Assembly (NCBI RefSeq): GCF_052425735.1
Contig: NC_135763.1
Location: forward strand, 37,448,001-37,512,000
Direction: 5' to 3'
Source: Oculina patagonica
Taxonomy: Eukaryota
Length of the DNA stretch: 64,000 bases
Below, one piece after another: positions 1-64,000 of this stretch. The position numbers were made by a program, and so were the translations under genes. The notes under the pieces are model-generated. The model did not search any database and was not told where the DNA came from. It saw only the letters and a program-made list of their open reading frames with translations. The first letter of the stretch is position 1. The number at the start of each line of letters is the position of its first letter.

Positions 1-357
1 AACTTGAACTAAATTTCGTTTCCCTTGATCAAAATTTGGGCCAAATTTACCCCGATAACTCAAATTCCGGTTCCTGCAACTCACCGCGGTTGCCCATTGA
101 TTAGAACAACAAAACAGATCACGTATTTGACAGCCTTTTTCCACTCTTATCCTAAGAATTTATGATCGTGTTAGAGTTTCTGACGCGATAAGTTTAATTT
201 GCACTGTGCTGAATACTGAAATGCTGTAAAATCAGTTAACTATCAATTATTAACTTGGCAAATTAAATATTCAATCTACCCCGATAACTCGAAACCGCGC
301 TAACTCGAATGGTTTTTCGTTTCCCTTCAGAGTTCGAGTTACCGGGGTTCTACTGTA
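1..357. mobile_element. Right part of a TA-flanked MITE (CAGTNGAACCCC-type TIR, Tc1/mariner-pogo-like)
   Basis: Ends gagttaccggggttctactg-TA with internal taactcga subrepeats. Same family as the copies at 11735-11910 and 61954-62128. Confidence 0.65.
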
Positions 358-416
358 TTACTTTAAGGGTAAATTGTTATCAGGAATAACACAGTTTTGT
401 TTTCATTTGTCTCTAG

Positions 417-727
417 GACATCCCACAAACTATGGACTTTTACAAAAACTTCAGGAAAAGTGGAAAAAAGAGGCAGCTATGGAGAGCCTGGGGACAAATG
501 TAACGACATACAATCTGTCGTACAACCCTCATCCAAGGGAATCTTTTTCTTACCAACACCATGCCCCATCTAAGAGTATCTCATGTCACTTTCATCCTCA
601 TCGTGTCAACAAAGATCTGCATTTACGCGGGAAACAGATGAACAGTGTTCCAGAATTTCCACCGACTCTTGCTGTTCCACACAATGTACCACCTGATTTT
701 CCACAATCAACAATTCTCATGATTTAA
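417..727 (+). CDS. CFAP107: Terminal exon of a CFAP107/C1orf158-like ciliary protein (upstream exons lie outside the window)
   Basis: Acceptor ttgtctctag at 416, stop at 727. The peptide HPTNYGLLQKLQEKW...TTYNLSYNPHP resembles my recollection of the C1orf158 C-terminus (PTNYGLYEQLKQ...STYTSSYPRPP). Confidence 0.65.
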
Positions 728-1671
728 AATAATACTGATTGGTGGTATTGATTGCTTAAAAGGAACTTTTCCCTCACTCCACTTCACTTCACGTTCCCAG
801 ATTCTAAATAACCTCGACAAGTTTATAAAAGTTAAAAAATGATTTTTATTCTCTTTTTGTAAAGAGGTATTCATTGTATCACATACACCTATGATAACTT
901 ACAGCTTGTTTTCCCCAGATAACCAAAAAAAGATTAAGAAATCTCTGAAAGCGTCATAAAAAAATTTCCCAAGAAGTTCATCTTCATGTCTTTTAATGTG
1001 TACCAAACAAATAATGCTGTGAACTAGCAGTGCTCTAGTTGTTCCACCATGCAGGCAGTTTTCAGCCAACAAGCTGTAAGCTTATAGTTGGTGACCCAAA
1101 ACACATCAATTTTGACACCCATAGCTGATCACTTAAAAGTACATGTATGTGGCAACTATAAACTACCGGTAAATCATGAAAAGCTAGTAATAACAGTCCC
1201 CTAGTTTAAGAAAGGCAGCTCTGTGAATTCTACTAACAATAAAGAAAACACCATTGCCAGCATCTAGCTATCTAGTAGTATCTCAGTTAACAAATAAAAC
1301 TTCAAACTAAAAAAAAAAGAAAATGAGATAAGCCATTTTTTCCTTGAGATAAAACATTTACAACCTGAATATCTGAAACTATTATGAAGTCACAGTAATG
1401 TAGTTATAGAGAGTGAAGATTAACTGGCAAGCTTGTTTCAAAAGAAAAGTGTGAGATATCAATGGAACTAACTTCTGTAAAAAGCAGTTTGAAAGAAGTC
1501 AATTCATGACTTGTGCAATTGAGATAAATTTGTAATATATTTTTAAAAAATAAAGTTATTGTACTTTTTTACATACAAGGTTATGGCATTTTAATTTAAT
1601 TCTTATAGGTTACCATTTAAATAGTAAATTATTAATCTATCCCTGTACCCTCAGCATCCTTTATCATTGTG

Positions 1672-1917
1672 TTACTTGGTTGGTTCTTTTTTCCTAGTCA
1701 CTGGTAATTTTCTATTTCCAGGCCGATGCAGTTGTTGTGGATTATTCTCTGGAACTGCCATTAGTAGAACTTGTTCTAGGATTATTGCAGTCAGCCCCCA
1801 TATCCGGTGAGGTCCATTAAGAAATAGCGGTAAGACAGCTTGTGATGTAAACTTGGTATACCCGCGATTGATTGGATTACAGACATGCTCCAGAGTAAGC
1901 GTAAAGACAGATTCCAC
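1672..1917 (-). CDS. NUDT8: NUDT8 distal alternative last exon (VESVFTLTLEHV...IWGLTAIIL...KKEPTK)
   Basis: Acceptor gtctgcag at 1918, phase 0, open to the stop at 1672. Confidence 0.8.
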   Translation of the reverse strand: MESVFTLTLEHVCNPINRGYTKFTSQAVLPLFLNGPHRIWGLTAIILEQVLLMAVPENNPQQLHRPGNRKLPVTRKKEPTK

Positions 1918-4900
1918 CTGCAGACATGGCAAATGATTATGGAATCTCAGATGACGCTAAAGCGACTCAGATTTGTCCTTGTTACTGTTTTTTCGAAATA
2001 ATTTTAGATGTCAAATAATTTGTAGCCTGAGCTGCAGACAGTCCAAAATTAACTGCTGGTGAATTATGTGACATGCGTGGCTGCACCACAATTATTTGTC
2101 AAGTGATAGAAATAATTTATCATTGAAAAGAGTAAGAAGAATTTTGATCACATCTTGTGATTTTAAGGGTCATTTGAGTGTGGAGTAGATAGTTTAGTAA
2201 ATGCCAGAGTATATCAAAGCACTCATATTGACATTCTTAAATGGTCCAAAAGAAAACAAAATCCATTAACCCTGGCCAGCTATCAGACAGGATTTTCTTT
2301 GCATGCTGAAGTTTTCTCCTGGGACCAGTCATCAAGTGTGTAATAACTAACAATCACACTTGTTACTTAAAATACCAGAGCGCCAAAAACATTTGTGCCT
2401 TCAACAACCCCCCAACAGTTTCTGAATTCTGATATTTTGACAGCTTTTCAGCGTGTTACTTAAGATACGTTATTTGGCAATTTATCCTAAACCATGCCCT
2501 TTAATTTCAAGCACCCTTTGATAAAACTCAGGACATAACACAGCCATAACAGAATCAAGGACTATGGCTGTGAGGCCCCAAATTCTATAAGGACCATTAA
2601 TAAATACAGGTCTTTTCATGATGGACACTCTAAGGTGTTTGTGTTTTGTGTATCTTTGATTCTTAGCGCTGCACAGATGATCCAATGAAAGAGTGAAGAC
2701 TGATGCGACCTGCGAGGGTAGATAAAGTAAACAACTCCTTTCAGTTTGAAGACCATGACCAAGGCTTCTATTGATTTATGTTTTGGTCTTTATTTTCATT
2801 CAGTTTTCTATGACTTGAGCCTTGAATTTCCAAGAATGATCAAATTTTCTTTGTGATGTCACATTTGTCATTGATACCACCACATTCCCAGTTTTAACTC
2901 AGCGCTATTTTCATTGCTACTATCTGAACAAATTTAAATCTGATTCAACTGATAATACTAACACCCTCCGAGCGACTTGGCCTCCTGGCAAAAACCTCAA
3001 ACATTACTAGAAGGGCAAGCAAGCACCTGTCTCCCTTTACATGTTCATTTCTTTCCCATGATCTTTTGCTAGCAGCAGTCTCTCTTTTGCTCTTAAGTCC
3101 ATAGGGACAAACACAAAAGTGTACAAGCTCTCTTCTTCCGGCACCCTTGCTTCTTGCAGCTTGTGGCTTCACCGCTCATAAAACACACTCGCTTTCATAA
3201 TTATGTCCCCACAGACTTAAGAACAAAAGAGAGACTGTTCGCAGTTTATTTGCAAAATCACTGCAAAGTGTAAACCTTACATGAATGTATTTAGAGCCTA
3301 ATGCTGCAAAGATATTACACCTTACTCTTACCTCTTCCGGGTTCAGTTCAAGTGAATTAACATCAATTTCTCCAATAAAACCAATGACTGGAGTTATGGC
3401 AATTTTACCAAGCTAACAAAAATGGCAGAAAAATTATTAGTTAATAAAAGGCAGGGGATTTACAAACAAAACAAACAAACTGTACGCAGTTCATAAATAA
3501 GCTAACAGCTACTTTTAGTACGAAAACATACTCCCCTTGGAAATCTCTCATGACAAGTGTTCTTTTTACAACTGCATTCCACCTGCACATTGCTGAGGTA
3601 CCGGTAAGTCTGTTTCAATATGGGAATCAAAGAAGGCTGACTTTTGCAGCTCATCAGTGGTGTTAAACTCTGATTGCCAAGGTATGAACTCAAAGGCAAC
3701 AAGTACTCCCCCTCGATGGGATACTGGTCTATTTTCCCAGGTTGTTACCTAAAACAGCTAAGTCATGGTACCCCAGCAATTTGCTGGAATGCATAATTTA
3801 TAGACCAAGTTGGAGAGAAGTACTATAAGGGTAACGTCTCTTGCCCAAAATGCGCAAATTAAAGTGATTACCCTATCTGGCATTGCTGGCATCTGTGCCC
3901 AGACTTGAACATGTCTTTTTTCTAGTCCCAGTTCCTCTTCCATTTCTCTGACAGCTGTATCTACCACACTCTTGTCTTCAGGATCTCTTTTACCTCCAGG
4001 GAAACTGAAACATTTGTTACGCAAAACATGCTTTAATAACTTTTTTATATGGTTCAAATGAAAATAAGAATCAACTCCCAGATATGCGTTTTAGCTGAAA
4101 CCTCTCTGTGCACTCTTTTCTAAATGTAAATGAAAGTGCACCATTTGGCAATTTAATAACATGGCAGTATGTTGAGTGAATACCAATATCCGCAGTACAA
4201 ATATATATGAAATTTATTATATTTATTTCATATCTTCTCCATCCACAGGTATATTACGAACTCACAAGTGACCAGCTCCCAGTTGGCTTCATAGCTCAGT
4301 TGGTTGGAGCGCTGCACTAGTATCACAGAGGTCATGGTTTCGATTCCCGTTCAAGCCTAAATTTTTTTCAGGCTTGCTTTTCTCAGCTGCTTAAGTTGAG
4401 TTCATTACTGCGATGATCTTTCATTTGCTTAAAATTTATATCCACAGTACAAATATATGAAATTCATATATTCATTTCATATCTTCTCCATCCACGGGTA
4501 TATTACGAACTCACAAGTGACCAGCTCCCAGTTGGCTTGATAGCTCAGTTGGTTGGAGCGCTGCACTAGTATCGCAGAGGTCATGGGTTTGATTCCCATT
4601 CAAGCCTGAATTTTTTTCAGGCTTGCTTTTCTCAGCTGCTTAAGTTGAGTACATTACTGCGATGATCTTTCATTTGCTGAAAATGTATATCTGCAGTACA
4701 TTTCATATTATGTGTCTTGTTACAATGTAACAACTTTAACCAGGGCAATTAAAAGAGAATGGGGACAATTGGTCCCAAAGTTCAAGCACTGAGACAATAG
4801 TTCTTCAACAAAATTTGAAACCATGCAAAGTTGTGAACTTTGAAAATCGAACATAAAGTTTGACCAGGAGGTTGGCAGCTACCTTTGTTCTTCCCGCTTT

Positions 4901-5683
4901 TAAACTCTCTATGATTGCCCAGTAAAACAATCTGGATTCATTTGAGAACCATTCCATCCCTACAATTTAATCTCACTTGCAGTCGTTTTTAGTGTTTCCA
5001 CACAAGGCTCCTAAGGAACGTTTGCGTTACGATACTAAAAAAGGTTGCGAGGGAGACTAGTTGCAATTTGACCTGTCTGTGTATTAAAAAGGTCACCATC
5101 TTTTCCCACATTATGGTTCCACATTAATGTCTTGATTGGCCAACGTTCTTTCCTATGGCCTGGTTCAACTCATCACCCTGTAATAATAAAAATATTATTT
5201 TATTTTACTTTAGTAAGTAAAATTAGAAAAAAATACTGACCTTACTTCTCCTCTGTGTTTGTTTAACTGATTTGAACGAAGAGTAAAGAGTACAGAGGGA
5301 ACAGAGTTGACATTACAGAAAGGAACAAAAACACCAGCCTCTTCAGTACAACTTGCTAACAAAGATCTGCGAGTTTTCATCCTCCCAAGCTGCTTGACAA
5401 GGCGCTCTTTGTTATCTTCCGTGAAAGCATCGTTTAAATTTGAACACGTCCTTGTCAAACTGGAAGTTCGTATTGTTCTCGTGGAGCTATATCTTGTTAA
5501 ACCAGGCCTTTTGCTACATTGTGCACAACAAGACGAGGCAACAGTTACGTAACATCTTGAAAAATGTTCTGCAGGCCCAAGATGAGACGTAAGCTTGCTA
5601 TGAAAAGTTCGAGGAGATACTAATTTAAATTTCTGCGAATGATGGAAAATCCTCCGAACGGCTTTGGTTGCCGTGAAGCTCAT
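1672..5683 (-). CDS. NUDT8: Nudix hydrolase, NUDT8-like CoA diphosphatase with an N-terminal mitochondrial-type presequence
   Basis: Exons 5683-5241, 4004-3872, 3412-3332, then either 2709-2482 or 1917-1672; all GT-AG and phase-compatible. CoA motif LFTLRS...HRGEVSFPGG, Nudix box GGKRDPEDKSVVDTAVREMEEELG, LNPEEV and IWGLTA are present. The N-terminus is Arg/Ser-rich. Confidence 0.9.
2482..2709 (-). CDS. NUDT8: NUDT8 proximal alternative last exon (VASVFTLSLDHL...IWGLTAIVL...GHGLG)
   Basis: Acceptor ctcgcag at 2710, phase 0, open to the stop at 2482. Homologous to the distal exon. Confidence 0.8.
   Translation of the reverse strand, partial: VASVFTLSLDHLCSAKNQRYTKHKHLRVSIMKRPVFINGPYRIWGLTAIVLDSVMAVLCPEFYQRVLEIKGHGLG
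4186..4710 (+). repeat. Two tandem ~249-bp units, each with a tRNA-Thr(AGT)-like cloverleaf (4285-4358, 4534-4607), in NUDT8 intron 1
   Basis: GGCTTGA..TAGCTCAGTTGG..CTAGTAT..TCAAGCC, followed by a T-run and near-identical flanks. Confidence 0.8.
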
Positions 5684-6022
5684 TTGAAGAGTTCCAACCC
5701 AGCGATAACGAATAATTGATCAAATGATATTAATCTTTTGTGACCAAACAGTTATTAACGCACTGTCTTCTTCCTCAGCGCGGGAATTACTGGTCTGCTT
5801 GAAGACTAAACCTCAGAAATACGGCCTCTCTTTAAACATATAAATTCCAACGAAGCTAAGATCAATTGTACAATCTACATTGAAATTCCTTTGTCCAAAA
5901 TGCCGGCAAAGTGAAATTCTTGGCGCCATTTTGATTGTTGACGAACAAATTGTCATGTACGCTGCATGAATGTTCTCTTTATGACAACACCGCTGTTCAA
6001 CAGTGAGCCTACGTTTCCCAAG
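5684..6022. promoter_or_regulatory. Probable bidirectional promoter of NUDT8 and GSTK1
   Basis: The divergent ATGs are 340 bp apart. YY1-like motifs face opposite ways: GCGCCATTTTG at 5923-5933 and AAGATGGCGG at 6020-6029. Confidence 0.55.
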
Positions 6023-9000
6023 ATGGCGGTCGCCAAGAGAACTGTGGAGCTGTTTTATGATGTTCTTTCACCGTATTCGTGGGTTGCGTTTGAGGTAATT
6101 TTACTGATTTTTTAAAAATTCTTTTACTGATATCGTACTCAAAAGAAAAGACCTGTAAAGAAGCCCTTTGTTTGGGATTTGACTGGAATTCACACTGCAC
6201 TGCAGGGGTCGATGTCACGTTTATGCACCTATCAATGGTTTGCCCCAGGAGGGGGGGGGAGGGCAACCCCAGGGGAATTTGACATTTTTTGGAATCCAGA
6301 GCCGATTTCCCCACCCCTGGGCACCTAGCGAATGTCAAATTTCACATATCTCCTCATAAATTTCTAACCCAGCAGACCATTTTAGATGTCAAAATCCCTT
6401 CCCTGGGAGAGCTTCACAAGTCAAATTCCCGTGGGTTGCCCGCCCCCCCCCCCTCTCCCCATCCTGGGGCAAACCATTGATAGGTGCATTACTTTTGGCA
6501 ACAAACTAGCCTTGAAAGTTCCTTTTCTTCCCTCAAAATTTTATGCGGAAAAACAATAAAATTCATCGTCAAATGCTGCTTCCCATGTGGATAATAGGGT
6601 TGGAGACAACTGAAATAGAAATACTCCTTTACATAAAGGGGAAACAAAGTTCAAAGTTCAGCCTCAAAACAAGAACGATATATCCAAACCTTAACAGTCC
6701 TATTCAAACAAAATTAGTTTTCTCTCAATTGGAAAATATTTTTTATCAGGCAAAATGTTATTCTGAGACAGTTTTTCTCTAAAAGGGCTCTGCAAAAGTC
6801 TGGGGAGTGGGGGGTGGGGGTGCTCCCCCAAATACCTATATGGGTATATGCCACCCAACAGGGTCGTGATTTTAGGCTCCCAATCTTGAATGGGGTATCC
6901 ATGTTCCTAGAACAGGGTATGATATTTTGAATGCATGAAGGTTTAGATTATTAGTAGCCAAAGAACGGGGTATCATTTTGATTGCAAATTCTTTCTACAA
7001 TGGGGTGCTACTTGGTGACCCGGGCAGCACATACCCACCCAAAACATACCTGAGGACTCCCCTCCCCCAGGTGCAAAAGCACCCAACAACAAATATCATG
7101 TTATTAAAAAATACTAGTTTCAAGTGACTGAAGACTGTTTCAACCAGTAGAAAATGTGTTTGGTAATTTTCCAACAACATGCACAAAAACTGAAATTAAT
7201 ATATTTTCCTTCTAGTTATAAGGCTTCGATAATGGAGTAAATTGGGAGAACATGGGTCAAATTGGGAAATTTTAGATCAAGTCAAAAAGGGGTATCATTA
7301 TGTGAAGTAATTGATCACCCTTGCAATGTTTACTTGTGAAACTTTTTTATTTTAACCTTTCATGCACCAAAAGGGGAAACACTTTTTTTTTCCTCACAGG
7401 TTCTCTGTAGATATCGACCCAAATGGAATTTAGACTTACAGTTTCGTCCTTTTTTCCTCTCTGGAATCATGGCTGGCACAGGTATACAGTGTTACATAAT
7501 TTCTGATCAGCCTAGTAACGCCAAATTGAATTGGTTTGTTTAGCATCAAATCAGGGCTCTCAAAGAGAATTATTTTGTATTTAATAGGTAACCAACCTCC
7601 AGCAATGGTTCCAGCCAAAGGTGCCTACATGGCTAAGGATATCCAAAGATTGAGGGATTTTTATGGAATTCCTATAGTTGAACCATCTGTAAGTATTGAC
7701 CTTGACTTTCAGACAGATGGGGGTGGTGTGGGGGCTCGGCTTAATTTCAAGCCATAAATCAGTAAAGCCTGGTTCGCGCTTGTAAGATAAGCACAAGCAT
7801 AAGAACAATGCCAGTGTGCTCTGAGATGACTTGAAGAGCTCTGGAGAAGAATGGCCCCTGGAATTTCTGGCTAAATCGAACATTCTCAAAACAGCTCCAA
7901 ATAATTTGCGCATGCAGGTTTGTTTACGTGTGCTAAACACTGTCCTGTGTTTCATTTCGCTGGTCTTTCGTTCGTTTTTGAAAAATAACATATGCAAAAA
8001 AAAAGATTTTGTAGCTTACATTGTCCACAGTAATCCAGCACTAGACATTTTTCCACGCATCGCATGTGCAAATCTTGCCTCGGACTTTATTAAGTGTCCG
8101 GGTTAGTTTTTTTTTTGGGGGGGGTTTTTTGGAGAAGAGAAAGGCCGGCAGGGCCAAGTGGTAAATAAAGTCTAAAAACACAGATCTCTTGTCCTGAACT
8201 ATGTCAGTGTGAGTTTTGCAGTGTCCCCTTGGGTGCTGCAGTGCCAAAGTTGCCGAGAAGCGAACTGGTTTTAGACTTTAAACAATTCTTTAGATGTTTT
8301 GCAGGTTACCTTCCCTTCGCAAAATTTTTTCTGTGCCTCATTAAATATTCATCAATCAATCTATCCTCAGAAGTTTATCTCAGAAGTTTATCTTGTTTTC
8401 GCGGGATTTTGTACATGTGTGATGATGTAAGGAGTGGAGATAGAAGTGAGAGCAAGCCGGCGGCACTTAACTGAAAGCAAAACTAGTATAAAGTGGAAAC
8501 ACGAGCTTTTTTTTGTGTTAGGGCTAGGCCTGTAATCCCAAAACTTTAGCTGGTTTCATTGTTTTGAGGAACAAAAGGTTTCCTTTGTTTATTGTTTGTG
8601 AAAGAAAAGTCCTAAAGGCGCTGCCAGTAAAAAACCTTGTCTTTTGCATGTGTTATTTTTTGAAAACGAACGAAAGACCAGCGAAATGAAACACAGGCAG
8701 TGTTAGTCACGTAAACAAACCTGCTTGCGCAATTTGGAGCTGTTTTTGATAATGTTCGAATTAGCCAGAAATTCCAGGGGACGTTCTTCTCCGGAGCTCT
8801 TCAATTATGCATAAAGAAAAGAAATTAAAATGTTTCTTTTTCTTGTGCTTGTGCTTAATTAAGCTCATTTCATTAGTGTTATGCCTTTTCCACTAGTGGG
8901 AACCAGAGTGTGAGAAAATAACAATCACAAGATTTGGGGGTAGACGTGGCTTCTATCATGCAGCGTTAATCAGAATTTCAAAAGCAGAGTGCTTGTGGAT

Positions 9001-9457
9001 GTCGTCTTGTGCTTGTGCTTATTGCAAATGTGAACATCATTGTGATCATGATTGGGCTAAACACTTGTGTTTATTTCACAAGTGGGAACCAGGCAGAAGA
9101 AAGCAGGTGGACTTTCTAATGTTTTAGTGCTGTTACTGGTAAGTAAAACAAATGTTCACAAATAAAGGGGTAATAATTTGAAAGGGGGAAAATGTGATGG
9201 ATGAGAGGGGTCTTAAAAGAGAGGGGACTTTTTAGTAAACATTGTTAGTTTAACCATTATCTCTTATCCAAAGCTAAGGTTAGATATTAAGTCCTCAAAG
9301 TGAAAGTTTTCAATACGTACTTCCTTTCACCTTTGTTCTACAGGATTTTGTTAACACCATGTTTAAGAAAGGTATTGATTCCCTTTTGTGTAATTAGTAT
9401 TTTAGAAAGAAGCAAATTAAAAAAAAATGCATTTATTGAAAATATAAGTAGTAAACG

Positions 9458-9489
<32 letters not shown>

Positions 9490-9704
9490 TGAATTTTTTT
9501 TTCAGGCTTCTTTATTCCAGTTGCTAAATTGGAAATTCACTGCGATGATCATTTATCACTCTCATATACATCCGCAGTTCATATATAATCATTTCATATA
9601 CAATACATCATTCACTCCTCTCACGGGAAAATATGAACTCACAATTGACCCCGCCCCAATGTGTGGCTTCAATAGCTCAGTTGGTAGAGCATCGCACCGG
9701 TATC

Positions 9705-9738
<34 letters not shown>

Positions 9739-12700
9739 GAATTTTTTTTTCAGGCTTCTTTATTCCAGTTGCTTAAATTGAAATCACTGCGATATCATTT
9801 ATCACTCTCATATACATCCGCAGTTCAATATGAATCATTCATATACAATACATCATTTCACTCCTCTCACGGGAAAATATGAACTCACAATTGACCCCGC
9901 TCCCAAGTGTGGCTTCAATAGCTCAGTTGTAGAGCACGCACCGGTATCGCGGAGTCACGGGCGAATCCCGTTGAAGCCCTGAATTTTTTTTTTCAGGCTT
10001 CTTTATTCCAGTTGCTTAAATTGGAAATATGCGATATCACCTATCCGTGATATAATCTCCCTACGGGCGCCCCGCCAAGGAATAGTCAGTTGTAGAGATC
10101 GCACCGGCGCGGAGGTCATGAAGTGATAGGTTAGTTTACACTTATCCGAGGAACTTCTAGGGATGACCCCAATTGGAACGTGTAGAAATCACCCACTCGT
10201 CTTGACCCCGCTAATTTGGAGCTAGTGAAGTGCCGTAGCACGGGGCCCGGTGAGTATCAGAGTAAATCCGCAGTCGCCTGTGGGGTGAGGGTATAAGGGC
10301 CGCAGTGTAGTAGTTGTGAGGCGGGGTCAACGATCCTTAGGTTGACTGCTAATGTGTGGAGAGTGGGTAGGTGCGAGTCCTTGGGCTGATGTAGAGCAGA
10401 GTTGGTTGCCGCTATGTGTAGGTGAGGGGATGAGTGGATGCCCGTGGTGGAAGAGGGGAGGAGGCGTGAGTCAGAGTTGGCAAGAGTCCTTTAGGGGATC
10501 GCTGGGGCGGTGAGATAGTAGGTGTATAAGAGACATTGTGATCATGACCGTTGTGGGTGTGAGGGGGGGGTCGGAGGGGTCGGACTCAGGCGATTTGAGA
10601 GGAGGGAGGGGCGATGTTAGGTCAGTGTGATAACAACGCAGTATGATCTGGGTTGAGCCGCTCAATTGGATAGCTAGTTGGTAGAGATCGCACCGTTGGG
10701 GTGGCAATCCGTTGAAGCCTATTTTTTTTTAGGCTTTTTATTCCAGTTTTAAATTGGAAATTCTGCGATGATCATTTATCACTCTATATACATCCGCAGT
10801 TCATATATGAATCATTTCATATACAATACATCAAACTAAAATTAGACTGAACAGGTTTAGCTCTTTGGGTTTATGATATTGTTCACAGCTGGGACAGAAT
10901 CCTTCACACCTAAAGTCAGTTCCACTATGAAGTTATAAATAATGTCTTCTATAAACATTTTTTGTCAGTTCTTTCTTTCAGTTTAGTTCATACTTTTGCA
11001 TTAAGCAGCGCTGTTATTAAGTGTGTCAAATTTTACTATTCAGTCTAGATATGCAGTTTATGTTTTTAGTTTATGATGATCAACAGTAGAAAAATGTCCT
11101 TAAATTTGACCTTTTGTCAGTAAGTATTTATTTAATGTTATCCCTCCAGGTTCCTTGTCTGCCATGCGCCTTATTACAGCTGCCAGCAAGTACCATCCAG
11201 AGAAAGTTGAACCTCTTAGTCGCGAGTTTTGGATGAGAATTTGGTCTAGGGTGAGTTGATATTCAGTGTTCAAAGTGAATCTTAAAAACTCCTACATGAT
11301 GATCTTGTAAAATTTTTAATGATCTAACTACTGGTCAAGGTGCCACTCAGAGTGTTGTCCAAAAATGAGTTGAAGAAAATGATTTACTTGTTCTTTGTTT
11401 TAGGATGAAGACATAGTGGATCCTCAGAGTCTCCAGGAGGTAAGGGCGTCACTTGCTGAAGCCAATGTGATGAAACACTGTCTCTTGTGTTTGATATATT
11501 AGAGTGCCAGAACCTGCTAATAATTACGGTAACTACATCAGAGTGTAGGGAAGGGATTTGCCCTATGACCACCCCCCCCCCCCCTCACCCCTCTGGAAAT
11601 TCCAATTTAGCTTCATACATTGATTTAAAGTTTTGGGTCTTTGTCACCCCCCTCCCCCCTCCCTGGAATTTCCAATGCCTTCTGTGGGGGGAGTATGGAT
11701 ATTTTCTAGAACCACACAATTTGACTTTATAATACAGTTGAATCCCGCTAACTCACACCTTCAAGGGAAATCGAAAAAGGTTCGAGATATCGCGAGCTCG
11801 AGTTATCGAGGGTAAAATTAGTAAGAAAACAACCTGGAGGGGAATCAGAAAAGGTTCGAGTTAGCGAGAGCTTTGAGTTATTGAGGGTTTGAGTTATTGA
11901 GATTCAACTGTACAACTTTCATGGTTGCAATATTCAAATGCTTGCATGAAGTTCATTTGTATTTATAATTAATTTTTTTTGGACAGTGAGAAAGATATCT
12001 GTGACCATTAATGAGCAGCAAACAGAGGAGAGGTAATAATTGTGTTGTAGTTTTGACAATTTCCTGTTTGTTATCAGGTGTGCCAAAAGGTTGGATTAAG
12101 TGGAGATGAGAGCCAGTCCCTCATGAGTAAGATTGGTGATCAGGAAATTAAAGATAAACTGAAAGACACAACACAGAAAGCTCTCGACTTGGGGGTAGGT
12201 AGACTGGAAAATGTGTGATCTACATGTGTCTGTCATGATTACTTTTATCACTCAGGGTTCGTACACTCAGGTCATGCAAAACCTTGAAAGTCATGGAATT
12301 TTAGAATTTCATTTTGCAGGCCTGGAAAGTCATGGAATTTAGTTTGGGTCATGGAAAGTCATTGAAAATGGTATTGATTGTACAAAATAAATTACTGGTA
12401 GGCAGGTTATTTTTTGTGAAGAAAAGGGTAAAAATTTGGATCAATTTAGTTTCTGGGAAACGCTCACCACCCCCCCCAAACCTAACATTTTGCCCAAAGC
12501 GAAAGTAAGGGTAATGTTAGGTGGGGAGGAGGCAGTCCCAGAAACCTAAATTGATCCAAAATGTTATAGAAATCAAGATAATTTTTGAAGATTTCCAAGA
12601 AAAATGGTCAAATTTAGGTCATGGAAAACTTTGAAAAGTCATGGAAAGGGTCATGGAAAGTCATCAACCTAAACATGAATCCTCCTAAAGAATGCAGAGA

Positions 12701-14657
12701 CCACCGAGATGCGACACAGTGACCACAACGCGGAGGGGACGGAGGAGGGAAGTGTCCGACGCAAGGGACTGGGCCCCCCGCGCGCCACAGACCCCACGCG
12801 ACCCCACACCCAGCCCCCGAGCAGCCCAGGGGGGAGACACACTGAGAGGAAGAGACCCGCAGCGCCCCGTCGCACAGTCGCCACGACCCGACGCCGCCCC
12901 CGGCCAGTACGCGCACCGCCTTTTTGAGAGCTCCCTCACACCTCTGCTCAATCTTGCACTGTTGCCTTTTCGTTAGTTTAAATTTGAATCTGTCCTCCAG
13001 CCTCTAGTGACTTTCCGGAGCTTAGACTCCCCCACAATGGTTTCGCTAGCCTTCACGCCCGCGTCTTGCCGCCCCTAATTTGGAACGATCTCAGTGAATA
13101 TCCCTCTGCAAGTTAGAAAGCCAGACCTTAAAGCTTTTCTCTTATCTACATTTTCTTAGCGTTTAATATCTTTGCGCAGAAAATTTCGCATTAAGTAAAT
13201 TATTTATTATTATTATTTATTATTATCAAATTTCAAAAGCACAAAAGAGTACAACCCTGTCACTGCTTTTTTTCATGCTGGTTTAATCAGAAAATTTAAG
13301 CAAGCCTGAAAAGAATTTTTTTCAGGCTTTTCAATTATGTTTTAAATCACTGTCTCCTTGACACAAGTGTTAAAGGAGAAGTTCACTCCAGAATGGCTTT
13401 ATTTTCTTTCGCAAATAAAAATTATACAAAGATATGTTATTCACCAAAATTTCAGCCTCCAACGTGCGCTATAACCCTACGAAATCTTTTTCAAAGACAA
13501 CTGATGCCGCCATCTTGGAGCTGGTAATGTATGCGTGACGTCAAAGAACTCAGCCTGAAGTTTGGCGGGAAAATTTAAATACTCGAAACTCCTTGTTTCT
13601 TCGTAGTGGCTTTTGTTTGTCAAAATGCCTGTTTGTGCAGCTCCATTTTGCTCAAACAGAGCTCCATGAAATACAAAAATCAAGGAGTTTTGACTATTAA
13701 ATTTTTCCCGCTAAACTTCAGGCTGAGCTCTTTGACGCACGCATAATTACCAGCTCCAAGATTGCGGCGCATGCATGGGAAAAGAGGTAATTGGCTAAAA
13801 TTGGTGAATGTATGTGTATTTTTATGGCGTAAAGAAAATAAATGACAATTCTGGAGTGAACTTCTCCTTTAAGTGCTTATTGTTTTATTTTCAGGCTTTT
13901 GGAGCTCCTATAATTGTTGCACATGTCAATGGCAAACCTCACATGTATTTCGGATCTGACAGATTCCTGTTGTTATCTCATTTGTTAGGTAAGTGATCAA
14001 CAGTACTATGGAGTTCTTTATTTAACCAGGTCTCTTTTAATCAAATGGGTAGTTGATTTTTTGCATCCTTTCAACACTGCTGTAACTGCCAAAACATGCT
14101 ATGTGCCTCAGACTACATGATAACAGTGCAACTTATTCTGTAATATTTAGCCTAGTGGCAAAGAGCAAAGAAGTTACGATAAAATTGTAAAAACCTCACT
14201 TAGCAAGTATTGAACTTTGAATTTTCTGGTCTCAATGAAAGCTCTATTTACCCCCTCCCCTGTCTCTTTCAGGCCCCATTTCTAATGTGTCTAACCCACC
14301 AAGCTACTTTAATAACAGTGTTTTAGGAGTTCCTGATCCCCCATGAATTTTTTATTTGTTCCATTTTTGTTAAAATGTATTATCATTAAACAGAAGTAAA
14401 AATTTAAAAGTCTCCAAAACCTATTTTATGTGCACGGTTAGCTGACTTATAATTTGCCCTCTCCTCCAATCTTTTTACAAGCTCTTGAAGCGAAATAAGC
14501 TCCCTCCCCCTGCGGTTGCTGACTGTTGTGGGGGGGGGGGGGATGAGCTTTAGGTGTTTTGTTTTTAGAATGATTTCATTTTCTCATCCTGTTTTCGCCT
14601 TTTTTTTCAGGAGTAAAATGGGAAGGACCACTGACGTCTCAAAACTCCAAACTCTAA
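6023..14657 (+). CDS. GSTK1: Glutathione S-transferase kappa 1 with C-terminal PTS1 (SKL)
   Basis: Exons 6023-6094, 7400-7481, 7588-7688, 9344-9371, 11150-11250, 11404-11439, 12078-12194, 13895-13988, 14611-14657. Motifs [40 protein letters not shown]; ends SQNSKL. Confidence 0.95.
6221..6491. mobile_element. MITE with ~30-bp TIR in GSTK1 intron 1
   Basis: atgcacctatcaatggtttgccccagga ... tcctggggcaaaccattgataggtgcat. Confidence 0.75.
7831..8804. mobile_element. Non-autonomous DNA transposon with ~155-bp imperfect TIRs, nested in an older AGCCTGGTTC-ended element (~7763-9093)
   Basis: ttgaagagctctggagaagaa...gaatttctggctaaatcgaacatt pairs with aatgttcgaattagccagaaattc...ttcttctccggagctcttcaa. 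The outer element has tgcttgtgctt subrepeats. Confidence 0.75.
9455..10832 (+). repeat. Tandem array of ~250-bp units with a tRNA-Thr(GGT)-like head in GSTK1 intron 4; central part garbled
   Basis: The best unit, 9665-9738, folds as a cloverleaf (GGCTTCA/TGAAGCC, GCTC/GAGC, ACGGG/CCCGT). The unit recurs near 9460, 9910, 10080 and 10670. Confidence 0.8.
11735..11910. mobile_element. TA-flanked MITE (CAGTTGAATC TIR)
   Basis: TA-cagttgaatccc...gagattcaactg-TA with ttcgagtta subrepeats. Confidence 0.7.
12253..13259. mobile_element. CAGGGTT-terminal MITE with gtcatggaa subrepeats and 5-bp TSD (TCACT), interrupted by ~530 bp of unrelated sequence
   Basis: tcact|cagggttcgtac ... gtacaaccctg|tcact. 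A sister copy lies inverted at 25454-25829. Confidence 0.7.
13374..13868. mobile_element. Kolobok-like MITE (TTAA TSD, AGG termini)
   Basis: TTAA|aggagaagttcactccagaat ... attctggagtgaacttctcct|TTAA, with an internal ~80-bp inverted repeat (13510-13590 and 13685-13765). Confidence 0.75.
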
Positions 14658-16064
14658 AGTAACAGAAATTTTGTACATGTACTACTTTATAAATTTTGTC
14701 GCTACAGTCCTGTGTATTGGTGGAACCAAGAATCTTGCTGGAAAAAAAAGAAACAGCAGCTTTGTTACCAGAGAGCAACTGAACTGTTTTATTTATCGTA
14801 ATACATACGAAGCAAACTTCTTTCCTCTAACAGTGAAACACATTGTACTGTAAATTCAATCTATTGTTCTATCTGAGGATTTTCCAAAGTTCTCAACCAA
14901 TCAAAAGACCAGCAGAGCTCTGCACGTGCAAAAATGCGTTGACATGTAGCGAGATGACGTCTTCGCGTCCCGTGATACCAGCTTGTGTTTTGATTGGGCG
15001 AGCAACTAAGAAACCAACAAAAACAAATTTCACAAGTTGTTCACTTATATCAAAGTGTGTGTCGCCTAACCTTAACGTCTAGTTTATCATTGTTACAGTT
15101 GTAGTAAAAGCATTTTGAAAATGTTAGTGGTTTGGAGGTAGACTTGAAAATAGAATAGTTTGTTAATGTAACGTTATGTAAGTTACGGCAAAGAAATACT
15201 GACAATAAAAAAATTCTTCAAAACACTGCTGGTTGGAACTGTTGTTATTGCACAATTGAGCTTACAAACCATCATTTATCATGTTCTTCCATCTCTGTTC
15301 AAGACATCTCGTGTTATTTACATATTAATTTTGTTGCAAGCGCTATAAACTCTATTGTTACTAAAAAAGAAAAAAAATCGACAAATAAAACTAGACATTC
15401 GGCACACATTTATACAAGTTTCTTCGACATCGTTTCTGACGCAAACATATCGGTAATAGTACAACATTCAAGATCCCGGTTTAACAGTCGATCTTTTCTC
15501 GACGCAACAAGCTTGTCTTTTAATACATTGTATCTTTTTTTTTCTCCTCGTCTCCTACATAAAATGGAAACTATATCGTACTCCTCAAGTACGGTATGAA
15601 GATTATCTGATTGTGCAGCCGGCTTTGTTAAGGGTAGACTTCGAAGGGAACCGCTCAGAGGAAGTTTAAAAGGCCAATTCCGATATATTAAAATTCTAAC
15701 TAGGCTCCGAGGCTCGTGGGATTAATTAAAATAATAAAACATTTTATTTCATCCCTCGACTTCGTTATGATTTATTTTTTGGTTTAATTCTCCCAAGCCT
15801 CGAAGTCAAGTTGGAATCTTAATGTATCGGAACAGGCCTATTTATACTTCAACGTTAATAATTTGTCAGAGTCTGTATTGCACTTTCTAAAACTACCGGT
15901 CGGGTGTTTACTTTATACGTTCGTTCGACTTTGATAAATTCCTTCTAGTCCAAATAGGAGAATAGCTTTGAAATAATCGCACGCTAATTAAAGGAAGGGA
16001 CATATCTTGTTGGAGTGCTCAGAGAAATCATGGCCTGTGAGGGGCTCAGGGGAAAGAGGATGCG

Positions 16065-19000
16065 TCAGTACTGGTGATAAGAAGGCTTGATAACCAATCG
16101 TGGCGATTTGTACCCAGTGGGGAGGGGTGAAATGCTGTTTGGTTGCATACGAGTGACGTTATGATCAGCGCCAGACCTCCTCCAATCAGCAGGTATGTCG
16201 GGACTGATTGATTTTCTGCGACCACCCTCCTCGCTGGTCTGTGATTTGGTTTCCATGTCTTCAAGTTCAATGGCGAGCGACTTTCTGCGTTTTTTCTCCG
16301 GTGTAACCGTAAGCGAGTCCATGTTTAAACTCTTTGCGCTCTGCACAAAACTTCCATTTGTTTCTTGATGCGTCGTAGGCCTAGGAATCTCGGATTTTCG
16401 TCTCGATGTTGTCGCTTCCTTTTGCTTTTTCTTTTTCTGTGTTTCATCTGGACTCACGGACGTGCGTCGCTTTGTTTCTGGTTCGACAATGTCTACACGT
16501 AGCTGTTTCGTTTTGTCATCCGCCATTTCATCTTCACCCGACGCCTCAGAATCTTCTAATTTCTCTTTCTTTCTCTCCCTGTCCTTGCGTTTCTTTTTCT
16601 TCTTTTCCTTCTTTTCTTTCTCTTGTGACACTGCTGAGGGTCTTCGCTGGATCTCAGGCGTGGCTGGTGTGACATTCATCCCTGCAACACTCGCAGAAAG
16701 AGTCGCCATTACTTCTTCTAACGAATCATCAGAATCGACTGTCTTTTTCTTAGCTTCTTTCTTAGTCTTCTGCTTTTTCTTCTTCTTTTTGTTATCATCG
16801 GCAACTATGCCATTCTTATGTCCATTGTCCAGCGCGATGGTTGTACCATTCATCTTTTTCCAGATATCTTCAGAACGTTCCCTTTGTTCGACATCTACGA
16901 TTGCGGACTTTCTGCGTTCGTTCAAAGGCGTGGCCGATGTTGAATTTATCTTCTTTTGCTTTCTACCAGAGCCTTCCCCGTCTTCACCGCTCGCACCAAT
17001 GGAAATGGACTTCCTATGTGTACCGGCAGGCGTGATTGACCGTCCATTTCTGTTCTTGCCAGATGCTTCATTTTCATCAACATCCAATCCTTCCTTATCA
17101 ACAAATATTGTACCATTTTCTAAAGCCGAAGCTTTAGATGCTCTTTTTCCTCTCGTGTAAGTATCTTTCGGCGTAGCAATTTTTCTATCATTTTCCGTTG
17201 CGTCTGTAATTGATTTTCTTCTCTTCTCTCCTTCTGCAACTTGTACCGTAAGAGATTTCTGAGGAGCCTTAACGTCTATCGCAGAATTTTTCCGTGTGCC
17301 TTTGTTTTCGTTTAGTGGCGTTATGGAAGATCTCCTGTTAGGTTTCTCAGCATTCGCGGCTGACAAAAAACTTTTACTTTTCTTCTGTTTATCTTGCTTT
17401 TTGGGGTTCTTTTCCTTCTTCACTGGCAAGAAAACTGTTTGTTCTCCTGCGTCCAAGCTTAAATCAGAAGAAATTATAGATCCTTTTCGTTCTTCTTGAA
17501 CATCACTCTTGACGGAAAGCTTTGCGCTACCATTAGCGAGACTTGGAGACTTTGGCTTCCTTCGCATTCTATTTCCCGCACGATTAGTTTCCTCCATGTA
17601 AACCATCGTGCTGTCCTCAATATAACCAGAATTTCTAATCCCTTTCGAGAAATGCGAGCCCGTACTTGAAGGCCGAAGTGCTCGTTCGTCATCGCTGTTT
17701 AAAATGTCGCTCAAATTTTCGTCATCACCAAGATTAACCACGCTTGCACTGTCGATGCTCCGCCTATCATCCCCAATATCAGAGCCGTCGTCGTCCAAAA
17801 TGAGTCTCGGCGGAGTCCTCTGGTTATGCAGCTCGGTTGGTTTATACGCTGGTACGAGCGACCTCGCTGGGAAGCCTGGGGAGGACCAGTCGTGGTGCTG
17901 CTTCGTAGCCTCGTCATTACTTCGAGGGAAGCTGCCTGTTGTGAACGCGCTCCCATTGGCTGATGAATGAAAGAATAACATTGAAGGGCTTTAGCAGCAA
18001 GACATAAAAGAACGTCACTCAATAAATGCATTTAAATTCCACATGCAATTTTTTTAGGGTTTTTCCTTTCCAAAATTTGGACTGCTCTACCGTGTGATGT
18101 TGAGTGGTACGCGTGTACTATACGCTGAAATGTCAAATAAGATATACTTACTGTTTGAAATTAAGCATTGAGTCAGTTTTACTTAGGGTTTCAGTAGAAA
18201 ATTTTTCAGTTTTCATGTATTGTTAAGGTAAAATGTATGAATGAACCAGGTAGCTATTTAATGGTGGGTTGATGGTGTAGTCCTAGCGAATCACTGAGTA
18301 TCTCTTAGAGTATCTCCTAATTCATGTATGGATTCGGAGATACTCTTTCGCGAACATCACAAATTCATTCATTGCTATAACAATAACAATAAAAAAATTT
18401 TTCCACTACTTCATGTATGCACATACCATGTGACGCCCGGTCGTTTTCCTCCATCGCCTCCATGATTTTTTGCTGCTTAGTAAGTTGCTGGGATCTATTT
18501 TTATCCACGCGATCACTGTTAATTGGCGTGAACTTCTTTCTTGAAAGAAGCCAGGAATGTTTAATAAACTTCCAGAGAACACAGAGAGTAATCAACCCCC
18601 CAAAGGCAGCCGCGGCGTAGATCATGGGCTTTAAGTCTACTACAAGTGGAGGCATGTCTTCTGTTGGGGGAGCGGGTTTGGGCTTGGGTGTGGGCGCCTC
18701 GTGAAGACTATATGAACTATCCTCCATGGCAGATAGCATGAACGAGGAGGTAATAACACGCCCATCCCATAATGGGATAACAAGGGAGTTGTTGAGTTGA
18801 AGCTGTCTTAGTAACTCCAGAGAAATTTCGAGGCTTGTGACATTCTTTCCATACATTGTCATGTTTGCGGACATGCTGTTGCACGTCAGATCAATCGTTG
18901 TACCGCGGTACGAGTTGTAAGAGTTATCTTTGGTATTTGTTTTCTTGGTCTTTCCGCCCTTCATTCTTCCTCCCACAGCCAAGCGCTTTGCGCGGTGATG

Positions 19001-22000
19001 AGCCCTGATACCCGGCACGTCGACCCCGCAGTAAGGCCGCTGACCAGTCGCGCAGCTGGTGTCAGTGACTGTGACCTGATCCAGTGGCATGCCGGTCAGG
19101 CTGTTTATTCCTTGTTTCAGCGAGTTATTCAACTTGTCTTCTTCGTTTGAAAACTGACTGCATTCCAGTACAAACACAAGCAGCATTCTAAAGTATGTGG
19201 TTGGCTGTACAATTTTTTGCACAACTGACGCAGCTGTGGAGAGAGAGAAAATTATGTGGGAGAAAAAAAATTTTCGAGACAAATTGTGGGATAGGAACGA
19301 TGAACGTCGCTGAACAGAAGGTGGGGAGGTGGGAAGCCCGAATAATGGCAAAACTCATTCAGCAAAATAAGACAGTAATAAGAGCGCGGAGAAGTTAAGA
19401 TAAGATAAAGTTTTGTGGCCACTCCGGCAAAAAATAGTTATCTTCTTTGCACTTTTATGTAACCATTCACTTATAGTTATCATTGGAAATTTTATAATCA
19501 CGATATCCACTGATAAACTCCCACCTTCATGATCACATTCTATTTTGCAGTCCATAAATGACTTATATTATGGACTCCTACTGGCTGAGTTAGGTTTTTC
19601 ACAACAAATAGGGAGTTTATGTATTACCTGATGTGCTGGGAGTTGTGTTGTTGCACTTGTTACAGCAGTATCTTGAGTCCAGCGGGCAAACACAGCAGCT
19701 CCACTGTGTTGCATTTTCATTCGTTGCCCCGGTTAAGTTTGCAAAAGTCTGCTGATCCAGGCTATTGCAGGCGGCACTGTTCTGTGCCGCTGTACATTTG
19801 CATATATTGTTTTCCACAAGGCACGGCCTGCTGGAAAGCGTGCTGTTACATGCATCCTAGGAAAAGAACAGGTAAAATGTTAAGTCTGCGTGTGAGCCAA
19901 GTGGCTCATCTAGCCGAAGCTGATCGGTTTCCATAGTATGAAGCGACTATGAGTATTTCTACTCCCCTCTCGATGGGATGCTAGTCCATCGCAGGGTTAC
20001 CCCCCCAGCAGTAAATTCGCCGGTCCCCATTTATACACCTGGGTGGAGTGAAGCACTACGAGAGTAAAGTGTCTTGCCCAAGAACACAGCACAATGACGC
20101 CGGCCAAGGCTCGAACCCTGGATTGCTCGATCCAGAGTCCAACGCGCTAACCACTGCTCCTCCCATCAGAAAAAAAAGAACAACTGGTTAACAAATGTTG
20201 ATCCACAATGCAAACATCAAAACTGTACGCCATCGATAGATATCCTTGTTTTACTCTTTTCCGCTGACATAAAATAATAGCGATGTTGTTTAATCGTGTT
20301 TCTCAGTCCAGTTCTAGTTCGACAGCCTGACATTGTTAATAAAGCGGGGAGTACAAGTCTTTTTAAGCCTCAGATTTTTTATTTATTTATTCAATATTTC
20401 TTTTTTTTCTCGAGTTTTCGACTGTACAAAACTACATGGCAATGAAAAGTAAACTAAAAACATCTTGCATCTCTCGGTTATCATCAGGTAAAGTGCCAGT
20501 GAGTAAAACACAATTCATACTTTGTATTTTTTGACAAAGCAGGCAGAAATATTGATATCTTTCATATCTACTTATGCGACTTTTTTCATGCCCAGTTATT
20601 AGGACTTTTTAATCTTTTGGAAAAGAGTGCAAAGTGTTTTGCCTGTTATTTCCAATGTGACAACTTTGTAAACTTAAATAAACATCTTCGGCCCGCGTTT
20701 TAAAAAGGCGTTCGTGCTACTGTACATGTGCTATAAACACTCAGAGTATCTTCAGTGGTCGCGCCAAAACCATGTCGCACTCAATACGACGGAGTCACTT
20801 CATCGCCAGCAATCTGTTTTCGCTAGAAAAAAGCTCAGTTTAAGGTTACTATTGCCATTTAATTTATATAGCTTTATTGGAAGCAAGCCAGTCAAAATTC
20901 TTAACGTTTCTATCGTAGAACGAACGTGAAAAAAAGATGAAAACATTTAGAACAAATTAAAGCAAAACTAATTGTCTTCGAAATTTTTTCTAGTAAGGTG
21001 TTAAAAGATTATCTTAGCTTTGTTTCGCACAAGATATTGGCTCCGAACTTGATTGAGTTTTCGGGCCAGATAACCAGAACGGAATAAACCTTATTAAAAA
21101 TTTATACATGCTACATTATCTTGTCATAACAATACGATTGTATTTTTAAATAATGAAATGAGGAAAAACAAGGTTATCCAGCGAAATCCATAAGGATCCG
21201 TTTTTAAAGTCTTTCGTATTCAAAGTTTTCCTTCCTTTCAACCAAAAAATAAATGGGCTTTGGTGTACCTTAGGGTGTTGAAAATAATTAAAAAGTCAAA
21301 ATACTGAATTTATTTACCTTTAGCTAATAATGGAATTCAACGTGTGTAACAAGGAACTCTGTAAAAGCAGCGAGCGGGATTAATTATCAAAAATTCGTCA
21401 ATATACGACTAAACAAGAAGCATTCTTATTCAAAATTCTTATTCAAATAAAAAATTTATAAGCTCCCTCGTTTTCTCGTGGACAAAAAAAGATTGTTTCT
21501 CTTACGATTATTAAACGCATCTACTTTAATATGATGCTTTTAGGTTCAGTTTCGCAGTAATAATTTTAATATTCATTTACCAGAAAATGCCCTGTAATCC
21601 ATTACATTTATCTCCTTTATCTGGAAACCTGACCGCCAATTAGTAGCAGTAATAAAGCCAAAAATAAAAACATAAAATGACTTCTCGTTTATTTCAATTG
21701 CATATTGTTTTATTCTTTTAAATTAATTTAACCACGCTTTCGCGGTCGCCATTCTAATGGAAATGATCTGGCATTTTTCAGTAGACAAAAGTCTCCTAAA
21801 TTTAATTTTCACTTATCCGCTTTTCACTTCAACGAAATATTTTTCTGGATACTATTTTAGCGAAGATACGATAAAATCAGCTTTGTTTCGTAACAACGCT
21901 GTTAATTCACTGTTATTACAATCATGGTAATCTTATGTACATTTTATTGAAACTTTACTACAATTCAGTGAGTACAATAAACTGATAACCGACTTTTTAA

Positions 22001-23110
22001 ATTTTTGAATTTTAAACACGCATTTTCGCTGAACTGAGTGGATTTCTACCTAACTTCATAAATTTTTAGTGCAACAATCGAACGAGGCATGCCAAATATT
22101 CACCCATTTTAAGTTTCAAATTCTATAATTGCTTTACGACCATAAAATGGTATTCGTTTCTCCTCGTTAATAAGCTGCCTTTGTTTTACAAACACGAAAA
22201 AAGAGAGAAAAATGTTTCGTTCTCATAACAACAAATTGTTCGTCTGTATAGCAACGAAAAATTTCTTTTGCTGCCCGAGTAAAGAAACTGTCAAACAGAT
22301 AAGAATATTTGTATTTATCATGAATAAATTTTCGACTTGTGTTTTAAATGAAGTGGAAATATTGAAGTTCGCGTTTAATTTGTATAATGATTTAACTCCG
22401 AGTTTCGCGCCCTTAAATTTATCGCGATTATGTTTCAGAGAAGATTAACTGTTTCGTTTTCAACTCTACCCAAGAAACGTTTACCATAACATCATTTGTA
22501 AACAGATATATATATAGAAAGCAAATCGCCTAGATTTCACAATATCGGCAGTCCCATTGTTACAGTATAAATTCGGCATATTCTGTCGATACAATTCGAA
22601 GAAAGGTTATTTAACAATTTTTTATGAAGTAAAAAATATATATGCCTGAACGCTTAAAACAGATCGTATGTATCAAATGGTTAATATATATGAAGATATG
22701 TGAAAAAATGCTATTTTCAGAGTGCTCAATCCTTTTGTATCCAAGATGTTTGTTTTTGTCGCCAGCAAGCTCGCTTTATTTAATTCGTTAATTCTCCAGA
22801 TTTAGGGATTAAAAAGGCTTCGTTTATCCCTCGAGGAAAAAAAAGAGAATATATTAAAGAATATCACAGTATATACCTGAGGACATGCATAGAATACTCC
22901 CGAATCTAACGCTAAACATCCCGAGAATAACATGAGCATCACACCTAAAAATGAAAAGACAATTTCGCTCGCTTAGTAAAGAAAATAGAAATTAATCCTT
23001 AAATCGTTGTTTCTTTGATTCGATTTTTGTGTAAAAAATAAATAAATGACAACCTAGCAATCCCACTAACCGTGTAATAGAACTTGGCTTGAACATCGCC
23101 GTCCAAACAT
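16065..23110 (-). CDS. Uncharacterised ~1012-aa type I single-pass membrane protein: signal peptide, Cys-rich ectodomain, furin-type site, TM helix, long disordered basic tail
   Basis: Exons 23110-23071, 22944-22877, 19856-19628, 19233-18427, 17959-16065 join in phase (3039 nt). N-terminus MFGRRCSSQVLLHGVMLMLFSGCLA; TM MIYAAAAFGGLITLCVLW followed by KFIK. The first exon is the least certain. Confidence 0.75.
19890..20160 (-). mobile_element. tRNA-derived SINE with a CORE-like central domain
   Basis: Minus strand reads agtggttagcgcgttggactc...ggttcgagcc (A/B boxes), then ttcttgggcaagacactttactc...tgtataaatggg. A degraded relative lies near 3690-3850. Confidence 0.7.
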
Positions 23111-25065
23111 GATTCCGCCGCGAAATGGCAAATGTTCAATTGTGTAGGTCAGTTAGAGTGCGCCATCCGGCATGGTTACGGGTTTAATTTCCCTTCTCTC
23201 AGACGCTCTGATTACCAACCGGTTACTTTAGATGGTGCGAAATAAATGCGATATTTTGGGTTTCGTCCAAACGAAATTAAATTCCCAGTTTCTATGGCCT
23301 TTCATTGGCTGTGAAAACGGCAAATCACGAATAAACTAGTAATACGTGACTCGCAGGGCTCGCGAAGCTCTGGGTTGGGGGGGGGGGGGGGGGGGTAATA
23401 GGTTTTAAGCGAATGAAGTTTTGTGGGAGTGCAATATTGCGCTCCGTCGATGACGCCTTGTCATTGGCTAATGAACTTATTTGGACTGAAGAGGGCGCAC
23501 CTGCAGAAGCCATCCGACATCAGAAGGTTTTCTTGTCATTTTTTTCACCAGGTGTACAAATATGAAACAGTCTCACTTCGCTTTTATCCTGTCGATGAAC
23601 GCTCACAAAACTCAATAACGTCACGCAGAGACTAAAGGTCTTGGTTTTTTTAATCTGAAAATCTTGGGTTTTAATTGAACATTTTGTGTCCTATCTTTCT
23701 CCCTGCTGATATCATTGTTAAGAGAGCTTTTGAATATTGACACTTGCCTGTCACCACTGCTTTTGATAGGTTTCCAAATCTAGGCCAATCTTTGTCTAAA
23801 CCCAATTAATCGTCTGAAATTGAATGGCTTCGTTATCCATCTTTCCAAGTAAATACCATAAAGGGGTCTGAAATGTTTCCATTTTCGTTTAGACACGAAA
23901 ATGGACTGACCAAACAGAGTATTTAGTGATCTCGCCGCACCGTCATTATAAATTTTACGAAACACTGCTAATGCTCCGATTAGTAATTAAGGTTTCAATC
24001 AATTTCCTGTCCCAGCTTACTTCAAATCTGACGCAGTTTGAGAAGTGGCTCAGATCTTGAAGGATAAAAGGTTATATTGATTATAAACCAAGACTTTTGT
24101 ACTCCGGCGGATTGTAATATGGGTGAAGCAACAAAAAACTTGAAATTTCATGAGAGGTACTACAGCAAGAGAAATACTGCACGTGGATTGGCTAGATTTG
24201 CGCCCGACTTCAAAGCGATAGATTTGCGCTATATCATGTATGGATATTGCAATATTACGTCTATCAAAGGCAAAATTGGGCAACGGTAATGTATCTGTTT
24301 AAACAAAAATTCTTTGCTAGACTCGTTAATTGCACTTTAATTTACTTGAAAACCGATGTCGCACTCTTCGCTTCGCAAATTATGTGACATCGTTTTTATT
24401 TTGGGGTGCAATTTAATGTGGAATTGATTCATTAGGTTTCGAACGCGATTGAATGGCTATAAAACTCTCTATACTGCAGCACACATTTATACAATTTACT
24501 GCTTTCTAATTGCAACAATAGTCCTGAAATTGCAATGTAATTAACGACGATATATTAAAGACTTCACCAAGAGTACACCGCTTTCTATGGTGCGAGACAA
24601 TAGTTGCAGCAATAATAGCAAACGCCAAAAGCTGACCAAAGCAAGAGAGGTTAATTTCTCTCCATGCCAAAATTCCGTTCCCTGCTCAAGATTTCACCGT
24701 AGTCAAACATTTTCAGGCAGCCTTTCTTTCAGTCTATTTCGGAGAGTCTCATTCATCTTGAAGTGTTGTGATGAGCAAGGATAGATTAAACAGTTGCTGA
24801 GTGTAAACATATACCCATTTCCTCAGGTAAAGGGGTGTCAGTTTTTAACTTTGTAAATGTTTTGACAAATGGCGCCGACAAGTCCTCATATTGCTATTTT
24901 CAAAAACATAGAACTTTTTTAGTTATGCTCCAAAAAAACTTAGTAAATCGTCAGGATACCGGTAATGTATCGAGCTTTGAACTGTTAAAATTAATTTTTT
25001 TTTTGCATCTTTCTTTTGTTTGACCGTACCGCGGTCGGGTTCAAGATACGCCTGTGTTCCACTTG

Positions 25066-25199
25066 AAAAATTCCATATTGATGACGTAGCTCTGTTGAGA
25101 TCCGTATAGTGACTCTGATTGGCTGTTGCTTAGTTACAACCAATCAGAGTCACTACGTGGATCTCAGCAGAGCTACGTCATCAGTATGGAATTTTTCAG
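25066..25199. repeat. Long hairpin palindrome with ~60-bp arms
   Basis: tgaaaaattccatattgatgacgtagctctg...gtgactctgattgg pairs with ccaatcagagtcac...cagagctacgtcatcagtatggaatttttca. Confidence 0.8.
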
Positions 25200-25453
25200 G
25201 TAGAATCTGAGACAAACAACAAAAAGAAGGCGGAGAGAGATTGTGGTCAGAAAAAAAAAACGGCCTAACCGACTAAAAGCTTCAAGCCTGGAAGGAAAGG
25301 GCTGCTGGACGTGCTGCATACTTATGAAAATATAACGACATCTCAAACGTAATTTTGCATGTTTCCTTCCCTTCAGACCAGCCCTATACCCACCTAGGGT
25401 TATGGCCATAAGACAATAAGACAAGACCTTCCCTTCAGACATGTGGGAACAAG

Positions 25454-25829
25454 CAGGGTTTGTACTCTTTTGAGCATTTGGAATTCCATGTCTTTCCATG
25501 ACCTTTTCCCAGTCTTTTCAAAGTTTTCCATGACCTAAATTTGACCATTTTCAGTCTTAGAAATTTTCAAACATTTTCTTGATTTCGGGTACATTTTTAC
25601 CCTTTTCTTCACAATAAAATAACCTGCCTAATATATTTTGAGCAATGAATACCATTTTTCCATGACTTTCCATGACCCAAACTTAAATTCTATGACTTTC
25701 CGGGCCTGGAAAATGAAATTAAAATGAAATTAAAAATGAAATTATAAAATTCCACGACTTTCCATGACTGCAAAATGAAATTCAAAAATACACGACTTCC
25801 CAGGTTTTCCAAGACCCGTACGAACCCTG
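25454..25829. mobile_element. CAGGGTT-terminal MITE, 5-bp TSD (ACAAG)
   Basis: acaag|cagggtttgtac ... gtacgaaccctg|acaag with ttccatgac subrepeats. Confidence 0.75.
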
Positions 25830-26255
25830 ACAAGGTACTTTTAGCCATGCTGAATCGAATTTTAGAAAAATTTCCAAACAAAAAGCGATGTAACAGTGAA
25901 CAAAAGCTAAGAAAAAAGGGCTCATAAGAGGTAAAAAGATATTACGGGAAAAATTATTATTTTAGTTTTTACACATTAAATAACCCTTTGTGTTCTGGAA
26001 AAGAAAAAAAAAAAAGGAAAAGAGAAACAGTGGCGATATAAACGATCGGTTGATTATATGAGAACCAGGCTTAACTGAAATAGCTGTAAATCACCGACCG
26101 CGTGTTTGCATTCCAATTCGACCCCAAAAAACGTAATAATGTAGTAAATCTACCGTATTCTCCCGCGCCACACGCAAGAGTTCAAAACAGCTCATTATTA
26201 AGTGTACGTGCGTGGCGGTCAAGTTCTTCTTTTACAATTTCGAGTCAATTTGGAC

Positions 26256-26662
26256 TCTGACAAAAGCCCAGGAACTGATGGCCTTCCATCCGAATTCTAC
26301 AAAACCTTTTGGGACGAATTATCTTCTATCTTGATTGACGCCCTGAACTACGGTTACAACACAGGGCAACTCTCGATTACACAGAGACGAGGAATAATTA
26401 AACTTATACCAAAAAAAGATTCAGACCCACATTTCATTAAAAACTGGCGCCCGATAACCCTTCTTATCTGTGATTATAAAATAGCCGCGAAAGCCATCGC
26501 AAATCGATTTAAAGCTGTTATACCAAATCTCATCAACAATGACCAGACTGGCTTCCTAAAAGGACGATTTATAGGAGAAAACATCCGATTGATAGACAAT
26601 ATTATTGAATATGCTTCACAAAAAAACATTCCAGGCTTGTTACTTTTTATAGATTTTGAAAA
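26256..26662 (+). mobile_element. Fragment of a non-LTR retrotransposon reverse transcriptase (L1/Tx1-like)
   Basis: KSPGTDGLPSEFYKTFW, IKLIPKK, NWRPITLL, DYKIAAKAIANR, DQTGFLKGRFIGENI, FIDFEK; truncated at both ends. Confidence 0.9.
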
Positions 26663-27624
26663 AGAGTCTCGCCTACGCTTACCATCAGTAATGACGTGTA
26701 AAAACAAACTTCCTTCGTGAATAAAATTCATTTTAGTTATGAAGGAAGTGCTTATGTACACTGCAATTTAGCCATGAAAGTAAGGCTCCGTACGTGGGTG
26801 GAATGTTTGTTTTCCTGCGAATGCGCACAGATTTCCGTCGGTTGCCTCCGTCTGCGGTCGCAGGAATATTTAAAGTTTACTTGAGTGATTTTAGGTTGGT
26901 CGAGCAATAAAATTGGACGTCTATCGGCTTCGTTCGTTAGGATTTGCCGCTGTTTACAGGTGTCGGGTCTTCGACTTCTAGACGAAAGCAATCATGTTTG
27001 TTAAATTGTCTTTGGTTTATTGAGCTATGATTGCTTAGAAAAACTTTGTTATGTGCCCTGGCCAATCAGAGAAAACACGCTGATTTTTCAGCCAATCAGC
27101 AGCGTAACTAAATCCAACCTTACCTCGACTTGGCTTAGAGGTTAGTGGTTGGGGGGGAATTTTTTTTTTTTTTTAAAAATTTAAAAATTTTTTAAAAAAG
27201 GAAGAGAGGAAAAATCGCCAGTTGTCGTGCGCATGTTGAATTTTCCCGCGTTTTGCACCGGTTGCATGTTTGTAAAAGACTCAAGTTCAGTTTATTTCCG
27301 TAAACTTGAAATTACATTGAAGTTAAAGAAAAAAGAATGTCGCAATAAGAACTTTTTTTATTATTATACAACACGACTGCACGAGAGTAGATAAATTACT
27401 TTTTCGTTGATGTCTTTTATATTTCTCAGAGTTTCTAATTGTCTGAGTCCGCTTGTCTTCAGCTTTGGAGTTGCTAGGCAACAGACAAAGAATGACGACG
27501 ACAATCCGGTTTGGAAACTTCCGGGTTGTTCGATGATAAAACTTTTCGGATATTATCGGAACATTTTCGCATATCATCGGAAACTCTTCGGATAGGGCGC
27601 CAAAGACAGCAGTTGTTTTTCTCA

Positions 27625-30600
27625 TTATAAAACAGACGGCGTTGTGCTCGAGTCCTGTGTCTCTTGGTCTTGTTGTTCCAGTTTTGCTATTTCAGCCTTC
27701 ATTTGGTGGATAGCGTCTTTGTACGTTTTAAGTTTCTCATTCATCTCGCTGATTTCTTTGCCGATCTTTTGCCGGGCACCGCCTAACGAGGCTGTTGTCC
27801 TTTGTTCAATTTCAGCCCCTGTGTGTAGTTACATGCAAAAAGAAACGTTAACATTCTAGTCCCCAGCTTTAATTCATAACCTTTCTCAAGAGAGGATTAG
27901 GGGACAGAGAGGTATCTTATCCTCTCTTGCCTTTCTTTAACAAGCAAGAGTTGAGAATAATGGTTTTGATTAGAAACTGAATTCTCTCAACAAATTGTAA
28001 AAAAATGTATAGAATACATTATAGCGAAGTTCGATGTTGATCTTGGGAACAGTACATCCACACTCTCTACACTAAGAATGTGTGGCTCCTGTTTTCTTAT
28101 AAGGATCACACCCTCTTCTAGACTTGTTCCTAGCTGTACCAGAGAAAATGGACCTGCACTCACTGTCAATACTTCTCTACACTTCTCAAACTCATTAAAA
28201 ATTCATCAAGTCAAAACAAAGAAAATCATAACCGTGAAGCAGGTTTGGAAACCCGGTCTTAATTAGCACAGATTTTTACTGTTTTATTTCTCTGGTTACT
28301 TTATAGTTTTTGCTTTGATTGAGAAGATATGTCAAACACTGGAGACAGTGTTTCATCGGCTATCCAAACACCTCAAATTGTGTCAAAAATACTCCACTCC
28401 ACCTGACTCGTCCCCAGTCGTCTTCATATAGCATGCGGCAAAGATACAGCGGAGGGAAAGACGGGTACTAAAAAAGGGAGCGCAAGGGGAGATGGGTAGG
28501 GAGACCTGGCACGTGTGCTTCTCCCTTTGTTGCGTGCTATATGAAGACGAATGGGGACGAGTCAGCCACTGCAGGTCATATTTTTAACTCTTTTCTTGGT
28601 GTTTGGATATCCCAATAAATAAACTGTCTCTTGTGCTTGATATATTACTTGAAAGTCTCTTCCCGCTGCAGGATGAAGAGCGGACACAAGGGAGTGGGGG
28701 AAATCTAGCTTAGGTCTCATGGAATTTTCAATGACAACAGACAGAAAAGGGATTATAAACAGATCTACAATCACTGACCATTATTGGCAGTGGATGATTT
28801 GTCACTTACAGTCAGTCTCGTGTTTTATTGGCTGTAACTGCCTCGCACTCAATAAACACTGATGCATCATCTGTGTGGGGTCTTGGAAAATCTGGAAAGT
28901 TAAAACAATGAAAAAAAATATGTACCCGCGATAGCCACAAGCTGGTATATGCAAGCTAAGTGCTTTAGAACTGAATTCTGATTGATACAGTATGACGGAG
29001 TCACATCAAGAGGCTAAATCTTCTGCTTACTGCAGTGTTCTTCCTAATTTTCTAGTTGAAAAGTTTTCAGGCAATAAAACTTTTCAAACCAATTAAAAAT
29101 TTCTGGTAAATCTCAGTCGTTTTCTAAAGTACCTACATGGAAAAGAATGTTGTCCAATGCTGGTCGAATTTTATTTTAAGATGTTTTAAGTTTCGTGGCG
29201 TTTGCAGGGGTAGCAGGGGTCTATACTTCCCACTTCCCCTAACTTTTACTCCCAGTTCTCTCTTAGTGGTTACCACCTCTTTGCGCAATTTCTATTACAG
29301 AAATAATATCAAGATATGTTGCAATTGTTTTCTCAATTTCTGCTGGTTCCTGCCACCCTGGGAATCCACCTTTCCCCCTCTTCTCTCACCTTCTGTACCC
29401 TTTCATCCCCATACCCACCGGCCCCTGCCCCCCTCCCCCATCCACTTATGAGTCCCTCCCAGGCAAAAAAAATCCAGCTTTAAACAGCCATTCAACTTAC
29501 AATCTCATCATAGAACTCAGAAACCAATTGTTTCTTTCCAGAAGCAAGAGCAGATTCTGTTTGGAAAAGCTTCAAAAGATGATAAAATGTCACCTGCAGA
29601 AAACAAGGGAAAACGTTTCAAATAGAAGCTCAAAAAAGAAAAATTCAAACAGTTTTATACAGTATGTCTCATTCTAATAAAAAAAGAAAATGTATCTTAA
29701 GCAAAGGGCCCATAACCCCTCCATTTGTTTGTTACAGTGATATACAACAAAGTTTAAATAAATATGCAATCAAATAATTATTACAACATACTTTAATTTT
29801 TGCAGAGGTATTTCACTGCAATCTCTACCAAACTTTATATTAATAACTGAATTTCTAATTTCTTATCCACTGCAAGCACTGGAAGTACTAACCGGTCTCT
29901 CCGCCTGATCCATGAAGAATATTTTGATCTGTATTTCAAATTCTCCCCAACCTGACTCATTCACTTCATATGGAGGTTTTGTTACAACTGTAACAATGAC
30001 ACAAAATCCATTAGAGTGAAAATGTTTTAAAATGGAAAATTAAATACAAATAACATAAATCCAGGAACAGGGAATCCAAAATAGCTTCAAGAAACTGATC
30101 TGACTGCAGTCTTCTGACAGATCTCTTACACTGTACCTCTCATTGGATTGGCATAGCTTTCATGAAGTTTAAAGTGGACTTTCTTTACATAGCTTGACAT
30201 GTCCTATGGAAAATTTAAAATACACTGTAGTTGACTACATCAATGCTTTCATGGTCACAGCATTACAAAGCGTTGTTCATATTGTGATTGTGAGCACTTT
30301 AAACATTTTTTTAACTTTTAGCAGCACCTTTCAATTAAAAGTCCCTCACCCTCTACCTTCCTGAATGGTTTTAATCAGCCGATCAATGATCGATCAGTCC
30401 ATCTGTCCATTTATTTGTCAGTCAGTCACTGGGTGTACCGTATTTTCTCGATTAAACGCCGGGTCTCCAAGGTGAAGTTGTAAATAAGCCCCTCAAGCAT
30501 TTATTCGGGATGTAGAATGGTTTAGGAAAAGTGGCAAAATATATGGCTGTCAAAACTAAAGAACGGAAACCCTTGGTTACAAACATCGGGCTTGAATAAG

Positions 30601-32219
30601 CTGCAGGATTCGAATAAACGCCGGCTCCATCAGGCCAAGTTTGAAATAAACGCCGGGGGCGTTTAATTGAGAAAATACGGTTTTCAAAGTAAATCTCATG
30701 TTAAAGATATCCCGGGGGGGGGGGGGGTACTCCCATAAATTTCAGATAGGGGTGTGCCGCCAAGGTTCTTAAACCCTGACCCTATTTAAGGATAAAGAAA
30801 GCGAAAATTTATACCCTTTTTAAGGCCCAAAACCGAAAAATGACACCCTATTCAAGGGTAGGAGAAGCGTTCCGTGACGACTCAAATAACGGCTAACCGT
30901 GCACGGCAAGACACAAATCTTTATAAAATCGCTTTACTAATACCTGAACAGAAAATTCAGTTTTAAGAAACCTTTTTTTTTTGTTTAGCTGGGCTGCGAC
31001 ATACCTATATAGTTATGTGCCGGTATAGGTATGTCCCCCTCCTGCCCCCTCCCCCCCCCCGGGAAGATATCCCAACATTCTCAAAATTCTATGTTATTCG
31101 AAGACAAAATAATTAATTTGAACATCTGAACACTCAATAAGACGTGCTTAAATACTCCAAAGACTATGATTAAAGGCCAGTATATCACCCACATTTGAAA
31201 TAAGAAATTGGAAACACCATAGATCGTTGGCATAACCCCCGGGGGGGGGGGGGGTACTCCATATAACGGCCTATACGGGGAGGCTCCGCCCGAAAAGGGG
31301 TACCTTTTTCAGGCTTCAGGTATATAAAAGGGTAGGTATTTCACGAGTTTAAGTATATGAAAGGGTATGGAAATCTGTCATTTGGCTATTTAAAAGGGCC
31401 TTAAATTAAAATATTTCGAACAGACGCAATTTATGGCTGTATTATTTTAATTTATTAAGCGTTACATAAAAAAAGACAAGAAAATGTGCTATTTTAAGTC
31501 CACGCCATGTCTCTTAGATATATGAAAGGGGTACCTTTTTTCAGTTAAAGGTATACGAAAGGGGTACAATTTCTGTCAAAAATGGTATATAAAAGGGTAA
31601 GGGGTTAGAACTTGGGGCGGAGCCTCCCCGTATAAAACTTTCCCCCCGGGGCTTAACCCACATAAAATACACTCTGGTCAGTCAACCAATCAATTGGTTG
31701 GCCAGTCAGTCAGTCAAGATGCCAATTCTTCAGACCCCTTTTAGGCATGATTTCACATCATACACTGGAGTACAAAACAAATGAATTTTACTTAAGCTTA
31801 TGTAGAACCACATACATTTGTATTACGTCTATATTCATGTAAAATGGTTTTATTTTCCTCCAGTGGTAATGGGTCCATTCTAGAACTATTACGATTTTTT
31901 TCGTTAAAAAGTAGTTATTAATCCTACAGTTAATAAAATAGCAACAAATCCAGGTAGGTAGCTTTGTGCAGGGATTTGTTCATACCTCATTCTTAAAAGG
32001 CCGAAGAAACACAGTCCAGCCGTGTGTATGGCCGTCGCTTTCACGTTTCTTTCCAAAGTAATGAGAAACATTTCCAAATATGACTGGCTTTACGATTGTA
32101 ACACCCTTTAAGGAACAACACAGAATAGTTTTCTTTAAAGTAAAAAGACATAAAACTGGCAAATTTGTCCAAAACACAAAACAAACCTTTGCTCTCGCGT
32201 TGTCACCGGAGGACGCCAT
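27625..32219 (-). CDS. YEATS4: YEATS domain-containing protein 4 (GAS41), 227 aa
   Basis: Exons 32219-32187, 32105-31986, 30203-30137, 29987-29893, 29593-29501, 28891-28810, 27818-27625. Motifs [43 protein letters not shown] and a C-terminal coiled coil. Confidence 0.95.
30438..30680. mobile_element. MITE with CCGTATTT TIR
   Basis: ccgtattttctcgattaaacgcc ... ggcgtttaattgagaaaatacgg. Confidence 0.7.
30711..31063. mobile_element. CCCGGG(G)nTACTCC-type non-autonomous element with a 7-8-bp TSD
   Basis: aagatat flanks both ends; poly-G and poly-C termini. Confidence 0.6.
31237..31649. mobile_element. Second CCCGGG(G)nTACTCC-type element
   Basis: Flanked by ggcataac and ggcttaac; internal aggggtacc subrepeats. 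Confidence 0.6.
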
Positions 32220-33580
32220 ATTGTTTTAGTCAGCGTTGATCATCGCGGGCTCAAAGATTGTTGCTTTGTTCGTCAAGTAATTTTAACAAAGTGTAGAGCA
32301 AGTAGGCTTCACACATGCATGCAAGCGTTGGGTATTTCTTGGTCTTTACCGTGTCAGGATTTTAATAACCGAATTCAGGCATGGCCACCAAAGTTGCGTA
32401 AAATATAAAAATGGCCACATTATAATTAGTCTGCGAATACAGCCGCCTCTCTTCGCTCCGGGCGGTTTGGCGTTTCGTGAGACGAAAAAAAAAAATCAAA
32501 AACGCCAAACCGGCCGGGGGCGAAGAGATGCGGCTGTATTCGCAGGCCACTTTATAATTAAACAGTACAAAAGAACATTTCAATTATTAAAACAGCAAAT
32601 ACAAAAGCAAGTACGGATGGACAAAAGATTGAAAAAGATTAAAATAAATTGCAATAGAACTGAATCAAGTTTGCTTTAACTTTTAATTATAACGCCTGGG
32701 AGACATATTTGTTTTTTAGAAGCTATGGATTTTTCATTTAGAACCATTGAAGTAATGTTTGAGTTTCATAGCGAGCAGTTGGCAAAATTTAATAAAATAG
32801 ATTAAACTCAGCCTTGTCACAGTACCTTTACTTCACTTAAAGTCATTATTTTTACTTTTTTATCTATGTAAGGCGCATTTGATTGTTTTGTAATGAAATT
32901 TGCGCTATACAAATTTTAATTATTAACATTAACTGTTTGGATAGTGATTCAAATATAAAAAGGTGACCAACTGACAGCTAGTCATTTGGTTTCTGAAGCT
33001 AGTTCCTGTGTGTAATCCATTTCGCGCAATTTTATGTTTACAAACTAAGAATTTTATTAAATCTGGACTTGCAACCTATTTGGGGTTCCGGGAAAAAAGG
33101 GACAAATGAGGAAGGGGCGTATAGTGAAAAAAAAATAAGGGAGAAGTGACCAATCCATCACTGGCTTTGGCCATAAAGCATGTTATTTGCTTCTTTCTTT
33201 ATATCTTGAGTTTATACTATAAAAAAACATAAAATAAAATTTAAAAAGTATATGGTCCTACGAAAGCCTGCGTAGCTATACAAGCAGAAGAAAGGGGATT
33301 AATTATAAGCACTTAATCCTCAAAAGTGGACCGTTAAAACTAACACCCTATCAGCGTATATCATCACCTTTTGCGCACACTTCGCCGAACGAGATGGTTT
33401 TTTGCGCCCTCCTTGCGCGACTCGACTGACCCTAAGAAAACTGAGAGACTACCAGTATACAACAATCGATTAACCTGTACTGTGTACAAAATTTGTGTGT
33501 TTTTTTGGTGTGTGCTTTCCAGACACCGCTCCTAAAGAATTCGTGGAAAGGTTTAACTGATTTGAAGAAGAGCACAATTT

Positions 33581-34513
33581 TCACCCATTAATCTTCCCAC
33601 ATCTTGTAATTTTAGCGAAGGCTCTGCGGTAACGTTGCAGCCGCCATGCAAAAACGAAAGGGTTCATGCTTGAGTTGGCCGCGATTAGGATGTAATTCAA
33701 ATCCTTCGCCCACTGAATAAAAACACAGTTACAACTTCCGCAAAAGATGATCACGTAGATTAGAATCAGCGACGGGAGAAAACAACAAATGAAGAGCGCC
33801 AACATGATCAGAAATGTTTTTGTGATTTTCTTCTCCAGTTTGATGGCTCTCAACTTGGCGTGGTTGTCTCGGTCATTACCACCGTGTAGAGCATCACAAT
33901 TCTTGACTTTATGTTTTAAGGTTTTGAAGACTTTAGCATAAGTGAGGCATAGCACGGTAAATGTAGCCACCACTGCTGTATTGGCGAAAAAGAACTGATA
34001 CTTTAAATAACCGACTTGAAAGTAAAGAAACGGTAATCCAGTGGAGACGATCCATAGAACGAGTGAAACGATGGCAACCCGTTTCGTGCTCAGCCTGATT
34101 CTGTATTTGAGGGGATCTGTGATAGCATTGAATCTATCTACAGTCAATGCAGCCAAGCTTAGCAGCGACGCAGTGGTAGAAATGAAGTATCCAACCCGTC
34201 TAGCATGATCTCGGGGAAGAAAAGTAACGTGATGAGCCGTCAAGGACTCGCGGATATAGAAGTCCACCGACATCGGCAGCGCAAAACATCCCACGATCAA
34301 ATCTGCTGCCGCTAAATTGGCCACCAAGAAGTTAAATGGAGATCGTAGATTGCGATTGGGATCGATAATGACAGCAAGAAGCACAAGGAAGTTTCCTGCG
34401 ACAGCTGTAACCGTGAGAACGGAGCAGAAACTAGCTGAAGTAATGCTCAACGAAGTCGGTGTAGAGACATTTGAACAGTGGTACAGTGAAGACACTGGTA
34501 CAGTTAACGACAT
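33581..34513 (-). CDS. Intronless class A (rhodopsin-like) GPCR, paralog 1, 310 aa
   Basis: Seven hydrophobic segments; GN in TM1, LAAAD in TM2, DRF, W in TM4, CFLP, NSSMNPFVF. Confidence 0.9.
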   Translation of the reverse strand: MSLTVPVSSLYHCSNVSTPTSLSITSASFCSVLTVTAVAGNFLVLLAVIIDPNRNLRSPFNFLVANLAAADLIVGCFALPMSVDFYIRESLTAHHVTFLPRDHARRVGYFISTTASLLSLAALTVDRFNAITDPLKYRIRLSTKRVAIVSLVLWIVSTGLPFLYFQVGYLKYQFFFANTAVVATFTVLCLTYAKVFKTLKHKVKNCDALHGGNDRDNHAKLRAIKLEKKITKTFLIMLALFICCFLPSLILIYVIIFCGSCNCVFIQWAKDLNYILIAANSSMNPFVFAWRLQRYRRAFAKITRCGKING

Positions 34514-34923
34514 TGTAGCTCTCTGATCTCTCGTCTCGTCTCGTCTCTGTTTTTGCTTTGTTTGATTTTATTTTTTTTCTGTGCTGCAGATGTCTTTAAA
34601 CTCCGAAGCATAAATGAGGGAGTGGTGAGACTGAGAAGCAATTACATTTCTTTTAATAAAGATATCTTAACAGGGAGTCCACGTCACAAAAATGTGGTTT
34701 TCAGTGGGGCTCTGCATAAAATAAATTACTTTACAAGTCATATTTTTAAAAGCTGATTTTTACAAATTTATTGTTATACTGGTATTAAAAAAACAAATAC
34801 AGGTATTAAAAAAACATTTTGAAGGTCCAATATTTCATGAGCTTTCAATGTGATTTGGCTTTTTAGGAAATGACTTTCGTCAACTTTGAATATGAACTTT
34901 TGATGTCTTTTAAGTTTATTCAA

Positions 34924-35272
34924 TGTGTTAATTAAAAATAGTTTTAATATAGAAGCAGTACCTTATCGCAGGCGAATTTAAAGACCTTTTCAACGACGTG
35001 GGTCAATCACACAAAACCATGACAGTTCGTGTGTCAATAACGGGGGCTCAGTTCGGCTAGTGTATTGTTTCTTCAAAATAATATTTCCGAAAGTATAGAG
35101 TTAATTAAAAATAATTATTATATAGAAGCAGCGCCGTATCGTAGGCTATTTAAAAGAGTTTTAAAATTCTTCAGTGATAATGTAAAACGACGCAGCGCAG
35201 GCCAATCACACAAACCGTGCAAGTTCGTGTCAATAACGAGCGCTCCGTTCGGATAGTATATTGTTTCTTTAC
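34924..35272 (+). repeat. Two diverged ~175-bp direct repeats upstream of GPCR paralog 1
   Basis: gttaattaaaaata..atatagaagcag..caatcacacaaa..gttcgtgt..tcaataacg..gttcgg.tagt..attgtttctt occurs twice. Confidence 0.65.
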
Positions 35273-35677
35273 AATTATAAATAGCAAACCAATTCACAAA
35301 CGTTGCTTGAGGAGCTAGGCAGATTTTCGGCAATTGTTTTTCACCGTCTGAGCTCACTGGCTTTCGGGATAAAGCGTTACTGTGAAAGTTATATTTTCTG
35401 ATTAAATATTGCTTTTATAGAGCGAAACATCAAAACACTTACATCATCAGCGAATCATTCCCAAATTTCATCTTATAGCTAGTTTTCGCAGAAATGTGTG
35501 ATAAATAATCGACGATCGAAGAAAAGATTGGTTCAACGCGAAAACAAGTGTCAGAATAAAAGCCGAACTTCGTACACGCTGGCTCCACCCATGCACCGGA
35601 CACGCCGGCTTCAACCGGCAATATAAATTGTACTCGGACTTTAAATATGTTAGAAAACACGACCAATTAGCAGAATT

Positions 35678-36047
35678 AGGGCCTCTTCGTGAGCCTGGTT
35701 GACCAGACTGACGAGGCTACGGAGATCTCGGTTTTGTGGTAACCGATCGAGATCTCGGCAACCGGGAATTTTCCCATATGAACACTCCAGCTCGGTTACC
35801 GCGATGAACCTTTTTTGAGAAAATTAAATAGCTTCGCTTTCGCAACTAGGCGGTCAAAATGGCATTATTGTGCCTTGTATACATTTACTTTATTGGAACA
35901 GTTAACGTTGCAAGTGTCGATTAAGCTAAGAAACTCGCAAACGATGTAACTGCATGTGTCGCTTTTTTGGTCAGTTTCGTCTAATGAAAAAAATTCGTCC
36001 CGGTAACCGAGACAGCCCGTTTACCGAGCTCATATGAAGAGGCCCTA
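35678..36047. mobile_element. Harbinger-like MITE
   Basis: tagggcctcttc ... gaagaggcccta terminal inverted repeat. Confidence 0.55.
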
Positions 36048-37807
36048 GCGGATTCGTTGTACAAACAAGCCCGTCGACTGCAACCGGCAAAATGTTAAAG
36101 CAATTGAAATAACACAACATTTTGTTGACCACTTGTATAACACATTGACACGAAGAGGTGTTGCAAAACTGAAAATTAAAAATTGTCGTGTTGCATTTTG
36201 CTCTCACGGTTTTCACGGCTGACACTGTGACACCTACTTTGTGGTACATGGTCCATGGTATATGAGCTCATATACCATTGTCTCTTAACCAATCAAACCT
36301 TAGGAATTGCAATACACCATGGCAAGTTTTTAATAAAAATGAGCACCTTTCGTTCATCCCTCATTTGGCAACAATATTGTCTACCTGTCAAGTGGTTCTG
36401 TTAATTTCACAAAAAAGGATATATTTCAGTCGGAAGCCTTGCCGTGTTACTTCTACGGAAGGAGAAATCAAACAATCGCCTTCACTCAGTTTGTGCTCTC
36501 AAAATTTATTTCCTGCCATTTTATCAAATTAAATGCTCTTTGCGTGATCATTCACGATGACCTTACAGTACACGGTTTTCAGTTGGCTCCTCTATTTGTT
36601 AAATATAACTTACAGTTTTTGTATTGTACATGAAAGTGAAACTGTCCCGGCTTGCGGACAAGGTTTGTCTCCGACGTGTTAAGGTTTCGGGGAGGGGTGA
36701 GCTCGGATTGAATAAAATACCATCTAAAAAAAATATGGGCTTCTTCTGTAACTTTTCGCCTAAAAACAGCCTAGGTGCGCTAGTTGCGACCCGGACCGCG
36801 AGGGGAATGGTGTTGCGACTCGAGAATTAGCCTGGCAACGCAGCCGCGTGGAGCCGGTAAAATACGAGGATCCGCCACTGGCTGTGGCCATAAAGTATTA
36901 TAAAATATAGACCAATAAATATAATATTAAGAAATCAGTAGCAATTAAATTAATTAAACTTGAGCCAGGAGGCTTGGTTCTCTGGCTTCGCTGTTGTAGG
37001 GCGCTTAGTTGCTGGGCGCGCGACTGATCCTCAAACACGCACTCTTGTGTCAGCACAAGTGTGTCCCTTGTGTCACACTTAAGTGTCAGCACATATATAT
37101 AAGGTCTGTTTCTGTTAGGCTGGTTTCGCATAAATTTGCGGTTTCGCAGCCCGTGCCCCTTTGGTTTCTAAACTGAAAATAAAAATCTTCGCTATGTGAT
37201 AATATACAGTGGAATGCGATTACGAATTAATAAAACGTGACCTTTCCACACAGGTTAAATACTCCATTCACAGGATGCCTCTATATTCGATAAAATAGAC
37301 TTAAAGTGATATCGTATTTTCGGAGAAACTATGCAAGATCAAATCGGATCACGGCTGAGTAAATACAGTATGTAAATATACTGACAAAATGGTAGTTAGT
37401 TACAAAATATACAAATTAAAGCAATATGTTGACCTGCCAGGGTTTTTTTCATAATATATAAACCTTAAAATGCACCCAAAATATTACAGATCTTGTTCTA
37501 CTGATCTCCCAGTATAAAAGGAAGAGATAAATAGTTATGACTTTTAAAAAATCGAAACATCGTGTTTACTTTACCGAAACTGAATCAATGCCCAACAATG
37601 GAACATTGAATGCAAATTTCACGTTTTCGGAAAACTGACTGTGAAACTTCCCAGGTTACAAAAACGAATTGCAAGCGTGCAGGCTGACAAATGCCGCTAT
37701 GAATGTTTCATCAGTTTTCTATCGATTACCAGTAGCAATCGTACTGCGATTGTTATTGACTTAACAATGTTGATTTTTGGCAACAAACGAGTTTACAGAA
37801 ACACAAT

Positions 37808-38827
37808 CTAACTGGGCGTGTTGTCACTAGATGTGTACGTCCCTGATACTGTTGTCACTGTTCCCAAGGAATTCATGGAAAGGTTTAACTGCATAGAAAC
37901 CGAGCGCAGTTTCCGCATAATCTTTCCACATGTTATAATCTTAGCAAAGGCTCTACGATACGGTTCCAAACGCCATGCGAAAACGAAAGGATTCATGCTT
38001 GAGTTGGCCATGATCAAGATGTAATTCAAATCCCTTGCCCAGTGAATAAAAACACAGTTACAACTTCCGCAAAAACTGATCACATAGATAAGAATCAGCG
38101 ACGGGAGAAAACAACTGATGAAGAGCGCCAACATGATCAGAAATGTTTTTGTGATTTTCTTCTCCCATTTGATCGCTCTCATCTTGATGTGATTGTCTCT
38201 ATCGTGGCCATCGTGTAGAGAATCCCAGTGCTTCACTTGATGCTTGAAACTTTTGAAGACTTTAGCATAAGTGAGGCATAACACGGTAAATGTAGCCACA
38301 ACTGCTGTATTGGCGAAGAAGAACTGATACTTCAAATAACCCACTTGAAAGTAAAGAAATGGAAATGCAATGGAGACGATCCACAGTGCAAATGAAACGA
38401 TGGCAGCCCGTTGAGTTGTGAGCTTGATTCTGTATTTCAGTGGATCTGTGATAGCAATGAATCTGTCTACAGTTAATGCAGCCAAGCTCAACAGCGAAGC
38501 CGTTGTAGAAATGAACGCACAAACCCGTCTTGCATGATCGCGTGGAAGAATCACAGGGTGATGGGTCATAGCTTCGCGGATGTAGAAGTCCACCGACATC
38601 GGCAGGGCGAAACATCCCACTATCAAATCTGCTGCCGCTAAATTGGCCACCAAGAAGTTAAATGGAGATCGTAGATTGCGATTGGGATCGATAATGACAG
38701 CAAGAAGCACAAGAAGGTTGCCTGTGACGGCTGTAACCGTGAGAATGGAGCAGAAACTAGCTGAAGTAATGCTCAACGAAGTCGGAGCAGAGATATTCGA
38801 ACACGGATACAAACCAATTAAAGACAT
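37808..38827 (-). CDS. Intronless class A GPCR, paralog 2, 339 aa from the first ATG
   Basis: Close paralog of 33581-34513 with DRF, CFLP, NPFVF and a Ser/Thr-rich tail. The ORF-track start at 38893 is a TTG; ATG 38827 aligns with the paralog's start. Confidence 0.9.
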   Translation of the reverse strand: MSLIGLYPCSNISAPTSLSITSASFCSILTVTAVTGNLLVLLAVIIDPNRNLRSPFNFLVANLAAADLIVGCFALPMSVDFYIREAMTHHPVILPRDHARRVCAFISTTASLLSLAALTVDRFIAITDPLKYRIKLTTQRAAIVSFALWIVSIAFPFLYFQVGYLKYQFFFANTAVVATFTVLCLTYAKVFKSFKHQVKHWDSLHDGHDRDNHIKMRAIKWEKKITKTFLIMLALFISCFLPSLILIYVISFCGSCNCVFIHWARDLNYILIMANSSMNPFVFAWRLEPYRRAFAKIITCGKIMRKLRSVSMQLNLSMNSLGTVTTVSGTYTSSDNTPS

Positions 38828-41800
38828 AGTAGCTCCGTCTGATCTATGGCAAAAAATTTCGTCTAACCTCAGTAGATTTCTTTTTATAGCCAAACGATCT
38901 GAGATGTGGATCGCTTAAGACCATTTACCGGTGTTGTAGGAGATGTTTTGATGTACTCAGCTGTCATGCTAAGGCGGAAATGAAATTTACGCTTTGTAAT
39001 TGAATTAGCCCTCAAAGTAAACTGAAAGTCACGTCATCTTTGAGTGGGGGCGTGGCCTGCTTATGCGTAAAATTAAGCCGAAAAGATATGAGAGGAATGG
39101 ACTGGACTTGATAAAAACGGCGTATTTTGGATTTCTTTTTTTCGTTTTATATCGAAAATGTTTTGAAGACCAAACTGATCAATTATGTATAGCCATGTAA
39201 TTACAATCGTCAAGCCCCTGTAGATAATGCATTTTGTCACAAATACAAGTACATAAGGTTCATTAGCCCCCACACTTGAAAAGTGAAAGGTCAACCTACA
39301 GTAGCTTGATCGTCATTCAAAGCTTTCCAGTTGAATTACGTACAGCTTTCTAGAACATATTACTCCAATTTCTAGAAACCTTCAATATGCTGACAGGATA
39401 AGCTACAGCTAAAACAATAAGCCACGCAATAAATGTAGCAAAAAATGACACAAATAGTATCCAGAATTTGCATGTTATAGCGTCATATCCTGCGGGGACA
39501 AGGTCAATTTCCTCGCTGCGTCGAGCCTTGACGGACGTGGGAAATTAGAAGTTTGCAAGCAGGATGTAAGTTTTAGCAGGGAAACAGAAATAACAAATGC
39601 TAATTGGACTGAGTGATGGTACAATTCAGGGATTAATCGAGCGAGTTATTTCAAAATTAGCCGAGCCAATTAAGTTACGAGTGTGATTGCTGCCTGAATT
39701 GGTTGACAAAATATCCAAATTGCGTAATCGTAGTAATTACAAAATTCGAGAAAGGGGAATTCTGTGATAACCTGTTTTAAGAAAACCATTCAGTGATATA
39801 TTTGATTAGTTTTACTGACAGAAAAGAAACAGCAGAGAAAACTCATTGAAGTGCACATGATGCGCGAATGACGTAATTAGTCATGCTGTAAACCTCTAAT
39901 TACGTAAGACAGCTATGTAATGAAAATAAAATTGACATTACTATGACAACGAGTTTGGTTGACGGCCAATACAGCAATAGAACAAATTGATTCAAAATCT
40001 GTAAAAGAGCTTAAAGCGGAAAACAAAATTAGAAAAATAAACAAACTTTAAGCACCTGCTGGGAGCTTTAACGGGAGTTGAAACAAAAATAACGAAACAA
40101 CAAAATGTATGCAAAGCTAGTTAATTTCTGAGACAGTTTGCTTAAACAAGGCCGCAAAAAATATCAAAAATAGAAATTTTATGCTAAGCTTAGTCTGAAA
40201 ACCTGAACGAGAATTAACACAAAAATAGCGAAAGCAACGCAACAGATGCTTGATCTTAAATAGCTTGCTCGAACATGAAAACATAAATGTAACGAAAGGA
40301 AAGCTGGAAACAGCGATTAAAGCCAAGGTCGTATCTGTAACTGCCGTGGGCATTGAAGTTCGAAATAGCAATTTACACTAACAGTTTTCTAACTAAGAAA
40401 AAGTCGAAAGCGACTGAATGCAGTACTGGACTTAAGTCACAAAACCATTGTTTACTTCTTAAGCTTTTTTCGAGCGAAAATGTTTTATGATACATTTCTC
40501 CCAGATGAAAGAGAACACAACGCGAGGGAAGTTAAACTATTGCGTTTTATTTTAATTTTCACCTCTACTTAGAGTAGATTGCTTTTTACATTTACATCAT
40601 CTTCTGTAAGTAACCTAGAGGAACTTAATATTAAACGGAATTAAATAACTTTGATTTAGCGTAAAGTTTACAAGGAGAACTGCGGGCATTTTTTAAGGCT
40701 CAACTTTGGTTGTTGTTGTGAGCGCGAGCGGTAGTTCCTCTTCTAATATTTAATGAGCGCGCAATTTTTGCAAACGTAACCTGTTCCAGGCGTTCGCCTG
40801 TAAACAGGCCATCGCCAAAGACGTTGCCAAGTAACATGACGTATTTTTTGACTTAAGCTGGCGAGTAGATTTTCGGAGTGGTCGCGAATGGTTGGTCTGA
40901 AATCTGATTGGATAAGAACAATCGGAAATTTTCCGGGTATTTGTTGCGAATGATACTCATTCCATCTATCGATGTGAAAAACGCCCTGTCAGTTACATGT
41001 ACTAAGCTCTAAATAAATATCACTTCTAGCTACCGTAATGATTCGTTTAGCGCCCGGGGCGCTTTTTTTTTTGCGCCTCGGGGGGGGCTTTGGGGGCTTG
41101 AGGGGGTTTTTATTTTTTTAAAAAAAAAAAAATATAAAAAAAAAAATTTAAAATATAAAAAAAATATTTGGGGGGGGGGGAAGGGGGGGATATTCTAGAC
41201 AAGAAATATACGCTTATTTGTATTTAGTGAAATATGGAATACCTAACATTTTAAATATACTAGATCTGTTAGCAAGCTACATCTGTGTGTAAAGATAACT
41301 TAAAGTTAGACCGTGGTTTTAAAAAATTAAAATTTAGAGTTTTAAATTTATTTCCGATAGTACATCTATCTTGAAAAAAAGACCCCGATTAAATGATTCC
41401 AAGATTTTTGTTCGTTACACCGGATTCTGATCGTAACCTGTGCCACTCACAAAGGACACAGACAATCCAGTGAACCAATCAAAACTCGAAGCAAACACAT
41501 GTATCCAGCACGAAGCGCGGGAAAAAGTGCGCAAGCGATTCATGATTGGTTTTGGTGTCACTTTTGATTGGTCGACAAAGTGGCGGGGATTTTTAATCCA
41601 GTCACTAAGCGTAGTAAAACAAAATCAAAGCAAATGCGAATTACTTTCGACACTCAAGTGAAACCGCTCTATATTGGAATTTTTTTTTTTACTTTTGAAA
41701 CATAGTCGAACCTCCCTAAGTGGACACTCTAGGGACCAGAAAGTACATGATTGTGTTGCATAGGTAAGACCTTGACAGTGTCTACTTACGTGAGGTGCAC

Positions 41801-42251
41801 TGTCCGTTAGAGACGTTCGACTGTAATTTACTCATTTAAATTGTTCGTTTTCAGCTGAAATGCATTATATCAGATTCGTTATTATACGTGATAAAGTCCA
41901 GTTAGTATGCGCGTGTTCAACGTTACATCTTTTAACGTTACATCGTACTTAGATTAACAGCGAAATTCGTTTTACCGTGAACGCTAGAAACATTTCCGCT
42001 AGAAATACTTCCGGTTTTGAGCTTGGCCGGGTTACGTTTTGTTGCTGACCAAGAGTATATATGGTCACTAGCGGAACAGAAATGGAGGAGGGAGACGCAA
42101 TATTCCTACTCTCTTCATGCTGCAGAAACCGCAGTTAAGCGTCGAATGGCTGAGCCCCTAAGCTCCGCCTGGAAAAGATAATATATTCTAAAATTCACGG
42201 TATAAAGGGTTTCACTGTTAAAAGAAATGTATTCTAAGGTCAGGAGCAGTT

Positions 42252-45200
42252 TTATCCAACAGGCATCGCGTGCTCCGGGAAAAGAACCGGAGTCGCGACG
42301 ACACCAGCCCCAGTCTCGAACTTCCAAATAACGGATCCATCGTCACCGTGCAAAGCGTACACAAACTTATCAGAGCTAGCGGCGTACACCACATTATCAC
42401 GTGATACTGCTACCGATGCCACGACGTAGTCACGTGTTGTTGGTGACCATATATGGGAGCCGTCGGTTTGTTTGAGCGCCAAGATGCGGCCATCGCCTGA
42501 TCCAACAAAAACCTGCAATGTGAAAATACAAATTAAAGCGATGAGTACTTGAAACAAGAATAAGAGGTACAGGTCTGGTCTGTACTTCAGAAAGAAAACA
42601 ATGGGTGCATACTAAACTTGCAAGTCCAGCTAGTTCACATAAAGAAATAATTTTACCGATAACGAGTTACTTTGAATAGTCAGTCNNNNNNNNNNNNNNN
42701 NNNNNNNNNNNNNNNNNNNNNNNNNNNNNNNNNNNNNNNNNNNNNNNNNNNNNNNNNNNNNNNNNNNNNNNNNNNNNNNNNNNNNNNNNNNNNNNNNNNN
42801 NNNNNNNNNNNNNNNNNNNNNNNNNNNNNNNNNNNNNNNNNNNNNNNNNNNNNNNNNNNNNNNNNNNNNNNNNNNNNNNNNNNNNNNCGAGACAATCCTT
42901 ACTCACCCTCCCATCCTCAGTTATGACAGGTGACGACACCACCTCCCCACCAGTGTTCACCGTCCACTTGACTTTTCCCGCCAAAGGTCCATCTATGGTG
43001 TTCACAGCAATCAGCTGATCCTTGATCAAGCCAACATACAGTGTGCCATCCAACTTACTGACCACTGGGGACGACTCCACTTCAGACCCTGTGTCATGTG
43101 ACCAGTACAGCTTGCCTGATTCACGGTCTAGAGCGTAGATATTATGGTCTAGAGTCGCAAAGAACACGGTTTGACCGCCGGGCATGAGAGCAGGCGAGCC
43201 GTAAACGCTTCCGGCCCTGTCAAATTTCCAAGCAATTTCACCCGAGCTGGCTTTCAGAGCGAATACATGAGGCGTGTCCTGCGAGTCTGATGCGTTCGAT
43301 TTATCCGAGGTACAGCCGGTGAAGAGAAGCCCTTTCTCGTTGTCCACAGCAACAGCACCCCAGATAGGACAATGAAGGTCTGTTTTCCACAGAACGGACC
43401 CAGTTTTGCCATTCAAAGCATACACGTGCTTATCCTGCGACCCAACATAGACTGTCCCATCAAGACCCACTCTTGGGCTCGCCACAACGGCTCCTTCGGT
43501 CTTCAGTGTCCAGACTACGGATCCATTAGCTGCACCAAGGGCATAGACATTGCCATCATTGGAACCAAAATAAACGATCTCTTCGTCTTGGCTAAGAGCT
43601 GCAGATGACATGATCTTGCCAAGAGTTCGGTATTTCCAGATAACAGTCCCGCTGGCCGCGCTAAGTGCGTACATGTTGTGGTCTTCGGAGCCGACGAAAA
43701 CAAGTGGTTCGACTGACGAATCACCGCTGAGGTCTTCGTCATCTAACAAAAAAGAAAAAAGTGTCATTGAATGAATGTTATAGTAATTATCCTTTCAATT
43801 GAAAAGTTTCTTTTCCCTGTAAATGCAGTGACGTTAATCAATAATCAAATAAAGAATGACAGACTTTCATCCGGCGTTTGTCGTTTGTTGAGGTCCAAGT
43901 AATTTTCCTCGTTGGGAAGAGTAAGAAAACTCGAACAGTGTTTGATTTTCATTCACCAATCGCAAAACAGGACAAGCACTCGTAAAGAAAACAAAGGTTT
44001 CCCCGTCAGCTTGACGTCATAAATTTTATGTCATGTTGCGAAGCAACCGGTTGTAAGGAGACCGCGGGCTCAGGTACTTGTTTCCTCGGTAACAAAGGTA
44101 TATTGAACAATTCTGATATACACGTGAAGGTCAACTCACAGCACAATCCACAGCTTTCTTGACAGTTGATCAGCATCCAGTCAGGGTTTGATCTACATTC
44201 ACCAGAGGACGCCCACTGCTGACAGTTTGAATGTTTATCTGAGCAACCTAATTATCATTAACGAGGTCAAGTTAAGAATGGAGCTGGGATGCATTTCAGA
44301 GGCTATTTGAATAGCTAGATTTTTTTGATGACGTTACGCAAATTTAACTGTGCATTTGCTTTAAGGTTTTGAATTTTTTAGCTCTGTAATTTGGATAAAA
44401 AAAACTTATACACGTGCGCTTGTTACTGGTTACATTATTTTCCGCGCTTTTCATTAGTTCCGGTATTTTCCCGCGCTTGTCACAAATTACATGTTTTTCG
44501 CGCTTGCGACTAGTTAAGCCTGGATCTCATATGGTCGCCCGATCGTTTCTATCGCTTCGATCGTTTGCAAATACTGAGACGATCGTAGGCGATCGAAGCG
44601 ATTGGAAGCGATCGGGGGTTCTCATGTGATCGTCCCGATCGCCTTTATGGGCGAAGACCTACGAAAAACAATCATTTCAGCCCTAGATCCAACACAATGG
44701 CGGCCTTCAATGAAAGGACAAAACTCGTGGCCTCCTATCTTCTTAGTTATTGCAACTTACAGCAAAGGAGGGAGAGAGAAGCTAGAAGGATAGAACACGG
44801 GCGATCCAAGCGATCGTAATCGCCCCAATCGCCGCAGACGTTAGCGATCGTCTGTGTAATGATCTCATATACAATCGCCCCGATCGCTAAAAAACGTTTT
44901 GAAGTGACAGAGCCGACAGAAACGATCGGGGCGATTATATGAGAACCAGGCTTAACATGTTTCAGTTCTTGCGCTTGACAATAAATAAATGTTCCCACGT
45001 GCTTCGCCGCCCTCGCCATAAGTTATGTGTTGTCCCGCTCTTGTCACTAGAAACTAGTTACAAGTTTGACTGCGCTTGCCAATGGCTCAGTGTTTCCCCG
45101 CGCTTGTCAAAGGTTAAGTTTTGTTTTCCGCACTTGTCACTAGTTTATACGTGGTAACGCTTTGCACGAAAACACGCGATTCCTTGGTTTATAGTTACCC

Positions 45201-48200
45201 CTTTGGCGGGCCCTTTGGAAACTATATGTCAACTATAAACGTCGAAAAGGCTGTAGCCATAATTACCTAATCCTTTCTCCAGCTTCTGTTCCAAAGGATG
45301 GAATTCATAATCAGTGATGTTATTGAAATACTCGATTTCATCTTCATTAAGAGAAAAGTCCAAGGCTCGGAAATTCAAGTAAATATTTCTTGGATTCTTT
45401 GATCGTGGTATGACCGTCACGTTAACGTGAATGGCCCATCGTAGAACAACTTGTGAAGGAACAAACTCGTAATGGCTGGCAATCTCCAAGATCAGCGACG
45501 AACTTAGAACGGGATTTTTTTGCAAACCGTGGAAGTAAACCCATTGAAGGCCTGCAAAGAAAAGATCGCTACATCAGTTAAGGATTAAATTAACTTGAGT
45601 TGGCCTCACTACGTATAATTTTCGATGGCCTTTGTTGAAACTCAACGTTAGTAACGGACTCTTTTCAAGAACGCCCTTAACCTTGAAATACGTTTTCAGT
45701 GGTTTATCGAAGATCTTTATCAGACTCAAAGTGGAAACTTTATTTTTGTACAATGGTAAGAAGTAGTATTGTAAGTAGTGTATGTCTTGTTTTGTAACTA
45801 GTTATCCTCGTGGTGCAACAAAAAAAAGACGTTTTGCAAAACATTCGGAATAAAGCAGTTTCTTATTTTAATTTTTACCATGATTCTACCCCGTAACATT
45901 TACTTCTTAGGAAGCTAATTTTAGTTTGCCAAATAATGAATTAACGCTTTTTGGTCATAAAATCATAAGATACTAGTAAAAAATTTAAATACCGTATTTA
46001 TTCGATTAAGCGCCCTGGACCTTGAGGGTGGGCGCTTATTTGAGGTGGGCGCTTATTCGAGGCTGGGCGCTTTATTAAATTCTCTCCATTTTTAGCAAGT
46101 AGTACATTTATTTTGCAAGAAAACAATGTATAATAACTAAACCTGAAGAAGCTGAATTTTAACTGTTCATTGAAAGTTTCAGTAAAAAACTAAACAAACT
46201 CGGTCTTTGGGGTCGTCTATTAGTAGTAAGTAGTCAATTTCACTCTCAACTTCAATAATAATGAGTACTCCTCTTGTGCACTTCAGGGGTGGGGGGGGGG
46301 GGGGGGTTGGGCGCTTATTCGAGGTTGGGCGCTTAATCGAATAAATACGGTAATTTTTACGTACATTTGTATATTAAACTTACTGGAGCAGAAGTTTGAA
46401 CAAAGCCCCCCCCCCCCCCCCCCCCGTTCCTTTAAAACTGATACGTTCTTCTACTAAACAAAACATTGAATGTTGTGATGTTTTTAGCTCAAACTGGACG
46501 ACTATTACATAAGTTTACACAACAATAAAACAACTTACCAAGAGTTGAATATCCAATGTATCTAATGTTGTGCTCTTGGCAGAACTTCCTAACTGGACGA
46601 TCTTGATGAAACGGGTCAAACCAGTTTTGAACTGCAGACACTGGCACTGTAGCAAGTTGAACCAGTTCCTCCAGGTCTTGAGTGTCAAAGTTGCTGACGC
46701 CCAGACTGCGTAGCTTCCCTTTCTTTTGCATTTCCTCCATGGCCTTCCAGCTCTCTTGCCAAGTTCCCTTGGGCTCTCCTACAAAAGACAAAAAATTAAG
46801 AGTTTGTTGTTTGCAGGAAAACTTTGGTTTTTGGAAAGACGTTATGAAACAAACGTTTTGCTTAATATTCTAGGCCAGAATATTTAAAGTATGATTAAAC
46901 TAATCCACGATTAGCATGAATTTGGCTCTCAGTTTTTTTTAACTTTTCAGTGAGGTTTTCTGTTAATACAAGATAAATTGAACCTCAATCAACTTTAATC
47001 CTGGGTAAGTGTTAATTGGCTTTCGAATGACCCAGCCCTGGATGGAGAGTGAGGAACTCAAGGGTGTGCTCTAATTCTTAGAATAATTGCAGGGTGCCCG
47101 AAGGCTCTTCTGTAAGGAATCTTGGGTGTCCAGCCCATAAAAGCTTTCATGGCGGGTAGTACCTCACCCCACTAATTACTCCTGGTCTGTCATGCTACCC
47201 AAAGTGGATCTTACACTATAAGGTTTACACCAGTAAATTACAAAAGATAAAACTTGCCTTCTTCACATGTGAGAAGGAAGTCATCGCATTGCTGGGTGTG
47301 TATAAGAAACAAATCAATGTAGTCTGTTTTCAGAGATTGCAGAGACATCTCAATGGCCACCAAAGTTGTATCATATCCTAAATATTTGGGATGCAGTTTG
47401 GTCAGGATGAATATATCTGACCGAGGGATTCCACTCTGTTCAATGGCTTCAGCAACTAAAGGTTCTGAGCCAGGATATCCTTGGGCTGTGTCAATCAACC
47501 TATTGAGAGATTAAAGAATTCCTGTCATTGGATCAGAAACTTGCTCAATGTAGTCACACTTTGCAAACACTTAGCTACTACAGAGGGTCCATTACAAGGG
47601 GTTGTTCAGTCTGCAGACCATTTTTTTTTTCCTAGACTGCAAATTTCTTTTATTTTCTCCTGAAGACCAAGTCCGCCAAATATTTCTTAACTGTAGACTG
47701 CCAGATAATAAAGAAAGTGCATGCAGGGTGACGCCCAAAAAATGCCTTAAACTGCCAGAGTATAATATACCCTTAATATAGTCACCCTGTTATTACAGAC
47801 AGGAGTTTAAGTCCCAGAGAATAAGAATTACTGAAAATAACTTTCGCTACTTCAGACTTTCTCTACAGGCGCCAAATTGTAGTCTGGAAGGTGTCCATTA
47901 TAGTGGGAGTTGACTGTATATACTGACGGCAGTATAAACTACTACTAAATGAACAATGTACGATATGTTTTTATATTACTGGCATGCAGGGTATAGCAGA
48001 TATTAGAAGGTTTAATTTTTTCCTCTTTAAGCAGGAAAATGATATTTTGACTGATGGCTGTACTCACTTAAGGATACTGGAATGGTAAATTCAAGACTGC
48101 TAGATGATGAGACTGATATCTTTTCTGTGAACTAGCCTGGGACCTTCTTTAGCCTTGCAAAAAAAATCAAGACTCTGAGAATGCATCCCAGGCAAGTTTG

Positions 48201-51200
48201 AGATGACAAGACCCCTGAAACTTCGCTGACATTTTGCGAGACGCACATATCTTAAAGGACCATTCACCAACCCTTCACTTACAAGAAAGTTTAACTAACA
48301 ACCACATTCAATATGACTGTAATCACCTGTAGCCGACTTCAAGTGCTGCTTTAACAGCAGTAGTTGTGTTCTCCATCAGAGTAGCTGTACCAAAGCCCAT
48401 AACTGGCACTAAAGAGGGCAAAAAGAGAAAGCACACTAGTGAATGGGTCAATTATCAAGCAAGTACTTATATCAGCCATTTTGTTTACTTACTGGTAAAT
48501 TTGAATTGGACATGTTGCAGTTAATTTTTGATCTTAGTTAATTTTTTATTTCAACCTTTTTTCTAACAAGTTTTTAATATACTAATATTAAGTTGAAAAA
48601 GGAAAACACCTTCCCTCCCTTAATGTCTCATATCCCCCTCCCTACTATCTGCTATTATCCACATCCCCTAAGTACTATCATCTAATTTTCTTTTCTTTTT
48701 ACTAACCTGCACTGGATTTGAACTCTCAACCCCTTATCCACCTTGCCACGTAGGAAACGTTGGGTGAACCACTATTTTTTCAAAAAAAAAAATAGTATGT
48801 GACTCCAACCCATACCCTAACCCTATTATTTAACTATAAAATTATAAAAAATCAACTAGTTAGAAAATAACTAACTAGTAAAGTAAGAAATTAACTGAGA
48901 TAAAAAATTAACTGCAGCAGATACCCTAAACCATGGGGTCAATAACACGCACCTGACTGACTCACTCTGTGCCCAAACAGGTTTTTATCGATTACTATCA
49001 ATGACTTACTTGTGTATCCGCTTGCAAGTTTGACATCCGCTGGTCTCTCATTTCGTTTTGGAATCCTTAGGGGTCCACTGCTAGGATCGCTAGCATTGAT
49101 TTTTAGAATAGCGTTTAAGGCATGCTTCTCCTCTTGGCACTGAATCCTGTCTGGTTCATCTTGGACAAGCTTGTCGAACATCTCTGTTACCTACAAAATT
49201 AATGAAAATAATAAAATATGTTATGTACAATTCAAATCAAAATTTTACTTAACTGTCAAAAATTCTCTCAACTGTGAAAATTGTAAAAGAGCAACAGCTA
49301 TACCATAAAATTCCGGTCATAAGTCCCCCCCCCCCCCTTGCTTATAAGCCTCCCTGGTTATAGGCCCATCTACCTGGAAACAAACAAATACGTCCGGTTT
49401 TGCCCCCTCCCCCAGATATAGGCATCCCTCTGCTGGATGACAGTATTGAACAGGGCTAAATGGTGCTTTATTATGACTTTTTAACTTAAAAACCTTTTTC
49501 GATCAACAATACCATGGCTTTTTTCGAAACGTTTTTTATTCCGCTAATAATCCTCACCCGGATATAAGCCCCTCAGTTTATAAGATCACCCAAAACCCCT
49601 TACAAAATTGTAGAAGCCCAGGGCTTATAACCGGAATTTTACGTTATTGTATTGAGTGTACAAGTTACCTTTGTCACATCTGTGTCTTCAGAAATCCCTG
49701 CCTCAAGAAACTGCTTCTCAAAGTTAAACATTGCAAACCAGACATTGAGAGCAATGTTAGGAGCGTCATGTGATCGGACAATGTGCCACCAATATTGTGG
49801 GATATACAACATGTCACCTGTCAATCAGTTAGGTGGACTATGTTAGTTACCATCTGATGGACTGAATTTACCGTAACTTAACTCTCTAATTAAAAATACT
49901 AAAAAGTAAGCATTTTTAATTGTTCAAATAAATAATATTGCTTTAAGAAGACTGACTCTAAATCATGATTTCAATAGTTGGTCATGTTTTTTAAAGGCAA
50001 AGGTAAATGTATGGTGGAGGGGAACAGTCGGGGTGGGCTGGGGTGTGGCAGGATCCCCTTCGTAGAGCTGAGGGGCAGGAATTCTGTGGGAGGTGGGATT
50101 CCCAAGGAATATAAGGTCAGGTAAGTGGGAAGTTCACACTTCCCTGCCCCCCTCCCCCACAATGTTGTTTAATGGTATAACCACTAAAGCCACTTCCCTT
50201 CACCCACCTAATGATTATAGATCATTTTATATTAATAGTGAATTACGGAAATACGCTAGTATGAGTTAATTTCAAATATTAATAAAAATGTATGTGTTTT
50301 TGTAAGCTTGCTGGATTTACCTGTTATGAAAAGCTACTTAGCAGCTATTTTTGTTTAAACCACTCACCTTTATTCAAGGTTACTTCATAATAAGGCACAT
50401 CTGCTAGTTTTGGATAAGTCTCTAAGTCTAACTTTTCTGGATCAATTGACAACACTCCTGGGGCAATGGTAAACTGATCAGCATACAGTTCTTTACCGTA
50501 CGTGCTATTAATCAAGTAGACAGTCTTTGTTCCTGAGATGACAGTTATAATATTTTCCAATCCATCATGATGAAAGGCAGAATTAGCATCACCGCTATTA
50601 AATAACAGATTAAGGCTATCGATTGAAGAAGATATCTCATGGCAGTTTAAAACTGATGGTAAAATAATATCATTTAGCATAGGACTGTTTGGCGGAAAAG
50701 CAGAGTCCAGGTAAACATCTTCAGATTTATATATTTTCAGAAATTCTCCAAAAGAAAGCGGCTTCCTGACAGGGTGTTCATTCTTAAATTTCTTCCGATA
50801 TTCCACAGTAAAAATGTTAGACCCAAAATTTGACGCTAAATATGATTCATTTTGCCAGAGTTGTACAGCGGGCCAGTGGTTAGCGCCGTTCCTGATAACC
50901 ACAGGTTTCCTTTTGTGAATGTAGTTGTGGTAGAAGTCAGCGCCACTTGGAGCATACTTTAAACTTGCGATTTCACCTTCTGATGGCCTGTGTTCGCCGA
51001 AACGCTTCAGGTGGCCTGAACAGAAAATAGAATGGTCTGTGAGTTGATTACCAAAGTCAAACCATTCTTAGTAATTTAAATTGTTTTTAAAAAATGTATT
51101 GATATGTTAAATTATATAATTAATTACTATATTAATTTAGAGAAGAGGCCACATCAGCTCTAGCTGGTTTTCATGGGGGTCCTCTGTCCAGGTTGAATTG

Positions 51201-52933
51201 GAATTTGGAAATGTTGGTTTTACAGGAGAAAGGAAACTGGAGTACCCTGAGAAGAACCCTTAAAGGAAGGCAAGAATCGACAACAAACTCAACCCCCTTT
51301 AATGGCACCAGACTGGAATCAAACCTGAGCCACATTGGTGGGAGGTGAGCACTCTCGCCACTGCACCATCCCCACTCCCCAAGGCAGAGATGTGGATGGG
51401 TTGAGAGGAAAACTAAAGTATGGTGCAAACTAAACTCCAGTTAATTATTAATTTAAATTCAGTTTCTACCCTACCTTTCCTCTCAACCCATCTACCCCTC
51501 TGCTTTTAAATAAATTGACTGTAAAAACTGAAATAATTAAAAAAAAATTCTAAAATTTCAACCAATGAAAAATTGACACCTCACCCATTCATATTTATGT
51601 CTTGAACATAATAAATTCATAAAGAAATAAAAACTCAGTTTTTGTTGTCTTTTTGTGAGAGGCATGAAGGCAAATTGCATTCTGGATTATTCAGTGTTCT
51701 TGGGTGCAGTACCTCTCTCCTGGGAAGGGGCACCCTGCGAGCAGAGCCTCTTTTTACTTCCCTGCGGTTGAGATTTGAGAAGCAGAAAGAAGCTCTGCTT
51801 AAATCGTGTCATTTCTTTGAAGTCACCGCAGCCCCAAAGTTTGGGCTGGTCAGCCCAGATTAAACTGGTTTTTGTTGCGCAGGCATTATTTTTTTGGAAA
51901 AACTGATGGCCAACACGGAACCCACAGTATGCTCTCGAGAGCACTTGAGCTGACGATTGCTCTCGCCATCTACTACCGTTTGTGTGCGCGTGCAGCTTCT
52001 GGATCATTGAAGATCTGTTCTTTTTTTGCAAACCAAGAAGAAATTTCACGATTAAAATCACACATCTCTACCATAAAGTCACTAATACGACCTCAAGCAG
52101 TGCTTGACGTGTTTTTGTTCAAGGAAAGCAGATGCTTTTTGAAGAAAAGAACTTGTAAAACAAACACTTTGTTCACACTGTCGTGTACGATCCGACACGC
52201 CATTCTGTGCGCACATGCTAAGATTAAGTGGTCCTCGCGCAAGCTCAACAAAGATTTGACACGATTCTTGCAGAGCCCTTTCTTCTCAAGTATATCAGTG
52301 GAAAAGCTGGAAAGGGCTCTGCTTGCAGGGTGGGGAAGGGGGGAGGGTACTTGGAAAGTTTGGGTGGGAACCTGAGGGTGGGGGTGCTTTGCCAACCCAT
52401 CCACGTACCCACAAACCTTTTCTTTTCAGTGCTTCAAAAATATTGAATTTATCAGACTTAATTTCTTGGCTGTACTTATAGAAGCTTAATTCTTAAACAC
52501 CAAAAAAGTGGTGACCTCATTCGCTCAAAAAGGGGGTACTGTTAGCATTTATTTTAGAAGTTTAGCCGGCCCTTTTTGGTGGTGATTTAGAATTTACCAA
52601 AGCTTTAATAATTAAAGCGGAAATATTTCGTGTTAAAAGGCGTGTTAATTTTACGACTTAAAAAAACTTGTCTACAACCTTTGAAAACTTTTTAGCACAT
52701 CTATCGCTCGGTAGAGCGTTGAGCAGTAAGCTCAAATTAATTTGTAAAGCCACTATCAAAATAGCTGATTCATTAAGTTCAGAATACCTTTTTCCACGAT
52801 CCCGACACAGCCATCTTTGTCACAAAAGCCAGGAGATGAACCTTCAGTTAAGTACCACAGTGAAACAAAAGACAACAGAATGAAACAAGCGCCCGCCGGG
52901 AAAATATTTTCCCCTGTGAGCAATCAACAACAT
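42252..52933 (-). CDS. ~1058-aa secretory-pathway fusion protein: signal peptide, JmjC/cupin 2OG-Fe(II) oxygenase, aldo-keto reductase, ShKT, 8-bladed PQQ-type beta-propeller
   Basis: Exons 52933-52788 (needs a 1-nt correction), 51015-50368, 49817-49669, 49190-49010, 48408-48327, 47499-47258, 46778-46539, 45551-45267, 44247-44140, 43742-42907, 42512-42252. All ten junctions are phase-compatible. JmjC: FHHDGLEN, GDMLYIPQYWWHIV. AKR: MPVMGFGT, IDTAQGY, LTKL, DLFLIH, LGVSNF, VIPRS. Confidence 0.8.
42686..42887. other. Assembly gap (N run) in the last intron of the fusion gene
   Basis: About 200 N characters. Confidence 0.99.
44140..44247 (-). other. ShKT domain exon (phase 1-1) of the fusion gene
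   Basis: CSDKHSNCQQWASSGECRSNPDWMLINCQESCGLC has six Cys in ShK spacing. Flanked by a taattag acceptor and gtgagt donor; too short for the ORF track. Confidence 0.9.
44514..44955. mobile_element. Harbinger-like MITE with cgatcg subrepeats, inserted in a degenerate ttcccgcgcttg minisatellite (44410-45155)
   Basis: ttaagcctggatctcatat ... atatgagaaccaggcttaa. Confidence 0.7.
45992..46350. mobile_element. TA-flanked MITE with CCGTATTT TIR
   Basis: TA|ccgtatttattcgattaagcgccc ... gggcgcttaatcgaataaatacgg|TA. Confidence 0.8.
48513..48919. mobile_element. MITE with long TGTTGCAGTTAATT TIR, copy 1
   Basis: Closely similar to 58559-58996 and in the same orientation. Confidence 0.75.
49303..49644. 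mobile_element. TA-flanked MITE with tataagccc subrepeats
   Basis: ccataaaattccggtcataag ... cttataaccggaattttacg. Confidence 0.65.
51150..51375 (-). mobile_element. tRNA-derived SINE with a V-domain-like body
   Basis: Minus strand reads ggtgcagtggcgagagtgctcacctcccaccaatgtgg...tgagtttgttg...gggtactccagtttcc. Confidence 0.6.
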
Positions 52934-53642
52934 GGCCGAGTGCAAGCGTGAAACCAAATGATTTCCCTCAAAGTTTTGAACGACAGTAGCTAAAATAAAG
53001 CGTTCACTATCTTAAAGACGCCTTGAAGTAAAGTAAGTTATAAATAGTCAGCTGATTCTCTGCGGCCATCTGGTCGATTTCCATCTCCGATCAAAGCAAA
53101 TTTCCATAAAAGCTTTCTCCCACTTTCCTTCGTGCGCATAACGGAAGTTGCGTGACAATGTAAAGAGAATCTACTCTTCTATCATCACATCGCTGCAACA
53201 GCTTTTCCTTTCAACTCAAGCTTGAACAAGAATGAATTCCGAATTCTGCAAGGAACATACCGATTTCTCTAATCTTAAATATCGATAAAATTTAATCTCG
53301 CTGGCCCTTGGTATTTTTATTTTGGAATTGTTATAAATGCGTATAACTATTATTTTTTTTAGAATTGGTCACCAGTGGGGGCAGGTCGCTAAAACTTCCT
53401 GGTGGTCAGTTTTTCTGTCATCCTACGCTTGAAAATACATTAAGATGATTTAAGTTCATACTGTTGAAATCGTTCTCTTCCCTAAGAGTTTCTTTGGAAA
53501 CAAATTATGCATGAAGCGATAGCCTTTGTTTGTATTATCATATCAACAACTTCATTGTTGAGTAATCATAGGTTGATTAATTAACATATTCTCCAAACAT
53601 TTATAGCGCGCGCTGTTCGCGAACTTCTCAAACAAAACCAAC
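52934..53642. promoter_or_regulatory. Probable bidirectional promoter between the two secretory 2OG-oxygenase genes
   Basis: Divergent ATGs at 52933 (-) and 53643 (+), with no recognisable repeat between them. Confidence 0.5.
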
Positions 53643-56600
53643 ATGGCGCACGGAAGAGTGATGTGTCTGATAGTGCTTCTTTTCAGTGAGTTTTCTTCGT
53701 GCATCGCTGACAGTGCAGATCCGTCTGTGTGGGATGTTAAGGATAACACAAAGTTCGGTGTAGCTGAACCAAATCTAGAGGTAACTAGATGGTGTTGTGT
53801 GTTTTAGTGTGTTTGTTTTGCTTATTCGCGGGTTCTGATTTACACAAACAGGTAAAATTTTCAAGGACAGACAATACACTCTATGGGAGGGCATATATAT
53901 GAAATTTAGCGTCTTGTGTGCTGATCTTTGATGAACATAAGGCAAATTTTGATTCATGTTATTATATGGTCTTATATGAATTAAATCATTTATGCGGAAA
54001 TGGCATAAGCTTATGTGTAAACTTATCTGTATACAGGGATACAATCCTATAAAAAAACTGTTTAAGCCACAATTTTAAAACCTTATGAACTCGTTAAGAC
54101 TTAATACTGTCTTCATTTACCATTGATGTTTTTGAGCATACGTTCAGGTTAAGAGAAAAATTCTATGCATTTACGATTAAGTCCATTGTCGGGATTTTTT
54201 TTTCTTGAAAATTAAACAGGTTCAAAAAGATGAGCAAAAAATTCGCATTGCAAATAAACTTGTGAATCGTATAAATTATTTTATAAATCTTAAGTTTTAT
54301 CAGTTTGTCATCTCTATTGTTTCCTCAAATACAGCTGCTCAACTATTTTAGAATTATCATAATACTTAACAATCAGGCAAATTAGAAACTGTCAAACTGA
54401 ATTCACAATATATTTGCTCTCAAATTAAAAGTTTTACGAGAATATTATATTTCAGTTTACTTTAAAATGGATATTTACTAAGCTAAACAAAATTTATATT
54501 GTGTGGTTTTAGAACATTATGTTCCTACTCCCCCCCCCCCCACAGAAGGGATTGGAAATTCCTGGGGGTGGGAGGGGTCTCAAAGGCCAAGTTAGGAAAT
54601 GTATGAAGCTTGATTGGAATTATCAGAGGGGTGGGGGGGGGGGGGGTCTTAGAAAAAATCCCTTCCATGTGGCAGGTGTTGATAATTTTGGAACTACACA
54701 TTTTTAGTTTCAAGGTAGAAGCATGTGTATTCATTTGGTGGGATTTTTTTTATTAAAAACTAAGTGTTTAACCTAAAAATCACAATGAAATCGACTTCTT
54801 TTTTTATTATTATTTTTTTAGGATTCTGTGCTTGATGTTGACCTCACTTCACAAATCAGCTTCAGATACCAGACAAATGATGGCCGCAAAATTTTCGTCT
54901 TTGACAAGATTTTCAAACCAAGGCACCTCAGTATGTTCTCAGACTATTTAAATCTGGACTTGGGGTCGTGGCAGTTCAGGCTCTATGAACCATATGATGG
55001 TGGGGTTGAAAAGCCGACAGACAATATCCCATGGATAAATCCTGTAGATTGTGTAGAATTTTCTAGAACCCTAGTTGGAAAATCCATTCAAAAGGCAGTT
55101 ATGGATGCTGCTGGAACTGAAGATATTTACTATCCGTACAAAGTGAGAGGGAAAATTATGCGGCGAGGAGACTTCACACAACTGTTCACTGATGCTAACA
55201 GAACAGACGATGAGTATTCTGCTATGATGTTCTTGAATCCAAAGTGGAGAAAAAATGATTATGGTGAACTTTATTTGTAAGTTCCCTAGATTCTATCATT
55301 TTATAATTTAATAGTCAATTGTGGTGTGTATTGTTTAATTTGTAAGGGCCATTTTTTATGGTACAATTTTGTTAAGATTCGTCACATGCAACAAGCATAC
55401 AATGTATTACATGTCTATGAGATATTTTTTTTTTCATTTAAATCAAACCTACAAATTGTTTGGAAACATTTGCTGGGACAAAGTTGTAACAAAAATTTAT
55501 TAAACCTTTTTGTTAACAATGTTATTATGAAGGTTACGCTTTCGTCACTTGCATGTTATAATATAGTGGAACCCTGTTATTAATTAAGCCCTTGAGTGAT
55601 TTTTGTCCATTCAAAGGACCATTCAGGTGGAGGGGGACAGGAGGGTGCAGGAGCCCGGGAGGGAAGGGAGGGGGGAGGCAGGAGAATAGAGGGCAGGAAG
55701 TGGGATTCTTAAGTTGGCAGTGGAACCAGGAGAAATTGAAAAAAAAATGCAGCATTTTGTTATATTTTGCAAAAGAAATGGAACAAAGAGGAGAGAACCA
55801 CCACAGAAAGGGGCGGGAAGCGAGAGAAAAAAGTGTGAGAGGTTCAGACCCCTTGGAGATTTCTGTCCCCCTTTTAGTGGGCTTATTTTTGGGGGAGATG
55901 GGGGGCGGAAGGGGGAGTGGGGGTGGGAAATATCAGAATTTAATGGTAAATTTCTAAAACTCCTAAATATATTAGTTCTTGCTTTGAGTGGCTTAGAAGT
56001 GGAAGAAATATTTATATTTGGGATTAAGAAGGTGTATTTTTCAAGGGAAAAGGTTGGGTATTGCCAGGATTATGTGGATTACTGTAATTCATGTTTGTTG
56101 TTTATTCACGTTAATTCTTTTCCAGGTATGATGAGGACAATGAAATTGTTGCTGGAGCTGTTCCAAAGTTTGGTCGTGTAGTTGTTTGGCAGAGCTCCGT
56201 CGCGTACCTCCCAAGGCCACCAAGCATCGCTTTCAAGAAGGGGCAGCTGCTACTTCATGTACAATTCACAAAATCAAAGGAAAAAATGCTCCAAGACCAT
56301 GCGGAGATAGTGGCATCTAGAAACGAACGCAAAGCTGCATATGATGCAGGATTTATTGGAAGTGACAGGCCTGCCCCTGCCGACATTGATGTGGCAAAGC
56401 ATTTTGTTTCTGTGCATAAATCTTCACAAGGAAAGAAAATACTTGTGTTTGACGATCTTTTTGACAAGGAAGATTTGGATAAATTGCGTGCCTTCATATT
56501 CAAGCATGGTACATATTATTATGATGACAGTGATGAAGGTGATAACGATAGTGATAATGTTCAATGGATTGCAGGTTTTGAGATCAATGACTACATTCAA

Positions 56601-57672
56601 AGTAGGCTGTGGAACATTATGCAGCAGGTATGCGAGTCATTAATACCAAAACTAACCTTTTATTCTGAAGAGTGTTGAAAAACTGTAACTTGTCTTTAGA
56701 ATGTCAATACATTGTTAAGCTGGCACTGGTGACGAAAGTAAAGACACTGAATCTAACTTGAATTGCATATAGTATTACACAAAATATGATTTGGAGGCAG
56801 TTCGGCTGAGTGGTTAGAGCACTGCTCTTGAAATCCAAAGGTTACAGGTTCTGACCACTAGCTGACAGAGCTGCAAATAACAGTCAGTCATTGGACGTTT
56901 GCCGACGAAAATTTGCTAATGTCTGACAAAATCCCAAGTGTGGTCGGACATGATGTCAGGACAATTTTTTGATTGTAAATGCATGGTTCATCACAGCAAC
57001 GATGATTATTAAAATCTGTCAGACCACAATTTTGTTTTGTCCAACCAGTTTGGTGTCTAAGTAGGACATATGTCTTTCAAGTGACAAAAATTATTTGCAG
57101 CCCTGAGCTGGTATTGTTTCCATAGTCCCAAGTTTAACTCTTGGACTAGGATTGTAAATAGCCAACTAGTCTGCCTCCTGCCATTTTGAATCAAGTACAA
57201 TACCTGTTTTGTTTGTTTATATTGCCCCTGAAATGCCCCATTGGGGGAGTGGTCAATAAAGTTATATTATTAAATTTTTATTAACAGATAGCTCTCTTAC
57301 TGAAAATTGCTTTGCAGACTTTAAAACACATGACTGGGCGGGATAAGTGGTTTCCATATGACATCTCCTGTAACTTGATCAGAAGTGCTGACCACACACG
57401 TATTCACCAGGATTGTGAACCCCATGAGGATGAATGGACTTACCTCATATATCTAACACCAAACTGGACCAAGAATGACTATGGAGAAACTGCTTTCTAT
57501 GAGACAATGACTAACAACAATGAGATCATCACTGAGGTCCGGCCAAAGTATGGTCGAGCTGTAGTATTCCAAGGTAAGATCACATTACCCCACTATCAAT
57601 CAATTAAGACACAGGTTTGGGTGAAATATTGTTTAATGAGACAGGAACCCCAGGGGGGGGGGAGTTAATTTG

Positions 57673-57717
<45 letters not shown>

Positions 57718-60084
57718 AATACCAAAAAAAAAAAAAAAGGGCAAGATGATCGATCAATTATTTTTAATAACATTAATAACAAATTATTGTAGGGCTTGTG
57801 ACATAAGGAAGCCAACTGGCCACAGTTTAGTAGAAAATGCAGTCTGGTTTGAGCCCTGACAATGACCCCAGCCAGGACTCAAACTGGGACCGCTCAATCC
57901 CTATAGATAGGGAGACAAAAATGAGTGCTCTAACCATTAGACCACCCTGTCTCACTACCTAGATCAAGGAAAGCTGTCCATCCATCCAGCAGTCAACCTT
58001 CCCCTCTTTATCCTGAGCATTGTAAGAAGAATATGCATGGCTTGCACTAGGGTAGGAGCCCTATTCAAAGGTCTTTCTGGAAAAGAAAATGATATACAAG
58101 GAGAACAACCTGTAACAATATTGTAATAAAGCTTTTATCCAATGCTTTGACAAAGGCAGTTGAGTGAATGTCCATTAATAGCTCTTCTTTAAATAAATTT
58201 GTTCTTTCTTTTCCTGCCACAGGTATTATTCCTCATTCCGCCCGTCCACCCAGTACAAATCAATCACGTGCACGCCTCACCTTTGTTGCTAAAGTGTCTG
58301 TGAATGAGATGGTTGGTCGAGAAAAGGCGTTCAAAGAGGAAATGAGACACTTTCAGCCTTTAGTAATGTCAGAAAGTATGCCAGATTTGATGCATCGCAG
58401 TCAAGGTATGTGCTGAAAAAAGAGTAATCCTTTACCACCTAAGAATGTTGAAGTACAAGTTTGACATCTTTAAATGCAAAAATTTCCATTTGGGAAAAAA
58501 ATGGAAAGAAACAGTACCACATAAAATAACTGTTCAATAGCTTTCATTTGAATGGTTATGTTGCCAGTTAATTTTTGATCTCAGTTAATTTTTTATTTTA
58601 ACTAGTTAATTTTTTTTCTAACTAGTTTTTTTTTATTCTAGGTTAATAAGTAGAAAAAGTAGAACACCTCCCCTCCCTTGATATCTTATACCCCCCCCAT
58701 CCTTACTAACACTCCCCTACTATCTGCTGTTATCCTCCTCCCCTAAGTGATATCATTTATTTATTTTTATTTTTTACTAACCTGCACTGGATTTGAACTC
58801 TCAACCTCTGGATTTGCTGTCCAACCCCTTATCCACTGTGCCACGTAGGAAACGTTGGGTGAACCACTATTTTTTTCAAATATATGATACCCTAACCCTA
58901 ACCCCATTATTTAACTAGTTAAAAAAAATCAACTAGTTAGAAAAAACTAACTAGTTAAAATGAAAAATTAACTGAGATCAAAAATTAACTGCAACAGTTA
59001 CACACTAAGGTTCATTCACTTTAGATACGAGTTTAACTTGTAACACTTTGCACTTGTTTTAACTCTATCCCTGAAGGAAAAGCTTCATGCGACACAGTCT
59101 AACTCTTAGGTCACACTCTTGATCATCGTAGAGGGTAGCTAAATTGGGAAAAGAAGTTTTTTTCATTTCAAAAGCCTAGGCGTGGTTTCACGTGGTTTGG
59201 TACGCGGAAGCTAGTTCTCAGGACTCCCCTCTCACTAGGAGGTGTGAAGAAAAAATTCTGGGAACGAGTTTACGTACACACTTGCTCTTCAGCTTTTTAG
59301 ACATTTGGGCATATCTTGGTGTTGCGGAACTTATTGTTGGTTACCTTTTGTCAAAAGATGATCGCACTATCCACAACACCAAGAAACTCCAGAAAGTTTT
59401 ATTGCATCCTTTCTTTCAAAGTTCATTGTTGTGAAGTTATCAGCGATGTTGTGGGAATATTTCTCAGACTTTTGACATCAATAAAGAGGGTCCTGAAGGG
59501 GTAAATTGGAGGTTTTTTTTTTTGGAAATGGTTTGGGTAGGGGTAAGAAAAAAAAAGGGGAATAAAGAGAAATAGTATTAACGGAAAAGTGGTGCTGCAG
59601 AACGGAAAACGTTCAATGTAAGAACTTGGCACGATTTTACGGTCTTGCGAGCCTGGATAAGAAAGAGCTGGGTTTTTTTTTATTATTTTCTGTAATTTTC
59701 TTGATTTTCTATTGAAAGCGTTTTAATAACCAATTTTCTTTCCGCATTTATCATTTTCCTTATCAATCCACGTTTAAAATTTCAGACACGGACGAAAAAG
59801 AACCCGAGGCACAAGAAGAACAAACAGCAGACGGTGAGCATGAAGAAAGAGAATCCGAGCCGATGGATGAAGAGGAAGAGAACGAGGAAGAAGAGGATCC
59901 CAGAGAAGGCTTTACTGATGAGGAGGAGCCTGATCATCCTGTATTGAAAGAATTAAATCAAAAGCTAGAAGAAGTCAGGCAGAGTGGAAGCTTGGATCAA
60001 ATGAGAAATCTGCACAGCGAGCTTCATGCACGTCACGTGATGGCGAGACAGGAAGCTGTTAAACAAGTAGCGAATATGATTTAG
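53643..60084 (+). CDS. ~610-aa signal-peptide protein with two tandem prolyl-hydroxylase-like 2OG-Fe(II) oxygenase domains and an acidic C-terminal region
   Basis: Exons 53643-53780, 54822-55276, 56126-56627, 57318-57573, 58223-58405, 59786-60084 join in phase (1833 nt). N-terminus MAHGRVMCLIVLLFSEFSSCIA. Internal repeat: GRKIFVFD/GKKILVFD, DNIPWI/DNVQWI, W.KNDYGE twice, PKFGR/PKYGR. Domain 2 has IHQD, PHSARPP and RLT. Confidence 0.85.
56793..57260 (+). mobile_element. tRNA-derived SINE interrupted by a MITE (56866-57105)
   Basis: Head ggaggcagttcggctgagtggttagagc; the insert has TIR cagagctgcaaataa/ttatttgcagccctg flanked by agctga and agctgg. Confidence 0.6.
58559..58996. mobile_element. 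MITE with TGT...ACA termini and 4-bp TSD (GTTA), copy 2; Ginger2-like termini
   Basis: gtta|tgttgccagttaatttttgatctcag ... ctgagatcaaaaattaactgcaaca|gtta. Confidence 0.75.
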
Positions 60085-61075
60085 ATGTGAACACGAAATA
60101 AATAGCTGTAAGATGAATGAAATTAATTGTAAGAACAGTTGTAGAATGTATTTTAAGATGCAATCAAAGCTCTTTTTACAAAAGCTATACATATTTAACT
60201 TAAAAACAAGTCAAAAACGGACGAAAAAAATTCGGTCAATCCGTAAAACTAACTGATATTATGTAAACTCGACACAGTAAAACGGTTGAAAATATTTGTT
60301 CCGGCTGGTTTACATTGAATAAATGACTGAATCCACTTTTCGTAATGTGATTTGCCATGGCGACGTCCCAATCTTGCAGAACGAGCCAACCAACGCAAAC
60401 TTCCTGTTTTATTAACTAATCAGCACTGCGTGCTTTGGCTACACGTGTTTTCAGTTTTCCCGCGCTTGTTGTTGTAAAAATGTAAATGTTGTTACTTCTT
60501 TCAATTTATCCGAAAGAAGTCTGGGGCGAGACTTGTCTCGCAGTCGCATGTGGGACCTTTACTGGGAACATAATGGATTTTCGTCTTTTGTTATATTCAC
60601 AATAATGTAACGGTCCCACAAGCGACTGCGAGAATGAGACTCGCATCAGATTTCTTCTCAATGGGCCCTTTGCAGCAAACGGCCATTTGGCTGACTCGTC
60701 CCCAGTCGTTTCTTATGCGAAAATTGCAAGACGCGAAGAATGATGGGATTTGCTTCTTCCTTCCCATGATTCCCTCCTAGACTCACGGACTAAAAAAACA
60801 ATTGGGACGAGTCAGGTCCTCCCCACGTCAGGTCACGTGGTACAATTAACACCTTGCTGGAGGGCAAGCACCGCTGTGGGACTTCCATAACAAAGTGTCT
60901 TCATCCCGTCATGCTTGACTTTCCTTTGTTTTGAATGTTTGAATGTCTCAGAGCGTAGCTTTTGCTCCAGCATGGCAGATTTTGTACAATGTGATCGTAA
61001 GCTGCACAATAAAGGACCCATTCCGATGAAATGTACGGCTACATGCAGTTTAAAAGTTGCAACTGATCAACAAGA

Positions 61076-61596
61076 CAGGGTCTCAAAAGGGGGGTTCCTG
61101 GAGCCCCGGAGCCCTGAAATTTCTGCTTTGGAGCCCGGAGCCCGATCATTTTACTGACTGGAGCCCTGGTCTTTTTTGGCTGTGTAGCCCAAAGAAATTT
61201 TTCGCGGAGCCCAAAGCCCAGCGTTTTGAAATTTGATCATTTGCGATCCCAAATTGCATTTTTTCTTGTTTTATGACTGCATTTTGTTAAACTTTGTTAT
61301 TATTGACCTTAGTGATATTCAAGTTAAATATTCAATCCACTTTTAAATAGTTGGAGACATGATAACCGTCTTCTTGGGTTTAAAAAACTGGTCCGAATTG
61401 CGGACGTTTTATTTGCGGACTTGATTTAGCGTTGCAAAATAATTTTTAAATCTAAAGACTGTAGACCATAGTGGAGCCCGGAGCACGAATGCAGATGATA
61501 TGGAGCCCTGGAGCCCTGAAATTTTTGTCTTGGAGCCCTTGAGCCCTGCATTTTTTAGCCCAGAGCCCTGGAGCCCTAAACCCCTTTGAGACCCTG
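61076..61596. mobile_element. CAGGGTCTC-terminal MITE with ggagccc subrepeats, 6-bp TSD (ACAAGA)
   Basis: acaaga|cagggtctcaaaagggg ... cccctttgagaccctg|acaaga. Confidence 0.8.
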
Positions 61597-61953
61597 ACAA
61601 GATCTCGGGTAAGATACATGCACCGGGAAAAATGGTAACATAAGCTAAATCTCTGTCTTCTGTGGCTGGGTTACATTTGTTCTTTGGGAAGGCTTCTTGC
61701 TCGTTGAAGGAACACAGAAACACAAATAAAGAAATCTCTTGGGACTGCGGCAGCTTCTTATTCAAGGACAGCTAAACTATTGCATTTGTTTGGTAAGCAC
61801 CAAGAAATGACTATTTGGGATGCTTCGAGTTTTTCTCAAATCGTATTGACTGGTATAGGAAGAAAGAAGAAAAGACAAAAGGACACGATTCTTCTTTGCG
61901 TGCCTGGCCTGTAGTTGCGTTTCTTGTACTTCTTGATATCAGCTAAAAGAATA

Positions 61954-62128
61954 CAGTTGAACCCCGGTAACTCAAACTCTGAAGGGAAACGAAAAACAGT
62001 TCGAGATAGCGGGGTTTTCGAGTTAACCGAGTAAAAATGACTGAAAGTGGGTCCAAGGGGAATGGAAGTTAGTTCAAGTTAGCGGGGTTGTTCGAGTTAT
62101 CCGAGGTCGAGTTACCGGGGTTTTACTG
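61954..62128. mobile_element. TA-flanked MITE, same family as 1-357
   Basis: TA|cagttgaaccccggtaactc ... gagttaccggggttttactg|TA. Confidence 0.75.
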
Positions 62129-62381
62129 TAGTTTCCTCTGAGAACAAAAATAAGTCAAACGTGTAGATCATATAGCTTTAATACCAATCTGAAATGAAAT
62201 ACCGTATTTCCCCTAAAAAAATAAACATTGCTTTATTTTAAACAAATACTGACTATAAACGTCTTTTGCCTTTACGGAACACTCCCTTTATCAGGAATCA
62301 GAAAATTATTCATTCTCAATACAATCAGTTCTGAAAGAAGCCAATTTTTCAAACAGTCGTTTTATTTCCCACAGAACAATG

Positions 62382-64000
62382 TCATTTCTTTGGTTCAGCG
62401 TCCTCTTCACTTGTTGGTACTAATTTATAATGTTCTTCACTGTCGTCTTTACCTTCTCTAAACCTTACAAACAAATGAGTGGACAAAAACAGAACCAAAA
62501 CGACAAGTGACGTCAGAGAGTAAATGAAATAAGTCCTGGCAACACCGACCCAGTTGATCAGAAGACCGCTGATCACTATGCCTGAGCCGACTCCGAGTCC
62601 CCAGTGACATCCACCCACAAAACCTGCAGTCAAACAAACATGAAGTTAGGGTCAGTTTACGTGGAAGGAGGGTAACCCTCCTAGAAGGATTACCCTTTTA
62701 GGAGGGTTAACCTCATCTATTGTTTTCCCCGCTTTCGTTAACATGCGAGGTAGGGTTTAAGCCATGTAAAACCTCGAGGTAGGTTTACCCTCCTAGGAGG
62801 GTCAAGTTCAGGACGATCAGATTACTGTCACATTCCCGCTAACTGTAAACATGGCTTCGCACAGTTATAAACCTGGAGAATCATTTCGGAGAACTTTGCT
62901 TGCAAAGCGGCAAATCCAAGCCAGGACGATGCAGAAAGTCAGAACGACAGTCAGTGCAATAGTTTGGCTGCTGGAATAGAATGTTCACGATCTTCTGCTG
63001 ATGTTCAATTAATAGGCGAAAGTCTTGATCAATACGAAGGTTCGGCAGACGGAGCCGTACTTGATCAGCCACGCAGTAAACTGAACAAAACGGAAAAGGA
63101 AAGCGGCTAATCGATCAGAGTTTTCGTCAAAAAAGTCGAAGAAGTGGACATGGGTGCCCGAGGCCGTTGAACTGCTTCAAAAATGTATCAACGAGTACAA
63201 GACACAGTGCGAATTTAACGGCTTCAGGTTTCCGTGGATTTTTTGGTGGAGTTTGCCCTAAGGATAACCCTACATGTAAAGGAGGGCTATCTTTTGACCT
63301 TTCTAGGAGGGTTTCCCTCCCTCCATGTAAGATCGCTGTTCAACTACTCGAACGCCTGAGAACAAGCTAAGATGTTGTCTTTATTTACCATCAATTTCTC
63401 AAAACTAACATTACAAGGAACCTACGGCAATCATGTAAGGAGAGTTAATATTCTGAATATTCACTTACCTTGGGTAGCTGAGTAGAAGCCAACTCGCAAG
63501 GACACAGTAGCACCAAACACCACACAGGCAGACCAGCTTACACCATACAATATTCCCTGGGCACTGAACAGTGCCACACCCAGCCAGGGGTTCAGGACAA
63601 ATGCCAGGCCCATGTACACCGCTCCATATAATGCTAAGCATATAGCTATGGTGCACACTAGTCCGAACTTGTTCATGATGACTCCTGATAAGACATATCC
63701 TAGTAAGGCTATAGTGTAGCGTATACCAGACGCAATGCCTAACATGTAGGGCTCAGCTCCGAGATCATCCAGATACCACAAACCAAAGTACTCGTGTAAG
63801 CCGATAAGGATCCCCAAATAACAAGCCACAATGATGAATATCGCGTTATGAAATTTCAGAAGCTCTTTGACTAATGGCAATAAATTAACATCTGTTGATG
63901 TCTCCTGATCTGGGTAGGTAACTTCCATGAAGGCAACAGTGAATATAGCAAGTGCCATGAATCCAGCAAAAAAATAAAACGAAATGAAATAGTTCTTTAC
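62382..64000 (-). CDS. 3' part of an MFSD6-like major facilitator superfamily transporter
   Basis: Exons >64000-63469 and 62623-62382, joined in phase 1. Many TM helices; WYLDDLGA and SATQG|FVGGCHWGLGVGSG resemble MFSD6 motifs. Confidence 0.8.
62646..63335. mobile_element. MITE in the last intron of the MFS gene
   Basis: ttacgtggaaggagggtaaccctcctagaagg ... cctttctaggagggtttccctccctccatgtaa inverted ends. Confidence 0.6.

Follow-up and report, generated by a model that had tools for sequence, protein, structure and literature searches.

Here, we identify a single protein-coding gene of the coral Oculina patagonica that spans about 10.7 kb on the minus strand of the 64,000-nucleotide stretch analysed (the window). 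Its 11 exons encode an N-terminal signal or anchor segment followed successively by a JmjC (Cupin_8) domain, a flexible linker, an aldo-keto reductase (AKR) domain, an ShK knot and an eight-bladed β-propeller. The explanation that we favor overall, with a probability of roughly 55%, is that this gene produces a hydroxylase/reductase protein of the secretory lumen.

One gene read from eleven exons

Exons 2-11 (51015-42252) form one open frame of 1010 codons (Table 1), with AG/GT borders throughout except for a GC donor at 47257, which makes the intron downstream of exon 6 GC-AG. These 1010 codons are identical to residues 25-1034 of P0296, the GenBank entry "hypothetical protein ACROYT_G023866 [Oculina patagonica]", and residue numbers given here (H173, D381 and so on) follow that protein.

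Table 1. Exons and assembly gap of the four-domain gene, in window coordinates
Feature	Position	Strand	Content
Exon 1	52788..52933	-	ATG 52933 and N-terminal hydrophobic signal/anchor segment (...ILLSFVSLWYLTEG SSPGFCDKDGC...)
Exon 2	50368..51015	-	GHLKRFG (GHxxxhG) motif and most of the JmjC/Cupin_8 double-stranded β-helix; E96/F101, C149, HxD motif (H173, D175), N179, K188
Exon 3	49669..49817	-	End of JmjC core; distal iron ligand H252 in YWWHIV
Exon 4 (junction exon)	49010..49190	-	JmjC C-terminal helix with invariant C308, flexible linker, first AKR strand VKLASGYT
Exon 5	48327..48408	-	N-terminal part of AKR (MPVMGFGTA...)
Exon 6	47258..47499	-	AKR tetrad D381, Y386, K412, H445; family-specific cysteine pair C449/C456
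Exon 7	46539..46778	-	Middle part of AKR; GVSNF and VQNW cofactor motifs
Exon 8	45267..45551	-	C-terminal part of AKR; IPRSKNPRNI...N cofactor motif
Exon 9	44140..44247	-	Complete six-cysteine ShK/ShKT domain (CSDKHSNCQQWASSGECRSNPDWMLINCQESCGLC)
Exon 10	42907..43742	-	Blades 1-6 of the eight-bladed BamB/ACSF4-type β-propeller
Assembly gap (N)	42686..42887	.	Inside intron 10, non-coding
Exon 11	42252..42512	-	Blades 7-8 and stop TAA (42254-42252); C-terminus ...HAMPVG

The initial annotation took the location of the JmjC-AKR junction inside exon 4 as proof of fusion. The borders of this exon are exactly as it claimed and its conclusion holds, but the argument itself is leaky: exon 4 contains an in-frame ATG at 49181, and read-through of the exon 3 donor reaches a stop at 49641-49639. 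A further in-frame stop (45231-45229) lies 35 nt downstream of the exon 8 donor (TTAG/GTAATT) and must be spliced out. Together, these signals would suit a reading in which two or three neighboring genes (JmjC; AKR; ShK-propeller) had been wrongly joined by a coincidence of phase. Intron-less contigs in two public runs (X1 and X13) contradict that arrangement at both junctions. Two of them (X1 record 5 and X13 record 12) join exon 3 to exon 4 and continue into exons 5 and 6; another (X1 record 4) joins exon 6 to exon 7; and where the initial annotation had named transcripts ending at stop 45229 as the sign of separate genes, X1 record 1 instead joins exon 8 directly to the ShK exon and continues for 504 nt, with the stop removed. 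The divergence of these contigs from the window ranges from 0 to about 6% of positions; that the two runs are RNA is our guess from the absence of introns. Because the spliced contigs cross the junction and exon 4 carries an invariant JmjC cysteine, we regard the JmjC-AKR fusion as settled.

Evidence from relatives points the same way. A 3424-nt Logan contig from a related coral (L011) contains a 1071-aa open reading frame with all four Pfam domains, and P0298 and P0299 are similar; the four domains are thus encoded in cDNA-length contigs of related corals. In a paralogue on C2, a single exon holds an uninterrupted reading frame that covers both the C-terminal part of the AKR and the propeller, and the architecture recurs across phyla. 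The four domains proposed for the coral protein are each recovered by Pfam, both in single exons and in the whole protein. We consider a chance joining of separate genes extremely improbable and, in effect, already refuted, leaving, with very high confidence, one gene and one mRNA in the order JmjC-AKR-ShK-propeller. The assembly gap in intron 10 does not disturb this order: the intron has recognizable borders (donor AGG/GTGAGT at 42907/42906, acceptor cag/GTTTTTG at 42513/42512), the flanking exons are in phase (...VITEDGR/VFVGSGDGR...), and alignment with cDNA-derived orthologues and the Actinia orthologue reveals no residues missing at the exon 10/11 junction, so that continuity here is drawn from homologues, not from reads of the O. 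patagonica genome.

The earlier statement that eleven exons join in phase is correct for exons 2-11 and fails for exon 1. The frame of ATG 52933 reaches a TGA at 52849-52847, while the frame that splices correctly to exon 2 lacks an ATG and is closed upstream by a TGA at 52926-52924; a one-base shift in frame thus separates the start codon from the portion of exon 1 that joins exon 2. The hydrophobic segment is present in the window, yet as assembled it yields no translatable signal peptide from ATG 52933, and the proposed frame of ~1058 aa is reached only if a one-base difference is allowed for. In two contigs of a close relative (L009/L010), which have one A fewer at about 52881, this ATG begins an open frame, as does the equivalent methionine in the homologous N-termini of P0297-P0299. 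The break may reflect an assembly error or a null allele. If this copy were a null allele or young pseudogene, the insertion in exon 1 would have removed its start and signal peptide, and the transcripts would come from intact alleles or relatives. The extra A does put a TGA into the ATG frame, the GenBank model P0296 likewise begins downstream, at 'MWYL', and the exon has a single copy in the genome. Against this, no damage is seen in the other 1010 codons, where every catalytic residue and splice site is preserved, and single-base indels are common as assembly errors. Moreover, since the contigs differ from the window by so little, this allele, or one nearly identical to it, is probably expressed, and we judge a null allele to be improbable.

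Four domains and their closest relatives

The JmjC domain matches Cupin_8 at 1.3e-39 (137 bits against a cutoff of 27.4), and the closest solved protein by sequence is JMJD5, at a distant E of 3e-21. As the initial annotation had proposed, the iron triad is intact: H173, D175 and H252 align to JMJD5 H321, D323 and H400, and the 2-oxoglutarate (2OG)-binding residues N179 and K188 align to N327 and K336. These iron and 2OG residues are kept in nearly all of 27 homologues, including K188 in 24 and N179 in 25. The AF2 model gives the JmjC core a pLDDT of about 85-95. JMJD5 has been solved as a stand-alone JmjC domain in constructs of about 235-270 residues, whereas the coral domain is part of a multidomain protein; JMJD5 is nuclear or cytosolic, with no reported signal peptide, disulfides or fused domains. 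Human JMJD5/KDM8 is an arginyl C-3 hydroxylase (PDB 6f4m and others; PMC5862942) in which E238 and Y243 grip the guanidino group of the substrate (PMC5862942). At the coral equivalents, E96 and F101, the family mostly has acidic and aromatic residues, with the guanidino-binding glutamate replaced by Q or H in several members.

Judged by its motifs, the JmjC part is a member of the "secreted JMJD5-like" Fe(II)/2-oxoglutarate oxygenase family, introduced as the 'secreted JMD5-like family' of JOR/JmjC dioxygenases by Iyer, Abhiman, de Souza and Aravind (2010, NAR 38:5261, Table 1; PMC2938197). That family is defined by a GHxxxhG motif, conserved disulfide-type cysteines and secretory N-termini, occurs in non-vertebrate, non-ecdysozoan animals, and was described as having 'emerged only in metazoans' and as almost devoid of fusions (PMC2938197). 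The coral protein shares GHLKRFG at the start of exon 2 (G25, H26 and G31 are near-invariant), acidic and aromatic residues before the core, and C149 and C308, which are invariant in 27 of 27 sequences and which we infer to form a disulfide; its orthologues also have secretory N-termini. It differs in that the module is fused to AKR, ShK and propeller domains. No fusion to an AKR or PQQ-type propeller appears in PMC2938197, whose text does not contain 'aldo' or 'reductase' and uses 'propeller' for kelch only.

The AKR domain (Aldo_ket_red, 9.6e-49) appears from its closest matches to be of the AKR5-like, PGF-synthase/2,5-diketogluconate-reductase type. Its best solved match is the Leishmania PGFS/arabinose dehydrogenase 4f40 (E 2e-42), within a group of trypanosomatid PGF2α synthase/D-arabinose dehydrogenases and bacterial YvgN/2,5-diketo-D-gluconate reductases (4f40, 4fzi, 3f7j, 1vp5) that match at E 1e-42 to 1e-34. 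The catalytic tetrad, also reported intact at the outset, aligns to that of 4f40 (D381/Y386/K412/H445) and is kept in all AKR-bearing homologues except Lingula. With these enzymes the coral domain shares the SNF, Q and IP(K/R)S...R...N motifs, present here as GVSNF, VQNW and IPRSKNPRNIYLN, the last with the K of IPKS changed to R. AKR5-type relatives are soluble, cytosolic, stand-alone proteins of about 275-320 residues; the coral AKR, in contrast, lies in the interior of a predicted secretory protein and carries an added, invariant cysteine pair after the catalytic histidine (C449/C456).

The ShK domain matches PF01549 at 4e-10 (40.5 bits; cutoff 20.9) along the full profile (positions 1-37 of 37), with a complete six-cysteine C-x-C...C...C-x3-C-x2-C pattern. 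In the 27-homologue comparison the six cysteines are confined to the hexacoral clade, marking the knot as a hexacoral addition to the architecture; its AF2 confidence is low (pLDDT 47-62, from a shallow alignment).

The C-terminal domain had been called a PQQ-type propeller. Eight blades are indeed present, while PQQ is a Pfam label only: by its matches, the domain is an eight-bladed BamB/ACSF4-type scaffold. Pfam assigns Beta-prop_ACSF4 (PF13570) at 1.2e-69 (235.7 bits against a cutoff of 133) and PQQ_2 at 1e-41; the exon 10-11 translation contains eight YAL...G...W repeats, with eight matched stretches to Cake9, and the blades are regular, about 42 residues each, with a pLDDT of about 90. 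A quinoprotein dehydrogenase propeller was considered and rejected: the full-length profile PF01011 matches only at positions 56-146 of 595, about 90 profile positions, and the solved structures closest in sequence (BamB, 3hxj and designed Cake proteins) are non-catalytic. The coral domain thus resembles BamB/'PQQ-like' propellers and the C-terminal propeller of animal AASDH/ACSF4 (PF13360, PF13570; PDB 3hxj, 2yh3; 'Cake') in its eight blades and differs from them in being attached to two enzymes. In the AF2 model, pLDDT exceeds 90 in the majority of 10-residue blocks within the JmjC, AKR and propeller domains, with low-confidence linkers and a pTM of 0.43, suggesting that the domains are arranged as beads on a string rather than as a rigid assembly.

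An ancient family, probably of the secretory pathway

The combination of JmjC and AKR, with or without the propeller, extends to a choanoflagellate, to sponges and cnidarians, and to a brachiopod, a hemichordate and amphioxus. Records with an identical or a three-domain architecture are present in RefSeq and EukProt for Actinia, Nematostella, Stylophora, Montipora, Sycon, Glandiceps and Branchiostoma, labeled only "uncharacterized protein". The choanoflagellate member, Stephanoeca P0034, has the JmjC-AKR fusion, earlier than the metazoan-only origin stated for the secreted JMD5-like family, and the family as a whole looks ancient and pre-metazoan, from choanoflagellate to amphioxus. The initial annotation knew of no described protein with this architecture; this stands for the literature searched, but a GenBank entry exists, RefSeq and EukProt contain relatives, and the JmjC module was named in 2010. 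Some members retain the fusion with one catalytic set broken: the JmjC triad is missing from Hydra P0308 and EukProt P0304, and the AKR tyrosine and histidine from Lingula P0033. Hydrozoans also have JmjC-propeller proteins without an AKR.

The predicted secretory-pathway location is supported by homologues, which have clear signal peptides or type II anchors as well as invariant cysteine pairs. Members from Branchiostoma, Paramuricea and Dendronephthya end in KDEL, pointing to the ER lumen for the family. The GHxxxhG motif, the ShK domain and eight N-x-S/T sequons of the O. patagonica protein fit a secretory location. The protein has no KDEL at its C-terminus (...HAMPVG), and could therefore exit the ER. 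We infer that it enters the secretory pathway and acts in the ER or a post-ER lumen. O2, Fe(II), 2OG, ascorbate and NADPH are all available in the ER, as established from collagen hydroxylases and H6PD/11β-HSD1, while NADPH is scarce outside cells.

Candidate functions of the two enzymes

We propose that the protein resides in an ER or post-ER lumen supplied with O2, Fe(II), 2OG, ascorbate and NADPH. There, the JmjC domain would hydroxylate a protein side chain, most likely of a basic residue, as JMJD5 does; the AKR would reduce a carbonyl with NADPH in the same pathway; and the propeller, together with ShK in hexacorals, would serve as non-catalytic docking modules. That both domains are active lumenal enzymes of one pathway has something just short of an even chance. 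The two activities are not obligatorily coupled, since hydrozoans have JmjC-propeller proteins without an AKR.

A stricter arrangement would be two coupled steps on one substrate, by analogy with STORR, the CYP82Y2-AKR fusion of opium poppy. In such a scheme, the JmjC domain would oxidize a C-H bond beside a heteroatom, or oxidize twice, to give an aldehyde, ketone or iminium that the AKR reduces at once, so that, in net terms, a lumenal target (a protein side chain or small molecule) is epimerized or converted from amine/ether to alcohol. JmjC-AKR has persisted from Stephanoeca through to amphioxus, sponges and cnidarians included, and in most members neither catalytic set is broken, which is consistent with this scheme, as are the oxidase-then-AKR precedents of STORR and of T6ODM followed by codeinone reductase. 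However, homologues with one dead catalytic domain disfavor strict coupling, as do lineages that lack the AKR altogether and an AF2 model with no fixed interdomain interface; the JmjC relatives JMJD5 (PMC5862942), JMJD7 and FIH, moreover, are known to yield stable alcohols, not carbonyls. We consider strictly coupled catalysis rather unlikely.

Alternatively, the AKR may have no substrate of its own and instead support or regulate the oxygenase, either by NADPH-dependent regeneration of an ascorbate-like reductant or as a Kvβ-like NADPH sensor that sets hydroxylase activity. 2OG oxygenases require a reductant after uncoupled turnover, and the AKR's closest solved relatives are D-arabinose dehydrogenase/PGFS and 2,5-diketo-D-gluconate reductases, with JGI naming relatives 'diketogulonate reductase-like'. 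Nothing ties this particular AKR to ascorbate chemistry, however; its fully conserved tetrad is expected of any working reductase and is not specific to a support role, and the hydrozoan proteins manage without it. Such a role seems quite improbable, and we retain the model of two lumenal enzymes in one pathway.

ER-lumenal 2OG oxygenases with accessory domains or anchors are well known, including PLODs (such as PLOD3/LH3), ASPH, P4H-TM and vertebrate JMJD8 (PMC5684140). The oxidase folds differ from the coral JmjC (P450, classical 2OG-Fe), and we know of none among STORR, PLODs, ASPH, P4H-TM and JMJD8 that combines JmjC with an AKR. A broader proposal, which we put forward as possible but tentative, is that this pre-metazoan family of the ER or secretory lumen uses its JmjC and NADPH-dependent AKR domains for a new two-step redox modification of secretory proteins or a lumenal metabolite, such as hydroxylation/oxidation-reduction or epimerization, with the propeller selecting the client. 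If so, the pathway would have been lost in vertebrates, arthropods and nematodes, explaining why it was not discovered earlier.

Gene structure and transcript continuity

The minus-strand locus at 42252-52933 is a eukaryotic gene, delineated by scanning exon ORFs with Pfam and by reading the DNA, with exon borders placed by splice consensus. A complete ShK exon with six cysteines, read from the DNA, lies between the AKR and propeller exons. Exons E2-E11 join into a single open frame of 1010 codons to TAA 42254-42252, and every residue of its translation matches residues 25-1034 of P0296 (GenBank hypothetical protein ACROYT_G023866 of Oculina patagonica), whose numbering we follow. The window is accordingly O. 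patagonica DNA, and the gene model is already present in public annotation. Pfam matches on P0296 are Cupin_8 (51-272), Aldo_ket_red (356-617), ShK (634-669) and a propeller (about 680-1028).

Features of the fusion gene and its surroundings
Feature	Coordinates	Strand	Basis or match
E1	52933-52788	-	
E2	51015-50368	-	splice consensus
E3	49817-49669	-	splice consensus
E4	49190-49010	-	splice consensus
E5	48408-48327	-	splice consensus
E6 (GC donor)	47499-47258	-	splice consensus
E7	46778-46539	-	splice consensus
E8	45551-45267	-	splice consensus
E9	44247-44140	-	splice consensus
E10	43742-42907	-	splice consensus
E11	42512-42252	-	splice consensus
Cupin_8/JmjC	50345-50902 + 49639-49824	-	Pfam scan, single exon ORFs
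Aldo_ket_red	47238-47498, 46489-46791, 45229-45525	-	Pfam scan, single exon ORFs
PQQ_2 / Beta-prop_ACSF4 propeller	42888-43767 + 42252-42557	-	Pfam scan, single exon ORFs
Rhodopsin-family GPCRs, 310 and 361 aa	33581-34513, 37808-38893	-	7tm_1, E about 1e-30 each
ORFs of 638 and 328 aa	16065-17981, 18365-19351	-	no Pfam match at E<=0.001
Reverse-transcriptase fragment	26202-26720	+	RVT_1, 2e-10
MFS-transporter exon	63461-63958	-	MFS_1_like, 1.5e-13

The initial annotation took the JmjC-AKR junction within E4 as proof that these domains are not mis-joined neighbours. Exon 4 does hold both the end of the JmjC module, marked by a cysteine (C308) invariant in 27/27 homologues, AKR-less ones included, and the first AKR strand. 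This argument is nonetheless insufficient on its own, because E4 contains an in-frame ATG at 49181 and read-through of E3 reaches a stop at 49639. Further evidence comes from four public sequencing runs (X1, X13, X18 and X20), aligned as contigs to 43831-49830. X18 and X20 are DNA runs, as their contigs span introns unspliced; the X1 and X13 contigs lack introns. In X1, record 5 (605 nt) splices 49664-49819 to 49010-49185 and extends past both ends, and record 4 splices 47257-47387 to 46652-46777; X13 record 12 (527 nt) runs from 49010-49188 through 84 nt matching E5 in size to 47329-47497. Minor offsets between contig ends and exon borders reflect alignment ambiguity (shared GTAAC and GT). 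X1 record 1 (890 nt) splices 45265-45540 straight to 44136-44245 and continues for 504 nt past the ShK exon, with no match to the adjoining 305 nt of intron. The stop at 45229 is thus spliced out and the ShK exon spliced onward, which speaks against separate genes with transcripts all ending at 45229 and an independent propeller mRNA. The ShK-to-propeller joint appears in reads over 43831-49830 only as this continuation, and the exon 7-8 joint, the exon 10-11 joint and exon 1 are absent from the four runs' contigs there. Clusters nearest exon 2 (P0001-P0003, P0151-P0164) were discarded as transcript evidence, being genomic ORFs that read into introns.

Relatives give the same picture. P0297 (1071 aa) is the sole gene on a 3424-nt Logan contig and matches Cupin_8, AKR, ShK and propeller, and P0298 and P0299 (1060 aa; 3.5-3.8-kb contigs) likewise carry all four domains. 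In the O. patagonica paralogue LOC144644870 (P0182), on C2 of the assembly, a single ORF of 417 codons runs without interruption from the AKR C-terminus through six propeller blades. Spliced contigs, cDNA-length contigs, the paralogue ORF and C308 in E4 together reject separate neighbouring genes and bear out a single fused gene and transcript. For the coral gene, our data show one polypeptide with intact catalytic residues in a predicted secretory context.

Intron 10 contains an assembly gap, an N run at 42686-42887 that starts 19 bases past the E10 donor (AGG/GTGAGT) and ends 173 bases short of the E11 acceptor. Exons 10 and 11 are in phase across it (...VITEDGR/VFVGSGDGR...), the orthologue from Actinia and three coral orthologues derived from cDNA align over the junction with 0 residues unaccounted for, and E10 and E11 supply six and two, respectively, of the propeller's eight regular blades. 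Judged by these homologues, the gap hides intron sequence only, and we reject an exon concealed within it.

The claim that all eleven exons join in phase into ~1058 aa fails at exon 1, where 48 + 1010 codons hold only if one base is ignored. Translation from the proposed start, ATG 52933, yields MLLIAHRGKYFPGGRLFHSVVFCFTVVLN before it hits a stop; the next frame holds both the hydrophobic segment and the phase-1 splice part of exon 1 (...ACFILLSFVSLWYLTEGSSPGFCDKDGCVGIVEK/G), and this frame, the one that splices to E2, lacks an ATG. By comparison, cDNA-derived orthologues open from a homologous Met without interruption (e.g. P0297, ...MLWIDHGRKYFPAGGSILLLSFVSLWYL...), and L009 and L010, genomic contigs from a close relative, have one A fewer at about window position 52881, with the frame open all the way between the ATG at 52933 and the donor. 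The extra A would therefore be either a one-base assembly error or a frameshift in the sequenced haplotype. A second copy of exon 1, sought to tell these apart, was not found in the assembly, where the exon is single-copy. The GenBank model also starts downstream, at 'MWYL'.

Intron 6 is a GC-AG intron, with a GC donor (AAG/GCAAGT at 47257-47256) confirmed by X1 record 4. Introns 8, 7 and 3 carry high-copy interspersed repeats (44431-45030, 45831-46430 and 49231-49830), where summed contig depth is hundreds to thousands of times that of flanking exons in 4/4 runs; intron 8 also reiterates the motif 'gacaagcgcgg'.

Domain composition and predicted secretory setting

Among solved structures, the JmjC domain is nearest to human JMJD5 (E 3e-21); JMJD7, FIH and TYW5 come next. 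The iron ligands, 2OG Asn and Lys, and distal His of JMJD5 all align. JMJD5 grips its substrate arginine by E238 and Y243 (PMC5862942), which align with E96 and F101 of the coral protein; among family members, position 96 is for the most part acidic (E or D), with Q or H in some, and an aromatic residue stands almost without exception at position 101. Iyer et al. 2010 (PMC2938197) described a 'Secreted JMD5-like family' of animals in which a GHxxxhG motif lies at the N-terminus and disulfide cysteines are conserved; they predicted that its members hydroxylate cell-surface proteins. The coral protein's GHLKRFG motif and invariant C149/C308 pair identify its JmjC module, by sequence, as a member of this family. 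That study mentions no AKR or PQQ-type propeller fusion, and describes fusions as nearly unknown in the clade.

The AKR domain best matches Leishmania/Trypanosoma PGF synthase/arabinose dehydrogenase, YvgN and 2,5-diketogluconate reductases (E 1e-42 to 1e-34); its tetrad and cofactor motifs are present, and C-terminal to the catalytic His lies C449/C456, a pair of cysteines that is invariant and specific to the family. The eight-bladed propeller is nearest to designed 'Cake' proteins, 3hxj and BamB, and the quinoprotein profile is matched by a fragment only, on which ground we reject a true PQQ quinoprotein. In an AF2 model from a 24-sequence alignment, the domains are confident (mean pLDDT 84), linkers 320-336, 619-636 and 663-679 are unstructured and pTM is 0.43. 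These linkers and the low pTM suggest beads on a string, and a model at this pTM is uninformative on whether the active sites face one another.

Homologues from Glandiceps, octocorals and Hydractinia start with classic signal peptides; in those from Oscarella and Sycon and in P0185, a short cytosolic N-terminus precedes a type II-like anchor. Three homologues end in KDEL (Branchiostoma lanceolatum, Paramuricea, Dendronephthya). Taken with the ShK knot, the paired invariant cysteines and the coral protein's eight sequons for N-glycosylation, these features place the catalytic domains, by prediction, in the ER or secretory lumen; the coral protein lacks KDEL and may travel onward along the pathway. 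Collagen hydroxylases obtain O2, Fe(II), 2OG and ascorbate in the ER lumen, where H6PD provides NADPH, so the JmjC and AKR enzymes could both operate there.

Family distribution and proposed mechanism

JmjC, AKR and propeller occur together in Nematostella (LOC5518642), Actinia, Stylophora, Montipora, the Oculina paralogue, the sponge Sycon (also in a EukProt set), the hemichordate Glandiceps, two Branchiostoma species and cDNA-length contigs of the JGI/IMG and Logan collections. The four-domain form with ShK is found in Actinia (LOC116291382), Oculina and three coral transcript clusters, and in a JmjC-domain tree its members form their own clade, separate from the other cnidarian paralogue. 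JmjC and AKR alone are joined in the choanoflagellate Stephanoeca, the sponge Oscarella, Lingula, octocorals (Paramuricea, Dendronephthya) and Hydra, and JmjC-propeller proteins without AKR occur in Hydra and Hydractinia. The Stephanoeca diplocostata member (P0034, 793 aa), a transcriptome ORF with Cupin_8 and AKR, indicates that the JmjC-AKR fusion is older than animals, earlier than the 2010 statement that the secreted JMD5-like family 'emerged only in metazoans'. Iyer et al. 2010 (PMC2938197) reported the family lost in vertebrates, arthropods and nematodes, and the homologues retrieved include none from these groups.

We propose that the JmjC domain would hydroxylate a protein side chain, probably a basic one, that the AKR domain would reduce a carbonyl with NADPH in the same pathway, and that the propeller and ShK domains would dock clients. 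That the fusion has been conserved for so long speaks for a pathway shared by JmjC and AKR. A more novel alternative, STORR-like oxidation-reduction with strict JmjC-to-AKR coupling, would also join the two activities, but Hydra P0308 and EukProt P0304 lack the JmjC triad and keep AKR, the Lingula AKR has lost its Tyr and His while JmjC is kept, and the hydrozoan JmjC-propeller proteins have no AKR. A weaker alternative casts the AKR as a support or regulator of the oxygenase. We thus favor a shared pathway over strict coupling.

Three further arrangements were observed. P0014 of Branchiostoma lanceolatum (1380 aa, KDEL end) has two Aldo_ket_red stretches, a duplicated AKR, between JmjC and propeller. 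At C2:44903474-44913900 (L002, L003, L012, L013), two paralogous JmjC first exons, in tandem at a spacing of 2.7 kb and open for 358 and 354 aa, precede AKR exons and then a single exon with the AKR end and six blades; they would belong either to a pair of genes or to one gene that uses alternative first exons. The green-algal proteins P0199 (Scenedesmus 'XYL1', 719 aa) and P0316 (Chlamydomonas eustigma, 737 aa) pair AKR with ShK, an independent case that suggests a secretory location.

Novelty and neighboring features

The initial observation is largely borne out. The fusion gene is real and unusual, is already in databases, and has a JmjC module classified in 2010. Literature searches on the locus names, secreted or extracellular JmjC, Cupin_8 + Aldo_ket_red, and JmjC + AKR + ShK + cnidaria found nothing relevant; the architecture, its pre-animal depth and its predicted lumenal setting were not found in the searchable literature. 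The initial view that no such protein had been described therefore holds for the searchable literature but not for databases, which contain the GenBank model and RefSeq entries labeled 'uncharacterized protein'. Every named entry in the family is either 'uncharacterized' or was named automatically ('Prostaglandin F synthase', 'Probable reductase'). What strikes the eye as a 'new architecture' can be present in RefSeq already, and novelty lies in recognition and characterization rather than existence.

The JmjC-only hydroxylases form a small group, and work on their substrates is ongoing; besides the poorly understood JMJD8, none that we know of has been shown to act within the secretory pathway. 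With this family, the group would gain a lumenal JmjC enzyme permanently joined to a carbonyl reductase. Given its reported losses (Iyer et al. 2010), it points to protein or metabolite chemistry hidden from standard model organisms, with tractable cnidarian carriers in Nematostella LOC5518642 and the Hydractinia and Hydra JmjC-propeller genes.

Elsewhere in the window, the two GPCR ORFs are intronless and lie directly downstream of the fusion gene on the same strand. The open length of the 638- and 328-aa ORFs is unusual for an intron-bearing genome.

Follow-up and report, generated by a model that had tools for sequence, protein, structure and literature searches.

A conserved head-to-head pair of genes for predicted secretory protein-hydroxylase-like enzymes in Oculina patagonica

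The window, a 64,000-nucleotide stretch of Oculina patagonica DNA in which positions are counted from the first letter, contains two divergently oriented genes, a conserved bidirectional pair which, judged from the translations, encodes secretory protein-hydroxylase-like enzymes. The minus-strand gene (11 exons, product of about 1058 aa) encodes, in this order, a predicted signal peptide, a JmjC/Cupin_8 domain, an aldo-keto reductase (AKR), a ShK domain and an eight-bladed PQQ-type propeller. The plus-strand gene (6 exons, 610 aa) encodes a predicted signal peptide followed by two DSBH domains. Both genes are real and expressed, and the region they share, from which they diverge, measures no more than about 0.5-0.7 kb. 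We give a probability of about one half to the explanation that accounts best for the whole: an expressed divergent pair with a shared promoter, whose products would jointly hydroxylate proteins of the secretory pathway and whose linkage would be ancient and selected.

Structure of the minus-strand gene

The coding part of exon 1 (52788..52933), known from a spliced contig, carries the start codon at 52933 and the predicted signal peptide. Exon 2 (50368..51015) encodes the N-terminal portion of the JmjC/Cupin_8 domain with the motif GHLKxFGxHR and the HxD (FHHDG), and exon 3 (49669..49817) encodes its C-terminal strands with the distal His (WWHIV; Cupin_8 positions 218-250). The Cupin_8 scores of the gene against PF13621 were 70.7 (exon 2) and 42 bits, the cut-off being 27.4. 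H148 and D150 were invariant in alignment A2, and the best PDB sequence match was JMJD5 (E 1e-14), with JMJD7 next. By profile match, HxD and distal His the domain is a predicted JmjC/Cupin_8 hydroxylase. After an in-frame linker (exon 4, 49010..49190) the reductase is spread over exons 5-8 (48327-48408, 47258-47499, 46539-46778 and 45267-45551; 45267..48408 overall). PF00248 matched three of these exon pieces at 29.5-72.7 bits (cut-off 24), and the D/Y/K/H tetrad was present in the spliced translation, where DTAQGY, LTKLH and LIHT could be read. The profile and the Asp-Tyr-Lys-His tetrad place the domain in the AKR superfamily as a putative NAD(P)H-type reductase. Exon 9 (44140..44247) encodes a six-cysteine ShK (ShKT) domain recognized from the translation, and PF01549 is recorded for the Porites and Nematostella products. 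The PQQ/ACSF4-type beta-propeller begins in exon 10 (42907..43742; the first six blades and the beginning of the seventh; PF13570 at 186.5 bits, also PF13360) and ends in exon 11 (42252..42512), which, by Pfam and the junction, holds the last two blades and the stop codon. Blades were counted from the translation. Pfam matches in the gene thus comprised Cupin_8, Aldo_ket_red and Beta-prop_ACSF4/PQQ.

The ten exons from exon 2 onwards, joined by canonical splice sites and one GC-AG pair (the GC donor of the intron after 47258), form a single unbroken frame of 1009 codons down to the stop at 42252. The join covered by transcripts is that of exons 1 and 2; the joins from JmjC to AKR were read from the genomic frame and the splice sites. 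Exons 3 and 4 each showed 80% nucleotide identity to Porites, whereas the introns around the linker exon failed to align. An assembly gap (42686..42887) lies inside intron 10 (42513-42906; donor GT 42906-42905, acceptor AG ending at 42513). Across it the join of ITEDGR to VFVGSGDG preserves both the frame and the register of the propeller repeats, so the gap hides no missing coding sequence.

The 5' end of the assembled gene needs a caveat. The frame opened by the ATG at 52933 runs into a stop after 29 codons and is shifted by one base against the remainder of the gene, and the correct frame as assembled has no ATG. Base 52881 is missing from transcript contigs of two studies, which brings the ATG back in frame and restores a conserved N-terminus (...SSPGFCDKDGC...) that is found in Porites too. 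The extra base reflects an assembly error of one nucleotide or else a genuine allele. These contigs differ by about 1% from the window and may therefore derive from a close relative.

Structure of the plus-strand gene

P0170 (XP_078374159.1, Oculina patagonica) matched the six exons (53643-60084) exactly over its full length of 610 residues. Exon 1 (53643..53780) supplies the start codon and the predicted signal peptide (P0170 residues 1-46, exact match). Exon 2 (54822..55276), 88-43% identical to family members, encodes the N-terminal part of the first DSBH, with FTD at the HxD position; exon 3 (56127..56627) completes that domain, with Tyr instead of the distal His, and continues through the inter-domain helix into the second DSBH. 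The core of the second domain with its HxD (H395, D397) is in exon 4 (57313..57575), and the distal His455 and Arg468 are in exon 5 (58221..58404), the edges of both exons being placed within 2 nt. Exon 6 (59785..60084) ends the gene, encoding an acidic tail and C-terminal helices before the stop codon; Nematostella P0001 has the same tail.

The exon 4 piece alone scored 33.4 and 30.2 bits against PF13640 and PF13661 (cut-offs of 27), and all orthologues matched both profiles. H395, D397, H455 and R468 were invariant in 22 orthologues. Profile, HxD...H triad and basic 2OG residue make the second DSBH a predicted PF13640/PF13661 oxygenase, and it is the only domain of this protein to retain the full HxD...H...R set. 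The first DSBH lacks the HxD...H triad: scleractinians have F/Y-T-D, nearly all of the 22 aligned sequences show Tyr at the distal position, and HxD alone is retained in Nematostella, octocoral and sea stars. Among named matches, the tandem-DSBH family was confined to non-bilaterians and invertebrate deuterostomes, with no vertebrate or protostome member.

An earlier note on this DNA, made from the sequence alone, had described the two products as starting with hydrophobic signal sequences. Both translations do begin with a charged and then a hydrophobic stretch, consistent with a signal peptide, and the same arrangement is seen for the minus gene in its Porites and Nematostella orthologues and for the plus gene in all 22 orthologues that were aligned. 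Neither product of the window carries a KDEL-type signal in its translation. The note was also right that the oxygenases come from different 2OG families (PF13621 versus PF13640/PF13661), so that the pair is not a tandem duplication, and its count of two hydroxylase sites plus one reductase agrees with the putative catalytic residues found (JmjC HxD and distal His, AKR tetrad, HxD...H...R of the second DSBH).

Transcripts and the region between the start codons

The start codons at 52933 and 53643 are separated by 709 bp (52934..53642). The divergent spacing of about 710 bp given previously was thus confirmed; the position 52934 given there is one base off. On the minus strand a GT..AG intron is spanned by a contig whose two parts align at 50364-51014 and 52787-53080, the exon boundaries proper being 50368/51015 and 52788. 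The 5' UTR of this gene covers 52934..53114 as a minimum, extending to at least 53114 (contigs X5 record 16, to 53080, and X21 record 13, 52935-53114). On the plus-gene side contigs reached to about 53664-53690; exon 2 was spliced to exon 3 (55276 to 56126/7, GT..AG), and one contig piece terminated at the exon 1 donor. Both 5' ends are confirmed by spliced contigs, which leave no more than about 53115-53640 of the region untranscribed. With transcription starts that face away from each other and lie less than 1 kb apart, the pair has the geometry of a bidirectional promoter. Spliced contigs of both genes came from the same three runs, at comparable depths of 40.8/53, 4.5/24.8 and 35-59/54.5, although depth is a poor measure here (n=3).

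A conserved non-coding block (53034..53173) at the transcription start of the minus gene was 71% identical to Porites across 152 nt (alignment A3). Within it lie CAGCTG, ATTTCCATA and an ETS-like CGGAAGT, and the offset of the 9-mer ATTTCCATA is similar in Oculina, Porites and Nematostella.

Linkage in other genomes

Loss of the linkage in related genomes had been set in advance as the observation that would speak against the proposal, and the proposal withstood this check. The head-to-head pair was found in Porites lutea and Nematostella vectensis as well, with 685-1070 bp between the start codons. In Porites a fusion of 1059 aa lies 685 bp from its partner; in Nematostella a Cupin_8-AKR-ShK-propeller product of 1035 aa ends 1069 bp before P0001. 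The order is therefore retained by Robusta and Complexa, the two scleractinian lineages, and by Nematostella, while the downstream neighbour differs (mTOR in Nematostella, MFS transporters in the corals). Adjacent in distant genomes with different flanks, the two genes are a conserved microsyntenic pair. Synteny is reported as limited between coral and anemone and high among corals (PMC6214176); since coral gene order is generally well kept, the weight falls on the Nematostella comparison alone. Outside Hexacorallia, five lineages gave no such pair at a range of 10 kb (the octocoral Dendronephthya, the amphioxus Branchiostoma lanceolatum, the sea star Patiria, the hemichordate Ptychodera and the ctenophore Mnemiopsis), which implies that in most phyla the tandem-DSBH enzyme works without such a neighbour.

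Related neighbourhoods were seen further afield. Trichoplax has a P4H-like, a JmjC and a P4H-like gene within 12 kb, the JmjC product, which has a predicted signal peptide and an EF-hand-like motif, ending in RDEL. In the sponge Corticium a Cupin_8 gene, ending in an EF-hand-like motif and HDEL, is two genes away from the tandem-DSBH gene and has exons in common with the Trichoplax neighbour and with a JmjC gene at C6:36.45 Mb of Oculina. The Trichoplax and sponge domains were 30-34% identical to the JmjC of the window and 51-58% identical to the product of that Oculina gene, and by this comparison these ER-type neighbours are paralogues, not orthologues, of the window JmjC. Their recurrence could reflect an old cluster or coincidence; linkage of the secretory JmjC and tandem-DSBH families is recurrent and probably ancient. 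A distance of 1 Mb on the same chromosome separates the ER-JmjC gene of Oculina from its tandem-DSBH gene. A collinear paralogous JmjC-AKR-propeller fusion is located on Oculina chromosome 2 (C2:44.906-44.926 Mb); no P4H-like gene was found inside that locus or within 20 kb upstream of it.

Discussion

In the explanation that we prefer, one bidirectional promoter would serve both genes and lead to their co-expression, and both enzymes would act as protein hydroxylases in the same secretory compartment, the JmjC domain perhaps on Lys/Arg-type and the DSBH on Pro-type residues. They might modify the same secreted or matrix substrates or form a complex, with the incomplete first DSBH, the ShK domain and the propeller as possible binding modules, and the linkage of the two families would be ancient and held by selection. 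Given the pairing in the sea anemone and the related arrangements in a sponge and a placozoan, the two oxygenases probably work together, and the co-regulation and sequential action proposed earlier are plausible. Of the substrate classes then considered (protein, lipid or metabolite) protein is favoured, because the relatives JMJD5/7, PHD2 and Tpa1/OGFOD1 hydroxylate proteins, and lipids and metabolites are disfavoured. With only two genes, this is a conserved bidirectional pair and not yet a biosynthetic or other enzyme cluster.

A serious competitor, though one we hold somewhat less probable than the preferred explanation, is that this is an ordinary bidirectional pair whose products have unrelated substrates and roles, retained in hexacorals since breaks in the 0.7 kb shared promoter would be harmful, the Trichoplax and sponge cases being coincidence or the remnant of an old linkage. 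Head-to-head pairs resist breakage on cis-regulatory grounds alone, coral gene order is in general well conserved (PMC6214176), and the pair is missing from the five other lineages. Moreover, the Trichoplax and sponge neighbours are paralogous and differ in orientation, the chromosome 2 fusion has no partner, and the distance of 1 Mb between the Oculina ER-JmjC and tandem-DSBH genes fits a slow decay of old linkage. However, a secretory JmjC gene lies within 5 kb of a tandem-DSBH gene in three separate lineages, and by our rough estimate some 0.1-0.5% of genomes would have a member of a 5-15-gene family at such a distance from a given gene. The Nematostella pair is intact despite its rearranged flanks, and two adjacent secretory 2OG oxygenases are unexpected for random neighbours. 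A stronger version of joint action seems doubtful to us: tandem-DSBH and secretory/ER JmjC enzymes might be an ancient two-enzyme module, older than the split of sponges, placozoans and cnidarians, for joint luminal or extracellular protein hydroxylation, possibly as a complex, to which reductase, ShK and propeller would have been added in hexacorals. If so, the genes stayed neighbours because their products act together.

A small-molecule cluster of the microbial or plant kind, in which a lipid or metabolite would pass through successive steps of oxygenases and reductase, is improbable. The usual substrates of AKRs are small carbonyl compounds, and 18 kb here hold three unlike catalytic domains (two oxygenases and one NAD(P)H-type reductase), but the closest characterized relatives of both oxygenase domains hydroxylate proteins, ShK and propeller domains typify modules that bind proteins extracellularly, the two genes are accompanied by neither a transporter nor a scaffold enzyme, and the downstream MFS genes are not retained in Nematostella. 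Least probable of all, and very much so, is an artefact in which the minus gene is several genes, or a pseudogene through the 52881 frameshift, leaving no functional pair. The out-of-frame ATG of the assembly and the correct frame devoid of one would fit this; the 1009-codon frame with its splice sites, the nucleotide conservation of linker exon 4, the independent four-domain models of Nematostella and Porites, the collinear chromosome 2 paralogue and the in-frame version in transcript contigs all speak against it.

Among known systems, the best full-length structural match to the plus-gene model, which has two DSBH domains, was Tpa1/OGFOD1, the prolyl hydroxylases of ribosomal protein uS12 (Foldseek E 3e-12 to 3e-10 over 480-570 columns; full-length TM-score low, 0.22-0.29), with PHD2 also among the best. 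Tpa1/OGFOD1 likewise combines a catalytic with a non-catalytic DSBH in tandem, and some members of the plus-gene family are named 'Tpa1-like' by JGI. In Tpa1/OGFOD1, however, the catalytic DSBH is the N-terminal one, whereas in the plus gene it is predicted to be the C-terminal one. Those enzymes are nuclear or cytoplasmic and the plus-gene product has a predicted signal peptide and an acidic tail. Because of the reversed order, the predicted signal peptide and the lack of a sequence-level match to PDB chains, membership in Tpa1/OGFOD1 was rejected. The second domain superposes on PHD2/EGLN1 (TM by target 0.56-0.63) and has HxD...H...R as in PF13640, but identity to PHD2/EGLN1 and to collagen-type prolyl 4-hydroxylases is 14-19%, the plus gene has an extra non-catalytic DSBH in tandem, and it is without the PDI-binding or peptide-substrate domain of the collagen-type enzymes.

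The minus-gene JmjC has the Cupin_8 fold, HxD and distal His in common with JMJD5, JMJD7 and JMJD8, but differs in its fusion to reductase, ShK and propeller. This JmjC is a member of an invertebrate family in which a GHxxxxGxHR motif follows the signal peptide, and no named JMJD8 orthologue was among its matches. That a JmjC-only protein can be an ER resident with a signal peptide is illustrated by JMJD8 (PMC5684140). PDI/RhoGDI pairs (PMC5722932) are likewise divergent, with less than 1 kb between start codons, and deeply kept; unlike in those pairs, both partners here are uncharacterized secretory 2OG oxygenases, and no description of an Oculina-type oxygenase pair was found in the literature searched. 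As in conserved bidirectional pairs and metazoan microsynteny, family-level pairing extends here to paralogues. Luminal 2OG oxygenases in assemblies with non-catalytic partners are known (P3H1/CRTAP/PPIB, P4H alpha with PDI); homology of the window enzymes to these ER collagen hydroxylase complexes is limited to the DSBH core, P3H1 appearing at rank 48 among the structural matches of the plus gene.

Both genes of the divergent pair are expressed

The earlier note had described two genes of different 2-oxoglutarate (2OG) oxygenase families lying head to head, and this arrangement was confirmed except for a one-base discrepancy at 52881. Both genes are expressed and divergent, and the two families are distinct. 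The start codons of the minus gene (42252-52933) and the plus gene (53643-60084) are located at 52933 and 53643, respectively, 709 bp apart, and the untranscribed spacer is at most approximately 0.5 kb. Transcript contigs from three runs, which are labelled just 'RNA?' and were examined over the interval 50300-56299, skip introns at GT..AG borders, indicating that they were derived from spliced RNA. A 1370-nt contig links exon 2 of the minus gene to exon 1 (intron 51016-52787, GT..AG on the minus strand) and extends to 53080, and a second contig extends to 53114. On the plus-gene side, contigs in three runs splice 55276 to 56126/7 and also contain a piece whose end coincides with the donor of exon 1 near 53780; the junction between exons 1 and 2 was removed by repeat filtering at 54790-54824. 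Contig depths of the minus and the plus gene in the three common runs were 40.8 vs 53, 4.5 vs 24.8 and 35-59 vs 54.5, which shows joint occurrence rather than correlated expression. Segments in the first introns of both genes (51100-52300 and 54500-54700) had contig depths of hundreds to thousands with many variants, and are probably dispersed repeats transcribed elsewhere.

A 152-nt block with 71% identity between Oculina and Porites lies at 53034-53173, around the transcription start of the minus gene. It includes CAGCTG, ATTTCCATA and the ETS-like sequence CGGAAGT. In Oculina, Porites and Nematostella alike, 159-185 nt separate the 9-mer ATTTCCATA from the minus start codon. Two 9-mers were common to the three species (0.045 expected), which is weak evidence, as one of the two is T-rich.

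The minus gene encodes a four-domain fusion

Splice sites were selected by reading frame, GT/AG borders and blocks of nucleotide conservation with Porites. The resulting model has eleven exons, of which exons 2-11 form a single unbroken frame of 1009 codons. Pfam matches on the minus strand were Cupin_8/JmjC at 50348-50902 (70.7 bits) and 49639-49824, Aldo_ket_red in three pieces between 47498 and 45229, and Beta-prop_ACSF4/PQQ at 43767-42888 (186.5 bits) and 42557-42252. Translation of 44140-44247, on the same strand, revealed a ShK exon with six cysteines. The linker exon between the JmjC and the reductase parts (49010-49190, 181 nt) is 80% identical to Porites while the adjoining introns cannot be aligned, which argues for one transcript covering both parts. 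The catalytic residues of the JmjC domain (HxD in FHHDG, distal His in WWHIV) and of the aldo-keto reductase (Asp, Tyr, Lys and His) are present. A GC-AG intron follows 47258 (minus strand, donor AAG/GCAAGT at 47256-47257), and the exon end at 47258 coincides with the end of a Porites-conserved block.

The propeller region is interrupted by a gap of 202 N (42686-42887), which starts 19 nt past a GTGAGT donor (final exon base 42907). The next acceptor after the gap places the first exon base at 42512. The join reads ...SSPVITEDGR/VFVGSGDGRILAL..., in frame, and matches the blade-to-blade register of other blades, e.g. ...ASPRVGLDGTVYVGSQDKHVYAL...; the propeller has eight blades. Because the join keeps both the frame and the repeat register, the gap appears to be intronic and to hide no coding sequence.

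When the JmjC exon was used as a lone query in a protein search restricted in query length and word matching, only close, unnamed coral fragments were obtained, and the ESM Atlas returned only generic Cupin_8 clusters. A profile of seven JmjC sequences matched proteins in Trichoplax, Ciona, an octocoral, Nematostella and a sea urchin; this profile search yielded no informative names and did not find JMJD8.

As assembled, the frame starting at ATG 52933 stops after 29 codons, and the frame joining exon 2 has no ATG. Base 52881 is missing from transcript contigs of two studies. If it is omitted, the ATG is followed by a 13-residue hydrophobic stretch and then by ...SSPGFCDKDGC.GIVEKG/HLK.... In Porites the mature N-terminus is the same, and upstream of it lie a long hydrophobic stretch and an ATG in frame; Nematostella has MGSNLCFILVLLLGYSLA.... 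The signal peptide is thus real for the minus-gene family. Base 52881 is either an assembly error of one nucleotide or the mark of a frameshift allele. The exon 1 implied by the earlier note, with the assembled ATG frame and an early splice, was rejected, as the contigs and the Porites sequence give another frame. At about 1% divergence from the window, the transcript contigs could stem from a sister taxon. None of the three transcript runs matches the window at 53728, 53729 or 53738, in exon 1 of the plus gene (one change is Val29 to Ala, as in Porites), which suggests that a different population or a sister species was their source.

The plus gene belongs to a family with two jelly-roll domains

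The six plus-gene exons translate to 610/610 residues of XP_078374159.1 from Oculina patagonica with zero differences, which places the window in this robust-clade stony coral. Exon 2, searched against 1.84 billion representatives, returned 92 clusters only, the full-length members having 500-670 aa and two matched stretches. All named relatives are "uncharacterized" or automatically annotated "prolyl 4-hydroxylase alpha subunit domain" proteins. Among cnidarians they occur in Nematostella, Porites, Montipora, Acropora, Oculina and an octocoral, and elsewhere in amphioxus, hemichordates, echinoderms, tunicates, Trichoplax, a sponge and ctenophores. The hit list contained no vertebrate, arthropod, nematode, mollusc or annelid names.

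In an alignment of 22 orthologues, H395, D397, H455 and R468 of the second jelly-roll oxygenase domain (DSBH) are invariant. In the first DSBH (window 54822-56300) the position of the distal His is Tyr almost everywhere. Nematostella, the octocoral, sea stars, a hemichordate and the sponge retain the first His of its HxD motif, in place of which all scleractinians have F or Y, amphioxus has Y and Trichoplax has S. A hydrophobic N-terminal leader was found in 22/22 orthologues and a KDEL-type C-terminal signal in 0/22. The AlphaFold2 model (pLDDT 78, pTM 0.75) predicts two jelly-roll domains with a long helix between them, as well as a disordered acidic stretch and C-terminal helices. The top Foldseek matches were the two-DSBH prolyl hydroxylases Tpa1 and OGFOD1 (480-570 columns), followed by PHD2 as the match for single domains. 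A PDB sequence search with the Nematostella orthologue gave zero matching chains.

Conservation of the head-to-head linkage

Gene context was compared around the plus-gene orthologues. In the complex-clade coral Porites lutea a 1059 aa fusion gene is divergent from the plus-gene orthologue at a distance of 685 bp. In the sea anemone Nematostella vectensis a 1035 aa gene encoding Cupin_8, AKR, ShK and propeller domains is likewise divergent, with start codons 1069 bp apart, and its JmjC exon is 55% identical to that of the window. MFS genes follow the plus gene in Oculina and Porites (L020:17550-26736, the Porites locus); in Nematostella the downstream neighbour of the pair is mTOR. Conservation in relatives, on which the claim of a cluster depended, extends to these two species and stops short of the others compared. 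The tandem-DSBH gene of the octocoral Dendronephthya is flanked by a PH-domain gene and VPS13, with no Cupin_8 gene, and no Cupin_8 gene was present within 10 kb of the tandem-DSBH gene in Branchiostoma lanceolatum (amphioxus), Patiria (sea star), Ptychodera (hemichordate) or Mnemiopsis (ctenophore).

Gene order is reported to be highly conserved among corals, in which the complex/robust split dates to about 415 Myr, and coral-anemone synteny to be only limited (PMC6214176). The linkage in Porites was thus expected, whereas Nematostella is the informative case, the more so as the flank has changed there.

ER-type JmjC genes lie near the tandem-DSBH gene in Trichoplax and a sponge

In Trichoplax sp. 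H2 (L017:1-12212) a 573 aa Cupin_8 gene stands between two tandem-DSBH genes, all on one strand within 12 kb. Besides a signal peptide and the motif GHxxxxGxHR, which is also present in the window JmjC domain, the encoded JmjC protein has an EF-hand-like motif, an acidic tail and a C-terminal RDEL. Orthology with the window gene was rejected: the reciprocal best Oculina match is at C6:36.457 Mb (58%), compared with 34% for the window gene.

In the sponge Corticium the tandem-DSBH gene has a 504 aa Cupin_8 gene two genes away, whose visible C-terminal exons finish in an EF-hand-like motif and HDEL. These exons are 36-44% identical to the Oculina C6:36.45 Mb gene and the Trichoplax neighbour (E 2e-5 to 6e-10). 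The main exon has its best whole-genome match at C6:36.4518 Mb, equalled by one on a small unplaced contig (C1692). JmjC queries gave zero matches in the fetched Corticium locus because the JmjC exons of the gene are outside it; its C-terminal exons, at modest E-values, place the neighbour in the ER-JmjC subfamily. The Oculina gene at C6:36449000-36457226 (L027, L028, L011), a secretory JmjC gene whose C-terminal exons are EF-hand-like, is the orthologue of both neighbours. One of its open frames ends in HTEL, and 1 Mb of the same chromosome separates the gene from the window.

The neighbour of the tandem-DSBH gene is thus an ER-type JmjC gene in sponge and placozoan and a paralogous secretory JmjC fusion in hexacorals; genes of the two families are repeatedly neighbours in early-branching animals. 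By a rough estimate, well under 1% of genomes would have a member of a family of 5-15 genes no more than two genes away from a given gene. The three cases are difficult to explain by chance. If they reflect an old inherited linkage, they would not count as three independent events.

Interpretation of the pair

The pair is a conserved bidirectional, microsyntenic gene pair. The biosynthetic or modification cluster proposed in the earlier note is supported in part: the pair proved real, expressed and deeply conserved. In both families the residues expected of active 2OG oxygenases of the secretory pathway are present, as judged from sequence, and every named orthologue, from sponges to tunicates, is an "uncharacterized protein". 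The best-supported reading, to which we assign a probability of about 0.5, is that the two genes are regulated together and that their products act jointly in protein hydroxylation in the secretory pathway. Hexacorals have preserved the pairing for about half a billion years, with an echo in a placozoan and a sponge, which leads to the hypothesis that the enzymes cooperate. A small-molecule biosynthetic cluster is unlikely.

A strong rival, with odds of about one in three, is neutral retention of a bidirectional promoter. Several observations limit the functional reading. The tandem-DSBH family is far broader than Hexacorallia and hence does not depend on the fusion gene. Its paralogues at C1:36570814, C1:37292435, C1415:13227 and C6:38266972-38269870 are 53% identical in the catalytic exon, and a JmjC neighbour is absent from those on C1 and at C6:38.27 Mb. 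Oculina also carries another JmjC-AKR-propeller fusion, collinear with the window gene and 40-51% identical to it, at C2:44.906-44.926 Mb (locus C2:44903354-44925821; L025, L024, L026), preceded by a JmjC-only gene, so that the four-domain architecture is present twice in the genome; no P4H-like sequence was found in the 40 kb examined there. The C1 tandem-DSBH copies are in long open frames (387-515 aa), and introns may therefore be absent from them.

A literature search by Nematostella accession, domain combination and bidirectional pairs retrieved nothing on this gene pair. To our knowledge, little is known of oxygen-dependent modification of secreted animal proteins beyond collagen and EGF-domain hydroxylation. 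If the two enzymes are indeed coupled, the pair would represent a new system of luminal hydroxylation and one of the rare instances in which animal enzyme genes are linked in function; otherwise it is one more conserved bidirectional promoter. Nematostella, which has the pair and is genetically accessible, offers a tractable system.

Other genes in the window

The window (C6:37448001-37512000 of the 529 Mb assembly) is eukaryotic, with about 39% GC and many introns. Its remaining genes are unrelated to the oxygenase pair. They comprise NUDT8-like exons, one long low-complexity gene, two closely related single-exon GPCR genes in tandem (33584-34567 and 37811-38914, minus strand) upstream of the 3'-end of the minus gene, and an MFS transporter gene (62385-64000, minus strand) downstream of the plus gene.

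Follow-up and report, generated by a model that had tools for sequence, protein, structure and literature searches.

A tandem coral hydroxylase that probably pairs a non-catalytic N-terminal domain with a working C-terminal oxygenase in the secretory pathway

In the window, that is, the whole stretch of 64,000 nucleotides of Oculina patagonica DNA that we analysed, we find a gene whose product is probably a secretory-pathway 2OG/Fe(II) oxygenase of the PHD/P4H clade, in which an internal duplication would have produced a dead N-terminal and a live C-terminal DSBH domain, domain 1 being non-catalytic. The protein starts with a predicted signal peptide, continues with two homologous DSBH domains of the PHD/P4H type and ends in a helical tail that follows an acidic disordered tract. 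It is encoded on the forward strand by six exons between window positions 53643 and 60084 (Table 1), with a CDS of 1833 nt, a product of 610 amino acids and GT..AG borders at every intron, the GT donor of exon 1 lying directly after 53780. The product is identical to an Oculina patagonica protein that RefSeq lists as uncharacterized (XP_078374159.1). Four of the five splice junctions (2-3, 3-4, 4-5 and 5-6) are present as GT..AG joints in RNA contigs from four runs, and exons 2-3-4 are joined on a single contig. Hence, the gene is real and transcribed. That it might be a gene-fusion artefact was considered and rejected on the grounds of this contig and of exon 3, which on its own runs from the last part of domain 1 into domain 2.

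Table 1. Window coordinates of the tandem hydroxylase gene, its ligand-position codons and the neighbouring JmjC locus
Feature	Position	Strand	Description
JmjC/Cupin_8 exon of head-to-head neighbour	50348..51067	-	contains GHLKRFG
Spacer, ~0.7 kb	52934..53642	.	tandem hydroxylase gene to divergent JmjC-AKR-ShK-propeller gene
Exon 1	53643..53780	+	start codon, signal peptide (residues 1-21, predicted cleavage after C-I-A), flexible N-terminal peptide (22-46)
Exon 2	54822..55276	+	domain 1 (pseudo-oxygenase DSBH), N-terminal two thirds, degenerate H-x-D site
F168 codon	55185-55187	+	exon 2
D170 codon	55191-55193	+	exon 2
Exon 3	56126..56627	+	domain 1 end, linker helix (247-287), domain 2 start
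Y225 codon	56205-56207	+	exon 3; distal His position
Q238 codon	56244-56246	+	exon 3; position of 2OG-binding Arg
Invariant acidic loop YYYDDSDEGDNDSDNVQWIAG, residues 326-347	56508-56573	+	exon 3
Exon 4	57318..57573	+	predicted catalytic domain 2 core
H395 codon	57405-57407	+	exon 4
D397 codon	57411-57413	+	exon 4
Exon 5	58223..58405	+	distal His, R468 on strand VIII, helix after domain 2
H455 codon	58234-58236	+	exon 5
R468 codon	58273-58275	+	exon 5, strand VIII
Exon 6	59786..60084	+	acidic disordered tract, C-terminal helical hairpin, stop codon; no KDEL

The first-pass annotation, made from the letters of the DNA, had described two aligned repeats, and all the motif strings that it quoted were found where it had placed them: QLFTD (residues 166-170) and AYLPRPP (224-230) in domain 1, RIHQD (393-397) and PHSARPP (454-460) in domain 2. 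Domain 1 (47-285) and domain 2 (286-520) share 28% identity over 183 residues in BLASTP (E 3e-29), and hhalign of the two family profiles returns a probability of 100 and E 4.8e-46 over 191 columns, values that put the homology of the two domains far beyond chance. Since each domain resembles the other much more closely than it does any family of known structure (for domain 2, TaPHD is the best PDB profile match, E 9e-5), an internal duplication is indicated. In enzymes of this kind Fe(II) is held by an H-x-D...H motif and 2OG by a later Arg. Domain 2 contains the complete ligand set with H395, D397, H455 and R468, the last within RARLTF, whereas the corresponding residues of domain 1 are F168, D170, Y225 and Q238. 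The contrast between a domain 1 predicted to be catalytically dead and an intact domain 2, as first proposed, is thus borne out. In addition, domain 2 carries a strongly conserved PHD-type loop, DNVQWI, and a likewise conserved YLNPNW motif.

Loss of the ligands has not been accompanied by loss of the fold in the models. The double-stranded beta-helix fold of domain 1 had been named as a point to check, and the AF2 model (pLDDT 92) is a PHD2/PPHD-like DSBH that Foldseek matches to PHD2 at E 2.4e-7 and VIA-align to PPHD (4j25) and PHD2 (4kbz) with Z of 15.6 and 15.0, respectively. The GenBank gene model scores 64.5 bits against Pfam PF13640 (2OG-FeII_Oxy_3) and 47.6 bits against PF13661, the gathering cutoff being 27; domain 1 alone reaches 31.2 bits with PF13640 against the same cutoff. 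Among the exons taken singly, exon 4 matches PF13661 (29.6 bits) and PF13640 (29.8 bits) and no other exon matches Pfam, so that domain 1 is recognised only as one piece. Exon 4 alone, compared with PDB sequences, gives only a marginal match to TaPHD. In the full-length model (pLDDT 84, pTM 0.81) two DSBH domains are each followed by a long helix. The pTM of this model is all that suggests a packing of domain 1 against domain 2, and a complex prediction with the two domains as separate chains (score 0.26, mark 0.34) gives no verdict either way. An integrin-type RGD reading of the RRGD in domain 1 was rejected, as this stretch aligns with the structural R-x-x-D on a DSBH strand of domain 2. The ESM Atlas feature search returned only generic PF13640 clusters, mostly phage and bacterial, and no functional lead.

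Conservation of the ligand loss among relatives had been set beforehand as a test of the proposal. About 100 family members, orthologs and paralogs, come from sponges, placozoans, ctenophores, cnidarians, echinoderms, hemichordates, amphioxus and tunicates, with none among the named vertebrate and protostome matches. Not one has a domain 1 with the full H-x-D...H and Arg set, while the H-D-H-R of domain 2 is kept almost without exception. In the ortholog clade, domain 1 has Tyr at the distal-His position and Gln at the Arg position. The first part of the site is more variable: H-x-D is kept in Nematostella, octocorals, starfish, hemichordates and Ciona, sponges have H-x-H, and several lineages have independently acquired F, Y, V, T, S or M in place of the first His. 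From these sequences, the Tyr and Gln look ancestral and the first His appears to have decayed several times. The distal His and the Arg would thus have disappeared before the orthologs of sponges, placozoans, cnidarians and deuterostomes split, and the coral Phe (F168) would be a late extra loss on top of it, as many orthologs still carry H-x-D in domain 1. Orthologs with His and Asp beside the conserved Tyr may have residual metal binding in this domain.

The same pattern could be read as re-purposing, with Tyr225 and Gln238, joined in many orthologs by His/Asp, forming a non-canonical metal or cofactor site that is catalytic or sensing. We consider this very unlikely. Y225, Q238 and the surrounding S-x-x-Y-L-x-R-P-P-S...G-Q block are indeed conserved across phyla, and H-x-D or H-x-H persists in the lineages named above; however, the first His is Phe in the coral, and its repeated independent replacement is the pattern of a relaxed relic rather than of a working site. 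Among 2OG oxygenases, none is known to function when either His ligand is missing.

Still less credible is that domain 1 is a functionless remnant, retained only since its removal would destabilise the protein. It does evolve faster than domain 2, with a mean column conservation of 0.50 versus 0.66 and an identity to deuterostomes of about 37-38% versus about 60% (domain 1 of Oculina and Nematostella share 60%). Yet all orthologs and paralogs, sponge to tunicate, have retained a full-length, confidently folding domain 1, and at least 85% of 36 orthologs conserve some two dozen of its positions, including R160, R161, D163, W188, K190, N191, Y193, G194, P211 and R215 as well as Y225, R228, P229, P230, S231, G237 and Q238. 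Synonymous changes also outnumber replacements in close relatives: among the domain 1 changes listed for related coral transcripts, six are synonymous and four are conservative replacements, the list covering 37 of the 136 differences found. Judged by these substitution patterns, domain 1 is still constrained.

A pairing of one active and one metal-free DSBH domain, together with an acidic disordered region, is known from OGFOD1/Tpa1/Ofd1 (4NHX, 3KT4), the ribosomal uS12 prolyl hydroxylases, which are also the best whole-chain structural matches to the coral protein (E about 1e-11, colinear over both domains). The comparison with OGFOD1/Tpa1 had been drawn in the first-pass annotation, which correctly noted the opposite domain order and the missing signal peptide of that family: there the active domain is N-terminal and the proteins are nucleo-cytoplasmic, whereas the coral protein has a predicted signal peptide, a dead N-terminal and a live C-terminal domain. 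The C-terminal domain of OGFOD1 is without a metal site, those of Ofd1 and Tpa1 bind Nro1 and Ett1, and the dead domain is thought to bind partners (PMC4396695). In the coral protein, Ofd1_CTDD (PF10637) found no match at E up to 10, and the rigid-body packing is not superposable on that of OGFOD1/Tpa1/Ofd1 (whole-chain TM 0.22-0.30, rmsd about 17 A). Together with the reversed order, this places the coral protein outside that family. Moreover, the identity between the two domains is 28% here and 12% in OGFOD1, which argues for a duplication independent of OGFOD1.

The nearest single-domain folds for domain 1 are those of the HIF prolyl hydroxylases and their kin, namely PHD2/EGLN1, Trichoplax TaPHD, Pseudomonas PPHD and Dictyostelium PhyA (Z 14.7-15.6), and TaPHD is also the nearest solved sequence for domain 2, over 67 positions. 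With domain 2 these enzymes have in common the H-x-D...H...R site, the YLNPNW motif and a D-x-[IV]-x-W-I loop motif. They are, however, single-domain and cytosolic or nuclear, without the predicted signal peptide and the tandem arrangement of the coral protein, in which we found no MYND domain; the sequence similarity is marginal, so that the coral protein is not an EGLN ortholog. Collagen C-P4H alpha, P3H/leprecan and P4H-TM are 2OG oxygenases of the secretory pathway, as the coral protein would be, P3H1-3 are among the structural matches (8k0m at Z 14.2), and in this group an N-terminal non-catalytic module recognises the substrate. These modules are TPR, peptide-substrate-binding domains or EF-hands, whereas the N-terminal domain of the coral protein is a degenerate DSBH. 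KDEL is found in the P3Hs, and in C-P4H a Lys serves for 2OG. A Pfam search of the coral protein found none of the N-terminal domains of these enzymes, and with this and its C-terminus ANMI it falls outside the C-P4H alpha/P3H (leprecan) group.

As to location, the N-terminus is hydrophobic, resembles a signal peptide and has small residues at -3 and -1 (C-I-A|D), and the peptide that follows carries a degenerate copy of a family motif, DPxxWPFxDPNxFGxA. The Glu/Asp-rich tract and helical tail reported earlier were found at residues ~514-555 and 563-609 (the latter a hairpin with pLDDT >90), and, as also stated then, the protein ends without a KDEL-type signal (...ANMI). It has no transmembrane-like segment after the N-terminus. 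Of 69 relatives, 61 start with a signal-peptide-like segment, whereas a transmembrane-like segment occurs in a single one and KDEL in none. We thus infer from sequence a soluble protein of the secretory pathway.

The gene lies head-to-head with a JmjC gene that in cnidarians is fused to an aldo-keto reductase, an ShK knot and a propeller; the spacer between the two is a candidate bidirectional promoter. Nematostella has the same layout with a spacer of about 1.07 kb. The GHLKRFG of the neighbour conforms to GHxxxhG, the motif of the 'secreted JMJD5-like' family, and the tandem hydroxylase gene adjoins such a JmjC gene in Oculina, Nematostella, Trichoplax and Corticium, and thus in Cnidaria, Placozoa and Porifera. 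This linkage is not universal, as no JmjC neighbour was found within 10 kb in amphioxus, Ptychodera, Patiria, Sycon and Bolinopsis, and the other Oculina JmjC paralogs are not adjacent to other tandem-hydroxylase paralogs. Downstream of the Nematostella ortholog lies mTOR, whereas 4 kb downstream in the Oculina window match neither mTOR nor anything else of the Nematostella locus, so that the JmjC pairing is not simply part of one large frozen block. In vertebrates, arthropods and nematodes neither the tandem hydroxylase nor the linked JmjC gene turned up. The two genes could tentatively be regarded as an ancient linked two-oxygenase secretory module whose enzymes have an extracellular substrate in common and use the pseudo-oxygenase domain for docking or hand-over between them, although we hold this rather unlikely.

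The neighbourhood also bears on the nature of the substrate. Domain 2 might hydroxylate a metabolite in one pathway with the linked JmjC/aldo-keto-reductase/propeller gene, domain 1 then being a ligand-binding or carrier module. To this would fit the head-to-head arrangement with the Cupin_8-AKR-ShK-PQQ-propeller gene in Oculina and Nematostella, the linkage of a homologous Cupin_8 gene in Trichoplax and Corticium, and the presence of PolD, a hydroxylase of a nucleoside-antibiotic pathway, among the top structural and sequence neighbours. We nevertheless regard a small-molecule pathway as unlikely: protein prolyl hydroxylases (PHD2, TaPHD, PPHD, DdPhyA, OGFOD1, P3H) by far predominate among the nearest characterised relatives, both the DNVQWI and YLNPNW motifs are conserved, the linkage is missing in the five animals listed above, and for the secreted JMJD5-like family itself protein substrates on the cell surface have been predicted (Iyer et al., PMC2938197). 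A protein substrate, with proline as the probable target, is thus the reading we infer; given that PolD (9blq), a small-molecule hydroxylase, is among the nearest structures, a non-protein substrate is possible.

Altogether, we propose that an internal duplication placed two DSBH domains in one soluble polypeptide of the secretory pathway. The C-terminal copy (about 288-476) would be the working hydroxylase, with H395-x-D397...H455 binding Fe(II) and R468 on strand VIII binding the C5 carboxylate of 2OG; its catalytic activity is deduced from this conserved site, and its substrate would most likely be a protein, probably modified at proline. The N-terminal copy (about 47-246) would be a well-folded DSBH in which F168, Y225 and Q238 should make canonical Fe(II)/2OG binding impossible. 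As the ligand-less state would already have been fixed in the common ancestor, domain 1 is best seen as a conserved pseudo-enzyme domain, whose job would most likely be non-catalytic: it would serve the catalytic domain as a scaffold and help it to recognise a substrate or partner. In this it would be analogous to the dead C-terminal domain of OGFOD1/Tpa1/Ofd1, although with a separate origin and at the other end of the protein.

A literature search found no paper on this family, the only relevant ones being the OGFOD1 structure paper and the Iyer 2010 survey. Among 2OG prolyl hydroxylases, pairs of active and inactive DSBH domains have so far been known only from the intracellular OGFOD1/Tpa1 line (PMC4396695). 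The coral family would thus represent a second origin of this pairing, with its own duplication, the opposite polarity and a place in the secretory pathway. Sponges, placozoans, ctenophores, cnidarians and invertebrate deuterostomes have retained the family for over half a billion years, which makes it a natural test case for the function of a pseudo-oxygenase domain. The recurrent linkage to a secreted JmjC oxygenase is a testable lead to substrate and pathway, and the family suggests that early-branching animals, reef corals included, have a so far unstudied hydroxylation activity in the ER or outside the cell.

The tandem hydroxylase gene is a split eukaryotic gene, assembled from the ORF listing and three-frame translation, whose six exons form a 1833-nt CDS encoding 610 residues. 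Splicing is documented by contigs from four public runs (four studies) over 54100-60099, for which the library type is unrecorded and the contigs are spliced. Their joints fall exactly at 55276/56126, 56627/57318, 57573/58223 and 58405/59786, all GT..AG, and a single 1413-nt contig joins exons 2, 3 and 4. The translation exactly matches RefSeq XP_078374159.1 ("uncharacterized protein LOC144657678 [Oculina patagonica]"). An older GenBank model, KAL9971354.1 (588 aa), differs solely by a 66-nt pseudo-intron, which the RNA contigs keep and do not splice out; it thereby loses 22 residues (GTYYYDDSDEGDNDSDNVQWIA) that contain the family's most conserved loop, the invariant D341 and W345 among them. 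Of the two models, the RefSeq one is correct. Two runs have a contig in which 58396 is linked to 59800 through 23 other letters, beside the main form with its 58405/59786 joint; it represents a variant beginning of the acidic tail, allelic or contributed by a related species. In each of the four runs, parts of introns 1, 3 and 5 have very high summed contig depth and numerous loose ends; they are repeats of the dispersed kind, probably fragments of transposable elements.

Coordinates of the tandem hydroxylase gene, its neighbour and its paralogs (window-based; paralogs on Oculina genome contigs, G000)
Feature	Location	Strand	Remark
JmjC fusion gene	42252-52933	-	linked pair
202-N run	42686-42887		inside JmjC fusion gene
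Tandem hydroxylase gene	53643-60084	+	linked pair
Exon 1	53643-53780	+	frames joined at GT..AG
Exon 2	54822-55276	+	frames joined at GT..AG
Exon 3	56126-56627	+	frames joined at GT..AG
Exon 4	57318-57573	+	frames joined at GT..AG
Exon 5	58223-58405	+	frames joined at GT..AG
Exon 6	59786-60084	+	frames joined at GT..AG
Mature N-terminus, Pro-rich	53706-53780		residues 22-46
RRGD	55161-55172		residues 160-163, domain 1
Pseudo-intron/Asp/Ser-rich loop	56508-56573		residues 326-347, domain 2
Repeat, intron 1	54500-54700
Repeat, intron 3	56900-57100
Repeat, intron 5	58500-58700
Paralog	C1:36570226-36571119
Paralog	C1:37292405-37293628
Paralog	C1415:13149-13973
Paralog	C6:38266903-38269930

The first-pass annotation had described two aligned PHD-like repeats, the N-terminal one dead and the C-terminal one intact, and every string it quoted is found in the sequence. 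Residues 47-285 align with 286-520 (28% identity over 183 residues, E 3e-29), and the family profiles of both halves match with an hhalign probability of 100 (E 4.8e-46). This alignment sets H395, D397, H455 and R468 of domain 2, the C-terminal copy, which keeps the complete ligand site, opposite F168, D170, Y225 and Q238 of domain 1, bearing out the dead/intact assignment. To our knowledge, every 2-oxoglutarate (2OG) oxygenase uses the 2-His-1-carboxylate/2OG site; lacking both iron-binding His residues and the strand-VIII Arg, domain 1 therefore cannot form it. Its fold, the likewise anticipated double-stranded beta-helix (DSBH), is nevertheless present. Taken as one piece, domain 1 scores 31.2 bits with PF13640 against a Pfam gathering score of 27, and its AlphaFold2 model (100 family sequences) has a mean pLDDT of 92. 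Foldseek places this model next to PHD2/EGLN1 (E 2.4e-7), PolD, OGFOD1 and Pseudomonas PPHD, and VIA-align gives Z scores of 15.6 for PPHD, 15.0 for PHD2 and Dictyostelium PhyA, and 14.7 for Trichoplax PHD; the fold is thus intact.

Domain 2 carries the PHD-type motifs YLxPNW and D-N-V-Q-W-I, the latter a loop motif aligned by HMMER to TaPHD's R-G-D-K-I-A-W-I segment. Just ahead of it sits an invariant Asp/Ser-rich loop, Y-[YF]-DDS-x-D-x-x-SDNVQWIAG, which would presumably match the substrate-closing beta2-beta3 loop of PHD2. Judging by its composition, this domain 2 loop may bind Ca2+ or recognise a basic substrate; its counterpart in domain 1 varies. In domain 1, R160, R161 and D163 of a conserved RRGD are each shared by 85% or more of 36 orthologs; since it aligns to R-x-x-D of domain 2 on a DSBH strand, this RRGD is probably structural rather than an integrin-type RGD. 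In the mature N-terminus, predicted to be disordered, lies a short Pro-rich motif that different phyla have conserved: it reads DPxxWPFxDPNxFGxA in amphioxus, hemichordates, starfish and a sponge-like sequence, and is degenerate in corals. It may serve as a docking peptide, propeptide or pseudo-substrate.

Relatives were collected by an exhaustive HMMER search with exon 3 (122 representatives) and a word-seeded search with the Nematostella ortholog (74 proteins). All are nameless or generically called [quoted passage not shown]. The named sources comprise Cnidaria (Oculina, Porites, Montipora, Acropora, Nematostella, Actinia, Dendronephthya), Placozoa (Trichoplax), Porifera (Corticium, Sycon), Ctenophora (Mnemiopsis, Bolinopsis), echinoderms, hemichordates, amphioxus and tunicates, with no vertebrate, arthropod, nematode, mollusc or annelid entries among the matches. 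Among the 104 members that are 400 aa or longer, domain 2 nearly always reads H-D-H-R, and none has the full set in domain 1. The ortholog clade tracks the species tree (rough FastTree) and nearly everywhere has Tyr at the distal-His and Gln at the Arg position of domain 1. The first His survives in Nematostella, octocorals, sponges, starfish, hemichordates, Ciona and ctenophores; independent replacements have occurred in stony corals (F/Y), amphioxus (Y), crinoids, sea urchins and Trichoplax. Parsimony gives H-D-Y-Q for the ancestral domain 1, which already lacked canonical iron/2OG binding, its relic first His eroding ever since.

Conservation is lower in domain 1 than in domain 2 (column means 0.50 vs 0.66), yet domain 1 is clearly under constraint: Oculina and Nematostella share 60% identity there, and about two dozen positions are conserved in at least 85% of the 36 orthologs. 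Exonic differences from related coral transcripts comprise 6 synonymous changes and 4 conservative replacements in domain 1 and 12 and 3 in domain 2, a small, partial sample of 37 listed out of 136 found. The Oculina genome holds at least four more paralogs, among them two intronless copies with single open frames of ~500 aa and a multi-exon copy ~760 kb downstream on the same contig; in the single paralog scored for ligands, the first domain is dead too.

The full-length model (pLDDT 84.4, pTM 0.81) shows two DSBH domains, both with a long helix after them, a disordered acidic tract and a well-defined C-terminal hairpin. Its best whole-chain matches, Tpa1, OGFOD1 and Ofd1 (E about 1e-11), are colinear over both domains, but with a low TM of 0.22-0.30 and an rmsd of about 17 A; therefore topology is common to the coral protein and the OGFOD1 group, whereas packing is not. 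In OGFOD1 the catalytic domain is N-terminal, and its C-terminal partner has no metal site and shares 12% identity with it (PMC4396695), which confirms the proposed opposite domain order: live-N/dead-C there, dead-N/live-C here. Unlike OGFOD1, the coral protein has a predicted signal peptide. Pfam finds no Ofd1_CTDD match in it, and its halves are each other's closest relatives, so that the tandem arose from a separate internal duplication. The coral protein falls outside the OGFOD1 family, and the resemblance is convergence on "one live, one dead DSBH". Ofd1 and Tpa1 use their C-terminal domains to bind Nro1 and Ett1 (PMC4396695); reasoning from OGFOD1/Tpa1, domain 1 may act as a scaffold or in substrate or partner recognition.

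The N-terminus is a hydrophobic, signal-peptide-like segment, found in 61 of 69 aligned members; a later transmembrane-like stretch occurs in only one, and a KDEL-like terminal tetrapeptide in none. As first described, an acidic tract and helical tail follow the domains without a KDEL-type signal: an Asp/Glu-rich disordered region (~514-555), a confidently predicted helical hairpin (563-609) and the end ANMI. The natural reading would be a soluble ER-luminal or secreted enzyme.

The gene lies head-to-head, across a spacer of about 0.7 kb, with a divergent JmjC-AKR-ShK-propeller fusion gene, itself containing a 202-N run. In Nematostella, too, the ortholog lies head-to-head with this partner (Cupin_8, Aldo_ket_red, ShK, PQQ propeller; JmjC exon 55% identical, E 4e-83). 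In Trichoplax sp. H2, two tandem-hydroxylase genes flank a Cupin_8 gene whose first exon matches the coral JmjC exon (31% identity, E 1e-19), and in the sponge Corticium a Cupin_8 gene, with weak, partial similarity to that of Trichoplax, lies one gene away. No such linkage is seen within 10 kb in amphioxus, Ptychodera, Patiria, Sycon or Bolinopsis. GHLKRFG in the coral JmjC exon fits GHxxxhG, the motif of the "secreted JMJD5-like family" of Iyer et al., who describe it as an animal-specific group that vertebrates, arthropods and nematodes have lost, and predict that it hydroxylates proteins of the cell surface (PMC2938197). Linkage that recurs in three non-bilaterian phyla, together with the similar phyletic pattern, suggests that the two genes are functionally coupled.

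Altogether, the original observation is confirmed and its interpretation supported. The family, present in databases yet unstudied, is a variant of the active/inactive tandem-DSBH theme in which the members' sequences show the ligand loss of domain 1 to be ancient and conserved.
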